From: Fistulifera solaris
Taxonomy: Eukaryota
Assembly (NCBI GenBank): GCA_030295235.1
Contig: AP026129.1
Location: forward strand, 1,302,001-1,366,000
Reading direction: 5' to 3'
DNA: 64,000 nucleotides
A program made the translations under genes and the position numbers. The notes beneath the pieces are model-generated. The model saw nothing but the letters and a program-made list of their open reading frames with translations. It ran no database searches and had not been told where the DNA came from. Below, piece by piece: positions 1 through 64,000 of this stretch. Within the stretch, counting starts at the first letter, position 1. Every line of letters starts with the position of its first letter.

Positions 1-776
1 AAGACCGGTGCATTCAACCTTTACTATCGAATTGCTCACATATTTTAATTGCGTTGCCTCCACCCCGAGAAAAGGATGACGAACTGGAGGCAGTCCTCCA
101 ATCCATTCAACAACAGTTTCCTCGAAACGGCTGGATCGGCATCATTTCAACCACCGGTGTTTATGGCGATCATCAAGGTTCTTGGGTGACGGAAACATCC
201 GTCTGTTCTCCGTCTTCCGAAAGTGCATCACGATTTCTTCAGTGGGAACACGAATGGCGAAAAAATGTCAACACAATGGATATCAACTGGCCATTTTTCG
301 ATGTGCTGGTATTTACGGGCCCGGTCGATCGGCATTGCATACCGTGTACCGAAACACGGCGTCGGAAGGAGGAGGAATCACCAATCGGATCCATACGCAC
401 GATCTGTCACGAGCAGTGGTGGAGTGCATGAGAAAAAAGTCGTATTGGTGATGAATCAAGTATGGGCGATTGTGAAATCTTCAATCTGGCCGATGATCTA
501 CCGGAATCACGTGCAGTCGTTCTGAAATATGCCCGTGATCTGTTACAATCAGGAGGTCTTTGGGACAACACGACGGATAACATGGTCCTTCCTTCCAAGA
601 CGTCGAATCGAGCGCGACGACGGGAAACGGAGGAAAAGCGTGTTTGTAACCGAAAAATGAAAAAGATTTTGTTGGATGGAACAAATCTGATCTTTCCGAC
701 GTATAAGGAAGGGTTACGGCACATCCTAGAACAGCCGTCGGAGCCGTGGTGGGAAAGGAAAGTATATCATCCTTAG
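1..776 (+). CDS. NAD-dependent epimerase/dehydratase (YeeZ-like atypical SDR), 5'-truncated, joined across frameshifts
   Basis: ISTTGVYGDHQGSWVTETS (ORF 54..431), FRCAGIYGPGRSAL and TNRIHTHDL (182..451), FNLADDLP and KRVCNRKMK..FPTYKEGL (462..776) occur in the expected order. Confidence 0.8.
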
Positions 777-2695
777 TTTCTTGTGATATATATTCGCATG
801 CTGGTACCGACAATGGATTTCCAGAATCTTCGACGGAATTCCAGATTGTGAGCGCACCGCATCTCTGCCTTTTTCCATCGTTTTGCCATCGACCACCAGT
901 AGCACTTTCATAATGGCAAACGCAGAAGGGAGGTATTCTGGAGAAGACGAAACCCATGGAGGTACAATTCGAAAGCACATGGAGCTGGAAATAAGAACGA
1001 TGTATGATGACCATGCAATCAAGGAAAGAAAGGCTTGAATGATAAATAGCAATGCACAGCAGTACCAGGGTAAAGCAGGCGAGTTGATGAGTCTTTCTAA
1101 TTTCAGTCCCGCCCACACCGGACTTTTTTGAGTCACGCCCATGCGTGAATGCATTAGAGTAAACTGATTATAACGAAGCCAGCAGAGGACGGTGAGGAAC
1201 GATGAATTTACTTTCATGACCAGCAAATCCTCTAGCAATCGACGCTTATATATATATACAAATTAACACGGTGTTCTCTTTTAATTACTTTGTGCGCTGC
1301 TTTCATCCCATCTTAACGACTGAAGCAGAGGCCACTACTAGAGTATTCATGGAGAAATGCTTTTCGCACAATTCTAGCACCAAATCTAAAAGCTGTGCTT
1401 TTGCGTCCTTTACCTTGTTGCCGTGGTGGGAGCCAGCTTTTCCATTGAGTTGCACACTGACAAGGTCAGAGAATAAATCTTTCTCGAGACAAAAGGCCGA
1501 TTCGAAATCCGAACAGTCTTTCCAACAACAGATCGTTGCCCCGAATTCATGGATGCGCAAAACATACAGGGCAACGATGGATCGGCTTGCTATTTGCAAG
1601 CATGGAACAAAAGAAAAGGCAGCAAAAAAGCTGTGCTGTTTACTGGAATTATCGTATCTTCGACGCTCCAAGCGCGATGAGCGATTCCGATGTTCACTGT
1701 CCTTCATGCGCGACACGCGACATGGAAGGATACTGGTAGGAGGTTCGGCCTCATTCCCTACTAGTATGCTAGAGCTGCTAGAGACTCTAGAGAATGCAAG
1801 ATAATTCTGTGCACTGTTTTTCACTTTTCTGTATTTTTAGATTTTCGGGGCTGAAGGGTAGTGTGGATGAACGATGTATGAAATGTGAAAACGTTGGCGA
1901 GGAACGGAACTCCCCAGAACTCCGAACTGCGAACTCCGAACTCAAACGTCTTGTTCCATTGGCTCGAAGCTCGTAGCCGGTAGCCTTGAAGACAAGGAAT
2001 AAAGAATAAAGAAAGAAGCTCACTTGGTATTTGATAAGTACCAAGAACAAAGAGTGTCATGAAGCAAACATCGTTAAATCCCAAGATGTCATGTGGCACC
2101 CAGCAATCACGAGTCGTATTTCTTAAAGTGTTATTTAGACCTCTAGAGGCATAAATATTCTTCACAAAAAAACTTCGTACTTGTAAATTCAACAAAAATA
2201 AACCTAGTCTGTCTAAGTTCTAATCAATGAAGAATGAAAAACGAAGAACGACGAAACAATGAAGAAAAACGTCTGCTCAAAGCGAAAGTGGACAGCGATA
2301 GCGAATTTAGAAACATCAAGGAACACTGCAAAGTTCGCCTGACGCAACACCCAATCCACAATTAACAAATCTCAATTAAGCCTGGCGGTTTCTTCACCGC
2401 TAAAGAATCAAGTGGGAACTGAAAACGACTTCCAAAGCAAATCCGCGAATAGCCAGTCCGGATTCCGGATCCTCGTAACTGCTGCAGTTTTTCTACGTGG
2501 TAAGGTGTCATGGAATCTGCGAACTCCTGCAGAGCCCATCCTTGGACATTTTGGATCGCCAGTTTCCGCAGAACAGAGATGCTCATAAATCAGAAAAATC
2601 CAAAGTTGCTGGAAAGGTAAGATTGATGATGCTGATTCAATACGCATTCCGAGCTTGGAACTAAATCAACACTGTGTAAAATACCCACAGATATC

Positions 2696-4513
2696 ATGAA
2701 AATCACAACCTTCGCAACCTCTCTCCTTCTGGCAAGTGTGCTAGTTCCAAATCAAGCATCTCAGGTCGACGAGGCGCTTCCTCATTTTCGTGCTCGCTCG
2801 CTTCTCACGGCTGTTGAGCTCGGAAACGGAGCACAGCTGAGTGTCAACATCAACGCACCAGCAACTGGCTCGTCAGTTGTCGTTGACGACACATGTGCTG
2901 CTTCCACACCATTCGACGGGTCTGCCAGTGTCGGTAAAGGCAATCCAGATGTTACTTACATCTTCATCATTGACGAATCCGGTAGCACTTCCGGTATTAT
3001 TGCGGGCATCAAGGCTTTCTTTGAGGATCTCACAGATATAGTGTTCAGCGAAGGCTCTGCTCTCAACGCCGGTGTTGTGCGATTCGGGAGCAGCGCAATC
3101 AGGATGTCTGCCCTGACCGACGATATCGCTGCTATCAAAGACGTCATCGATAATCCGTTTTTGAATGGGCCGAGCACCAACTGTGCTGACAGTCTGGTCA
3201 AGGCTCGCGAACTAGCTGAGACGAGCACGGCTGCCACCACTATTGTTTTGTTTGCTGGGGATGGCGCGTGTAATTCGGGCGGCTCTTTTGTTGGACCAGC
3301 GAATGACCTAGCGGGGTTAGCGAACACCAATGTGATCGTCGAAACCATCGCCATTGGCATTGGATGCCAAGGCGATCTTGGGTCTATTCCACGAAATGGT
3401 GGTAGCTGCAAAGCCGTCACCAGTGTCAATGATTTCGACATCACGACTGTCATCGGAACCACACTCAAGGACGTTGCGTACAACCTCAACGCAGGCGCTT
3501 TTGCAAGTCTCACCACTTCTCCGAGCGGCGACACTGCTGGTCCAGCGACCAAGACGTTCGTGCAAGCCATCCCCATCAACTTGGGACCGAACGATCTTTG
3601 CGTCAAAGCAACCGGAAATGACGAAGTCGGCCAGCAAGATGTTGACGTCTTGGAATGTATTTCCATCGTCGGAGTTGACGCATCCGCACCAACAATCACG
3701 TGTCCAGCAAACATTATCACAGCTACTGATGCAGGACTTTGCGAGTCATCCGTGGCCACAGGATCGGCCACGGCGATTGACAATTGCAGCGATGGTTTGA
3801 GTCCACAGGCAAGTGCAACTGGTCCCTTTCCTCTTGGCATCAGCACAGTCACTTTTAGCGTCGTCGATGCTTCTGGTAACCCCGCGAGCTGTGATATGAG
3901 CGTTGAGGTCTATGACGGTGAAGAACCAATTCTTTTGTGTCCCGCCGACATGACCGTTAGCACGGATGCTGGCATTTGTACGGCGACCATTGAGATCCCC
4001 GTCGCTACCGTGACCGACAACTGTGACCAAGGATTGACTCCCAGCACCACCGCCGTCAACCCCTTCGCGCTCGGAAGCACCACTGTCGAGTACACTGTCG
4101 CCGATAACGCAGGAAACACCGACGCTTGCACCTTTGCTGTCGTCGTTGAAGACAACGAAGCTCCCACGGCAACTTGTTCGCCGGCAAACAATCCTGGCGG
4201 CAATGTCCCGAAGGCAAACAACCAAGATGGATTCTTCGTTTTGGGTGGCGAGGACAATTGCAGCGTATTAAGTTATCAAGTTGTTGACTCGGTTTCGGGA
4301 TTCGTCTTCGGCCCTTTCCCATCTGGAACTGTTTTCAAGTACACTGAAGCCCCGGGCAGCACACCGTCTCAAAAGCCCGGAACAGGGAACGTCAATTACT
4401 TTCTCAAGGGTAAAGGAGACGCGTACGTTCTCGTGACGGACGGTGCTGGAAATACGGCGATGGCGCCCTGCTTGGTTCCTCCGAAACCTTCTCGTCTCCT
4501 TCGAGGCATCTAA
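2696..4513 (+). CDS. Secreted VWA + tandem HYR-like domain protein (605 aa, intronless)
   Basis: Signal peptide MKITTFATSLLLASVLV, then RSL; VWA MIDAS motif IFIIDESGS; two repeats of the type D..APTITCP..DAG.C..ATAIDNCS..PFPLG.STV.F.V.D.SGN...C. Confidence 0.85.
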   Translation: MKITTFATSLLLASVLVPNQASQVDEALPHFRARSLLTAVELGNGAQLSVNINAPATGSSVVVDDTCAASTPFDGSASVGKGNPDVTYIFIIDESGSTSGIIAGIKAFFEDLTDIVFSEGSALNAGVVRFGSSAIRMSALTDDIAAIKDVIDNPFLNGPSTNCADSLVKARELAETSTAATTIVLFAGDGACNSGGSFVGPANDLAGLANTNVIVETIAIGIGCQGDLGSIPRNGGSCKAVTSVNDFDITTVIGTTLKDVAYNLNAGAFASLTTSPSGDTAGPATKTFVQAIPINLGPNDLCVKATGNDEVGQQDVDVLECISIVGVDASAPTITCPANIITATDAGLCESSVATGSATAIDNCSDGLSPQASATGPFPLGISTVTFSVVDASGNPASCDMSVEVYDGEEPILLCPADMTVSTDAGICTATIEIPVATVTDNCDQGLTPSTTAVNPFALGSTTVEYTVADNAGNTDACTFAVVVEDNEAPTATCSPANNPGGNVPKANNQDGFFVLGGEDNCSVLSYQVVDSVSGFVFGPFPSGTVFKYTEAPGSTPSQKPGTGNVNYFLKGKGDAYVLVTDGAGNTAMAPCLVPPKPSRLLRGI

Positions 4514-5166
4514 GTATCGACATCATCAACAAAAGAATGCGATGATACTCTTCTTTGCGTGAGAAATACATGTGTTACATGATCTGCATGAAATTCAGAT
4601 GCAAACCGAACCAGTCGAGACGTATTATCAATCATAGTTTTCATTATGCATAGCGAAATTCACTTTAGACAGTAGTCTTTCTCTCTCTAGTCTACCATCT
4701 CGTGCGCTGCCTTCCTTGATCCTTGAAATCAATGTTTGTCAATGGGGTGCTGGGGTCGGTAGTGCCATTTTAAGTGGCGAATTGTTGTGGGGCGACTTCT
4801 TTTCATGTTTTGGGGGAATGTGAAAGGAGAATAACGGTTCACGGGCTGCCGGGCTGCCGATACAATGATGTACTTGCACGTACAACTGTTCGTCACGTTC
4901 AGAAGTAGGGACAGATTTGAAACCGATACTGAAAAGTACCCCCAAACACCTAAAAAATCAGATCGTGTTTCGAAGTTCGCACACAAAATCACAAGGTCCT
5001 CCTCTTTCTTTTCTCATCTTTAGGACGAATCTTATCGAAGATTCATGCAAGATGCACATCTCACAAAACTCATTTTTGATCGATAAGAACGATCGCCGAC
5101 GCCATAAAGGCTCATTTTTTTGTTTCACCCACCCCCACGAGGCAAACATCACCGATTTTTTTTAAC

Positions 5167-7734
5167 ATGAAGCTTTGCATTCTCCTGATATTTTTCTTTG
5201 CTGCGGCAACAACGGTAAGAAGCGTCAGACGCGCAAACTTTCTTTGATGTCAACTACCTCGGGCTCAATCTCTCTTTGACTTTCCTTCAATAAAGGCCGA
5301 GCTCATCTTGACGGGAGCCATGGATGGTCCTCTAAGCGGAGGAAATCCCAAGTTCATCGAGTTGTTTGCGACCGCTAGTATTGCAGATCTCAGTATTTAT
5401 AGCATCGAAGTGGCATTCAACGGGGCTGCCGCGAGCGGAACTCCGCAGTACACCTTTCCCGCGGATTCCGTCGCACAGGGAACCTACATTTATTTGGCTT
5501 CCTCCAGCAACAGCGGAGAAGCCGGTTTCCTCGCTTACTTCGGGTGCCCTCACGATTATCTCACTTCCGCTTCGTTCAGCAATGGCGATGATGTCTATTT
5601 GCTCCGCAAGAACGGAGCCGTGATTGATGCTATTGGTGAGGTGGGCGTCGATGGAACTGGCCAAGCATGGGAGTACTTGGATGGATGGATCAAGCGTAAC
5701 AATGTGAGCACTTCATCGACACCTTCTGTCACATTCAACGTCGCCGATTGGACTGTGAGTGGTATCAACGCTTTGGATGCATGCACAGTGACCAACGCTT
5801 TGTGCACATCCGTTTATAACTTTCAAAAGGCCAGCTGTACACCCGTCGAAGAAGAAGAACCTGCTACGACAACCCTTATTTCAGCCGTTCAAGGAAGTGG
5901 CAGCGTCGACGCCTTTAAACAATGTTGTCGGTAAAAATTCAAGGAATTGTTGTTGGTGACTTTCAAGACGGCGATAGTGATAATAAACGAAACTTGGCCG
6001 GCTTTTTTGTTCAAGAAGAAGACGCGGACGGCGATAGTGACCCACTCACATCCGAAGGTATCTTTGTTTACGACCCCACTCTACTGGCCGACGTGAGTGT
6101 CGGTGACGAAGTGATTGTCGTGGGAACCGCCAGTGAAGCATTCGGCAACACGCAAATCAAAGATGTTACTCGTATTACAATTGTTTCGAGCGGAAACACT
6201 CTCCCAACTCCAGCATCAATCACATTACCTCTCGCAACTTCGAATGGCAATAATCCTGACCTTGAACCGTTTGAAGGTATGCTTGTGACTGTCACCAACA
6301 AATTGCTGATCACGGAGATGTTTCAATTGGATCGTTTCAATGAAATTAAACTTGCCACAGAACGTTTCTACCAATACTCGCAGCAGAATATTCCGAATGC
6401 GCAAGGCAACGCCGATTATCTGGATCTCGTCTACCGCAGTACAATCACCTCGACGACGGTTTGACGACTCAAAACAGTGACATTCGTCTCTTGGATGGCT
6501 TTCAAAATTGGCCCGCCACACCGATTCGTATGGGAGACAGTGTCACATCGTTGACCGGTGTCCTGTTTTATTCCTTTTCCTTGTACCGCATCCTAAGTAC
6601 TGCTGATGGAACCGTGTCCTTTGTGAGCGAGAATCCTCGTCCACCGGCTCCATCGATCCAAGGAGACGTCAAAATCGTCACCCTCAATGTACTGAACTTC
6701 TTTACGACGTTGGACATCGGCAGTGCGGAAACCTCGAATGGTAACGATCCTCGTGGAGCCGACAGTCAAGCCGAGTTCGATCGTCAACTGCAAAAGCTTC
6801 TCACTAGTCTTTTTACAAGCGAACGGTGACATTTTCGCCTTGATTGAAATCGAAAATGATTTCCTGTCTGGATCTCCGGGTAATGCGTTGGAGTTCTTGA
6901 CCAATGCATTGAACAGTGCGACCGCGGCTGGAACGTCACGATTGGGTTGATCCTGGTCAACAATGCGTCGATGGCAGTGATGCTATCTCCAATGGATTCA
7001 TTTACAAGACGAGTGGCGCCCGATTGAAGGTGTCGCTATTCTGAATGACGCGGTCGTCGCAACACTCGATAGCACCCTGTTGACGGAAGATTCGACTATT
7101 TTTGATGGCCCCGATACCAACCAGCCGCCTTGGCGGCGACCTTTGTCGTGGGTCCCCCGAAGAATTGCCTCACGATTGCCAACAATCACTTCAAATCGAA
7201 GGAGGTAGTGGAACCGGCCCGAATGCGGACCAAAATGACGGTGCCGCTAGTTTCAACAATCGCCGCTTACTAGCCGCGAAAGCCTTGGATCAATGGCTCG
7301 TCACTGATCCGACCGGTGTGGCTTGTGACAATGTGGCCATTGTGGGAGATTTGAATTCGTATGTGAAGGAAGATCCCATTCGGTATCTGACGGACACGAC
7401 GTTCAATCCCAACGCGAATTTTCGCGATATTTTCGATGCTCCAGAAAATCAGTACAGTTACGTCTTTGATGGCATGATCGGAACGCTCGATTACGTTTTA
7501 GTGAATGATGCCTTGTCAGAGTTGGTGGTAGACGCTCAAAAATGGCACATTAATGAAGACGAACCCGATGCGTTGGATTACAATTTGGATTTTGGACGTC
7601 TCGTGACGTATTTTGATGGTGCGAATGCGGCGCGGAATTCGGATCACAGTCCCGTGTTGATGGGAATCGATTTCACTCCTCCGCGTCGTAGAAATGGACT
7701 ATGTCCTCCCTCATTTGCAAATAATCGTGCGTAA
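5167..7734 (+). CDS. ExeM/NucH-family extracellular endonuclease (lamin-tail-like + OB-fold + EEP domains); intron 5215..5295; several frameshifts
   Basis: Signal exon MKLCILLIFFFAAATT|gtaaga..taaag|AELILTG; GFFVQEEDADGDSDPLTSEGIFVY, LEPFEGMLV, NVLNFF, RGADSQAEFDRQ, GDLNSY..EDPI, YSYVFDG..GTLDY, WHINEDEPD, NSDHSPV. Confidence 0.9.
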
Positions 7735-7739
7735 AAAGT

Positions 7740-7763
7740 AATGAATGAATGAATGAATGAATG
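7740..7763. repeat. (AATG)6 microsatellite
   Basis: Read directly, just 3' of the nuclease stop codon. Confidence 0.85.
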
Positions 7764-8212
7764 CATCATGAAATAAATACAGCAGATTTTTTCGTCAAAA
7801 CAACAACAAAGAAACGCCTGGAGCTGTTTTTTTTCCTTTCTTTCATTTTTTGCGTGCGGTGCGTCGGGGACTGACGTCCAGACGCATGTTACGCAAACTA
7901 TTAGGGTTCGAGTGTACCCGTTGATCACAGACACAATGACAGACCGACGCAATAAGATAACACGCAGCTTTTTTTTCTCGCTTTTTCTCCATCATTTTTC
8001 ATTCAGCGCCATCCTTTCAGATATTTCATTCGTCGTTTTATAAATAATCATTGTATTCATTGTATCATCATCTTAAAACTATCAATTCCGTCAACAGCAC
8101 CGGATTTTCTATCGCGAGCTTATTGCGCGTCTTGTCCTGTTTTTGTTTCTGGTAGTACACTTTTGCTGTGATTTTCCCTTCCTTGCTTTGCAAACTTGCG
8201 TGAGTGAAACAA

Positions 8213-9317
8213 ATGACCGAAGCTTTCGTCGGTCGCCCCGTTGCTGTCAATGCGCATCAGCCGCAGCGATCATCCTCAATCAAAAAGAAACTGTTTCGAG
8301 GAGGAAAACAGACAAAAGCGCACAGCAACAGCCAAAGAAAACGCCCCAAGAACCATCGAACATTGACGACCCGAACACTCCTCACATTTCCGATCCTCGT
8401 AATAATAAAGACACAACAACCGACCAACGTTTGACGACGAAAGCAACGAAACGAGGGAATGGTCGCAATACCGAATCGTTTGATCCGTCCAGTACGCTGG
8501 TACGTCCGGCGTTCGCGGATCCGGGTCGGGTCTTCTGCGGTGAAACAATTCACACAGCCGCTGCGTCATGACGATGTCGTCATTGTGCCAGAACTCTTTG
8601 GTCCTGAAGAGAATTGGAATCTGTATTATCAACTGTTAGAGGAAATGAAAGATCGCCACGATTGGACGTCGTGGCATGAAGGAGCGCATCTCATTGTCAA
8701 GCATCCCGATCCTTCGCCGACCTTTCAAAAGGTCGTACAGACTTTGTGTGAGTACTTTCAGATCCGTCCGCAATCACTGGGAGTCCGCTTCAATTGGTAC
8801 AAGGATAGTTCCGACTGGAAACCCTTTCATCATGATTCCGCTGGCCTTCAATCCGCGAACGGAAGCAGACCCAAAACATTACCGTCGGTGCGAGCTTTGG
8901 GGCGTGTCGGAATTGGCCTTTCTCTTGGCGTCCTCACAAGACGAAGACACGCTGGTTTATTTTCCGCAACCCAACAATGGCGTCTTTTCGTTTGGTCGGG
9001 ATGTGAATATTCGATGGAAGCACGGGATTAACGCTGTTGCTGAGAAATCGGATCAAGGACGCATCAGTATCATTGTGTGGGGACTCGCACAGAATGTGAT
9101 TGAAGAAGAGGATTCGCCAGCACTTTTAGGTTCCGATGGACATGGACCTCATGCGGCGAAGAAGAAGAATCATCATCATCATCCGGGAAATGACAAAAAG
9201 AATGGACGTCGCAATCATCATCATCGTCACAATCATAAGAAAATCCCGAACATGGAGACGGCTAACACTGCCAAAGAAAGCAACAGCCCAGCGGCCGACA
9301 AAGAAAACAAAGCTTAA
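8213..9317 (+). CDS. 2OG-Fe(II) dioxygenase (AlkB-like fold), joined across frameshifts
   Basis: RFNWYKDSSDWKPFHHDSA (HxD), FSFGRDVNIRWKHG (distal His), GRISIIVWG (2OG-binding Arg); His/Lys-rich C-terminal tail. Confidence 0.8.
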
Positions 9318-9401
9318 TCAATCAATCAGATAATACTAGTTTGCAATTTACTGTTACAGAGGCTGTTTGCTACCGCGAATTCGCCAGCGTGAGTATTTGT
9401 A

Positions 9402-10520
9402 TCATCCGCGAGGATTCTTGCTCCAAACAATGATGGTGCTTCGTTCCACGTGTGCCGCTTTCAACAGAAGGAAAGCTTCTTCATCGTCCCAAGGGAGTGG
9501 AACAAAGTGATCGATCCAGTACCAGCACTGGATAGCAAACGTGGCTTCCTGAGGATGCTCTTGCACTCGTTGAAGCGTTTTGTTGAATGGCTCGTTCAAG
9601 TGGCATTCACGAAGCATCGTCTTGTCAATCACGATGCGTTCCGGATCCTCCCTCGTACTGAGCAACAGTGGCCAAGGCCTTGGCCAGGAATTGCCACGCC
9701 AGAAACGATAACGTTTCATTCGCGGTCCTCGACGCAACTGTCCTCGTGGTATATATAATTCTGCAAGTACTTCATTAGCGCATTTTCTTGAAAGACTCTC
9801 TTGCACATTTCGAGCGGTTCCTTTCGTAGTAAGTACAACATTTGCTCGAGTCCGCGTTGATTCTGTCGGTGGCAACTGCTGTTTAAGAGGCTTTCGACCT
9901 GCGCAAAGCCCGCCGTTTCCTGCACCGTGGACAACATGACGGCATGGGCTTTGCACGATTCCGGAACACCCGGAAAATCGGGAAATTCCAAGAGATCACT
10001 GCTGCACGAGGATGGTTCTGACGGTTCGATTACAGCACGAAACAGCCGGCGGCGACACCATTGCGTGGCGACACTACATCCTTGTTGACGTTGCAATTCG
10101 ACCAGAGTTCTATTTTCGTCATCATCGTCGTCGTCGTCATCGACGCGCCAGAGAAAAGATCGATAATTTGCAATTTTCTTTCATAATATCCAATTGACCT
10201 TCCCCATTCCAATGGCAATCACAGGACGCGTGCCGCAAGCGCCGTCCCAATCGCTCGAGGATCGTGTTGGCCGATACGTTGGCGACAAAGGTCGTGTGAC
10301 GCTGCAAGCAAAAATCCGGAGGAAACGGTCGCAAAGGTTTTTGTACTTTCCAGTCGTAAGTAGTGGCGCGTGGTGTCGTTATTTCATGGTGCCGGATGGG
10401 TGTTTCGGGCCCTTTTTTCATTTCCATGGTGGAGGAAAGTGCCGGAAGGGATACCGTTCCACTGGTGCTCATGGGTACGCTTCGTACGTTTGGTTTGCTT
10501 TCGATTGTTTCTTCTCTCAT
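9402..10520 (-). CDS. Hypothetical protein (three overlapping minus-strand ORFs probably joined by indels)
   Basis: ORFs 10137..10520, 9716..10096 and 9402..9956 tile the region with protein-like composition; no family recognised. Confidence 0.5.
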
Positions 10521-11134
10521 ATTATTGTTGCTGTATATATAGAGTATTCGTGTTTTTTTTTTTGTTTTATGAACTCATTCAAGGCAATAATAAAAGAAGG
10601 AAAGCACACGATAGTAGTCAGAATGGGATCGCCTAGAATATACACGGTGATGTCGCCGTCACGTTTGTTTGTGTCAGCTGCCCCCCGAAAATAAAGCTAA
10701 AACAACGGGTGTTCTATCAGGGTTCCTGGAACATCAAAGAAGTGCTCACCCGTCTTGCCGTCGTGTACTTTGTACTGTCTCGTCTCTCTCGCGTACTGTT
10801 CTCGAGTCTGAGAGATTGACCCTAATAAGAACCCTTCGTCCGTAGACCTTTCAAAAGCAGTTACTCCGTGAATTGCAGTACCGGTACCGGTACTAGAGTA
10901 CAAAGGACTCACACACACAATGCCAAGGACCAATGAGAACCGAGAATTTCATGATGATGACACACGAAACAGAGGACACGAAACGGCACCCGTGCGCCGT
11001 CGGCTGTCGGCTGTCATCTGTCATCATCAATCCCAGAAACCAGCCAAAACAAGAACTCGGCACACGGCACCCTCACAACCACAAACCGAAGCGACATTTT
11101 ATGAGAATACATCTCTCGAACCTGAATAAAAGTA

Positions 11135-12244
11135 CTACCTCCCGGGGGCGATAATGGGCCCACGATAGCCCGTGTTAATTTTTGTACGGCGTTTCAACGT
11201 AAATTCACGTAGCGGAGCAAGGACGCACGCAGAAACGCAACGAACTCGACCATTACACAATCAACAAATGAATGCATAAACCAGTCAAATACAGAGAAAT
11301 AGAGGTTTTACTGACGCCCGAGGGAGAGAAAAGGATAATGAAGGCGATCCTTCAAGGACGTTTAGAAGCCCGTTAAGAAAAAAAATAGAGCCTTTTGGTG
11401 TTAATCGGCGGACGACGGTGAGCAAATGACGAGCGCGACAATGAATGAATTTTGCTGCTAGAGAACGCTTGCCTGTGTTTTTCGAAGGCGTTCAAAGGTC
11501 TTTCGTTACGTAACAATGCAGCAATCAGACACGCAAGCAGGATTATTGAGAGTTTTGACGAGTTTTGACGAGTTTTTGCCGCAGCAATGTTCCGCTCGCA
11601 AAACAATGACAATGACACCAATGATGAGGAATTTGAAGAATGCTTCGACACGATGAATTCCGATGTCGACAAGTTGAATGAGCAAAATGTCTATTGTGTA
11701 AAAGGCTTCTTTTGGGATATTTTACTTGACTCTTCTAAGCTGCTTGATTACGAAAGCAATCAACTTTCCCCTTTCGAAGAATGGCATTGGTGATGACGGA
11801 AATGGATCAGCAAAGGCAGTATTGAACTTCTCTTGATTGCGTCGCGCAGGTAGAGTTACGGCTGATTCGAGGAATTCACCGCAGCAGGATATAACGTTTA
11901 CGGGACAGCAACAGACACCTGCCTTCAGTGTCGTCGTTGTCGTCCGTGGTCGCGCTTCATCTTTTGGCTAAAACGAAAGAGAAAGACCACTCCAACGGCT
12001 TAAACCGCGCACTAGAAGTAATAAGAGGTTCTAAAGTCATTTTTGTATGTATTTATTCTATTGAATGGTTCTTATTGTCATGGAAATCACCATGGTGATG
12101 GCTCCATCGTGAATCGTGAGTAAAAATGCTCGAGACGGAGGGAAATTTTATGTCCCCTATCCCCTATACGTGATTCCACGTAGAAACGCCGTGCAAAAAA
12201 ACAACACGGGCTTTCACGGGCCCATTATCGCCCCCCGGAGGTAG
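11135..12244. mobile_element. Non-autonomous TIR DNA transposon (MITE-like, Tc1/mariner-type TA flanks), about 1.1 kb
   Basis: Imperfect TIRs of about 77 bp: 11135..11211 CTACCTCCCGGGGGCGATAATGGGCCC...CACGTA and its reverse complement at 12167..12244; TA on both sides (11133-34, 12245-46); no transposase ORF. Confidence 0.85.
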
Positions 12245-12391
12245 TAGTTTCGTCTCGTTCCACAGCGTCGATCGTCGCGCACTTGCATCATCACATCAAA
12301 AATCACACACCACTACAACATGCACTCCTAGTACATACCAGGGAATCATAAATAGCATGTTCAGAACCCCCCATGGAACTGTATTACCAAG

Positions 12392-13491
12392 ATGAAACGA
12401 TTCCTCATGTTATTTGTGACCATTTTGTGCCAGTTGGTGGAACCAATTGGTGCGTTTGTGCCCTTCTTTCGAAACCTCGACATCATTGCACGTGTCTCGC
12501 GACGAATAATACGCCCATCATCACCATGGATAAAATTCAAGGTGTGCGCGACATGGTCGATTCATACGATGTTTTTTTACTGGATATGTGGGGTGTATTG
12601 CACGATGGTCACACACCGTATCCGGGTGTGTTGGAAGCAATTTCCCGCTTGAAACAGGCGGGCAAAGAACTCATCATTGTATCGAATTCCAGCAAACGAC
12701 AAGACCATGCGGTGCAAATGTTACAAAAACTCGGTTTTGATCCGCAGGATTTTGCACAAATTATTACGTCCGGGGAAGTTACCTTCCAAATGATGCAGGG
12801 GAAATGGTCGAGTCGAGGATTTTTGCCGACCACCAAAAAGGTTTGCGTCTTGGGGAGTGGTGACGGGGATGTCGAATATTGCACCCGTGCGGGATGGGAA
12901 GTGGTACCCGTCGAAGAAGCGGCACTCCTTCTGGCACGGGGAACGTTTACCGTCCATGATGGTAGTGTCGAAATTCACAAACGAACCAATCCGGAGGCCT
13001 ATCATCAAGCGCTCGAAGCAACACTCCAAACAGCGGCACAGCGGAAATTACCCATGATGGTGGCAAATCCCGATAAAGTACGGCCCGATTTTGAACGTCC
13101 TCCAATGCCCGGAAAACTAGGAGATGATTATGCTCGGTATTTGAAACAACAACAACAACAAGAAGAAGAAGAAGACTTGTTAATTAAACGGATTGGGAAG
13201 CCATTTTCTGATGTCTATGAGTTGGCGCTGCAAGACTCTTCCGTCGACTTGCAACGGGTGGTAATGGTGGGAGACGCATTAGAGACGGATATCACGGGTG
13301 GCAATAGTGTCGGATGTCACTCTCTTTGGGTTTTAAGAGATGGGATTCATGGTCCGGATTTGTCCACGGAGGAATCGTTAGAAGAAGGCGCGAATACAAT
13401 TTTGAACTCATTCAACAACAACTCAGCAAACACCTATGCTCGAGGGAAACGGATCCAACCACAGATGATCATCGAACATTTTGTGTGGTAA
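12392..13491 (+). CDS. HAD-superfamily IIA hydrolase (TIGR01459-like), probably plastid-targeted; one frameshift near the 5' end
   Basis: LLDMWGVLHDG, VSNSSKR, ANPD, GKP, MVGDALETDITGG; the ATG at 12392 gives MKRFLMLFVTILCQLVEPIGA-FVP (signal peptide + ASAFAP-like motif). Confidence 0.85.
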
Positions 13492-13568
13492 CCTTACTAC
13501 AGTGCAAGACATGTTACGATAACGAAGCAGGATGAACAAATAAGAACATTTTTTAGCACAACAAACGT

Positions 13569-16500
13569 TTAACCAGTATTTCCCATTCCGTTCGAGATTC
13601 CCGTGATGGTGGTCAAGAGAGCGTCTTCCAGAACTTTTTCCTCAGGATTGGCTCGAATTCTCTTTAACGTTTCGGCCTGGAGCACATTCAAACAATCAAC
13701 ATAAGGATTACGGACTCCTAGTGCACGCTGCAAAATGAAGTTGTTCTCTCCAAGATTCGTGTGACCGGTCAAATCCAAGACAGCCTTTTCTGTATCCAAA
13801 TGGTATTGACGCGTAATTTCGCCAAGTTCCTTGGCTTTCGGATCGGAGCATAACAATTCCTCGTAGTGCTTTGCAATGGCGGGCTCGGATTTGCTCAAAA
13901 TCATTTCAACGAGATCCACCATTGTTCGGAAACTATCCCATCCTTCATACATGTCTCTCAGAATCGGTGCTTTCGTTTCATCTTTCAAGCAATGATCGAT
14001 CGCATGGCCCACACCAAGCCAGGTGGGCAAATTGAAGCGCGTTTGCGTCCATGCAAAGTTCCAAGGAATGGCTCGCAAACTTTCGACACCACCACCAGCT
14101 TTACGTTTGGCCGGACGGCTACCAATCTTGAGACTAGCAAACTCGGATTCCGGAGTGGCGGCACGGAAATAAGGAACAAATCGTTCGTCACCACGAACGA
14201 CCGCACGGTATGCGGCGCAACTAATATCACTCATTTCTTGCATAAGAGCTCTCCACTCTGGCTTGGGCGCCGGTCGCTTCTTCAAACGCTCCGCCAGCAC
14301 AGCGGCTGTGTAAATGTCGAGAGTGCGCTCTGCGCGTTGGTAGTGGCCGAAATTCTGATGAATCATTTCTCCTTGCTCAGTTACACGGAATTTGCCATTG
14401 ATCGTGTTCGGAGCGTGGCTCATGATCGCAAGGAAGGTCTGAGGATTGCCACCACGTCCAACCGTACCACCTTTTCCATGGAAAAAAGTCATGTCGACAT
14501 TGAATTCTTCCGCTAAATGTCGAAGCGACTCCTGAGTTTGATACTGCGCAAAGATAGCCGAGAGGCGGCCAGCATCCTTGGCACTGTCGCTGTAACCAAT
14601 CATGACCTCCTGTTTTCCTTGAATGATACCCATGTAAACGGGCAGAGAGAACAACTTTCGCATGGTGTCGGTTGCTCCATTCAAATCATCAAGTGTTTCG
14701 AACAAGGGTGCGACACGGAGTGGCTTTTTGACGCCAGCATCCAACTGCAAAAGAAGGACGGCGAGGACATCGCTAGCGCTGGTAGCTTGGCTGATTACGT
14801 AAGCACCCAGCGAACCCTCGGGTTGTTCTGCAATCATGTCATGGATTTCTAGAGTATCACAGCATGTTTCGCTGAAGAACTTGGGGTGCTCTCTCCATAT
14901 TCCCTTACGTAGTAAAGGGCGCTTTGACGCAATCTGCTGCGACAACCATGAAATCTTAGTGTCTTCATCCCAATCACTGTATGATCCGGAGTCCCAAAAA
15001 GCGAGTAATAGAGTCGATCGCTTCCTCATGGCGTCCGCTTTCTTGACGGACATCAAGAGGGATTAACGTCAATCCAAATGCTGTGACTTTGCGAATAATG
15101 TCTGTCAACCGTCCATCAGCGGTGACCGCATTTCCTGTATCACACAAAGAGCGATGCAACACCAGTAATTCCTCCATGAATTCTTCCTTCGACACATAGA
15201 CTCCAGGTGGCGGAGCCATTTCGGGAGACTCGGCCCAGGCTTGTGTTTTTTTCAACTTTTCGATCATGGGACGTAGATACGCACGGTAAGGCTCGCGCGG
15301 ATCGTCTACCTTACTTAGAACTTCGTCTGTTGCAACTGTTATGCTAAGCTCAGAGTACAAGCTTTCTAGGTCCGCAGCAAACAAGCGGGCTGCTTTAGCG
15401 CGGTTTCGTTTGCACACTCGTCGAGTGGTGTCCGGCTTCACATTTGGGTTACCATCGCGGTCCCCTCCCATCCACGATCCGAACTTCAGTACTTGTGAAT
15501 CTAAAGGCAAAGGTTGTCCCAAGTACTGTATGCAGGTAGCATTCAATTTGCGTAAAAAGAGGGGTACTGTGTCCCACAAAACGGTTTCTACCACAAGTGT
15601 TCCGCGCTCAGCTTCGTCTTCCGGTGTTGGCTTGAAGCGACTAACCTCATCTGAGAGCCAAAGACTCGAAATTTCACGCAACAGAGCGTCGTCTAATGCA
15701 GCTTGCTCAAATCCTGATGCATTTCCTTGATCGCGAAGCTTGTCGGCTTGAGTCAAAATGTCCTGGATACGTCTCTGCTTCGAAAGAATTGTTCGGCGGT
15801 TCACTGTAACAGTAGACCAAACCAAGAGTTAGTCAATAATAGAAAAAAAACTGTCAGTGATGTCATTTCATTATCATTTTGCACACAAGTTGTGAAAGCT
15901 TGCGTAAGAAATGTGAGTAAAAACGACAGCCCCACGATCGGCTACAGTAGGCGAAGCCATCACACTACACAAACATCGAGGAGAATGACAAAACGGCAAC
16001 AAATTTGTTTTAACAAACCTTGTGTGGGGTGGGCCGTGAGGATTAGCTCTGTCATTTGGCTTGTTAAGGCTTCGAAAATCTCTTCCGGCTCATGTTCTTT
16101 GAGAAGAGCCGGTAAAACACCACCGCAAGAATCTGGCTTGTTGTACAATCCGGAAGATGCTGTTGTGTATCCCAAACGGCGCACACGATGATGTTGCTCA
16201 GCAGCATTCGCCAATGCCATGAAATGAGTGAAAGCTCGACTCACTCGCTGGAGATCTTGGTTGTCCAAGTTAGCCGCATAAAGAGCCAAGGCTTGGAGCG
16301 CTTCCGGGGTCTTATCGGCGCGCCACTTTTTCGCCAAGGCACGCATCCCTTCCACTTGATGAAGTGTCGATTCTTCCATCACTTTTCCCAACAAACTTCC
16401 CATAGTTCGAATATCACTACGCAACAAAGCATCCGGATCATCCTTTTCCTCGGCTGCCGCTGGCGGAACGAAGAGGGTAGGTTCGGGCTCAGCAAATGAG

Positions 16501-16728
16501 GACAACCTGTAATTGTCGGACGAGGAGAAAGCACGCGTCTGAAATCTCAGCAATGGAGAATGACGAGCGAAAGTCGTAGATTCAGCCGAAGAGGACAGCT
16601 TGTTGCTATTGTAAGACGAGAACGTCGAAAAGCCGAGGGACGAGGCGTAATGAGTCGCCCAAGGGCTGCGTTGCTGCTGTCAACGAGCGAGCGAAGCGGC
16701 TTCGACGAAGTAACAAAGATGAATGCAT
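13569..16728 (-). CDS. PEPC: Phosphoenolpyruvate carboxylase, probably the mitochondrial isoform; intron 15804..16018; frameshifts
   Basis: LTAHPTQ|VNRRT across the intron, WMGGDRDGNP, LFETLDDL, VMIGYSDSAKDAG, FHGKGGTVGRGG, LRAIPW, C-terminal GMGNTG; Arg-rich N-terminus MHSSLLLRRSRFARSL (start inferred). Confidence 0.95.
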
Positions 16729-17535
16729 GTTTCTTTTATTACAAAACAATTTTTTTGAATGCAAAAATGTTCGAGCGAGAAAGATACACTCTTTAGTGTG
16801 CGTCCTTCGCTTTTGGGAAAATAAAATCAAAATGGAGGGCGAACAAAACGTCGGCAGCGAAAACAGAACTTCTACGAGAATGAGGGAAGATTGACCAATG
16901 GCCACGAAAGGTGCTACTTATTATGTCAGAACTATACGTACGATATAAAATAAACTGTAGATTGTCACGTTGCACTGTATCATTAAATTACATTTTGTTT
17001 TACAGTTCTTTGCTGTGACGCTCTCATGATGTCAGTGTACTCGTCCGAATGACGGACAACGTCCATGAAACGGCGCGCAAGGACGGCGCGTAAAAATTTT
17101 GCCTCTTGGTTGATGCAACGTTTTTTTTACGTAGTTACTCAGAGAAGTGTCAGACTGAAATATATGTGAATGAAAAATGGAAAATTCAGTCGATTGTCAA
17201 GATTAGATTCTGACGATTAAAAAATTAGGAATAATATTAGTGGTGGTACAAGAGGCAGAATTTTAACGTCCTATTTAAACTCGTGACTGATCGCACGACT
17301 TCGGTCATAAAAGCGCGCCCTGCCATGACCTCGTTTTCTTTTGTGTCCTTTTCCATTGAGACATTGACAACAACGAAAGGACTCCTCTTCTCACCGGCAT
17401 TTCAAGTGCTTGAGATAGACCTTGCCAGGAAATAAGCATCCTTTTGCCTTCAAAAGTGACAAGAAAGCATATAAGGAGTAACTGGCGTCTCTTCAGCTTG
17501 CACATCTGCCAATATTCCCACCAACTAGCAACATC

Positions 17536-18714
17536 ATGGTTAAAATTATCAATCGTCCAAAGCTCAGTACAGGAAGCAGCACTTTCTATGCCGTCATCGG
17601 TGGCCTCACGGTCACCAGTATTTTCTTATTCTCGCTGTCGGGTGGTGTTGGAGTACCCGACTTTAGCAGCCTGGAAAATTTACAGGGTTCTTCTTACAGT
17701 GGTGCTTTAGTCAGTCATGCCGAGAACGGAATCGCTCTCAAAAGCTGGAGAAAGAAGCTTCGAGAGGCGTGCGAAAATGCCAAAAGTGAATCGGACGTTC
17801 TAGCCATTGAAAAGATCAATAAGCTGGGTTTTGAATATCCTTCGAATCCAGTGGCTCAACCTCGTAATGACAATGCTGTCGTTCGATGCAAGCATGTGGT
17901 GATGGACTTCGGGGCGAATATTGGTGATACCAGCGGTCACGTCATTGACTCGGGCATGATTCCGTGCGACCGAACCAAAGATCTGAAAGCGAAAACATCT
18001 TTTGTACATTTTGATGTCAAAACGAAGCGCTTTGAAAATGCCGCCAATCGCAATCCCCTTACACACAATCTAGTCAACTTGATGACCAAATTTGGGACCT
18101 TGACGGGCCCGGAAGACTACTGCTACTACGGTGTAGAGGGGAATCCGGTCTTCACACAGCGTCTGCAAGCCATTGAAGATTTTGTCATGAGTATGCGGCC
18201 GCGACCCATTCAACACATGCACTTTTTCACCGAGTCCGTGGGAGCCGGAGAAGATGGCATGACGAAACTCTATCTGGATACGGTCAACACGGATCAAAAT
18301 TTCTGGGGATCGTCCATATTCAAAGATCATCAAGATGTCCGAAAAAGTGCCGAAGAGGCCGGAAAATCAGCCGATACTATTGCGGCGGACGTGATGGGTT
18401 ACACAATTGGAACTTTGATGAGAAAGACTTTAATTGCGTTTGATCCTGCCGCATCACCCGAGGAAAGGAAAGGAAATCATCTGGTGTTAAAAGTCGATAT
18501 TGAGGGTGGCGAGTACCCATTGTTACATCAAGCCGTCGAAGAAGGAACATTGTGCGAGTTTACGAAAATGGGAAACACGGCTGACCTCTTCATTGAGTTT
18601 CATAGTGCGCGAGTGACAGGCAAACACGATTATGTAGGGAAAACAAAGCAGATGAAAGAAGCGTTGGAAAAATGCGGAGTTACATTCCGTAACTTGGCAG
18701 CGTGGTGGGCGTAA
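17536..18714 (+). CDS. Type II membrane protein with an FkbM-like SAM methyltransferase domain (392 aa)
   Basis: N-terminal TM segment FYAVIGGLTVTSIFLFSL; MDFGANIGD, YGVEGNP, LKVDIEGGEY, LFIEFH. Confidence 0.75.
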   Translation: MVKIINRPKLSTGSSTFYAVIGGLTVTSIFLFSLSGGVGVPDFSSLENLQGSSYSGALVSHAENGIALKSWRKKLREACENAKSESDVLAIEKINKLGFEYPSNPVAQPRNDNAVVRCKHVVMDFGANIGDTSGHVIDSGMIPCDRTKDLKAKTSFVHFDVKTKRFENAANRNPLTHNLVNLMTKFGTLTGPEDYCYYGVEGNPVFTQRLQAIEDFVMSMRPRPIQHMHFFTESVGAGEDGMTKLYLDTVNTDQNFWGSSIFKDHQDVRKSAEEAGKSADTIAADVMGYTIGTLMRKTLIAFDPAASPEERKGNHLVLKVDIEGGEYPLLHQAVEEGTLCEFTKMGNTADLFIEFHSARVTGKHDYVGKTKQMKEALEKCGVTFRNLAAWWA

Positions 18715-19429
18715 TAATAATATACAATCAAACGATGAAACTGTTTTCTTAAATATGTGGTATATTTCCAAAATATGCTCGCGTGCTTTTACTCATCTGC
18801 CAAGTTTTTGTGTTACCGAAACGAATCATGACAAAGGCGTGTCCTGGAAGTGATGACAATTGGCAGAGTTATTCTCGCCACAAAGCGGACGCTCTAAACG
18901 ATCAGTGGGTTTCGGGAGCAAAGAACACTGGAGGGTCCTTGGCAAACAAGACTACCTTCATGTCGATGCTGCCGCTAATCGTGCAAATGACAGTGCATGG
19001 GACATGACGTTCACAGAGGGAACGGGACAAAAGGAAGCTGAATCAACAACTCAGGAATGAAATTCAGTCTTGAGCTATTTGCGGGGTTTATTGTCACGGT
19101 TCGCGCGGTCCGAAACGAGCCCAAAATTATGACTTTTTATATATAGTTGTGGTGTACCGGTTTTACTATGTTGTAAGACAAAAGGTTTAGCAATTGACTT
19201 CGTTCGGACAATGTTCACACAAAAACTCAGAGACCGCAGAAGCCTATTATACTCGGACAAAAGATGTCCTCCATCATCGTTGGGAGTTTTCTCTGTCCTT
19301 TTTTTCTTCATCTCATCATCGTTGGCTTCATTCTTCGTCGTCTCCATGATTATTTCTCCCTTATCGATCGCGTCTGTGTGATTTTTATATCCAAAAGGTA
19401 AACCTTTCCCCCCTTTTTTATACAAACAA

Positions 19430-22400
19430 ATGAGAAGCAAGCGATTGGGGCGATTGCAACTTTCACTATTGGGATGCGTCCTCTTGGCACACCATTCCGT
19501 CGTTCATTCTCAACCCGAAGGCGTTATTACAATTCCTCCACGGATCCTGGAATGTCCGCAAGATGAAACAGATGTAGTGGACTGCCCTACCGTCGGTGCA
19601 TTGACCTCTTTAGAGATTACTACGGCTGTTCGACTGCGGAGAAGTTCCGATGTCTGTATGTTATTCAACAACTTGGGCGAACCGATGGCTCGCAGTTACA
19701 ATGGACATGCTTGGGAAGCCTATTTCAATACCGCCACGCCACAAGCTTCACAGATATCGTGTGATTGTTCGACTTGTATTTTGCAAGGCTTGCCGGTGGG
19801 TGAATATCAACTGATTTCGCAAGCCCATACACGGGCGCCGGTCGATGAATACGCACGATTTCTGGAACAGGCTACGTTTGGTCCTCGTATGGTCGATTTA
19901 CAATCCTTTACAACTCCCGAAGAATGGATCATGGAACAAATGAAATTGCCCATGACATCGCATCGCGCCATATATCGTAGACACTGGAATCATCGTTTTC
20001 CGCATTCGTCCTATCAAGGATTGGTGACACATCCCTGTGCGTACGGAACACGTTATCGACAAGCGGCCTTTTCTGATAAAGATTGGAAGAAATATATCAC
20101 AATAAGAAGCCTTTCCGATAGTCGGAAAGAATTGTCTATCGAAGGACATGTCCGTACCGTCATTGAAGCACGCACACTCCATATTCGGCCTCCGGAAGAA
20201 GGATTCGAAATCGGTGATGGCGAGTAAGTAGTATGCAATAGAAAAAACATTGGGCAATTTGTTTGAATCCGTCGCTGAGGCCTTTCAATTTCAACAGTTA
20301 CGCCATTTGTCAACGACTGCGTGCAATTGTGGGTTCCGAGTTGCATCTCTTGCATCCGGAATCGGGAAATTGTTTTCATTTGTATACAGATGGAGTGGCG
20401 AAAGGGGTGCCGGAAGTCCATTTGCCTGGTACCGAAAGTCAATCACAAGTGATAGTCAATTTGCCGGAAGAATTGGTGCAACCCATCGATACGCAGTATT
20501 ACAATGGGTCGGTTTCCGAATTGTTTGTGTCCACTGCTCTCAACGATCCTGTCTGTGCTACTTTACCGAATGTTACGGGGATGCCCGAAAAATCCGTCTT
20601 TGGTTTGTATCAAGGGAAATATTATATACACGATCCGCGCTATGTGGTGTTGGACAATACACTGGAATCACCGAATACAGATGGTAGTGCGGTACGTTTG
20701 ACTCAAGGTGCCACCGATGAGCTGTACCGAGTCCGTTGTAGCAGTGCACCAATTACATTCGTTAATGAAGCCTATTGCACAATAGCGCACGAATCGGCTT
20801 GTGTTTCTTCCGAATTCGATACACGCGTTTCCGTCGATTTGACGGTGGATACGTTAAGTGCCGCCTACCCCGAACGTTACGTCTATGCCGTCACTGGATT
20901 ACGGCAAGACCCGGCTGTTGTGCCAACGCCCTGTACTCCAGGCGCACTTTCACGATGGATACCGGTGGATGGTGCGATCTGTGCGAGTACATGGGTTACT
21001 GCACAAACACAGAAAGCACTGGCACGATTGCTTCGTCGATCCACCGACCAAAATGAGTTGTTGCGCGATGTTCTGTTTCCGCAGTTAAGCGAGCCCTTTA
21101 ATTGTGATCAGGCCGATGTCCAAGAATACGACTTCTCTGTTCTCGTCGATGGCACGTGTTGGCAAAACGTCCATCCTTTGCATTGGCAAATCTTCGATTT
21201 CACCGACTGGGTGGTGAATCATCCCGGTGGGGCAAGTTCAATTCAACAATTCGCGTTGGACGGAACTTTCATTTTAAAGTTCCCCGATTGGCACGAGATG
21301 GATCGCTTCTATACGACTCTCGAGAGCCAAGGAATCGTTCGTTTAGGTCGCTTGGGTGACTCGATTGTATTGGCTGATTCACCGCCCGCCGCCGATGCCT
21401 TTGCAAGTGTAACGAGTACTACTCGCGTCGGTTCAACTCTTACGTGTGGTAGTCCGTTCGAAGTAGCCAATGAACCGTCTTTAGGTGGTAGTATTTATCA
21501 AGGGGGGATTCGACGGAGCGACTGAGTACAATGACACCACTATCGAGGAAGACTTGGAACATCAGAGAACGAGCGTTTGGATGGACGTGGCTTTGACAGC
21601 GCCCGATCAATTGCGGCAAAAGATGGCTTGGGCTCTCAGTCAGATCTTTGCTGTTGGTCCAACAGCTATCGAGGCGTGGTTCTCAAGTGAAAATTTTCTC
21701 ACCTTTTATGACATTTTTGTTCGGCACGCGTTTGGAAATTATCGAGATGTGTTGAAGGAGGTGTCGTACAGTCCGCTTATGGCCGAACAATTAACGTTTT
21801 TGAACAATCAAGGGACAAATTTTGTTTTTTCAGATCAGAAAATACTGCAATCACCCGATGAGAACTTTGCGCGAGAAGCTATGCAAATTTTGTCTGTAGG
21901 AGTCTATTTGCTCAACAATGACGGGACGTGGGTGCTGGACGGGAACGGCAATCCTGTCCCAACCTATTCAAATGCAGACATTGTGGAATACTCCCGAATG
22001 TGGACGGGATTCCAGCAACAGGTGATTCGCGGGAACGTAGAGTCGTGGTCCATGTGTAAGTGTGATAGGTGCTGCGAAAGAAGAAGAAGAATCGGTGTGA
22101 AGGACTTTCTAACGTCGCTTGTTTCCAGGGAAAGGAAGTCTGGTCGATCCGATGATGATTAATATTCGTGCGCGCGACAATTTGCCGAAGGTACGTAGGA
22201 GCTGCCCATCAGCTTTCTTATGTGATCTAAAGTCGTCACTTACACCCACGACAGATGGGATTGAATCGAACGTATGTTGGCGACGGTTACCCGCTCTGCA
22301 AGCATTTGCCCGCCCAACACTTTTTGAAAATCGGAGCAACCTATCGATTACTAGGATCGACGCCAAATCCTCGTTTGCTAGCCGAGCACGAGACTTGGTA

Positions 22401-25400
22401 CAATAGCTCTACCACGAAACGTTTGAAGCTTGCGCCGGACTCGGCTTTGTTTCCGAAACTATGCCAACCTTCGGAAGATGGTTCTTGTCAATACAAAACT
22501 GTCATTGAGCTCGATGAAAACGTGGTGTGCACGGGTGTCGAATGTGAAGTAGACTCGCTACGAATCATTGAAGTCACCGATGGATTGTTTTACGAGTACT
22601 CTCGTCAACCATGCGTGGAACAGGCGTTCTATAGTAATCCTTCCATGATGCGTCTCAACTGGCACATCTTTTTCTGCGGCGACCCGGAAGTAGAGTCTGG
22701 TTCAGTGGCTTGTTGTGATGGCGAAAATGATGGAGCAACGATGGAATTCAATTTATTCGACGGAGAACGAACGACTTATGCCACTGCCGAGCAGCGTTGT
22801 ACCGAAAATGGTAAAAATCTGTGCCGAGTTCCTTGGTGGGAATGCGACAACTGCGATGTGAAACTAGGTGTATGGACCAACATGGGTTGCGCACATCAAG
22901 TCAAGATCGGTCTTGATGGCAAAGTGGGTATTGTACATCATGTGGACGTGGAGGAGGTAGATCTCGAGCATATTCATTACAATGTCCGCCAAGACACCAA
23001 AACGACCTTTCGAGTGGATTGGGAAGGGCCCATCGACGTGTTTCTAGCATCCTACGAAACGGAATGCGTAGCACATGGATGCACGCGAGATTCGTTCGAT
23101 AATCTCTGCTTATGTTCCGTTTCAGTCGAAGAAAGCCAAGTGTTTACATCGCCCCCGACCAGAGACGAAGTATTGGATCAGTTGAACATTGGATCTTTTT
23201 CTCCCGATATTTTGGACGAGACGTACCAGAAAGATGACCTAGGAAACGGCGTCCATATGTATTCCACCGATGGTCAACTTTCCGCTCGCTCGATTTTCGA
23301 AGTCAAAGATAAGCTGAACATTGTTCATTTGCGAATGAACATGAGGTCCACCGTTACGGTGGGGTCGAAGAACGCTATGTCCTTTCGAAATCCAGTTCAT
23401 TTCATGTCTTTGGTTTACCCCGAGCTGCGCGATGCGGTTTATGAGACCGATGCCGGGATTGATCATTATATGGTAAGTGGACAAATGATACCTGGTGAAC
23501 GATGATTTATACACTGGTCGCTAACTCAATCCTCTATCATGAATTCGAAGCAACACCCAAATACAGCTCCCTTTATATCCATTCGCTTGCTACAACGTTT
23601 CGGAATTTCCAATCCGTCACCTCGTCTTATCAAATCGGTAGCAGCTGCATTTGTAAATGGACGATATTATTCAGCGGATGGCATGTCTTTTGGTTCCGGA
23701 GAATACGGCGACTTGACCGCGACCATTGCAGCCATTCTGTTGAACCGTGAGTCGCGCACTGTGGCACTAGATGCGGATCCGACCCATGGTTCACTGCAAG
23801 AACCGTTCCTTCGTCTGGTTCGCGCCATGCGCAGTCTCCAATTTCAACCAACTGAAGATGCACCTTTTGTTCGCTTTGCTGTCCCCCCTGAACGATGCAA
23901 TTGGACAGCAGTCTCACAAACTTCCTGACATATTTTCTTTCTTCAAACCCGAATATGTTCCTTCGGGTACGTACTTCTTTGCGCGGCGTGGAAACTTAGC
24001 CCATCCGGCGCCTCGACGCTTACAATCGCTCGCTTGTTATTGCAGGTCCCATCGGAAATGCGCTTCTGTATTGTCCGGAATGTATGGTACAATCTGGACC
24101 CCGAGCTGTCGCATTGATGAACGGCTTGTATACGTTGGTCAAATATGGTCTCCGCTCCGACTATGGCGGTTTTGGTTTTCCAGAGGTAGGACCGTTTGTC
24201 CAAGGTGACTACAATGCATCGCAGGGCTATCTGACGCATCAGCCGGATGTCACTCTCAATTCACTTCAAGTGGTCGATGAGTTGGCCACTTTGTTGACAG
24301 CGGGTCGTCTGGATGCCGCGAAACGGAGCAAATTGGTCGAATTGTACGATACCGCCGTGTCGCGTTTGGAAGGATTTTTGTCCATCCTTCAAGTCATGAT
24401 GATTACACCGGAATTTCACACGACCGGTTTGTCGCAAAACACGGGAGGGGTCATGCCACCCGCCGATCCCGTGGTTCCCAATACGAAACCATACAAAGCG
24501 GTCATTTATCTCATGTTGGAAGGTGGTATGGACTCCTACAATATGTTGGTACCGCAAGTGTGCAGTGGGGCGAATGCGGCCGGGGTGACGGTCGATCAGC
24601 AATACCAACAAGAACGCGGGGAATTGGCGTTGGAAGAGGATGCGCGTGGCGTTACTATTGAAGCACAGGGACAGCCATGTTCGACCTTTGCCCTGCATGA
24701 CGAATTAACGTTATTTAAAGAACTGTACGACGCTGGTGAATTAATGTTTTTGGCAAATGTCGGGACAGTCGACGAATCCGATATTACGAAAGACAATTAT
24801 ATTGAAAAAACACGCTTCCAATTGTTTGCGCACAATCATATGCAAGTCGAGGTGAAGACAGTGGATCCGAAAGTCACTGACCGCGGGACGGGTGTCTTGG
24901 GTCGTCTGGCGAGTGTTTTGCATGACAAAGGATACGCTACGGGCTCCACTTCGATTGACGATGCTTCCGTGACCGTCCAAGCCGCGCAATTACGGCAACC
25001 GATGCAGCAGATTGTGAGTCGCATGGGCGTGGCGACATTTGATGAAAAACCCGAAACCGAAACGGTGAATATGAAACAATTTGCCGAAGAAGTGAATGCA
25101 CAAGCCGGAGCATACGATTCCTTGTTTGGACAAACCTGGTCGGCACAAATCGTGAATGGCATCCGTGATGCAGATTTACTTGAGAGTCAGTTAGAAACGA
25201 CGCAACTAGGAGAACACTGGCCAACAGAATCGTGGATTTTGGCCGATTTTGGATACCATTTCAGTACACTGGCGCGACTAATTCAAGCTCGGACGCAGCG
25301 TGGTGTCGAACGCGATGTATTCTATATGGAAAGTCTAGCATGGGATCATCACACCGGAATGAAAGCGGATTTACGACGCAAATTCGGTTACATGAATGAA

Positions 25401-25799
25401 GGTTTGGGATGGTTGGTACAAGAACTGAAGGAGCAAGGTGTCTGGCAAGATGTAACCCTGGTCATCGCATCGGAATTCGGTCGAACTCTCACTCCTAACT
25501 CGGGCCAGGGATCAGATCACGGATGGGGTGGTCATTATGTGATGATGGGCGGCGATGTTCAAGGAGGACGCATCGTCGGTGAATATCCTACGGATTTAAC
25601 TGACACGGGCCCTTTAAACATTGGACGGGGACGCATCATGCCGACTATGAGTTGGGATGCTGTATGGAACGGTGTAGCGCAGTGGATGGGTGTTACAGAA
25701 GAGGCCGAGCTAGAAGCCATTCTTCCGAATCGAAAAGCATCTACCGGAGGCCCGTTTATGGATTTGATGACTGAAGCCGACCTGTTCGAGGCCAGATAG
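19430..25799 (+). CDS. Large secreted DUF1800-DUF1501 fusion protein (about 2000 aa); introns 20224..20297, 22056..22128, 22191..22254, 23473..23550, 23967..24045
   Basis: Signal peptide; DUF1800 motifs ARFLEQATFGP, DQLRQKMAWALSQI, PDENFAREAMQ, HPNTAPFIS.RLLQRF..SNPSP; DUF1501 motifs KAVIYLMLEGGMDSYNMLVP, LFAHN, WDHH, SEFGRTL, GSDHGWG; the five GT-AG introns restore frame; additional indels remain. Confidence 0.9.
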
Positions 25800-26458
25800 C
25801 TTAATTTGTCGATTGAAACATTATAGAAGCATTCCATAATTTCACAAAACTCCCGATCTTTGCTCGCTAAGGTGTTTCTCCCCATCCAGGTTTCAGTTTG
25901 TACAGAAAGTTGGGCAGTTTTTGACCATACGATCAACACAAACAATCTGTGACACATCCTTTGCATCCGACACCACTGCGATTTTCCTCCTGGCACGTGT
26001 GCCAGTTTTGATGATTTACAAAGGCATCGTTCCGCCCCAGCAGTAAGTAGTCTGTCTCTCTTTTAGAAGGAGAAAACGTGCGGTTCTTCAAATGAATGAC
26101 ACAGCGTGGCAAACTGATAGCTGCGAAAGTTGTATTCGGTCGAACGCTGTTGTCACCTCCACAAGCGAAACCGTCTTCGTAATGATGAGGAGCCGTCGTC
26201 GTTTCGTGAAGACACTTCGGCTTATTTCAAATATGCTCGATTCCAATTCCATCCGCGGGATGATTTTTGCTTTTGTTGGTCCGTGATACGGAGTAGCAGC
26301 TAAATTAAAACATTGGTGTGAAAAAGAGGGCGGTGTGAAAAAGAGGGCGAATGAGAAGATTGTTCCGTGTTGCAGCTTGCAGCTTCCGTTTCATTGTTCT
26401 TTTTTTTCGGATTATGGGTATCGGTATTGGTATTGGGCATGAGTGGTAACAAAGCACA

Positions 26459-26460
<2 letters not shown>

Positions 26461-26499
<39 letters not shown>
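26461..26499. repeat. (GAT)13 microsatellite
   Basis: Read directly. Confidence 0.95.
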
Positions 26500-26500
<1 letters not shown>

Positions 26501-26847
26501 CAACAGAAAACAGAAAACTTGAAACAGTTTCAGCAATAATTAATTATATCACTACTACTACAAGGAACAAGTAACCCATACTTGTACTTAATACTTAGGA
26601 CTTTGCGGTCAATCCGAGGAAAAACGATATTCACCAGACTGTCGTGCTACTGTACTGTGCTGCTTTAATCCTTCTACTACGTATACCACAATTTAGTCTT
26701 GTGGGCAAAGTGTCCCGTTTTTGTTCGTACTTCCTATGTATATCTCCTCGCCTTGTTTCGCTTTTTCTTTTTTTCGTTTCATTTTTGTTTCCGACGCAAC
26801 CTTGCACATTGCCCAAGTTTGTTTCGTCATTATTTTTATATATCACC

Positions 26848-27726
26848 ATGGATAATGCCGGAAGTCTTTACACTCTCCTCGCGCGTAGCGGCATATTCTT
26901 GCAATGCCACGAGCGTTCTCCTCCTGTTTGTCCCGAGGAAGTTCGAATCTTCAACAACAAAGTTGATCTTCGGCTAGCGCTCGAGGAGTATATAGAGGGA
27001 CCATCTGGTTTGCCACCCAACTGCTGGGACGTATCGGAAGTGACAGACTTCAGCGACTTACTTCGAGAAATGCCGACTTTTAATGAACCCATTGGTAACT
27101 GGGATACGTCAGCCGTCACTAACATGGCCAATCTATTTGTGCGTTCTCCATCGTTCAACCAGAATATCGGCAATTGGGATACATCCGCTGTCACCAATAT
27201 GTATGGAATGTTTGCGGATGCTTCCTCATTCAACCAAAACATTGGTAACTGGGACACGGCTAAGGTCACCAACATGGGATTTATGTTCTTTGGTGCAAAT
27301 GCATTTAATCAAAACATTGGCAAGTGGAAAACGAAAGCTGTCACCAGCATGGAAGTTATGTTCAATGGGGCTGAAACATTCAACCATGACATTGGCGACT
27401 GGGATACAGCCGGAGTTGTCAACATGTACGGAATGTTCACTGGTGCTTCGGCATTTAATCAGAACATTGGTGAGTGGAACACATCAGCTGTCCTTTCCAT
27501 GTATCAAATGTTTTATGATGCTGTGGCATTCAACCAAGACATTGGTGGGTGGGACACAACATCCGTCCTTGACATGTATGAGATGTTTGGTAATGCTGAA
27601 AAATTTAGACAAAACTTGTGCGCTTGGAGGGGATCGCCCGCAGATAAAAGGGAAATGTTTGTCGGCAGTGCTTGTGATTTTCCTGGTACACCGACAAACA
27701 CTGAATTTTGCATACCCTGCACATAG
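26848..27726 (+). CDS. DUF285 / BspA-like (PARCEL) 25-aa repeat protein
   Basis: About 7 tandem repeats of [22 protein letters not shown], capped by [12 protein letters not shown] and FRQNLCAW; start codon uncertain. Confidence 0.9.
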
Positions 27727-28269
27727 CTATGGAAGGGGAGGCTGAGAGAATGAGAATGTGCAGTTACATTAAACTAGATATTTCGAATTCTGCCATAGTC
27801 TATACCCTAAATGAATCATGAGCCCTCTGTTCTTTGATGCTTGATGCGGGCTTAAATGTGGAGTTCCTTCGGATTTCAAGTCTGTACGGAGTATTTGTTC
27901 TGTGTAATTGGTAGTCTGTAGGCTCGAGTATCGATGAGTCACGAACTGCTGGACGTTCCGTATGGCCTACTTGTAAGTTGTAAGGAGTTTTTTCTTTTCG
28001 ACGACTACTCTTCACTGTCCACACGTCAAGGCATGGTGGATGGTGGATGGTGGGTGGTGGGGCGGGGGCGGGGGCACAAGTAAGTACCGGTACCAGTGCC
28101 ATTACCATCTACAATCCGTTGTCAAAAACACGACTGACTCCTGGTCAAAGATCTCACTTAGATGCGCGTCCCAAGGTTTACTTTTACATTTATTTTCACA
28201 GAAGCAAACTGAATTACGAGTATTCCAACTCCTTATCATACAAACTCGTAAGCATTGCAAATGTTCACC

Positions 28270-29674
28270 ATGAATTGTAAATCTGACGATGAACTAGATA
28301 ATGATTTGTCCATTGACCAGGTAAAAGCACAGCGACTTAGCGAGTTTGCTGAAGACACACAAGAACAAAGCGAAGATGATGAGGATGATTCGTCAGTCGC
28401 AATGGTAGATGAAATAATACTTAACGAATACAACCAAGAAAGCGGCAAGGAACGGTGGAAAGATTATCCGCTGAAAGATATTGAGAATCCGCATAAACAT
28501 GATGTTTTATATGGGCGTGGTGGTGAGTACAGCGTCTAGTGGAATATGGTTTGTTGGATGTTCAATTACTTGTGCTCAATTTTTTTGCCTTTCATTACAG
28601 GACATACGAATACCCACGAAGGTAATAAGCAGTTTAGGAAGATGGTTAAAGATTATCAACTGGATTACATTTTGTTGCAAAGGAGAAATGAAAAGACTCA
28701 ATTAGCCAGGGAGATTGTCTCTGCTTGGAGAAAGCAAGATCCTCCCGGACGTTTCTTGAAAATGGACGAGACGGGAAAGTGGTATGATGTGGGAAATGAA
28801 AATGCAAGAGAGAAAACAAGCCAGTTATTCCGCGAAGAGGCACCACTGATTCGGCAGCTGTTTGAGTATACCAGCTTCAAGTTCAAACAAGATGAATCCG
28901 TAAGTCGGTGTGCAAAAGAGTCTACGTGAATCATTGAAACAACAACCTGACAGACTGGTCACAATTTTATTCATTGTAAAGGGAGAACTCGAAGAGTTTG
29001 ATGAAGTACAGCTAACACCATTTAGTGAGGAAACAAACTCGCTTAATGGAGAATCCGAGGAGTCAGACGAAGTACAGCCAACTCCATGGAGTGAGGAAAC
29101 AATCACGCTTAATGGAGAATCCAAGGAGTCAGACAAAGTACAGCCAACTCCATGGAGTGAGGAAGCAAACTCGTCTAATGGAGAATCCAAGGAGTCAGAC
29201 GAAGTACAGCCAACTCCATGGAGTGAGGAAACAAACTCGTCTAATGATTTACTTGGTCTTGGTTTTGATGGAGAAGAGAGCATCCGTCGTAGTTCCCCAT
29301 TTTACTCAGCCTTCCTTGGCAATGATATTTTGGACTCGAATTCTTGCGGAGCTTCGAGCAGTTACTTGGAGAACGTTGACGACAGCCCACGAGAAACTAT
29401 ACTAGGACATGATTTGCTTGAGATTGGTATGTACTCCAAACTTGAAAATTATAAAAAAGCGTTGGAGTGGGAGGTTTCAAGTTTGAAGCGCAAAAAAGAC
29501 ACAGGTTTGGCAGTTTGTTCTATAAAACACAAATCAAAGAACAAATCATCTTTGACGGGGGTGTTGTTGGAGCGTATGGAACCAGCAATACAGAATACTA
29601 TGCTTGAAAAACCTATGGACAAGAAAATAAGGGAATTAAGTGCTGAACTTGAAAAGAAGGCAAGGCTACTTTGA
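28270..29674 (+). CDS. DUF6824-domain protein with acidic tandem repeats; introns 28523..28600 and 28900..28981
   Basis: HDVLYGRG|GHTNTHEGNKQFR...EIVSAWRKQDPPGRFLK...WYDVGNENAREKTSQLFRE is the diatom-expanded DUF6824 signature. Confidence 0.85.
29003..29246 (+). repeat. 66-bp (22-aa) coding tandem repeat, about 3.7 copies
   Basis: Units start at 29003, 29069, 29135 and 29201; consensus EVQPTPWSEETNSSNGESKESD. Confidence 0.95.
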
Positions 29675-29823
29675 TTTCAGAACATCCGACAAAGGTGTGT
29701 ATTTTCACTTCTGCTCCGGACGAGTTTAGGTGTCTGACCTTCTGATCAGTTGAGTCCTTAGGTACGAGTAATGATTAGGTAGAACAAAAAGTTATCCAGT
29801 TGATCTTCTTATCTTAGTTCCTA

Positions 29824-29906
29824 ATGTTCACGGATGCTTCGGTATTTGGAATCAAAATATCGGTCAGTGGAACAGCTGTGGTATTCAACCAAGATATTAG
29901 CGGTTG
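29824..29906 (+). pseudogene. Degenerate DUF285 repeat fragment
   Basis: atgttcacggatgcttcggtattt..aatcaaaatatcggtcagtggaac..gctgtggtattcaaccaagatattagcgg resembles 27433..27552 with indels and an internal deletion. Confidence 0.7.
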
Positions 29907-30227
29907 CTGTATGATAGTCATGGTTTATTTTGTGTATCTTTTTAAAGTTGACATGATTGCGTCTCCTTGGGCGTGACTCAACGTGGCCGATGAAACAAGC
30001 AAGCGCGAAAGATCGAATAATGAAAAGAAGAAACGCCCGAGAAAATCATCTATACTCAGAATACTAGACAAACCTTGTGACGTTTTCGTGGCGTATTGGA
30101 CTGATTCCAAAAAAACATCCTTCAATGTATCCGTCTATAAGAAATATTATGCAATGCCCTTGTCTCCATTAGAGACTTGGGCTATCTACGTTTGTTTGAA
30201 AAAGTGGCTCTCCGGCGGAACCACAAC

Positions 30228-32107
30228 TCACCCATCATCGGATTTACACAGAAAACCGAAAAAATCTTCAATCAAGGGCTGAATATCCTGAACCAAGGCA
30301 CGACGAACAGCCATTGTATTGGTAGCAAAGTGCGGAAAAATAAAACAATTTGACACAGACCACAAGGGATGCTCTGGGGGAAGGGGTTCCGGAGCGGTCG
30401 TATCCAAAATCGCGTATCGGAATTGTTTCGCCTGCAAAGCCTGTGTCAAAGCTTCGGTATCGACAACTCCACCACGAGACAGATTCAATAGTCCGGCGTG
30501 GGAAGGCAACTGGGAAAGAACATCATCATTGATCAGATTGCGTGTTTGCTCTGTCAGAGGACAAAGAGGTACCAAAATGTCACACTCAGACGCCATCTCC
30601 TTAAGATCGCCATAATATTGCAAATGATATTCGGCTTCGGTGGCCGCATTCCTAGATTTTTCTTGAACATGGTACAGAATCTCGGTGTTCGGAGCCAGAC
30701 AACGAATTTGGCGTACCAATTCCTTCGCAATCGTTCCCATGCCAATGAGTGCGATTCGCGATTCCTCCAGAGGCTTGCCCGGGATATTCCACGTCAAATT
30801 CCATCCTTGGGACGGAAAGGGAACACCCTGTTGCAATAGTGCATCCCGCAGTCCCAACAGAATGAATGCCAGTGCATATTGCGCCACATGCGACGTAATC
30901 GAGTGTCGACCGGCTTGTTGCACCATAATCTTGCGTTCGTGACAAGCCTTCAAGTCGATGTGATCCAACCCTGCACTCATGGTAATCAGCAACGACACGG
31001 AGGAGGGCAATGCTTCTATTTTCGAGCGTGGCATGGGCGTCAAAATGTCGACAGCGACAACGGAAGGCTGTGTCGAGTCGTCTTTTTCACAACAATCATT
31101 TCAGACGTATTCACTAAAGGAAGTGGAGGTTGACAAAGCAGTTGAAGCGCCACAGGCTTTCGAGCATAGAACACGCACCACTGAATGAGTCCACGATCAA
31201 TTTGTTCAATGCGTCTTTGAATCTGTTGACAGTATTGCTCCAACAAATCACAATCGTGCTTGTGAGTCTCCAAACTCGCCAGCACTTTTTGTAGCATGAG
31301 CTGAAAACTAATGCGCATATCTTTCGTGACATTGAGGCAATGTACATCCTTCCAACCAGCCTGTCGCATAGCTTGCATCGCCTGTTCCGGTCGCAACAAA
31401 TCCGGAATCGCATTGTCTTGCGCAAACTGCTCGACTTGGTCATCCGTCGTCGTCGGTCCCGCCATGACATCGCAAAAGACAAATGCACCACCTTGTCGCA
31501 CCAATCGAAAGGCTTCTCGAAACGCCTGTATTTTACTTTGTGCATGAATGAATGCATCTTGCGAAAAGGCCAAATCAAAAGCATGGTCGGGAAAGGGTAC
31601 TTGTTCAAAATCTCCTTCCACAATTTGAATCTGGTTGTGCAAATTCGATTTTGTGACGTTGTGTTGCGCTATACGATTTTGTTGGGGACAGACATTCAAA
31701 CAGACGACTTTGCCCTTTTGGTTCGTCGTCGAAGACGCAATACGGATGGCACTGGCACCGGTTCCGCTTCCTAAATCAATGCATTGATAGTTCGGCGCAG
31801 TGCGACGATGCGCGGGAATCAATGTCATGGCCAAGTCGTAGTACATGTAATCGGTCATTTGATGTGCTGCTTGTGAATAGGCATCCTTTTCTTGCAAAGA
31901 TACATGATCCCATTTCCCAAAATGAATGTTGTTTTCGTCATCGTGCAATATCCGCGAATACAATTTGAGTTTCAGATCTTGCGGGGGTGACCGGGAAAGT
32001 GATTTCTGAGAGGTAGCCGTCGTATCTTCTTCCTCATTCTGAGACGATTTCCAGTAGAAATGACTGAAATGAAAGTGATCCGAAGCAAAGACAATCGAGC
32101 GTGTCAT
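30228..32107 (-). CDS. SAM methyltransferase (sarcosine/dimethylglycine- or MTHB-methyltransferase-like) fused to a D-isomer-specific 2-hydroxyacid dehydrogenase; one indel near 31080-31100
   Basis: MT motifs NIHFGKW, DLGSGTG, FSQDAFIH, FVFCDVM. DH motifs TMSAGLDHID, IGMGTIA, PLTEQTRNLI, NLSRGGVVD, ILDTTAPEPL, FPHFA. Frame-shifted junction reads EKDDSTQPSVVAVDILTPMPRSKIEALP. Confidence 0.8.
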
Positions 32108-32749
32108 GCTTTCTTCCAAAGTGCACGCACGAGGAGCTTTAAGTATATTAGACAAGAAGGGGAACTGTGCAGTCAATAATGAAGAAAGGAATAAGAAAAG
32201 AAACGAACAATGACGAATGAATGAAGTCAAGGCAAAATCTTCCAAAACGAAGAACGCGAAGCATAAAGTTGATTCCTTTCGTGACAATGGGAAATCAGAA
32301 TATTTTGGGATTGTTCTGCGAAATGAAAAACGACGAATGGGATGGGTCGTGATTCGTGATTCAGCCATTTGCCATTCACAGTACAGCAAGTTGCGGGAAA
32401 AAGTGTACACTCACGTAAGCCCTTGTAGAGAAATGTACCAAGCAGAGGTGCGTTCCCGTGTCTCCCATACCAAGGACGTTGAAATTATGCCCTCCAGTAC
32501 AAGATTCTACGTAGCGTCCACGGTCGACGACTTTCTAGAATTTTGACATGGTTTCCGCCTTCGGGCGTCTCTACCACCTACCGGTACCAGGTAGAGTCCC
32601 TGCGGGCGGGGAGCTTTGTTCCGTCCTGTTAAAGGAGTTTAGGAAGCGATGGAAGGGATGCCCGGTCCCCGTGTGAAAGTGTCATACCCGTGACCCAGAC
32701 ACCCGGGACAGACTTTACACACACGGACGAGATTTTCGATTGTCGATAC

Positions 32750-32786
32750 TGGTACCGGTACCGGTACCGGTACCTGGTACCGGTAC
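32750..32786. repeat. (GGTACC)n self-complementary tandem tract in a divergent intergenic region
   Basis: tggtaccggtaccggtaccggtacctggtaccggtac read directly. Confidence 0.8.
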
Positions 32787-33101
32787 TCGATACGATTTAT
32801 GTCTTGTGCAAGAGCGTCTTGTGTCGTTGTCTTTCTGTAACCATACTACTGTACCGTTTATTTTCCTCTTTCCTTTTTCCTTTGTTTTGTCAAAGTCCTT
32901 GGAAGGCGAAGGAATCTTGACAGCTAGTGTCAAGAGAAACACAATTTATGAATTATCCTTTCTTATTGATCATTATAATAAGCTTGCAAACAGAGGGAAT
33001 TGATAAAGAGAACCATTTCATTCCATTTTGAAAAAGGCAACAGAAGCTATCGAGCCGTTCGAGATCCTTTGACGAATAAAGAGAAGAATTCTTTCGACAC
33101 G

Positions 33102-36100
33102 ATGACAGTTTGGTTGAAAATCACTGCCTTTTCTTTCACACGACGAGGATTGACGCACCGCAATCGCACTACCTGGTTTCGAACCTTCGCTTCGAATGGT
33201 CGTAACTCAAATCCGAACGATGCGTACCGCATTCCGGGCATGTCGCATCAGTATGGAAGTTTGGGCGAGACGCCTACTTCCCTTCACAAATCACAAGAAT
33301 CAACGGCGTGGCAAGCATCTCACAATATCGAAGTGCAGCGTGTGACCCAAAAAGCCATGATTTATGAACTCATCCATGAACAGACAAGAACGATTGAATC
33401 CGTTGTACCTTGGTTTCTCGAAAATATGCCGGCGGTGTAAGTAATGTTGAAGAGGAAATGATAAATACAGCGAGCGAGTGACCCATTGGGGAACAATCCT
33501 GCGAAAAGCACTCTACCTTCGAGCAATGTCTATACTCTGTAATTTGTTTCTCATCGACGCCTTTTATTCACTTTGCAGTTACTTCCAACAAGTACCCGAA
33601 CGCTACCGCATGGATCACATGAAAGCTATTGCGGCCGTCAAGGATGCGAACATGGATTTGTATCTCAATTTAAAGTCGCACACACTTGATGGTCGCACCG
33701 TCTTGACGTTTATTCGTCCCGGAACAGCCCCCGGTACATTGTTGCACATGGTGCAAGAATTGCCTTATAAGTATAGTCTCGAAATGCCACTCAGTAGATT
33801 GCATGTCTTTTCGACCGTCGATGAAACCATGAGTCTGAATATGTTTGTGTACGGGCATCGTCCCGTGCACGATGAAGATGTTGATATGGATCTCATGGCA
33901 TTGGCGGAACCGATATTGGAGTATGCGGCGAATGTGCAACAGGGGATTGTTGTGGATGAAGAATTGCCGCTGTCGCCTTTGTTGGAGAGAGAATCGCTTG
34001 TCGAATACATGAAAATGTGCCGACCGACCTATGTGCAGATTGGTCTCATGAATCCGGCACGGTTTTGTATGCAGCGTTTGTTGTTTGCGGAAGTTTCGGG
34101 AACCGAAGGAGTTGCAGTGCACATTGGTTTGGCGACAGACCAGACGCCCGAAATGCATTTACCGACGAGTGGACCTTTGTATTGGGTGGAAATGGCTGTA
34201 GCGAACAGTATTCCGCAAGTAGCGTTGGAAAATTTGTGTCAGTTGTTGTACCATCACAAATTTGATGTTCAACGTGCGCGTTTGGATATTGTGCCCGATG
34301 GTGAAAACGGTAGTGTGACGATATTGCGGACGTTGATCAGTCCCACCTCGTTGTTGTCGGCCGACTCCACGACCGACTGGCAAACACTGGCGCAAGAACT
34401 CAAGCGGGCAAAATGGTTGGATCCGGATACCGTCGATTTAGTTTTTGGGAAAGAGCCTTGGTTGGGGATTGCGCGCGGAGAAGTCATTACTGCCATGTCT
34501 TCGTTGATGCATCCGGTATTGACCAAAATCAATAGCATGGCGTACTCGAAGGCAAATATAGCCGAAGTTGTGCATCAGCACATTGGTCATGCTGCGTTGA
34601 TTGCGGATCTGTTCTTGGATCGTTTTCATCCCGACCATCCCTTGACTGACGAGTCGTATCACAGCAGACGTGACGACTTGACGGAATTGATTGCTAAGGA
34701 AGTTGAGGATCAGGTGGCTACATCTATTCTGAATAAAATGCTAGAAATTGTGGATTTTACGTTGAAAACGAATGCGTACATGCCGAATCGGTACGCTTTG
34801 GGCCTGCGACTCAATCCGTCCGTCATGCACGAGCCAGGGAATACCGCCGAATTGCCGTTCGGAGTATTGTTTGTTCATGGTCGTCGGTTCAACGGCTTTC
34901 ATGTACGATTCCGTGATATCAGTCGAGGAGGTCTGCGATTGGTGACGCCCGCCAACACGGAGTTGTATGCTTTGGAGTCAGCTCGACAATATGACGAGTG
35001 CTACGGACTGGCATTTGCGCAACAACTCAAAAACAAAGATATGTAAGTATGAAATTGTAGTTACAGGCTTGCGCTCTGGTTTATGCCGTAAGTCTAACGT
35101 CTTTATCCGCTTTAGCCCCGAGGGAGGCTCCAAAGCCGTGGCTCTGATCAATACCACAGGACTGAACGACTCGGGCAAGTACTTTGTGATGCGCAAATCG
35201 GTAAAAGCATTTACAGATACCATATTGGATCTTATTGTAGAAACGGAAGAAACAAAACAGTTCGTTGTGGATCGCCTAGGTCGACCGGAAGTTCTTTATT
35301 TGGGTCCGGACGAACAGATCATACCAGGGGACATTGAATGGATTGTGAGGAGAGCAGCGGAGCGTGGGTACAATACACCAGCCGCCTTCATGAGTAGTAA
35401 ACCTAGGGCGGGGATCAATCACAAACAATTCGGTGTAACAAGTGAAGGAGTGAATGTTTATTTAGATACAGCTCTTCGCCGTGTGGTGAACATAGATCCA
35501 AAGAAGGACTCTTTTACCATTAAAATGACTGGGGGTCCAGATGGAGATGTCGCGGGCAATGAGATTAAAATTTTGGTTCGCGAGTATGGTGAAAATGTTA
35601 AGATTGTTGGAATTGCGGACCATTCCGGTTGTGCAGAAGATCCTGATGGTTTGAACCATGACGAGTTGTTGCGACTGGTCAGTTCGGCACTGTGCATTTC
35701 CTATTTTGATACAACAAAGCTTGGCCCGTCGGGCAAGCTGCACACCACTGACACCCCTGAAGGTACCAAAGCCCGCAATACGATGCACAATCGGTTGGAA
35801 GCCGATGCATTTTTGCCGTGTGGAGGACGTCCGAATACAATTGACTGTTCCAATTACAAGAACTTTATAAAAGCGGATGGCCGTCCTTCAGCACCGCTCA
35901 TTGTTGAAGGTGCCAATCTGTTTATCACAAAAGATGCCCGCAAATCGTTGTTTCAAGATGCTGGTGTTGTCATTGTCAAAGATTCATCGGCCAACAAGGG
36001 GGGCGTGATTACATCGTCATACGAGATCTGCGCCGCCATGCTGTTGTCAGAAGAAGAATTTGTCGCCAACAAAACACAGATCGTACAGGAAGTGTTGGAG

Positions 36101-36597
36101 AAATTACGAATGCTGGCCAAATTGGAAGCGGAGCTCTTGTTTCGTGAATATGAAGCTCATGGAGGTTCGCTTCCCGAAATATCTCAAGTCATTAGTAACT
36201 GCATTAATGCAGCCACTGATGCGCTGGCGTTGGCGTTGGATTCTTTATCGGAAGCCGATCAAGAAGCTCTATTGCCCCTTTTCAAATGCATTTGCCCAAG
36301 ACGATTGCTGATTTAGCGTTTGATCGAGTTCACGAACGAGTCCCGAAGCAGTACATCAAGAATGCGATTAGTTCTGCTTTAGCTGCGAAAATGGTGTACA
36401 AGGAAGGGACGACCTTTATTATGTCACTTCCTAAAGAAAAGTTGGCCACAATTTTGTTCCATTATTTGGAGAAAGAAAAGGAAGTTGCCGTTTTGCTGCA
36501 ATCTCTGGAGAATGTGGAAATGTCGGAGGATAAAAAGCAGGCCGTGATTCAACTGTTGGAAAAGGGAGGCGCTCGCACGGCTTTGGGAGTTTATTAA
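33102..36597 (+). CDS. GDH: Large NAD-specific glutamate dehydrogenase (GDH2/GdhB type), probable mitochondrial presequence; introns 33437..33578 and 35043..35115
   Basis: GFHVRFRDISRGGLR, QQLKNKDI|PEGGSK, YLGPDE, GINHKQFGVTSEG, TGGPDGDVAGN, PCGGRP, VEGANLF, KDSSANKGGVITSSYE; N-terminus MTVWLKITAFSFTRRGL. Confidence 0.95.
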
Positions 36598-37079
36598 AGT
36601 GTTGCCAGTACAATTGTCGTTAAGGAAGAACGGCAAGGGAAACTAGTAATTATGTTATCACATGGATTTTGTCAAAAAGTTGTCTTGTGTGATTCAATTA
36701 CGGATGTGGATGCAATTAATAAACATTTTTTCTCTTGTAAAACAAAGCAAAATTGAAATGTGTTATGTCAACAAGGACGATGGGTACAATTTGCTTCGGT
36801 GGTATGTGGCATATCTGGATTCCGGATGATTCGTGATCTACTAGTTTTCCAGCGAGTAGTCAGTATTTCACTTTTCAGCGGTTTTACTTCAAGCCTCCTC
36901 GCTCGATGGCTGCGACCGAGGCTTTGCCCTTGTAGAAACTGTCGAAGGTGGTGCCGTTTGTGTTTCGTTAGACATCTACGGTTCTGGGTTCACTTCGTCC
37001 CGCAATTGCGTGAGACACCCACGTTAAGTTCCTGACACGGTAGCTTTATGATTCGGTTAGTTTGCCTGCTTAAGGATTG

Positions 37080-37400
37080 GAGATTGCATTCCCACTTTTT
37101 GTGGAAAGCAAGTCCCTTCTGGTTAGAAAGTCATCGTCGAAGAATGTCATTACCACATTCGATCCTTGTTGCGCGAGGGCAGACACAACGCTTTTCCAAT
37201 TCCACCACCACCATCCGTCACTAAAGCCAATCGGCGGCATGCTTCTTTTTTCAATTTAGGAAGTGGTTTATAGGCCATGTAGATTTGCGGAATCTGATAC
37301 GCGAGAAACCAAAAGACGGCCGGAAACGCCAAGAGTAGGGCGAGTGCGGTGGATATTGGTGACGCGAAGGCTGTGACTGCTTCGCACGCCGTCTCTGTTG
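37080..37400 (-). pseudogene. Degenerate short-chain dehydrogenase (3-ketoacyl-CoA reductase-like) fragment
   Basis: TM segment followed by LALVTDGGGGIGKAL and, in another frame, AQQGSNVVMTFFDDDFL; no recognisable downstream catalytic region. Confidence 0.55.
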
Positions 37401-37564
37401 CTGAAATTCGTCTTATCTGCCTTAGCTAAAAAGGAAAAGCAATTGAAAACGGGTGAAAGGATAAGTCAATGGACGACAATGCACTCAATACCAGTTTTTT
37501 CAATGCAGGGATGATGATCTTTTGTGCGTGTCATCTTTTACAAGAATCCCCCAATCCAGCTGCT

Positions 37565-38197
37565 TTACTTCCACCGTCCCACACGTTGCCACCAATCCAG
37601 CTGGTCTCCAAATTGCTGTATCTTCTTCTCTTTGCGTGTATTTTCTGACTTTGGTGATTTTTCTTTATCATCATAGTCTATTGGCAGCGCTTCGGCAATC
37701 GGATAATGTTCCATGACGTGTTGGTGATTGTTGACAATGAATCCAGCCGCTTGACGATGGACCATGAGTTCCCACCGAGCCTGAATCGCCTGTTTGCGAT
37801 GTTCATTGTAGGCTAAAGCTGCTTTAGATAGTTCATTTCGAATGTGTTGTATGTCATCCCCAGCCACTGCTTGTTGCAATAGAGTCTCGTAACGTTGATA
37901 CTCTTGATGCATTAATTGCACATAGAGAAGGATTTTTTGACCTTGTTTTCCCAAAGCTTTTCCGATAGATCCTTGTAATTCTTCTTCAATTGTCTTTAAA
38001 TGTAAAGAAGGATCGTGAGTATCACGAATGAGTTCAAGATACGAATTGTTCTTTTCGGTTTCGGTGTTTTTGACACGGACGGCCGCTCGTTGCCATGTCG
38101 TTTGCGTTGCAGAAGGTCCGTTTGCGGAATAGCTGAGCGCGCGAAGGGCGCCGCGGCGCTGTCGGCTTGAATTTATCTTGAGGAAACGAAAAGCCAT
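37565..38197 (-). CDS. Helical hypothetical protein (210 aa), possible mitochondrial presequence
   Basis: Intact ORF; Arg-rich N-terminus; QARWELMVHRQAAGF motif loosely recalls bacterial DUF6665 (unverified). Confidence 0.7.
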   Translation of the reverse strand: MAFRFLKINSSRQRRGALRALSYSANGPSATQTTWQRAAVRVKNTETEKNNSYLELIRDTHDPSLHLKTIEEELQGSIGKALGKQGQKILLYVQLMHQEYQRYETLLQQAVAGDDIQHIRNELSKAALAYNEHRKQAIQARWELMVHRQAAGFIVNNHQHVMEHYPIAEALPIDYDDKEKSPKSENTRKEKKIQQFGDQLDWWQRVGRWK

Positions 38198-38975
38198 GTT
38201 TGATTAGGTACAAGTAATATGGCTGCACATGGAATTGCACAAAAAACTTGGAGAAGAGAGTTGTTGTCGAGAAAAGCAGGATGACGACTGTACAAATTAT
38301 ACTGGTATTCCAATACGGTTAAAGATTAATGAGTGAGAACCGGAGAAAGGAAGTGATACGCCCTTCATCAATTCTCCGTCGTTCGATCGCATTGACTATA
38401 AGACTTTGAATTCCAAGGCAGTCTGTACTCAGTACTACTGACGATGATTGTTGTGAAATTTCTTCAAAAAAACTTGGGAAAGGACGATTATTAAAGAATC
38501 AACGATTACCGATCTAAGCCCTGTTTCCAACGATTAGCTGGTGGACTGCCAACGGAAAGTTCAATCGTTCAATGGGCTTAACTAAATATATATCTTCCTC
38601 AGTTTAGGAAGTATCAATCTTATAGTGCGAACAAACGAATCGACTTTCAATTATGACTCGATATTTTTAGCCACTGAAAAAACGGAGAAATAAAGAGTGC
38701 GGTTGGGGACTATTGTAGAAATAGTACAGAGTTAGAAAGAAACAAGTCGACGAAGAAGACGAAGCCGAAAGTCATCGAAATAATTTAGGTCTTTCCTTGC
38801 GAAGACACTCGTACACCGTACACCACCATTTTTGGACGCAAAAGTCTTCACAAATACATCGCCCAATTTTCCGCAGTGCGCCACCAATTTTCCTTTAAAA
38901 ACCTCTAGCTTCTTGAGCCAGAACGATAGATGCTCCCTCATTTGTTCTCGTAGGAGTGATATCATCCAGTTTGCC

Positions 38976-40043
38976 ATGACGATTAGTTCTTATCGCGACT
39001 TTTACCCGGTCGGCCTCGACGATGTAAGATCCCAAATGAATATCCCCTCGTGCAAACGCAAAGGTCCACGTGGTGGAGTCGTTAATCCATTTCCGGTCAA
39101 ACTCTTTTCGATGTTAGAAACGACTCGCGAGGAAGGATTGCATCATATTGTCTCCTGGCAAGTACACGGTCGTTGTTTCAGGATTCACAAGTCGGATCGA
39201 TTCGTTACGGATGTTCTGCCGAGGTATGTCCAATGGTCGCTTGTGTGACGAGCGAATCTTAACACCGAATCTCATCCTTCCGTATCAGATTTTTCAAACA
39301 GTCCAAGCTTGCCTCGTTTCAGAGGCAGCTCAATTTGTGGGGCTTCCAAAAAGTGATGAATGGGCCGGACCGTGGTGGCTATTTCCACGAACTATTCTTA
39401 CGAGGACGACCAGATCTGGCTCCCCCTTATGTTACGAGTCAAAGGATGTGCCATGGAAGGGGTTGTTGTCAAGGACGATCATGGAACGGAGGACCCGAAC
39501 TTTTACTCGTATCCGTATTGCGAGATGGACAAGGTCCCTACTTTGACGTCTTCGTCCGAAATGAGGGCGAATCTGATTGAACCGTCCACACCACCCGATT
39601 CGCCTCGACCTGACCCCATTATTCAATCATCATCATCATCACCACCACGTAGAGGGAAACGCCAGAAACCTACCAACACCATGGTAACACCACCCTACAA
39701 AAAGAAGAAAGCTATTGGCGTGTTGGCCGCCCCTCGAGACATGGACGAATCACGCTGGGGCCAGGAACGACGAAAGCTTGATTTTTCTCCACGTCAGAAT
39801 CTTCGCGAATTGCATCGAACGTTTGCCAAGGAGGAGGAAGAAGAGGATACGAGCGAATCCATGGAACTCTGGAACCTTTCCGTCGATGATCTGTTCGGCG
39901 GACGGACTTTTCAAACCGTCGAAGAATGCAATGCACAGGCATTAGAATCGATACTGAGTTTAGAAGAAGAAGCGTTATACGCCAAATCGGTGTTATCCGA
40001 AGTGAAAAAAATGAAACTATGTCTCAATCTGTGTTCTTTTTGA
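38976..40043 (+). CDS. Heat-shock transcription factor (HSF-type DNA-binding domain); intron 39224..39288; one frameshift
   Basis: PFPVKLFSML, IVSWQVHGRCFRIH, LPR|FFKQSKLASFQRQLNLWGF, GPDRGGYFHELFLRGRP. Confidence 0.9.
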
Positions 40044-40445
40044 GAAGTAGGAAAAAGGAATCGATGATGGTCGATTGCAAGTCGACACGAGTCGAAATTT
40101 GTGCAATTCATATTTTTATTATTTATCAATGGGTTTCGCAATAATATATTTTGGTTCTTAGTTTTTAATGCTGGTCTATCTATCTACAAACACATTCTTA
40201 GTACTATTCCTTCGCGATCTTCCGTCTTCCTTCTGAGCTTACGTTATAAGACTGGACTAAGAGCCGTTCCTCCGTCACTAACAAGTAGAGAAAGTAATAC
40301 TAAAGGACAAGTTTCAAAAAAATCCTACGTAGTATTATCGTTCCTAGAGCCTAGAGCCGGAGGTTTTTTAAGCACGAACAAATCAGAGTGAATCGTGAAT
40401 CACGAAACATCAGGAAGGACAGACGAGCGCACCTCCTTTCGCTCG

Positions 40446-40628
40446 TGATAAAACGTAGAGAATCGATTGAATTGCAAACAAACAAAATTATAGAAATTAT
40501 CACATGTTATATCGTTGGTATCGCGAGAGGCTTTTCACTCCTTGAAACCTTCTCTTCCACCATTCATGCCGGCACTCGTTAACCCCAATCCTAGGGATAA
40601 ACCGTGACCAACACACCACACTTTAACA
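40446..40628 (-). repeat. 3' LTR (183 bp)
   Basis: Direct repeat of 47071..47254, differing by one visible 1-nt indel. Confidence 0.95.
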
Positions 40629-40636
40629 CTCCTCTC
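40629..40636 (-). promoter_or_regulatory. Polypurine tract of the LTR element
   Basis: GAGAGGAG on the minus strand immediately before the 3' LTR. Confidence 0.8.
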
Positions 40637-40869
40637 AAGTAGATCGTTGTGAAGCGGTCAACTTGCAACAAAAGGTGTGCCATTCATTCACATCAAATTT
40701 AAGTGGTTCACACATGCTAATCCACTCGCACATAAGATGGTTCTTCTTCCACGCTAGGAAGCTTACTTCCACCTTCACAAAAGGGGGCACATCGCACGAC
40801 CTTGGTTATTTTAACCCCGATCGAAAGATATGGTGTAACAGATTACTGACAAATCGAACTCTTTTCTCT

Positions 40870-43800
40870 CCATGAGGTAGTTGCTTTGTCAACAAATCGG
40901 CTTCGTTGTCATGAGTATTCACATAGCACGTCGCCATTCGCTCCGCGCTACACCCTCACGGACGAAGTGGTACGCAATACTTTGCGATTTCCTTTTCAAA
41001 GTCGAATCCGGGATTGTTGTGTTAGCCAACACTGACTGATTGTCTCCTTCAATGTAACATGGCCCAACCACAGGTATTCCCATCATACGAAGCTTGTATC
41101 TCAGACCTCTGAGGTACTCGCAGCACTGTTTCATAGCAACAAACTCGGATCCAAAACTGCTGCTTTCAACACTTGTCTGTTTCTTCGAATGCCAGCACAC
41201 AAGCCATATTCAAATACACAAGAAAGCCAGTCCTCGATCGCCTGGTCAGAGAGTCTGATGCGTGGTCAGCGTCAACCTTTGCTCGAATCACGAACCCAAT
41301 CCCGCTTGGTTCGGCATATTCATTGGTATGGTCTCCTGACCCTGAACATGGCCGAATTCACTCGAGGCCCAATCTCTCTCCTGGAATTTCGCCTCATCAA
41401 CAAATGGTACAGTCGGGTCAAACACCATCTCAGCATTATGGTACTTCTTGAGGTAAGCAAAGATATGCAACACCTGCTCGAAATGTCCCTGTCTTGGCAT
41501 TGCCATGAACGAAGACAAAATCGAAACCTCAAGACAAATGTCAACTCTCCCAAGCTCAACGATCCACCGCAAGACTCCAATCAGAGACATGTAATACGCA
41601 GCAAGCGTTGAATCCAATTCTGGGCTCACATCCAACTCTGACCGATAATGAAGTCCGCATTGGAGTGTCTGCTTTTGTGGGAAGTTTCCAATGCTCCAGT
41701 TTTCCAATGTACTTTTCAACATTTGCGACGGCCGCTTGGACATACTGCGATGAAGAAAAAGACCACGCTTCGTGCGCCGTTCTCTAACTCAACTTTCCGC
41801 ACACGTCCTCCAAGATAGATCTTTGGCGGTCCAATCGATTCCTCTTTCAATTCAAAGTACTTGCCGATCTCCTCCCTTAGAACCCGCTCCGGATTCTCGC
41901 TCACACACAAAGTGTCATCGGTATAGAGAAGGATGTATTCATAGTAGCTAGAGCCATCAGCCTTCTTGGCTGGTCTCATCCAAACATCAGGATCAGCCAA
42001 ACATGAAGTGAACCCAAGATCCAACATGCCTGCACGCAAGTGGTTTCTGAAGTCTCTTCCAGCCGATTTTCCGCCGTACAAAGCGCGATGTATTAGTGCC
42101 ACACGACCAACATTCTCCAATCCAAACTCAATTCCACAAATAACATAGTGCTTTTGCGAAGAAGGTGCCTGCAGATAGGCATTACGAATATCAGCAGCAC
42201 AGATGTCAACACCGTTCAAAGCAGCATATGTGAAAGCAATCCGGACACTTTCCCTAGATACAACACCTGCATAGGTAGATCCAATTGGGTCAGCTGTCTT
42301 ATGCCCGTCCAACACCCATCGTGCCTTTCTTGTAAAGTCCATCTTCACATCAAAGACAAGGTGTCCAGTCGCAGGAGTCCACCCAGGTGGCGCTTTCTTT
42401 CCTTCTCCTAGGATCTCAAATGCTACTCCGACATTGTACATCTCTTTGGCAATTGCATCTCGCCAGAAAGTGTTACCGTTTGGTCGGTCAATCTCGTGAG
42501 CGTGTGCTACATCCCTGGGTATCTCGATCCCGTACTTATGCGTAGTACGTCAAGTCTCGTCTTGAGCGCACTCCAGGATTGCATTCCGCCCTCACGAAGG
42601 GTTTGTGGTACCCACCAGGAAAATGCAGGTTCATCATCAATGCCTCTTGCAACTGCAAATTCAGCTGTCTCAACCGGGTGGGAGTCTTTTAGATCCCTGA
42701 GATGCACCCAGGACTCATTCCCGTCACGCCATCGAACAAGAAGTTTCCATCCTTGGGTTGTCTTGCGCATTCAGCGGTTGGCCACGACAGCGTAACAACA
42801 CGAGCTTCACTCTTACATAGAGCTGTCTCCTCCTTCTTGTAGTCAACAATCCCTTCCATGAGAGATTTAGAGAATCCATCGCCGTCGCGACTGGGCAATC
42901 ATGTTCTGAGCGATAAGGTTGGCAGAGTACTCACGAACGACCCCATCAGCAAACTCAACATCATAAACAACAGTGTTCATTGCCGGGTTATCGCTGTAGG
43001 TTCCAAACGTTTTCCCATCGTCACCAATCGTTCGTCCCACAACCCTTGCGGTCTCCATTTCACCACCATCCTTTTGAAGCTGCACTTCGGCATTGATGAT
43101 GCGGTCATATGCTGGTTGTTCATTGATCAGCAAACCGTTGGAGTCAACTGACTCTTCGATGTCAATAAATTCTCTAGGGCGTTTCGTCACCATCATGGTA
43201 CGGTTCCCACTCGCCGTTGTCGTGCTGGTTGCTATGATGATTTTTCTGTCGTACTGGTGAATCAATTGGTGGCGGTATCATTGCCGTCCCCCATCTCCTC
43301 TCAATGAGGCCGTCAAAAATTTCTCTTCGGACGCTTCTCTGTGTCACTGTGGAGCTCGGCATTGGTCAGCGAGCTGTCGACGAGGAACGACTCGACCATT
43401 CGCTTTTAGTACCCATTGGGCCATTTCATTCCCAGCGCCTTTGCCGGTCCAAGAACGCGTCCAAGGATCTCCTTACTGACAGGAAAATCGTTTTTCTGAT
43501 CTCGGAAGTACACCCATTCATACCACCCAAACTGACAAAGGTTGCTGATATTGCCTGTATCACCTGTGACAAGAGTGTATGGGTTCTGACCGTGAAGATT
43601 GAAACGATCTCTCGCAGTCATATTGTTAATCCGAGCGCGTCGCTCCAAACAGTAGTCCCACAGAGGCATGGGGCTGTTAGCCTCCTTCATGTCTTTCCTG
43701 ACAGCTTCCTTCAACAGTCCAATGTAGAGTTCAGCTTTGTTTGACCATGGAGTGTTCTCCTCTAAAGCACGTGAACGTCGATCCAATGTCACGGCAAAAA

Positions 43801-46800
43801 CGCCCGTGCCGAGACTCCTGGTTTGTTCGCCGGACGCGTCACAAATGAATGCATCGGGAGCTCCCACTTCCTTTGCAAATTCCTTCATGGCCTGCAAGAC
43901 TTCACCCTTCGACCTCATCGGTACAACATGCACGAAACCCTTGTCCGACACAAACAATTGACAACACGTGTGTCCTCGTTCAGACTTGCCAGTTTTGGAC
44001 GTAGCAAAGAGGGTATCCATGTAAAAGTACTCTTTGATGTGCTTGTAACGAAGCATGCGGTCGTTCGTTCCATAGTTGCGCCAACTTTGGGTTGTCTTGT
44101 CTTGACGCACGTTGATCGGTAACTTCAATTGTCCGCTCGGCATCTTTATATTCAATACGCCAAATTTTAGACAAGTGCGCTGCATCGACTCCCTGATGCC
44201 GAATGCCATGGGCAGCAGAGATCATCAGCTCATCCAACTCGTCACCAGATTCAGCCCTGGCAAAGTACTCTTCAACTAGATCAACAGTGTCGTCTGCAAT
44301 TGTCGCGAACGGGAGCATCAGTTGCATCACCATCATGGTATAGATGTCGCTGAGAGGAAACAGTTGTTGCGCCCAATTGCCATAGAAAACTCACCGCACT
44401 CAGCACGTTCCTCCATTCTGGCAAGCAAGCTAGAACATTCTAGTTGTGGCGAGAAAGGCAGAAAAAGCATGATCGTGATCGGCGTCCTCTGTAAAAGTGA
44501 ACTCTTTTTCAACGCTGGCTCCTCTCCAAACTGCTTATGACAAAGCGACTCCCTGTCATTGTCTTGAACAGCTGTCATGAGATAGCGAGTTTTTGGTAGA
44601 GGCAACACCATCTCTCCATTACAATCCAACATAGCCGCCTCATTTATCGCATAACTGACATTGTGAGGGTCCCATACCGTCGGTGTCAGCATATAAATGT
44701 TCTCCGACTGCTGCAGTTGGAGGAGGCTCGCTTGCTGGTTGCAAAGAAAGAGAAAACACCATGTAAAGATAGAGGAATCCGTAGTCCTGTTTCTTGAAAG
44801 TAAATCGCATGATTATCAACAGTTGGATCCATGGTCTGTATCTTTGGTGTGTCATCAACTATGACACCAGCCTCACGCATCACAAAAGGCGGTATCAAGT
44901 TGTTTTCCATATTCGGAACATAAAGTGCATTCCGAACAAGCAAAATGATTTCATCCCCACCATAGGGACACTCAGAGCAACGCGGCATCAACGAGTGAGC
45001 ACTGCATTGGTTTATAGTCTGGAGTAAACGGCTAAAACATCCACTGTCTCCCCAGTCCTAGCAACCACAAATGCATTTCGCCCGACGACTGGCATATTTG
45101 CATGTGTGTCCAATTCAGTCCTCGAAATCCCTGACGTTACTTGGTCATCAACGTCCATCACACCAGTATCCATAACGTCGGCATGTAATGATGCAATTAA
45201 ACGTGCCAGATGGTCATTTGGTGCGGTATGTCGTCCTCGGTCCCACGTTCGACTGTTCTCCGGCTCTGACTCTAAACCTACCTTCCAGTCATCATTGACT
45301 GGAGTAGTTTCAGCCGCCGGGCCCAGTCAACGGGTGTAGCGATGGCTCACAGGACGAGGGAGGACCAGCACGACGGATTGCACGTTCATACGTCTCCCGC
45401 CCGCGTGGCCTCAGGTCCCGCCGTTGCTTCCCCCTTTGCATCCTGCATTGGTTCCGAGGTAGACTCATCCTGTGTATCCTTGACCTCAACAGATGACACG
45501 TTTCCACCCTGAGTCGCTGAACCCGTAATCATTTGAAGAAGGTTACGCTTGTTGCTCCACAGCAGAGACTTGTGAACTTCGCACCTGTCGCCGCCGACGT
45601 CCACTTGGCCACGGCCCTCCATGTGCTTATTCACCGCCTTCTCCACTGCTGCTGCAAGTGCCTTGGTCCGCTTGTCCTTTTTCTTCTGCTTCTTAGCTGG
45701 GTTCTTGAACTCATCTGGGTTCTTGGCCCGATATTCCCGCAGCTCGTTCCTTTGCTCCGACGGTCAGTTTTGCATATTCCTTGTTCGTGTGGTAACGCAA
45801 GTGGACTCCACTTGACCCAATGCCTTGTTTTGCAGTCGCTCCGGACGGCTCAGCATGTACATCAGAGATCGACGCGTTATTTCTCTTGTTGGTACCTGCC
45901 ACATTCTGGCGTTTTGCAACAGGGTCCTTTGGGAGCAAATAAGCGACGGCCTCTTCGAAGTTGTGCCTCTTGCCTCCAGGTCCGTCATCATTCTCGATGT
46001 GTGCTATTGCGGCCTGCAATCCTGCATCATCACAAATGATCTTGCACAAAAGGTCGGTCACTCGGCGATAGCCATCAGGAAGCTGATGAGGTACGTGCTC
46101 GGCAGCAGCAGTCATCTGGATATAGGCCGTGCGGTGCTGCTGGACAAAACTCTCCAACGTAAAGTTTGAATTTCCTTTCCATTCTCTACGGGCAATGATG
46201 TCCTTGTGCTTCGCAATAATGGCGTCCCATTTATCCTTTCCAGCATACTGTGCCTTCAGCGCCAAGTAAGCTCCTCTTCCGTCTAAGGTCCGCTTGAACG
46301 GGCAATCGAGTCTTGGTACACCGTATTCCGTGTCGCCTCTTCGATCTTGAAATACACCTCCGCATTATCTTCCTTGTAGTTTGCCCGGGAATGAGAAGAA
46401 CGATGAATCAAGTCCTCCACAATAGATCCATGCTGCTCAGTGTATGGCTGACCCTGTGCTCGGGAGGGCAGTCAATGGCAACATCAACTGAATCCCTGAT
46501 CACAGCAGCCAGTGGCACAAACTTAGTGCCAATGCATTGATAGCAATGATCCTTGAAAGACTCAATCCATTTGACAAAGGAAACACCTTTTCCCAACTTG
46601 GGCACCTCAGGTTGTTCTTTTCTTCTTTTTCGCCTTCAAGGCGTCCCAAAGCTCCTGAAAGTTCTTGATAACCGGAGTATACAGCATATCCTGCGCCGTA
46701 ATCACTCTTCCAATTGTGTCATAGAAGTGGAGCAGTTCAATGGCCGCTTCTAATCGGATCTGTGACTTGATTGGGAAGGAAAAAGGCTCTCTGGGAATTG

Positions 46801-47030
46801 TCGCTCCTGCTGGAGGGCCGCCTTCCAGGCCAGCATTCGGGTCAGGAATGCGTCCTGTTGGGCGTCAAGGCTCTCTGCAATGCGCTTCACATCATCCCGG
46901 CTTGAATGACAGAAGGTCATCGAATGTAGAGATGCCATCCCTCTGCAGCTGCTCATGCGTCAGCGACCGGAATCCCCATCTGTTCCTCACCGGTGAAGAA
47001 CGCCCGTGTACTGTTGTTGTGTAACCACCA
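40870..47030 (-). CDS. gag-pol polyprotein, fragmented by many indels (ends approximate)
   Basis: ORF pieces 45711..46265 (gag), 44686..44991, 43406..44209 (IN), 42507..42770 (chromo-like), 41716..42441 (RT), 40919..41200 (RNase H). Confidence 0.9.
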
Positions 47031-47070
47031 TGGTCACTTGCTGTTAAAGCTAAACTGGGTCTGAATAAAC

Positions 47071-47254
47071 TGATAAAACGTGAGAGAATCGATTGAATTG
47101 CAAACAAACAAAATTATAGAAATTATCACATGTTATATCGTTGGTATCGCGAGAGGCTTTTCACTCCTTGAAACCTTCTCTTCCACCATTCATGCCGGCA
47201 CTCGTTAACCCCAATCCTAGGGATAAACCGTGACCAACACACCACACTTTAACA
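47071..47254 (-). repeat. 5' LTR (184 bp)
   Basis: TGTTAAAG...TTTTATCA on the minus strand, followed by a PBS-like GTTTATTCAGACCCAG. Confidence 0.95.
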
Positions 47255-47401
47255 CTCGCACTGCGCGTACTCGAGCATCACCGCATACTGCATCTAAAAA
47301 CATCACGACGCATTTTTTCTCATTGAAGCCCTAAAAAGTAAGAAAAGGAGCATTGTAGACAGACGTTTTTTTCGTTGATTTCACATTTTCGTAGAAAGAG
47401 C

Positions 47402-50400
47402 ATGCCGAAAAAGGGAAAGACGCCCGCAAATAATGGTAAAACAACTCCGAAATGTACTTGCCAAGACCCTTACAAATGTGAATGCGGCCATCGACCAGAA
47501 CGACCCAGCAAAGGCCACAAATGGGATCCGGAAACGCAAACCTGGGGCGGTAAAGGACACAAACAAAAAGGTGCTTCGGGACAAACGGCATCCATCGCGC
47601 AAAAGCGACCACGACGGCCGTCGGGCAAACGTCCGTGGCGCAATGGCAACGCATGCCTTCTCAACTCCTACAAGAATACTGCAAAAAGAACAAGCGACCG
47701 TTACCGAAATTGGAAAACAAGAGCAAGAATGCGAATGCAAAATGTCTGTATAAAGTAATTCTGGCCGACGGCAAGAACACACAAAAGGATTTGTTTTTCC
47801 AGCCGATGCACGCTGTTGGAAATGAAGAACAGGCACGAGAAGAAGCTTGTTTGTTGGCCTTGTTGTCGTTGACACCCAATTTGCCGCATGAACGAACGTT
47901 ACCGGAACCCTATCGGACAACTTGGTTACACGCGATTGCGTCCGTCAAGGAGAGACCGTCGTTGACGACAACACCGACACCCGAACAGTCAACAACGACG
48001 CAGAAAGCACAGGCTTCGAAAGAACTCAAATTGGCTACGACGTTTACCAGTAAAGCGGAACAGAAACGACTCTTGGAAGAAAAACGAAAGCTCAAGAATC
48101 AACGCATGCAACGACACGAAGCGATCCGTAGAGCCAATAAGGATCATGTGGTGAGCATGAGTGCGGCGATGCGGCGACAAATTGAGCGATTGTTGCGGGG
48201 AGAACACGTTGATTGGGATGAAATGAGTTCGGAGGAGGAGGAACAAGAAGATCCGGCCCAAGACGATTTGGCATACTATGTCCAAGATCGCTTGCATCGA
48301 GAGGGATTCACTCGTAAACAGGCGCGAGCGGCGTTCCGACAAGTGGAACAAGGTCGTGTAAGAGACAATCATGACAGCAATAACGAAGATGAGTGGGATG
48401 TGGCGTTTGAAGAATGTTTGCAGTGGTTACTGGTAAATGTCGATGAAGATCAGTTACCGGAGGGAATTGATCCCGACAAAGGCAATGTCACACTTGATAA
48501 TAATGTAGCTCCCACAAACGCCGCTTCGGCAGAATTGGGGGCACAATGGGGTCTTTCGAATGCCGAAGTGAAACTAGTACAAGCCAGAGTCGATGACAAT
48601 CTCAATTTTGAAAGTGTCTTGTGGTCTATGCTCGTTGAAAAGGCGGGAGTGATACTTCCGGAGACTAACTTGGCTAACATTTCACCCGAACAGAGAGAGA
48701 TCAATAAATCTTTGTTTCAAGAAGAAGTTGAGGCGCTAGAGGCTATTTACTCGGCTGATTTTAAACTGCAAATGCAGTCTTCAGGGCTACATACCATCGA
48801 AATCGTCTCTTGTCACGGCGAGATGGTGTTACGTGTGCTTATTCGAGAAGGCGTGTATCCCTTGTTCCCGCCAGAGAAGGTTTGGCTCACGGGGAGTTGG
48901 GGGTCAAGGTTAGTAGGTTCTGCATATCACATGGAATTGGTGAAATTTTTGGCAGATTTGCCCCTGAGCGATCCGATGATTTTTGAGTTGCATGGGCATG
49001 CTCAAATAATGTTTGAGACATTGGATGATCTTCCGAGCCAACAACTTATTGATGTTTCCTCTTTGAACTCAAATAAGAGAAGGCCGAATAATTTGCAACG
49101 GTTTGAAGAGATAAAGTTCGATAAAGTGGATGCATTCCACATGGACACCACCAAACATACTCGGCCACGTGAAGGAAAGCCATTCTGGTCCCAATCGCCT
49201 TCTCAAACACCGGAAGCAACACCGTTCCCCAAAATCAGCACAGCCATAGAAATGGCGCGGAAATCACTTCCTGCAGCCAAAGCTAGAGATGACTTCCTCC
49301 AACTCCTTCGCCAAGCTGGAGAATCTGGGAGAGTGCTTCTCTTGACTGGGGAAACAGGTTGTGGCAAGACAACGCAAATTCCTCAGGTACGTAATATTGC
49401 TACCACCATCAAAGAGTCACTCGTTAGCAGCTCAAACGTTCCTTCCGATTTTGTTTCACCCCTAGTTTATTTTGGAGGAGTATCCAAAGGATTCGAAAAT
49501 CGTCGTTGCTCAGCCCAGACGCCTAGCTGCCACAGGTGTTGCGAGTCGCGTCGCTGCAGAGAGAGGAGAGTCAAAACTAGGCAAAGGAAGTGTTGGCTAT
49601 GTTGTAAGAGGGGATTCAGCAATTTGCGAAAAAAGCCGCCTAGTCTTTTGTACGACGGGAGTGCTTCTTCGTCAAATGCAAAGCAACGGGGCGCTCGACT
49701 GCATCACGCATGTCGTAGTCGATGAAGTTCACGAACGTCACCTCGATACGGACGTGTTGCTGGGTCTATTGAAGCAATACTTGACCATTTACCCTCACCT
49801 GAGAGTGATTCTGATGAGCGCAACACTCGATGCTGATCGCTTTGCAAACTATTGGGTGGGTAATACACCGCGCATGCAGATACCTGGACGAACATTTCCC
49901 GTCAAAGACTACATGTTGGAAGATGTACTCTCGCTCACAGGTTATGTTCCACGTCGAAAGAATTTTGGGTTTAGAAGAGGTTTCGGACCAAAGCGATCAA
50001 CGCCTTGGGCTGACTCGGAAATGTCCGAAGACGAAGACGGAGTCCCATCGGATCTTGTCGCTGAACCGAAGGTAGATGCAACAGTTGCGCAACCAATGAG
50101 AATTGACGACATCATGAAGAGAATCGATGAAAATTACATTGATTATGATCTCCTGGCTGCTCTTGTGAGTCATCTTGTGCGAAACAAGCCTTTCGCTGAT
50201 AATGGATCAATTTTGATTTTCCTACCTGGAGCCCCCGAGATCAACAAAGCAATTGAAGCAATACAACATGCAGCTTCAGACCTTCCAATTCGACTTTTTC
50301 CTTTGCACGGAGGTTTGCAGCCACAGGAACAAAATAAAGTTTTCCTTGCAGTGGAGAAAGGTTTTACGAAAATTATTGCATCTACAAATGTGGCCGAAAC

Positions 50401-51864
50401 ATCGATTACTATTCCTGATTGCACAATTGTTATTGATAGCGCCAAAGAAAAACAATCTTCTTACGATCCAGCGAATAGGATGCCCCTTTGCTCGAACAAT
50501 TTGCTTCCAAAGCGAGCTTAAACCAGAGAAGGGGACGTGCTGGAAGAGTCAGAGAGGGGACATGCTTTAAGCTTATATCGAATACTACGTATCACAAGCT
50601 GCATGAGCACAGTGAGCCAGAGATACGTCGAAGCGCTTTAGAACAGACTCTACTTTCTCTGCTCTACTTAGGAGTTGAAAGCGGCACGGGTGATTTCTTT
50701 CGCTCCCTTATCGATCCTCCTACTGTTGAATCAATTCTCGCAGCCGAGTCCACTCTTATCCAATTGAGCGCTGTTGAGCGGGTGAACACAAACCTCCATC
50801 TGACGCCGCTTGGTCTTCATTTAGCTGGAATCCCCGCGCCTCCAATGATCGGAAAAAGTAAGTTGCTTTGCTATGCTTGTGAAAGCGAAACTTGTGTCTC
50901 ATTCCGTTACGGCGGTTATTAGTGTTGATAATGGGCTGTATATTGGGGTGTCGAGACGCTTCGTTGGCAATGGCAGCCGGTATGAGTCTTGGGCGCTCGC
51001 CTTTCATCCGTATTGATAGCAATCCAAAAACGAAGGAACCATCTAGCACGTTTAACTTGATTGCATTGAAAAATCGAACGGATCTCATCGAATCTGTTGG
51101 CGACAGTGACCACGCTGTCCTTGCAGCTGTCTATTCTCAATGGAAAGTGCCAGAGAATGACAGCTCTCGACGTCGCAGTGTTTGCGATGCGCTGGGCCTA
51201 TCTTTTTCTGTAATGCGAGATATGGATCAATTAGTCAAACAACTCGATTCTGCACTTGTCAGTTTAGGATTCCCCCCGTCTGCAGACTCGAACCAAAATG
51301 GCAAGTTATGGCGAGTCGTTCGCGCCTGCGCTGTGGCAGCGCTAGCACCAAGTCAGCTTGTGAAAGTTGTCAGACCAGCAGCAAAGTTTGAAAAGACAAC
51401 AGAAGGAGCCAAAGAGATCGAAGCACATGCTCGTGAGCTCAAGTTCTTTATCCGAGCTGTTCGCAATTTGGAGCAAAAGGACAATTCATTGTCGGAAGAA
51501 AGAGTATTCATTCACCCTTCGTCGGCGAATTTTTCGGCAGGTGATTATAGCTGTCCATGGCTCGTATTTCATTCAATGGTTAGAACATCAAAACCTTTTT
51601 TTGCGTGATGTTACTGAATGTAACTCGTATTCTTTGCTACTTTTCGGGGGCCCTTTGGAAGTAAAAGCATCCAAAAGTGTGGTATCTATCGACGGATGGG
51701 TGCAGCTTTCAGCAAATGCACGAATTGGGGCCTTAATGGGTGGTCTTCGTCGCAAAGTGGATGAGTTACTTAGCCAAAAAGTCCGGGACCCTTCGTTGGA
51801 AATCGCTAGTACAGAAGAAATGCGACTCATTATCAAGCTGATTACCCGTGACGGTCAAAACTAA
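47402..51864 (+). CDS. DEAH-box RNA helicase, DHX57/DHX29/YLR419W-like, with RWD domain; introns 49387..49465 and 50858..50922; frameshifts
   Basis: GETGCGKTTQIPQ, QPRRLAA, CTTGVLL, DEVH, MSAT, IFLPG, STNVAETSITI, QRRGRAGRVR, FIHPSS; RWD EEVEALEAIY...YP. Confidence 0.95.
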
Positions 51865-52960
51865 GGTGTTGAACTAATGATCACTCGAAGGTGTCTAAGA
51901 ATTTAGTTGCAGCTATAAAAGGTTGCTTGAGAATCCCGCGCCGATGCCATGTGAACACGCAGCCTATTGCAAAGTCGAAACTCGTCATGCCGAAGTGCAG
52001 TGGCTCGTCGGAAACAAGAGCAGAGATCAAGTCACTTCACCGCTTGATTGAAATACAGCTACTGACCAAAAGACCATCAAGATGGCGTGGTCGAAAGCGA
52101 GGGAAATTTACGACAAAAAGTCTCTTTCAATGCAGTTGTAGTGTCCCGCCACTGGCATCTCCCGCGACAAAGAGCTTTCCATTGGACTTCCAAACATAAA
52201 GGCCTTTCTTGATTTGAAGAAATCTGTGAAGAGAAGCCAGTGAAGCGAAGCATGATTTTTGCTATGGGAAAGGTAGTGGCGCCTGTGAAAGCCGAAAGTA
52301 TTTAATCGTTCGATCGAGCTCAGTGGCTCAATTTCGTTTGAGTGTCGTCGCCAAGCAAACTTTTGGCTGTGGCAAATCTTTAGCGGGGATAGACAAACCA
52401 AAGTATTAACGATGCTTAAGCATGGATTTCTATTTTCGTCTCCCTTTTAATCATCATCGTTTCTCGTCACATTGTCGGGCCTCGTTTCCGTATTGCAAGC
52501 GGATGTGAATTAATGGTAAGAATCTCCTACTGATTTATCGATTTCGGGATTTCGGTGTTATTGAGATTGGTGGAATGACTATGATAGTTTTTGTATGGAC
52601 TCTACAATACAACAGCATCAATTCGGCTCATTTATGACTCTCACAAATTTGGCGAAAAGAGGTCTTTGAGCTTCTGGATTATCGCACAACCAATAGAAAC
52701 TACACAAAGAAGTAGTGTCGTCCTGTCCGACGACACCCTCCAGAGGCCCAAATATTGAAAGAAAAAAGACCGAAGGCTACTTTCTACTCGGACAAAGAGT
52801 AAAAAAGCTTCAATCCACCCAACTTTTCCTTCGACTTCTGGCACAATTGGATCGGTGTTTGGGTCATCACTGGCAACAAGGAGATACCATACACAGCCAC
52901 AACTCCAGCAACAAAAAAGCGAGGCAAACATCCAAGTGAAATGAAGTTGCAATTTCTTTT

Positions 52961-54252
52961 GACTGCTTCGATCGCAGTCGCCATCGCTCGTGGCGAAAAT
53001 GTGCCCTCCTCTTTGCGCAAACGAGAGCTTGTTTGGGGGCAAAGTGATGCCGGAACCTTCTATACCTTGATCGCTGCCACAGACTACTCAGCTATGCAGG
53101 GGAGTCGAGGTGCAACAATCTTCGGAAGGAATCACGAACGTCGGTTTCATCGATACCGGCGATTGGGTTTCTTACCCTGTTAACTTGCCCACAAATGGAC
53201 CTTACCAATTCCATAGTCGAATCTCCTCACCCTCTGGTGAAGGAAGCTTCGAAGTGGTAAACTTTGATACACAGCAGGTGTATGCGACCTTTAGTGGATT
53301 CCCCGCCACAGGTGATTATCAGGCATTTACAACTGTCGATCAGATGTTTGATCTTCCGGCTGGGGCATTCTCATTGCAAGTCAGAGCCACCCAAAGTGGA
53401 TTCAACATGCTTTGGTTTTCTCTCAAAGCGGTTGCTCCAGCTCCTGTAGAAGCACCTATTGAAGTGCCTGTTGAGGCTCCTGTCGAGACTCCTGTAGAAG
53501 CACCCGTCGAACCTCCTGTAGAAGCACCTGTCGAACCCCCCGTTGAGCCACCTGTTGAGCCGCCTGTCGAACCGCCTGTCGAACCACCTGTCGAATTTCC
53601 CGAAACCGTCGTCACACCTGCCCCGACTACCACTCGCACTGCATCGCCGACGGTAAAACAAACTCCTTCGCCAACTTCTACACCGACCATGAAGAAGACC
53701 GCTGCTCCGACTTCCGCACCGACCGTCAAGAAGACCGCGGCTCCGACTTCGGCACCGACCGTCAAGCAGACTGCGGCGCCAACTTCGAGCCCTACTGTGA
53801 TGCAGACTCCCGCTCCTACTTCGACCCCGACTGTGAAACAGACACCAGCTCCATCTGCTGCGCCCCTACCGCCTTACTTCTCGTTGATGGCCGCCTCTGG
53901 GTACGCAGAAATGGAAGGTCTTGCTTTGGAAAACTCCAGCGAAGGTCTCCCCAACCTAGCAAACTATGATGCTGGTGATTGGTCAAGCTACGACATCACT
54001 CTTCCTTACGCTGGAACCTACCAAATGATGTTCCGTGTCAGTAGCCCCTTTGGTGAAGGTGGGTTCGACATTACGAACTGGGATACGCAAGAAATCTACA
54101 GCAACATCGACGTCATGCCCAACACGGGTGACTGGCAGTTCTACCAAACTGTTTCAGTTCTTGTCAACCTTCCAGAAGGAGGCATGCGAATGCAACTGAA
54201 GTGTTACAATCCGGGCTTCAACTTGCTCTGGTTTGTCATCAAGTCGCCTTAA
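52961..54252 (+). CDS. Secreted CBM6-like / Pro-Thr linker / CBM6-like protein with no catalytic domain; one frameshift near 53100
   Basis: Signal MKLQFLLTASIAVAIA + KREL; two modules VGFIDTGDWVSY..RISSP..TGDYQAF..GFNMLWF and NYDAGDWSSY..RVSSP..TGDWQFY..GFNLLWF. Confidence 0.88.
53430..53870 (+). repeat. Coding tandem repeats: (E[AP]PV)n 12-bp units, then (KxTAAPTSAPTV)n 36-bp units
   Basis: Visible in both DNA and translation. Confidence 0.9.
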
Positions 54253-54925
54253 ATTTATATTGTGATGTCCTTTCACTGATGAAAGATTCATCGATCCTAG
54301 GACTTTGTGTGTAAAGTTTCATGAATGGCTAATCCAACTTACTTGTTCTTCGACTTCTTCAATTGCTGACCACTAGGTTGCGTCAATCATTTTCTTCATA
54401 GTGTGCAGGAATCATCTAATTGGCAGCTCTTGAACATAGAAGTCCGTGACCCATGATCTCCCAACCTCGCTTTGCTTCCAAGGTCACACACAGTTTTTCT
54501 ATAAGTAAAATTGCTGGAAACAAAAAAGTAGACTTTTTTAAGAAGGGGCTCTAGCTACTTTGTAGAGAGTTAAAGACGGTTTGCTGTTGTTCGATCGGCG
54601 GTCTTTGGTCATTTGAATATTACAAAAAAATGATGTCAAATGTATTCTGTACACAGGACACAGGAATACAGTAAATCTGGGTGAACAAGTCACCATTCAG
54701 AGTAAAGACTAAAGTCAACAGGCCCAATCTGTTATTTTTGGCCCTCAATGTTCGACTATTACTTTTAATTGTAGGAAGCCTATTCGGACTTGCCATTTTT
54801 TACATCAGTACGGAGAGGTGCGACACTAAAGTCCTTCGGCGGATGACTGACTAGGCGATGAAAACGTGAAGTGAGAGCAGTGGACACAACATCGAGCGGT
54901 CTCCTTCATTCTATTTCCTTGATAA

Positions 54926-57259
54926 ATGAGGTTCCTTTCTATTCACATCTTAACAGTAGCACTATCTCTTCTTTTGACGGTCGAAGCTGGAAGAGAGCTT
55001 CATCTGGGTGCCGACCATGAAAACGATCATTACTATTCGCTCGTCTCGGCCGTCAATTTCGATAATTCGTCGGGCGTCGAAACGAGAATATCGTCGGAGG
55101 CACTGAAAAGTCTTCGATACATGCATATCGGCGATTTTGCGGCTTATCAAGTCGATTTGGCCGTTGCAGCGCCTTATCTGATGCAATTACGGATTGCCTC
55201 TCCCGTAGGTGAAGGAAGCATAGAGATTGTGAATCTTCAAACACAACAAGTTTTGGCAACGGTAGAAACAATCAATGCAACAGGCGATTGGAGTCAATGG
55301 ATTACAATTGAACGCGAAATCGAGCTTCCTGCGGGTCTGTCGATATTACAGGTTCGAGCAACTCAGCCTGGTTGGGAATTGCTGTGGCTTTCGTTACTGG
55401 AAATGGACCCCTTGATTACGACGGAAGCACCAATACCCTTGATCACACCGGCTCCCATGGCACCCTTGGTTCCTTCTCCCGTAGTCGATCCGGTGCCACT
55501 CATGACCATGACACCGGTAGCAACGGCGTTACCGACATCTTCGATTCCTTCGCTAGCGCCATCGTCGGTTCCGACGGCCATGCCGACGCGACAGCCGGTC
55601 CCACTGCCCGGCCCGGCGACGGGGTTTGTCCGCGCACATGAACGACTCATTGTGGGCCCGGATGGCAATCAACTGCAATTAAAAGGAATGGTTCTGGGTG
55701 GATGGATGGTATTACAACCCTATCTTGTTTTGGCTGAAAATTATACCAACACGTCGAGTGAACTCTTTGATTTGGTCGAAAAGACAGTTGGATCAGATCA
55801 AATGATGGAATTTCGACAATCATGGTTGGATAATTTTGTGACACACGAAGATGTTCGGGAACTCAAAAGTTTGGGATTCAATATAATCAAGGCCCCCTTG
55901 CATTATGAATTGTTTACGTTACCCATTCAAGAGGAGCCTGTTCGTGGACAAGATACTTGGATCATGACAGGATTCGACTTAGTGGATCAGCTCTTGGAGT
56001 GGGCGGCGGAGGAAGAGATCTACGTGTTGCTGGATCTTCAAGCCGCTCCGGGTGGTCAGAACTTCGACAATGCTACGGATTACGACCCCCGGTTTTATTC
56101 TTTTTGGCAAGATGGGGAAAATCAGCGAAAAGCGATTGCTTTGTGGCGGGAAATTGCCATTCGTTACGCCGATAATCCTTGGGTGGCGGGCTACGACCTC
56201 TTGAATTCAGTTGGGTGGAATTTTGACGAAACAGATATTACCAAACATCAAAATGGCTGCGACGAAGAGACAAATGGACCCCTTCGTTTGTTTTATAACG
56301 GAGCGATCAATGCCATTCGCGACTTCGATACAAATCACATGATTGTACTCGCTGGAAATTGTTGGGGTACAAACCACAAGGGTCTATTTCCCATGAATGA
56401 CGACAATGTTGTATTGGGCTTCCGCATGTCTTGGACGTCGTTAAAGGAAGGAGAAAAGGCGCAAAGGGATGTGCCACCAGAAGAGACCATTTTTCAGCAA
56501 CTATTTGAAAGGGAGAAGTACAACGTGCCATTGATAATGACGCACGCAGGCGATTTTCACAACAAGTGGTACTCTGATACAACGTCCATGCTGGAAGCGA
56601 ATGATATTGGCTGGACATGGTTTACGTGGAAAAAGATGAACTCAACGGATAGTCCCTTTGAAATTTACAGCACCACTTCATACAATACTCTGCTTTCGCA
56701 CTGGGATTACAAATGCGATGACATTCATGTAGAAAGCGCTTTTCGCGCGCTCATGCAAATAGCAAACAATACACAGCTCAGCAAAACAAGGCGTAACCGA
56801 CCAGTCATTGAGGCCTTGCTGAATGAAGTTCGAAATTGCGACTCAGCATTGCAATATGAAGTGACAACAGCGGAGCCTAGGCGAATTGAAGGTGAAGACT
56901 TCTGTATGTCCTTGGGCGTGGCTACAGAGCTTGGAGCAGACGTCGACTCGGTTGGATCTAATGTTGGCTGGCTAAACAGTGGATCGACAATATCCTACAA
57001 GATTGGAGTCGCTGTTCCGGGCACCTATAACCTAAAATTTCGAATAGCCAGCCCCTCGGGCGATGGTGGTCTCACCATCCAGTCAAATGGTATACAGATT
57101 GGATCGTCAAGCGGATTCACGCGAACATATGGCTGGCAAAATTGGGCAGACGTCGACACATCAGTGATTTTGCCCGCCGGCGTACAAGTTCTGGACATTA
57201 TTTCAACAGGTCCAGGTTGGAACTTGAATTGGTTGGAGCTATCGTTCGTTTCCGCTTAG
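54926..57259 (+). CDS. Secreted CBM6 - linker - GH5-fold - CBM6 protein (777 aa); catalytic glutamates absent
   Basis: LGGWM, PLHYELF, LDLQAAPGGQ, AGYDLLNSV (family motif NEP), GNCWG, PLIMTHAG (family motif GExG), GWTWFTWKK; CBM IEGEDF..VGWLNSG..RIASP..TYGWQNW..GWNLNWL. Confidence 0.9.
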   Translation: MRFLSIHILTVALSLLLTVEAGRELHLGADHENDHYYSLVSAVNFDNSSGVETRISSEALKSLRYMHIGDFAAYQVDLAVAAPYLMQLRIASPVGEGSIEIVNLQTQQVLATVETINATGDWSQWITIEREIELPAGLSILQVRATQPGWELLWLSLLEMDPLITTEAPIPLITPAPMAPLVPSPVVDPVPLMTMTPVATALPTSSIPSLAPSSVPTAMPTRQPVPLPGPATGFVRAHERLIVGPDGNQLQLKGMVLGGWMVLQPYLVLAENYTNTSSELFDLVEKTVGSDQMMEFRQSWLDNFVTHEDVRELKSLGFNIIKAPLHYELFTLPIQEEPVRGQDTWIMTGFDLVDQLLEWAAEEEIYVLLDLQAAPGGQNFDNATDYDPRFYSFWQDGENQRKAIALWREIAIRYADNPWVAGYDLLNSVGWNFDETDITKHQNGCDEETNGPLRLFYNGAINAIRDFDTNHMIVLAGNCWGTNHKGLFPMNDDNVVLGFRMSWTSLKEGEKAQRDVPPEETIFQQLFEREKYNVPLIMTHAGDFHNKWYSDTTSMLEANDIGWTWFTWKKMNSTDSPFEIYSTTSYNTLLSHWDYKCDDIHVESAFRALMQIANNTQLSKTRRNRPVIEALLNEVRNCDSALQYEVTTAEPRRIEGEDFCMSLGVATELGADVDSVGSNVGWLNSGSTISYKIGVAVPGTYNLKFRIASPSGDGGLTIQSNGIQIGSSSGFTRTYGWQNWADVDTSVILPAGVQVLDIISTGPGWNLNWLELSFVSA

Positions 57260-57423
57260 TTTTGAATGGTTAAGACTGTTCATTGGCTTGTATCATATTA
57301 GATTCTTCAGAATCACAGCAAGAACGGTCAGTTGACCGTGAAACCGAGTTAATCGTGACAAAAATTAGCGACAGTCAGGTAAAGCGATAGATACTAAACT
57401 TTTCATTAAAAGAGTCAAACAAT

Positions 57424-59774
57424 TTAACACCTTTCCACTGTGTTATTGCCTAGCAATATTTTGACAACCGACGAAATTGGTTTTGCCTTGGATACCAGCG
57501 TGTTGTTGGCGATTTGCATTAAAGCGCGTAAGGCACTTTCTTCATGGATGTTGCTACAATTGTTGCTCCAGTAATCGGCTAGTGTATTGTAGGACGTAGA
57601 ACTACCGAACTGAAAAGGTGTCATTGTTGTATTGAGCCCTTTCCATGTCCACCACAGCCATCCCAACTTACTAGACTCCATCCTCTGAAAGACACTCACC
57701 GATGACTCATTCAGCTCGCCACTGACATGGGTCATAACGACTGGCACGTTGTAGCTTTCTCTGCTTGCAATCAATGATTCTATGGTCTCCATTGCCATTT
57801 CCATTCCGTGTAAATGAAACCCAAGCGCTACATTTGTGTCATTGACCGGTAAAGACCTCGGTGATTCGTACCCCAACAATTTCCTGCTAATATAATCATA
57901 TGATTCAAATCAACTTCCCGGATGGCGGAAATGGTTTGTTCGTACAATGCCCGTAATGGTTTATTGGAGGTTTCGTCACAGCCATTCCAGTGTCGAGTCG
58001 CCCATTCATCTTCTTGAAAATTCCAATCAACCGCGCTGAGCAGGTCGTATCCCGCTAACCACGGATGATCAGCATAGCGCCGGGCCAATTCTTGCCACAA
58101 TGCGACTGTTTTGCGTCTATTTTCCGCATATTCCCACAGCGAAGGGTATTGTACATCAAAATCTGTGATTGGATCTAATCCTTGTCCTCCAGGTGCTGCC
58201 ATTAAATCCAACATTACATAGAGTTCGTGATCCGTAGCCCATTCCATTAGTTGATCCAACAAACGGAATCCAATAGCGGACCAAGTATCATACCCGGTCA
58301 GCGACTCTTCTTGTATCGGCAACGTAAAAAGTTCATAATGCAGGGGCACGCGAATGGCATTGAAACCGGTCACCTTAATTTCTTGCAAATCATCTTTCGT
58401 GACAAATGATTGCAGCCAGACTTGTTGAAAAGAACGACGAGCGTTCATCCCTACCGTTGTTTCGACTCGTTTCCACCATTCACGTGCGGAAATGGAAGAG
58501 GAATTCATCACCAGATTCGGGGCCATCCAGCCACCCAACGCAACACCTCGTAGCAACAGAGGCTGATCTTGTGGATCACGTAAGGTGGTTCCCTGCGCGC
58601 GTACAAAGCCTGTGGCCGTATCCGTAAATGATGTGGGTGTCACTGTTGTGGGTGAGGACGAGGTAGATGTTGCTGTAGGTTCTGTTGTCGGAAGAATGTC
58701 CGCGCTGGGTCTCGGAGTTGAAAGGTTGTTGTTGGGTCTGGATGTGGGAGTCACCGTGGGAATCTCCACCTCCCAATCCCAACACCACCAGCGAAAGTTC
58801 CATCCTCCTTGTTCGACCGTCAATGTCATTGTAGTTAGAGCGGATGGCGTCAAATAGACCCATTCCGAGGATACCTTTTCGTATTGGTACCAACTATTCG
58901 TTGCGGGCAACTGAGAAATCGTGAGAAGAATACGCTTGGATGCATCCTCTTCCACATTCTCCAGTTCGACGCGAAAGGCTCCTTCGCCACTGGGGGTGGA
59001 AACACCAAAATGAAATTGATACCAACCTTGACGAGGTAACACAATATCATACATCACTAGATCCGAAGGATCCAACCAAGCCAAATTGGAAATTTCTTTT
59101 CCTTCAATGGTCATCCCTAGCATGAGACGATAATCTCGAGCCGCTTGATACGTTTGCATGCATTCGCTGGGGGGTGTAGGTGTAGTCGTCGTGTCCGGTA
59201 CAAAAACGACCTTCGAGGGACTTATCGAAGGCGTCATCGATGGTACCGTCGATACCTCCTCTTCCGGCGGCGGTGGTGGTGGTAGTTGGATTGTTCGCAG
59301 ACACAGGGATTGTAAATTGAAGCCACCTTGTAGAATCTGTAATTTCATGGGAATCATAACGGCTGATGATTGATTGCTCAGCGGAGGAATTGTGAATTGC
59401 GACGTAACGGGTTGATAGTTATTCCAGTCGCCCGTGATGGGCATTTCGAACAAATGGGTATAGTATTGCCGTGTTTCGGCATGTACGACCATGACTTTTC
59501 CTTCGCCGGTAGGACTCGCGACCCTCCATTCGATTTCGTTATAAGAAGCAGAAGGAATTTCGTACACGACCCAATCGTGTACATCCAAATATCCCAATGC
59601 ATCGGAAACCGGCAAGACACCTTGCATGGACGTATAATTTGTAGCCGTTAGAAAGAGAGTGCAATCCTGAGCCACGGCGACAGAGAAGCCGAACACGAGC
59701 ACGGAAACAACGACCGTTGTTGTTCGTTTGCGTTTTCGGCTGCACTTGTCTTGATGCCACCAAAAGAAGTTCAT
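57424..59774 (-). CDS. Secreted CBM6-CBM6-GH5-fold protein; catalytic glutamates absent; frameshift near 57860
   Basis: Hydrophobic leader VVVSVLVFGFSVAVAQ; two CBM6-like modules; LRGVALGGWM, NAIRVPLHY, LDLMAAPGGQG, AGYDLLSAV, PVVMTHVSGE, GWLWWTWK. Confidence 0.88.
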
Positions 59775-59882
59775 TGTTGCGTTGCGTTGCGTTCTCCTGC
59801 GCGGATTGATGGGACGAGGGAGCCAATAGTCTAAAAGGAATGTCAAAGGGATGCTTATCGTCAATCTTCATTACAATACTAG

Positions 59883-59910
59883 TGATTGATTGATTGATTG
59901 ATTGATTGAT
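59883..59910. repeat. (TGAT)7 microsatellite
   Basis: Read directly. Confidence 0.9.
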
Positions 59911-60263
59911 AAAGGAACGTTGTTGTTGTCGTCAATCGATGTCGCGCAAGAAAAAAAAACGTGCAAGGCGGCCGAAAAAGGCCCGACAAATTTGTGCTTG
60001 GAGTTTTTACGAAAAGTACTCTTGGGAACACCCGTTTTCACACTCTTGGGTCTTGGGGGTGCGGTCAATTGTCGCACCAGGTTTCGCTGGCGAGACACCG
60101 CGACACGCAAAACCTCTTCCCTCGTTGGAGACGCGGCAAGCCAGCCAGAAGTGATCTTTCGTTTATTAGGCTGATCGTATGATTATTGTATTATGAACGC
60201 TAGTTATGATATGAATTATAAAACCAAGATGGATGCACCAGCTTTGTGTGAGTGGAGGCTTCT

Positions 60264-61139
60264 TTATTTCTGATACGTGCTGGATCGAGCCATGCCGATG
60301 ATCGGATCGTAATCGTAGACGGCGGCTCCTCCGGATTTGGGGAAACGTAAGACCAAGGTTTGTTTCCCACCGATAGTTTCCACTTTAGGATATCCTGTGG
60401 GCATTTTCACAATACGACCATCTACGCTGATATTTTGTGCCAACAAGAGAGGAATGCCGGCACCGAGATCTCCGTTCTTAATTTTCTTGTTGCGGCCTTG
60501 AATTTCAATGCCGACATCAATGAAATCACCGGTACCGTCTTGGCACGGACTGCACCATTTCCAATGCAAGAGTTGGACGGAGAATTTGAAATCACCCGGC
60601 AAGACTTTCAGCAGTTCTCCGGTATTGGAAACAACTTCACCACCTTCCATCATAATGTAAGCGTCAATTTGAATGGAGCCGACATTCGAGACGTCCGACG
60701 TGAAGGAGAATGACTTGGCATCAAGACCGTACAAATCGGTGTTAAACAAAGAAGTGAAAGCGAATTTCCGACTAGCAAACGACTCGATGGTGTGTTTGAT
60801 TTTTCCGGCCTTGCCCACAACCTTAGCAGTCTTGCCGCTCACTTCACGAAGGAAACTCATTCTCATCGTGACCGCATTGGGATCGGAGATTCCCGGATAG
60901 CGATTATCGTAAAGGGTGATCTTTCCGCTGTTGCCGTGGGTAAAGGCGGACGTGTGAATAATGGGTTCAGGTTGTTCCGAGGGTGCTTCGCTCGGGCTCG
61001 CTGTAGGAGTGGGAGTGGGAGGACGAAGTGACGGTGTACCGCTGGGTACTTCGGACGAGATATCTTCAGCCTTTATTTGGCTTATTGTCCATGCGAACAG
61101 CATGAAAGCTTTCACGAGTACTGTCATTGACTTTGGCAT
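60264..61139 (-). CDS. Secreted protein with Pro/Ser/Thr linker and a beta-rich domain resembling coral SAARP / acidic skeletal organic matrix proteins
   Basis: Signal VLVKAFMLFAWTISQIKA; HTIESFA..F.F, GDFKFSVQLLHWKWC, GDFIDVGIEI, MPTGYPKV, RFPK..YDPII; family resemblance is from recall. Confidence 0.65.
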   Translation of the reverse strand: MPKSMTVLVKAFMLFAWTISQIKAEDISSEVPSGTPSLRPPTPTPTASPSEAPSEQPEPIIHTSAFTHGNSGKITLYDNRYPGISDPNAVTMRMSFLREVSGKTAKVVGKAGKIKHTIESFASRKFAFTSLFNTDLYGLDAKSFSFTSDVSNVGSIQIDAYIMMEGGEVVSNTGELLKVLPGDFKFSVQLLHWKWCSPCQDGTGDFIDVGIEIQGRNKKIKNGDLGAGIPLLLAQNISVDGRIVKMPTGYPKVETIGGKQTLVLRFPKSGGAAVYDYDPIIGMARSSTYQK

Positions 61140-62360
61140 AGTTAAAAGAGGGCCGCAATTTGTTTCGTTTTCGAGGTGCTCGATGGAGCTCGATTGATTT
61201 TTTTTAGAACAAGTGAAAGGAAAAATAAAAATAGATCGTTCAGTTCGTGAAATAGTGATCGTGGGGCAAATCTTTTGCGGAAGAAAGGTACGGTACCGGT
61301 AATCCTCCGGCAAAGAATGTTCACTGAGACCCGGTTGGAGTTGGAGTTAAAGGTTTCAAATAATGGGTGTACAAGTACAGGCATACATTAAATCGTAAGT
61401 CGGCGCAAACGACAACGGGCTAGCGCTAACGGCTAGCGGGTGATTGACTGGTTGACTGCAAGGTACTAATTAGTTGTTGGTAATTTTCACAAGGTTACAA
61501 ATCATAGAGCACAAGAACACATGAACGCAGAGTCATGTGTCCTGTGTCCTGTGTCTTGTGCATGCACCAGTAGCAATCAAGACTAGGGTCACATGTCTTC
61601 TTGCTCTTGTCCGCATTTCTACGAACACTACTAGGAATTTAACGGATGCTTTCTTAATAAATCTAAGCAAATGACTGATGTCCCAAAATCCAAGTTGTAT
61701 GCACTGTGGAGCTGAGGAGTGGGTGATACTATTGACGTAAACTTCGGGAGTTGGCTTTTGGATCTTATCTCGAATAGGTCTTTCACGCTATTCCTAGCTG
61801 GGGAGTTTTTTTGTCGCAAATTTCTCTCTTTTACGTATGGATTTAAGGATAAGGACACAAATTTGATCTCATTCCCAAGTGGCATGTCAAAGTCTTACAC
61901 TCACGAGATGCAGATCATCGAAATGAGGACAACAACATCAGTGGCGGTGAAAACGGCATTCCATGGCAATAGAGGACCACGAATAGATAGGTAACTAGTA
62001 GAGAAGCCTAGTCAGGTCTCTTCTATAAAATGGCACACACAGATTCAATTCTTTCATTCAAAATTGAACTGGGAAATGGAGAATCCGAACGATTTATTTT
62101 GTTGCATGCCCTTGAGCTGAAATATTCTCCTTTTTTATAATACAATGTGTCTGCAGTATATATTTGATGGAACAAGCGATAAATCCCGAGAAAGCTTCCG
62201 ACTGACGAAGGATTCATGACTACCCAGCCCGGAGCCCGCGCACGGTGCTTGCTTGTACGTCAGAAGAAAACCTAATGGATGTCTGCCATAAGCGGGCCAT
62301 CAATCCACGTGCAGCTTCGTTCCTCTGTTGTTGGAATTGTTTCATTTATCTGTCAACATT

Positions 62361-63768
62361 TTAAAAGGGCGAAGAACAGTCATGAGGCGGCCGCACCGGT
62401 GCTTCGGAGCTAGTTCTCGTAAACGTCGCTGCTGTCGTCGGTTCCATAGTCGGTGGACCGGGAATTTGAAACGGAGGTACCACAGCAGTGGTTTCTCGAA
62501 AGCAAAGAGATTGCAAATTCCAACCATCACTGTAAATTTTCATTTCGAGCTCGAATGGTGTAGTTGTCGAGGCGGGCAACGAGAATACGGTACTGGCCAC
62601 TTGCCACGTTGTCCAATTCCCCGTCAAGGGTAATTCATTTTGCAGCATCAACGGTGTTTGCGATGCGGCATCGATCAACAAAAATGATCCCATTCCTTCA
62701 GGACTGGCGACCATAGTGTCTAATTGGTACGTTCCGGCTGGCAAAGTTAAATTGTAAACGACCCAATCACCCGAGTCCAAGTAACCCACGTAATCCGTAC
62801 CCGCTTCGTAGCTCACACCTGACATAGAAGCATAGTCAGATGCATTCAAGAACAAGTTGCATTCATCAAGACTGATCACAGGCGGAAGTATGGAGGTGGC
62901 TGGAACAGAGACGGGGGGTCGTTGCGGGGGCAATAGGCGTAGATACCGGAGCCGCAACCGGTGTTACAACAGGAACCATCACCGAAGGTGCCAAAGGAAC
63001 GGCGACAGGTGTCACAACTGGAGTAAATAGAGGAGGCATTGCTTCTGGCGCCATTGGAATTACCACCGAAGGGGTAACTGGAACAAGAGGAGCTGCTATA
63101 GGAGCACTTGTCAACGTTGCTGGAGCCGTGGTCAGTGATAATTTTGTCGGAGAAGTGGTTACCGAGACTGGCGTCATTACGGGAGCCATGGTTGTCGAGA
63201 CAGTAGGTGATGAAACAACATCAATCGGCAATAAATTCATCCATTGCAAACTCCATCCTCCTTGATCAACAAAAAGTTCGATGGTATGCAACCCCACGGG
63301 CAAGGTCAAATTTGTGGAAACTGTCGTCCAAGCATCTGCCGTAGAAGGCAAATTCGAAAATGTCGCCAAAACCGCACGCGTGTCGACTGAAACCACACGC
63401 ACGGATCCCCCTTCCGTCGCGGACGAAATCCTTAACGACAATTGATACAGTCCGTCCTCGGGTATGCCCACCACATAACGCAGCCAGTCATTTTGTTGTA
63501 AATTCATGACACTCTTCGTTCCTTCGGACGATACAGCTACTGTGGCTGTACTGGGTGTTTGTACAAAGGATGCTGTAGCATAATCAGCGGCCGAAATAAG
63601 ACTGGTAAAAGCAGGATGCTGGGAGCCCCATTGCAATTGTCGTGTGTGTTGTGGGGAAGATTGCGTTCGTCGTCGTCGTCGTACGGATTCTGCGTCACCG
63701 TACGGACACGTAGCATTGACTGCCAAAGCAGTAATTACAAGAATGGTTGCAGACGCAAGGACTCTCAT
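62361..63768 (-). CDS. Secreted CBM6 - Pro/Thr/Val linker - CBM6 protein; frameshift near 62900-62950; 3' end uncertain
   Basis: Signal MRVLASATILVITALAVNA, RQLQ motif; modules LQQNDWLRY..RISSA..GGWSLQWM and VGYLDSGDWVVY..VASP..TGNWTTWQ..GWNLQSLCF. Confidence 0.85.
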
Positions 63769-64000
63769 TCGTCGTTTTGAAAGAAGAAAAATATGTAAAG
63801 ACTTCTGGTGGGGGTTGCACTCGCGCGCGACAAGATCTATCTGGGAAATTGGGAAATGAGGATCGGCTTTTCTTGTAAGTACAACAAGAACGAACAAGCA
63901 GCTGCCTGTAACAAAGGATATAATAATATTACCGACGGTGGTGATGCGAAAGAAAAAAGCCATCGGCATCATCATCTCGCAACAATAGGCTTCGCAGGCA

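Follow-up and report, generated by a model that had tools for sequence, protein, structure and literature searches.

The two GH5 barrels encoded in a five-gene cluster of the diatom Fistulifera solaris are, by residue content, catalytically dead pseudoenzymes of GH5 fold, and they are maintained without decay. They lie among secreted-type proteins built from CBM6 modules in the window (the whole stretch of 64,000 nucleotides analysed, contig AP026129.1). An earlier sequence-only reading had described five neighbouring genes here with eight CBM6-like modules, no intact catalytic domain and no introns evident in the modules, and all of this stands: Pfam, a PF03422 search and a custom HMM recover the proposed module architectures (Table 1), eight Pfam CBM6 matches fall in the cluster, no joints (introns) are listed inside the five genes, and both catalytic glutamates are replaced in g2 and in g3. 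The locus is one of many CBM6-bearing sites in the genome and not a unique one.

Dead barrels and CBM6 modules of the cluster

Why should these barrels be called dead? Pfam assigns them to Cellulase/GH5 (PF00150; E 3e-13 in g2 and 5e-15 in g3), and an AlphaFold model of the g2 barrel (pLDDT 94) has GH5 structures as its top listed fold matches, the best being the GH5_22 xylosidase 9KU5 (E 6e-28). A GH5 hydrolase has an acid/base Glu after β4 and a nucleophile Glu after β7. In g2 these positions hold Ser428 (56207-56209) and His540 (56543-56545), and in g3 Ala581 (58034-58032) and His683 (57729-57727); the homeolog and separately deposited protein records carry the same replacements, which are therefore not assembly errors. 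The damage extends to the conserved Arg, His, Asn, His, Tyr and Trp around the -1 site: g2 keeps one of eight pocket positions and g3 three, so that neither has the glutamates or the pocket of an active GH5 hydrolase. Among sequences with both Glu, each canonical pocket position is kept in 75-78 of the 78 aligned, and four to seven of these eight otherwise near-invariant residues are changed in the dead barrels. The name GH5 glycoside hydrolase that annotation pipelines give to such genes does not fit 7 of the 19 copies aligned (two more distant GH5 pairs, C17/C18 and C10:1135k/C9:1146k, were left out of the analysis).

Every domain of the cluster is under purifying selection, with dN/dS of about 0.04-0.23 between homeologs. 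The value for the g2 barrel falls within the range of the intact paralogues (0.016-0.098); g2 keeps the fewest canonical pocket residues and yet has the most conserved barrel.

Table 1. Genes and domains of the cluster, by position in the window.
Feature	Position	Strand	Description	Length	dN/dS
g1	52941-54252	+	leader, RxL site, CBM6, Pro/Glu/Thr linker, CBM6	~437 aa	
g1 CBM6 module 1	53058..53430	+	cleft A F/Y/N kept		0.037 (part after frame break)
g1 CBM6 module 2	53878..54246	+	cleft A aromatic 33 replaced by Asn		0.037
g2	54926-57259	+	leader, RxL, CBM6, linker, dead GH5 barrel, CBM6	777 aa, open frame	
g2 N-terminal CBM6	55031..55399	+	CBM-only lineage; Asn121 replaced by Glu		
g2 GH5 pseudoenzyme barrel	55613..56842	+			0.045
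g2 C-terminal CBM6	56873..57244	+	ancestral enzyme-type lineage; cleft A W/W/N kept		
g3	59774-57424	-	atypical leader, CBM6, CBM6, linker, dead GH5 barrel	783 aa	
g3 CBM6 module 1	59295..59663	-	cleft A Y/W/N kept		
g3 CBM6 module 2	58779..59159	-	cleft A W/W/N kept		
g3 GH5 pseudoenzyme barrel	57448..58616	-			0.23 and 0.15 (two parts)
g4	61139-60264	-	leader, Pro/Thr/Ser stretch, domain without known family		
g5	63768-62361	-	leader, RxL, CBM6, long Pro/Thr/Val linker, CBM6, Pro/Thr tail	~468 aa	
g5 CBM6 module 1	63229..63609	-	cleft A degenerate		0.147
g5 CBM6 module 2	62496..62861	-	cleft A Y/W/N kept		0.204

The modules belong to CBM6 rather than CBM35. CBM_6 (PF03422) exceeds the cut-off in g1, g2, g3 and g5 and is the top Pfam family there, in g5 for either half (E 3e-29 to 6e-12, against 1e-5 or weaker for the CBM35 families), and the custom HMM finds two modules apiece in these four proteins. 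The aromatic pair and Asn of cleft A (residues defined after PMC10284105) are kept in five of the eight and altered in g1 module 2, g2 module 1 and g5 module 1; the cleft B Trp is likewise kept in five, and the N-terminal acidic motif is lost in seven. The solved CBM6 structures nearest to the cluster modules include the β-glucan binders 1UXZ, 5FUI and 1W9S, in a family whose ligands vary between xylan, cellulose and β-1,3-glucan.

Signal peptides and Pro/Thr linkers had been claimed for all five proteins. Each does begin with a hydrophobic stretch (a hydropathy reading only) and each contains Pro/Thr/Ser-rich segments, with the qualification that the g3 leader is atypical, having a basic N-region of 20 residues. 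An RxL, a motif of just three letters described as a pro-peptide site in biosilica-associated proteins (PMC5647440), is present in g1, g2 and g5 and absent from g3 and g4. Hydropathy gives no TM-like segment past the leader in g1-g4, and these four proteins have no signalling domain. The pI of g1, g2, g3 and g5 is 4.3-5.0.

In the assembly, g1, g3 and g5 each contain a one-base frame break (53099, 57850 and 62913, respectively), a feature absent from the earlier reading. Assembly error accounts for the two at 57850 and 62913, across which contigs align with one gap and no other differing letter; the protein P0009 is g3 read through its break. At 53099 the ortholog P0185 and the homeolog are open, and this break is only probably an error, since it sits in a G run and is corrected by homeolog-type contigs alone. 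Three runs from a single study have RNA-like contigs with poly-A ends over g1-g3, with a poly-A loose end at 54347 (g1) and a poly-T loose end at 57375 (g3); run type was judged by behaviour (X2-X4 like RNA, X1 like DNA), none being on record as RNA. The little or no cover of g4 and g5 in X2-X4 is uninformative either way, and contig depth cannot rank genes. The homeolog carries the cluster genes in identical order, the flanking genes are eukaryotic and the GC of the cluster resembles that of the rest of the window.

The odd gene of the cluster is g4 (dN/dS 0.073). It had been counted into a kit derived from one glucanase, a view that is not supported: g4 belongs to a separate family of four loci in the genome, and CBM6 genes are absent from the examined flanks of the other three. 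It is unrelated to the CBM6/GH5 genes and probably a passenger of the cluster. Its domain has no Pfam family, a PDB profile search gave a best E of 0.26, Atlas matches of 0.75-0.80 are at chance level and a single-sequence fold (pLDDT 38) was unusable; two homologs were found in all, and none of 81 pattern matches in prokaryote genomes was confirmed. The SAARP-like label given to g4 earlier points to a putative resemblance to the SAARP/CARP4 coral skeletal proteins; the Asp-rich acidic composition of those proteins is not that of g4 (pI 8.9, Asp plus Glu 9%), and none of the SAARP papers listed deals with a diatom SAARP.

Origin of the family

Was a glucanase broken up at this locus, as had been proposed? 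The PF03422 search gives 147 CBM6 matches in the genome, of which the cluster holds eight, in a large, diversified, multi-copy family with varied clefts and as many as a dozen modules in tandem; elsewhere in the genome there are 11 GH5 copies that have both Glu. Epithemia clementina has an intact GH5-CBM6 protein, and thus the family predates the locus. The idea of one glucanase taken apart here into a self-contained kit finds no support in these figures, and the cluster CBM6 modules do not form one local clade, their local origin being marginally rejected (AU p=0.04, 56 rows).

The proposed bacterial derivation fares better. In the GH5 tree a 99/98 branch sets the eukaryote-type copies apart, and their nearest clade holds Fibrobacterales-named proteins (100/99), with a midpoint root that does not fix the donor; the bacterial affinity is supported, the loss of catalysis is real, and the GH5-CBM6 family shared with Epithemia is probably bacteria-derived. 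The family may belong to GH5_46: in Glu spacing and GH5-CBM6 layout its bacterial homologs agree with the GH5_46 enzyme CbGH5. With the catalytic columns removed, g2, g3 and two other paralogues form a single dead-GH5 clade (100/99). A search of metagenomes for dead-type loci confirmed 0 of 14 matches and later 5 of 104, with intact-type motifs wherever these were captured.

How are the dead enzymes related to the proteins made of CBM6 alone? The link drawn earlier is borne out: the N-terminal CBM6 of the dead GH5s falls together with every CBM-only module sampled and is separated from the intact-enzyme modules (100/98, 56 modules), and the same split recurs among 138 modules (SH-aLRT 88), in trees of 125 columns and no mixture model, the split having been named post hoc from the first tree. 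This suggests an evolutionary route from enzyme to pseudoenzyme to CBM-only protein. Along the CBM-only lineage, the cleft A triad and the cleft B Trp are each kept in 38 of 75 modules, cleft A aromatic 92 in 63 and Asn121 in 54; the second Glu of the N-terminal acidic motif persists in 4 of these 75, compared with 19 of 26 enzyme-type eukaryote modules.

Candidate functions

What would such proteins be kept for? We give an even chance to the reading that g1, g2, g3 and g5 are secreted, non-catalytic, bivalent β-glucan tethers for wall callose or matrix. On the evidence of the tree, a raphid diatom ancestor would have taken up from bacteria a CBM6-bearing glucanase resembling GH5_46. Sequence, tree and dN/dS show that within the Fistulifera lineage a single copy then lost both catalytic Glu, once, and gave rise to four maintained pseudoenzymes, whose N-terminal CBM6 lineage is, in the tree, also that of the genome's many CBM-only proteins and presumably gave rise to them. 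The proteins would be exported and probably trimmed at RxL, and their CBM6 modules, five with an intact cleft A, would grip β-glucan chains. The most likely ligand may be the β-1,3-glucan (callose) of wall or matrix, and callose has been described in diatom walls (PMC3633991). Extended Pro/Thr linkers would allow two chains to be held per protein, and the dead barrel could add a third domain for binding or docking. Against β-glucan tethers count the three modules with altered cleft A, the loss of the triad and of the cleft B Trp from about half of the CBM-only lineage, the variety of CBM6 ligands and the action of the bacterial enzyme CbGH5 on CMC and xylan. Little is known at the protein level about how diatom walls and biofilms hold their polysaccharide layers together, and the locus offers small, intronless candidates open to testing.

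Could the glucan be a stored one instead? A leader by itself cannot tell the wall from the vacuole, the site of chrysolaminarin storage, and those found here are compatible with any secretory-pathway destination. Chrysolaminarin is a β-1,3-glucan, a known CBM6 ligand type (PMC6272582, PMC3633991), which the proteins might organise or shield, or they might tune the intact GH5 paralogues by substrate competition or docking, with 11 copies available for such tuning. We consider a vacuolar role unlikely, as the mucin-like PTS linkers and RxL sites recall extracellular and wall proteins and a dozen-module, genome-wide family appears to exceed what storage control would need.

A different use of secreted glucan binders would be recognition of the glucans of fungi, oomycetes or bacteria, or a decoy masking the cell's own glucan from bacterial laminarinases. 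The large, diversified family with its varied clefts fits this, a bivalent soluble architecture could agglutinate, and laminarin is a target of GH5_46 and CBMs in marine Bacteroidota (10.1101/2023.09.07.556657). However, dN/dS is low throughout, nothing between the homeologs points to an arms race, and a TM or signalling domain is missing from g1-g4, which leaves recognition quite improbable.

It is also rather doubtful that the modules have given up sugar binding and that the folds of CBM6 and GH5 serve for protein-protein contacts or structure in an acidic extracellular scaffold. The acidic pI of the four proteins, the disappearance of the N-terminal acidic motif from the CBM-only lineage and the strong conservation of a g2 barrel so poor in pocket residues would suit a scaffold, but cleft A aromatic 92 and Asn121 are largely kept in that lineage.

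The pocket of g2 invites two further ideas. Lys, Arg and His occupy three of its positions in g2 and three orthologs, unchanged at 82% domain identity. As a long shot, the basic pocket of the g2-type barrel (Lys322, Arg500, His540) might bind an anionic wall polysaccharide, for example sulphated glucuronomannan, with the CBM6 arms holding callose; if true, the g2-type protein would be the first protein linker between the two organic layers of the diatom wall, and the pseudoenzyme clade would in turn be the evolutionary link between a single borrowed bacterial glucanase and dozens of wall proteins that carry CBM6 alone. It is very unlikely that the 'dead' barrels have acquired a new chemistry, for instance as a His/Arg/Lys lyase or transferase acting on such a polysaccharide. 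The three fixed residues would be in keeping with it, and so would the His that most orthologs of g2 and g3 have in place of the nucleophile, but the four dead paralogues have H, H/Q, K and Q at that position and no common replacement set, which is what loss, and not a new mechanism, would produce.

There is a negligible chance that the genes are pseudogenes in decay or stem from contaminating bacteria or a faulty assembly, for although three of the five have frame breaks in the assembly, contigs mend two of them, dN/dS is far below 1, and eukaryotic flanks, homeolog order, GC and poly-A ends speak against a foreign or artefactual source.

Comparison with known systems

The preferred reading, of secreted bivalent tethers, has its nearest diatom parallel in the Trailins, which are also secreted modular proteins with PTS-rich regions and a domain of bacterial origin. 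The domains are CAA there and CBM6 here (CBM has 0 occurrences in the Trailin text), and the location of Trailins was shown by experiment, that of the present proteins being a prediction (10.1101/2023.03.06.531300). CmCBM6-2 (1UXZ), the ZgLamC CBM6 (5FUI), BhCBM6 (1W9S) and the two-CBM6 protein 8ZVK are of the same family as the cluster modules; in contrast to them, the diatom modules mostly have no attached enzyme.

Close in layout is CbGH5 of Chryseobacterium sp. HT1, a GH5_46 protein with CBM6, which shares signal peptide, GH5 barrel and CBM6 with the g2/g3-type proteins. It acts on CMC and xylan, laminarin going unmentioned, and losing either Glu abolishes its activity (PMC5812240). Its two Glu are 97 residues apart, and 97-99 residues separate them in five bacterial homologs of g2. 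GH5 subfamily 46 has been listed as solely bacterial (PMC3526467). Unlike CbGH5, g2 and g3 are eukaryotic, lack both Glu and have an extra N-terminal CBM6 of a diatom-specific lineage.

Retention of a GH5 barrel after loss of catalytic residues has precedents in GH5_30, the Xanthomonas GH5-expansin-CBM63 protein and the Clostridium thermocellum sensor Rsi24C-GH5, which binds cellulose and so shows that a dead barrel can be a binder (PMC3526467). The diatom proteins differ from these in a separate origin from a GH5_46-like parent, in their four maintained paralogues and in flanking CBM6 modules, and g2 and g3 contain neither an anti-sigma nor an expansin or lipoprotein part. An enzyme that is intact, a pseudoenzyme that is maintained and binders that have no enzyme stand next to each other in one genome, a series rarely seen complete.

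The cluster and its reading frames

The sequence-only reading described a cluster of five leader-bearing genes with eight CBM6 (carbohydrate-binding) modules and no intact catalytic domain, and this cluster is real. Its assignment to CBM6 also held, as CBM_6 ranked well above CBM35 in a Pfam search of the cluster genes. All five genes (g1–g5) encode a hydrophobic N-terminal stretch and Pro/Thr/Ser-rich segments, and an RxL motif lies downstream of the leader in g1, g2 and g5. The flanks are eukaryotic genes. The homeologous contig C9, from the other subgenome, has the identical gene order at 83–89% DNA identity, and its cluster proteins carry the names FisN_16Hh016-018. The gene just past g5, which adjoins this glycan-binding cluster, is syntenic on C9.

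Features of the window, with positions in window coordinates
Feature	Position	Strand	Content
Five-gene cluster	52941–63768		order g1, g2, g3, g4, g5
g1		+	CBM6-linker-CBM6
g2		+	777 aa, CBM6-GH5-CBM6
g3		-	CBM6-CBM6-GH5
g4		-	no domain of known family
g5		-	CBM6-linker-CBM6
Gene past g5	64349–66073 (window-equivalent; locus L041:2349–4073)		hydroxylase-like and sulfotransferase-like domains joined, by eye
Nuclease-like gene	5248–7734		bacterial-type, extracellular, in several frames; by reading, lamin-tail, OB-fold and endonuclease/exonuclease/phosphatase pieces
PEP carboxylase	13569–16679		frame-shifted, by reading
Large secreted-type gene	19382–25799		presumably resembles fused DUF1800 and DUF1501 domains
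Dehydrogenase	33451–36316		frame-shifted, by reading
Retrotransposon fragments	41288–46364	-	Ty1/copia-like gag, integrase, RT and RNase H, by eye
DEAH helicase	47554–51864		frame-shifted, by reading

Are the genes intact? A one-base frame break interrupts each of g1, g3 and g5. The breaks at 57850 and 62913 are corrected by contigs otherwise without difference, and reading g3 across its break gives a sequence identical to the F. solaris record FisN_16Lh017. The g1 break (53099) sits in a G run covered by homeolog-type contigs only; the frame is open at this place in the homeolog and in the ortholog P0185, and dN/dS is 0.037 for both g1 CBM6 modules (all dN/dS values are Nei–Gojobori counts on homeolog pairs, dS 0.2–0.5). 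Three runs from one study, which we guess to be RNA as their cover is confined to genes and shows poly-A loose ends at 54347 and 57375, cover g1–g3 without joints. Across positions 1–52000 many ordinary-looking genes are split by frame shifts; indel errors are thus common in the assembly, and any finding from this genome that rests on a frameshift should be checked against reads.

The remaining gene, g4, is treated as a passenger. It has no family match in Pfam or in a PDB profile search, and it may resemble coral SAARP. Its family occupies three further loci in the genome, whose flanks, over the short distance inspected, contained no CBM6 gene. All three (L063–L067, on C45, C13/C14 and C7/C8) have Trp-x-Trp-Cys-x-Pro-Cys as an invariant motif and lack any recognised domain; by eye their products appear acidic, whereas g4 is basic (pI 8.9).

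GH5 barrels without catalytic residues

The g2 domain was modelled as a GH5 barrel (AlphaFold, 79-sequence alignment, pLDDT 94), with the GH5_22 xylosidase 9KU5 as best structural match. Across 103 aligned domains, each of eight pocket positions is kept in 75–78 of the 78 that have both catalytic Glu; g2, which like g3 lacks them, keeps one of the eight and g3 three. In CbGH5, a GH5_46 and CBM6 enzyme of Chryseobacterium sp. HT1, losing either Glu abolishes activity (PMC5812240). Both residues are also lost in g2/g3 orthologs at 65–82% domain identity. The g2 barrel has a dN/dS of 0.045 and a third dead pair one of 0.11, while the g3 barrel, counted in its two parts, gives 0.23 and 0.15. Four intact pairs give 0.016–0.098, the CBM6 segments 0.04–0.20 and a flanking helicase segment 0.17. 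Judged from sequence, both barrels are dead yet maintained: catalysis is lost, the sequence conserved.

Where did these barrels come from? In a 32-row tree (catalytic columns removed, midpoint root) a branch (100/99) sets the eight dead rows apart; they nest in a group of 18 rows (99/98) that also takes in intact paralogues, Epithemia and three further proteins, and the nearest clade contains two Fibrobacterales-named proteins. A quick 75-row tree agrees; it was built without near-duplicates, fragments, badly broken rows and roughly half of the weaker bacterial rows. A GH5-CBM6 gene was likely transferred from bacteria, and Epithemia clementina also has an intact GH5-CBM6 protein. Another GH5-CBM6 protein, P0061, has Lys and Asp in place of both Glu and falls outside the dead clade, which suggests a second, independent loss within the same eukaryote-type group. 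Separately, the nuclease-like gene of the window is possibly another transfer.

Nineteen GH5 copies of this type were aligned (17 from fetched loci, plus g2 and g3): 11 keep both Glu, seven have lost both and one is left uncalled at a frame break. Two copies carry several frame breaks and stops, which may reflect either decay or errors of assembly; that of L047 (C27:314k) retains both Glu, and in that of L049 (C29:296k) a break falls on the acid/base site.

A proposed route from enzyme modules to CBM6-only proteins

PF03422 has at least 147 matches genome-wide, eight of them in the cluster; this count spans both subgenomes and comes from 150 scored candidates out of 154. Other loci encode CBM6-only proteins with tandem modules up to a dozen or more. 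As a locus, the cluster is one of many and more ordinary than the sequence-only reading had it. At L069:980–7851 (C3, ~124–131 kb) lies an acidic poly-CBM6 frame of 1964 aa plus flanking pieces, with a Ser/Lys-rich tail.

The CBM6 tree has two sides. On one lie every CBM-only module sampled and, from each of the four dead paralogues, the N-terminal modules; on the other lie bacterial modules, modules from intact enzymes and, from the dead ones, those at the C-terminus. This split, defined after the first tree was seen and drawn from 125 columns with no mixture model applied, has support of 100/98 with 56 rows and SH-aLRT 88 with 138 (155 minus 17 dropped). An N-terminal acidic motif, which we take to be calcium ligands, occurs in four of 75 CBM-only-lineage modules versus 19 of 26 enzyme-type eukaryote modules; its loss coincides with the split and may add to its support. 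The simplest reading of these sequences would run from enzyme to pseudoenzyme with a new CBM6 lineage, and then to CBM-only proteins; modules may instead have been donated in reverse. At 93/93, one module of the third dead paralogue forms a group with module 1 of g1, g2 and g5. For the cluster's modules as a whole, an AU test marginally rejects a single clade (p=0.04), and with it a single local origin.

Possible function and known systems

What could such proteins do? There is about an even chance that they are extracellular bivalent β-glucan tethers, which would be exported to the cell exterior and whose CBM6 modules would hold β-glucan as ligand. Published work describes a CBM6 binding cleft A of two aromatics and Asn (PMC10284105), β-glucan binding by CBM6 (PMC6272582), callose in diatom walls (PMC3633991) and wall-associated proteins with RxL sites (PMC5647440). 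Mapped via 1UXZ, cleft A is intact in five of the eight cluster modules, and the nearest solved modules include β-glucan binders. Against tethering, ligands vary across CBM6, and the full triad is present in only 38 of 75 CBM-only-lineage modules. The substrates of CbGH5, CMC and xylan (PMC5812240), also count against it.

Handling of chrysolaminarin, which would set the leader-bearing proteins in the vacuole, is unlikely. Roles in recognition or as decoys, which would share glycan binding with the tethers, are doubtful, and a non-glycan scaffold has a slim chance. New chemistry in the barrels is improbable, and decay, beside the low dN/dS, is scarcely credible.

The interest of the locus is that its maintained pseudoenzymes would connect an intact, probably borrowed enzyme to a CBM-only family. 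None of the open-access matches listed describes CBM6 proteins or GH5 pseudoenzymes in diatoms; subscription papers and closed preprint supplements may hold such an account. Dead GH5 modules are already known from GH5_30, a Xanthomonas GH5-expansin and Rsi24C-GH5 (PMC3526467). Trailins (10.1101/2023.03.06.531300) are likewise bacteria-derived secreted modular proteins of diatoms.
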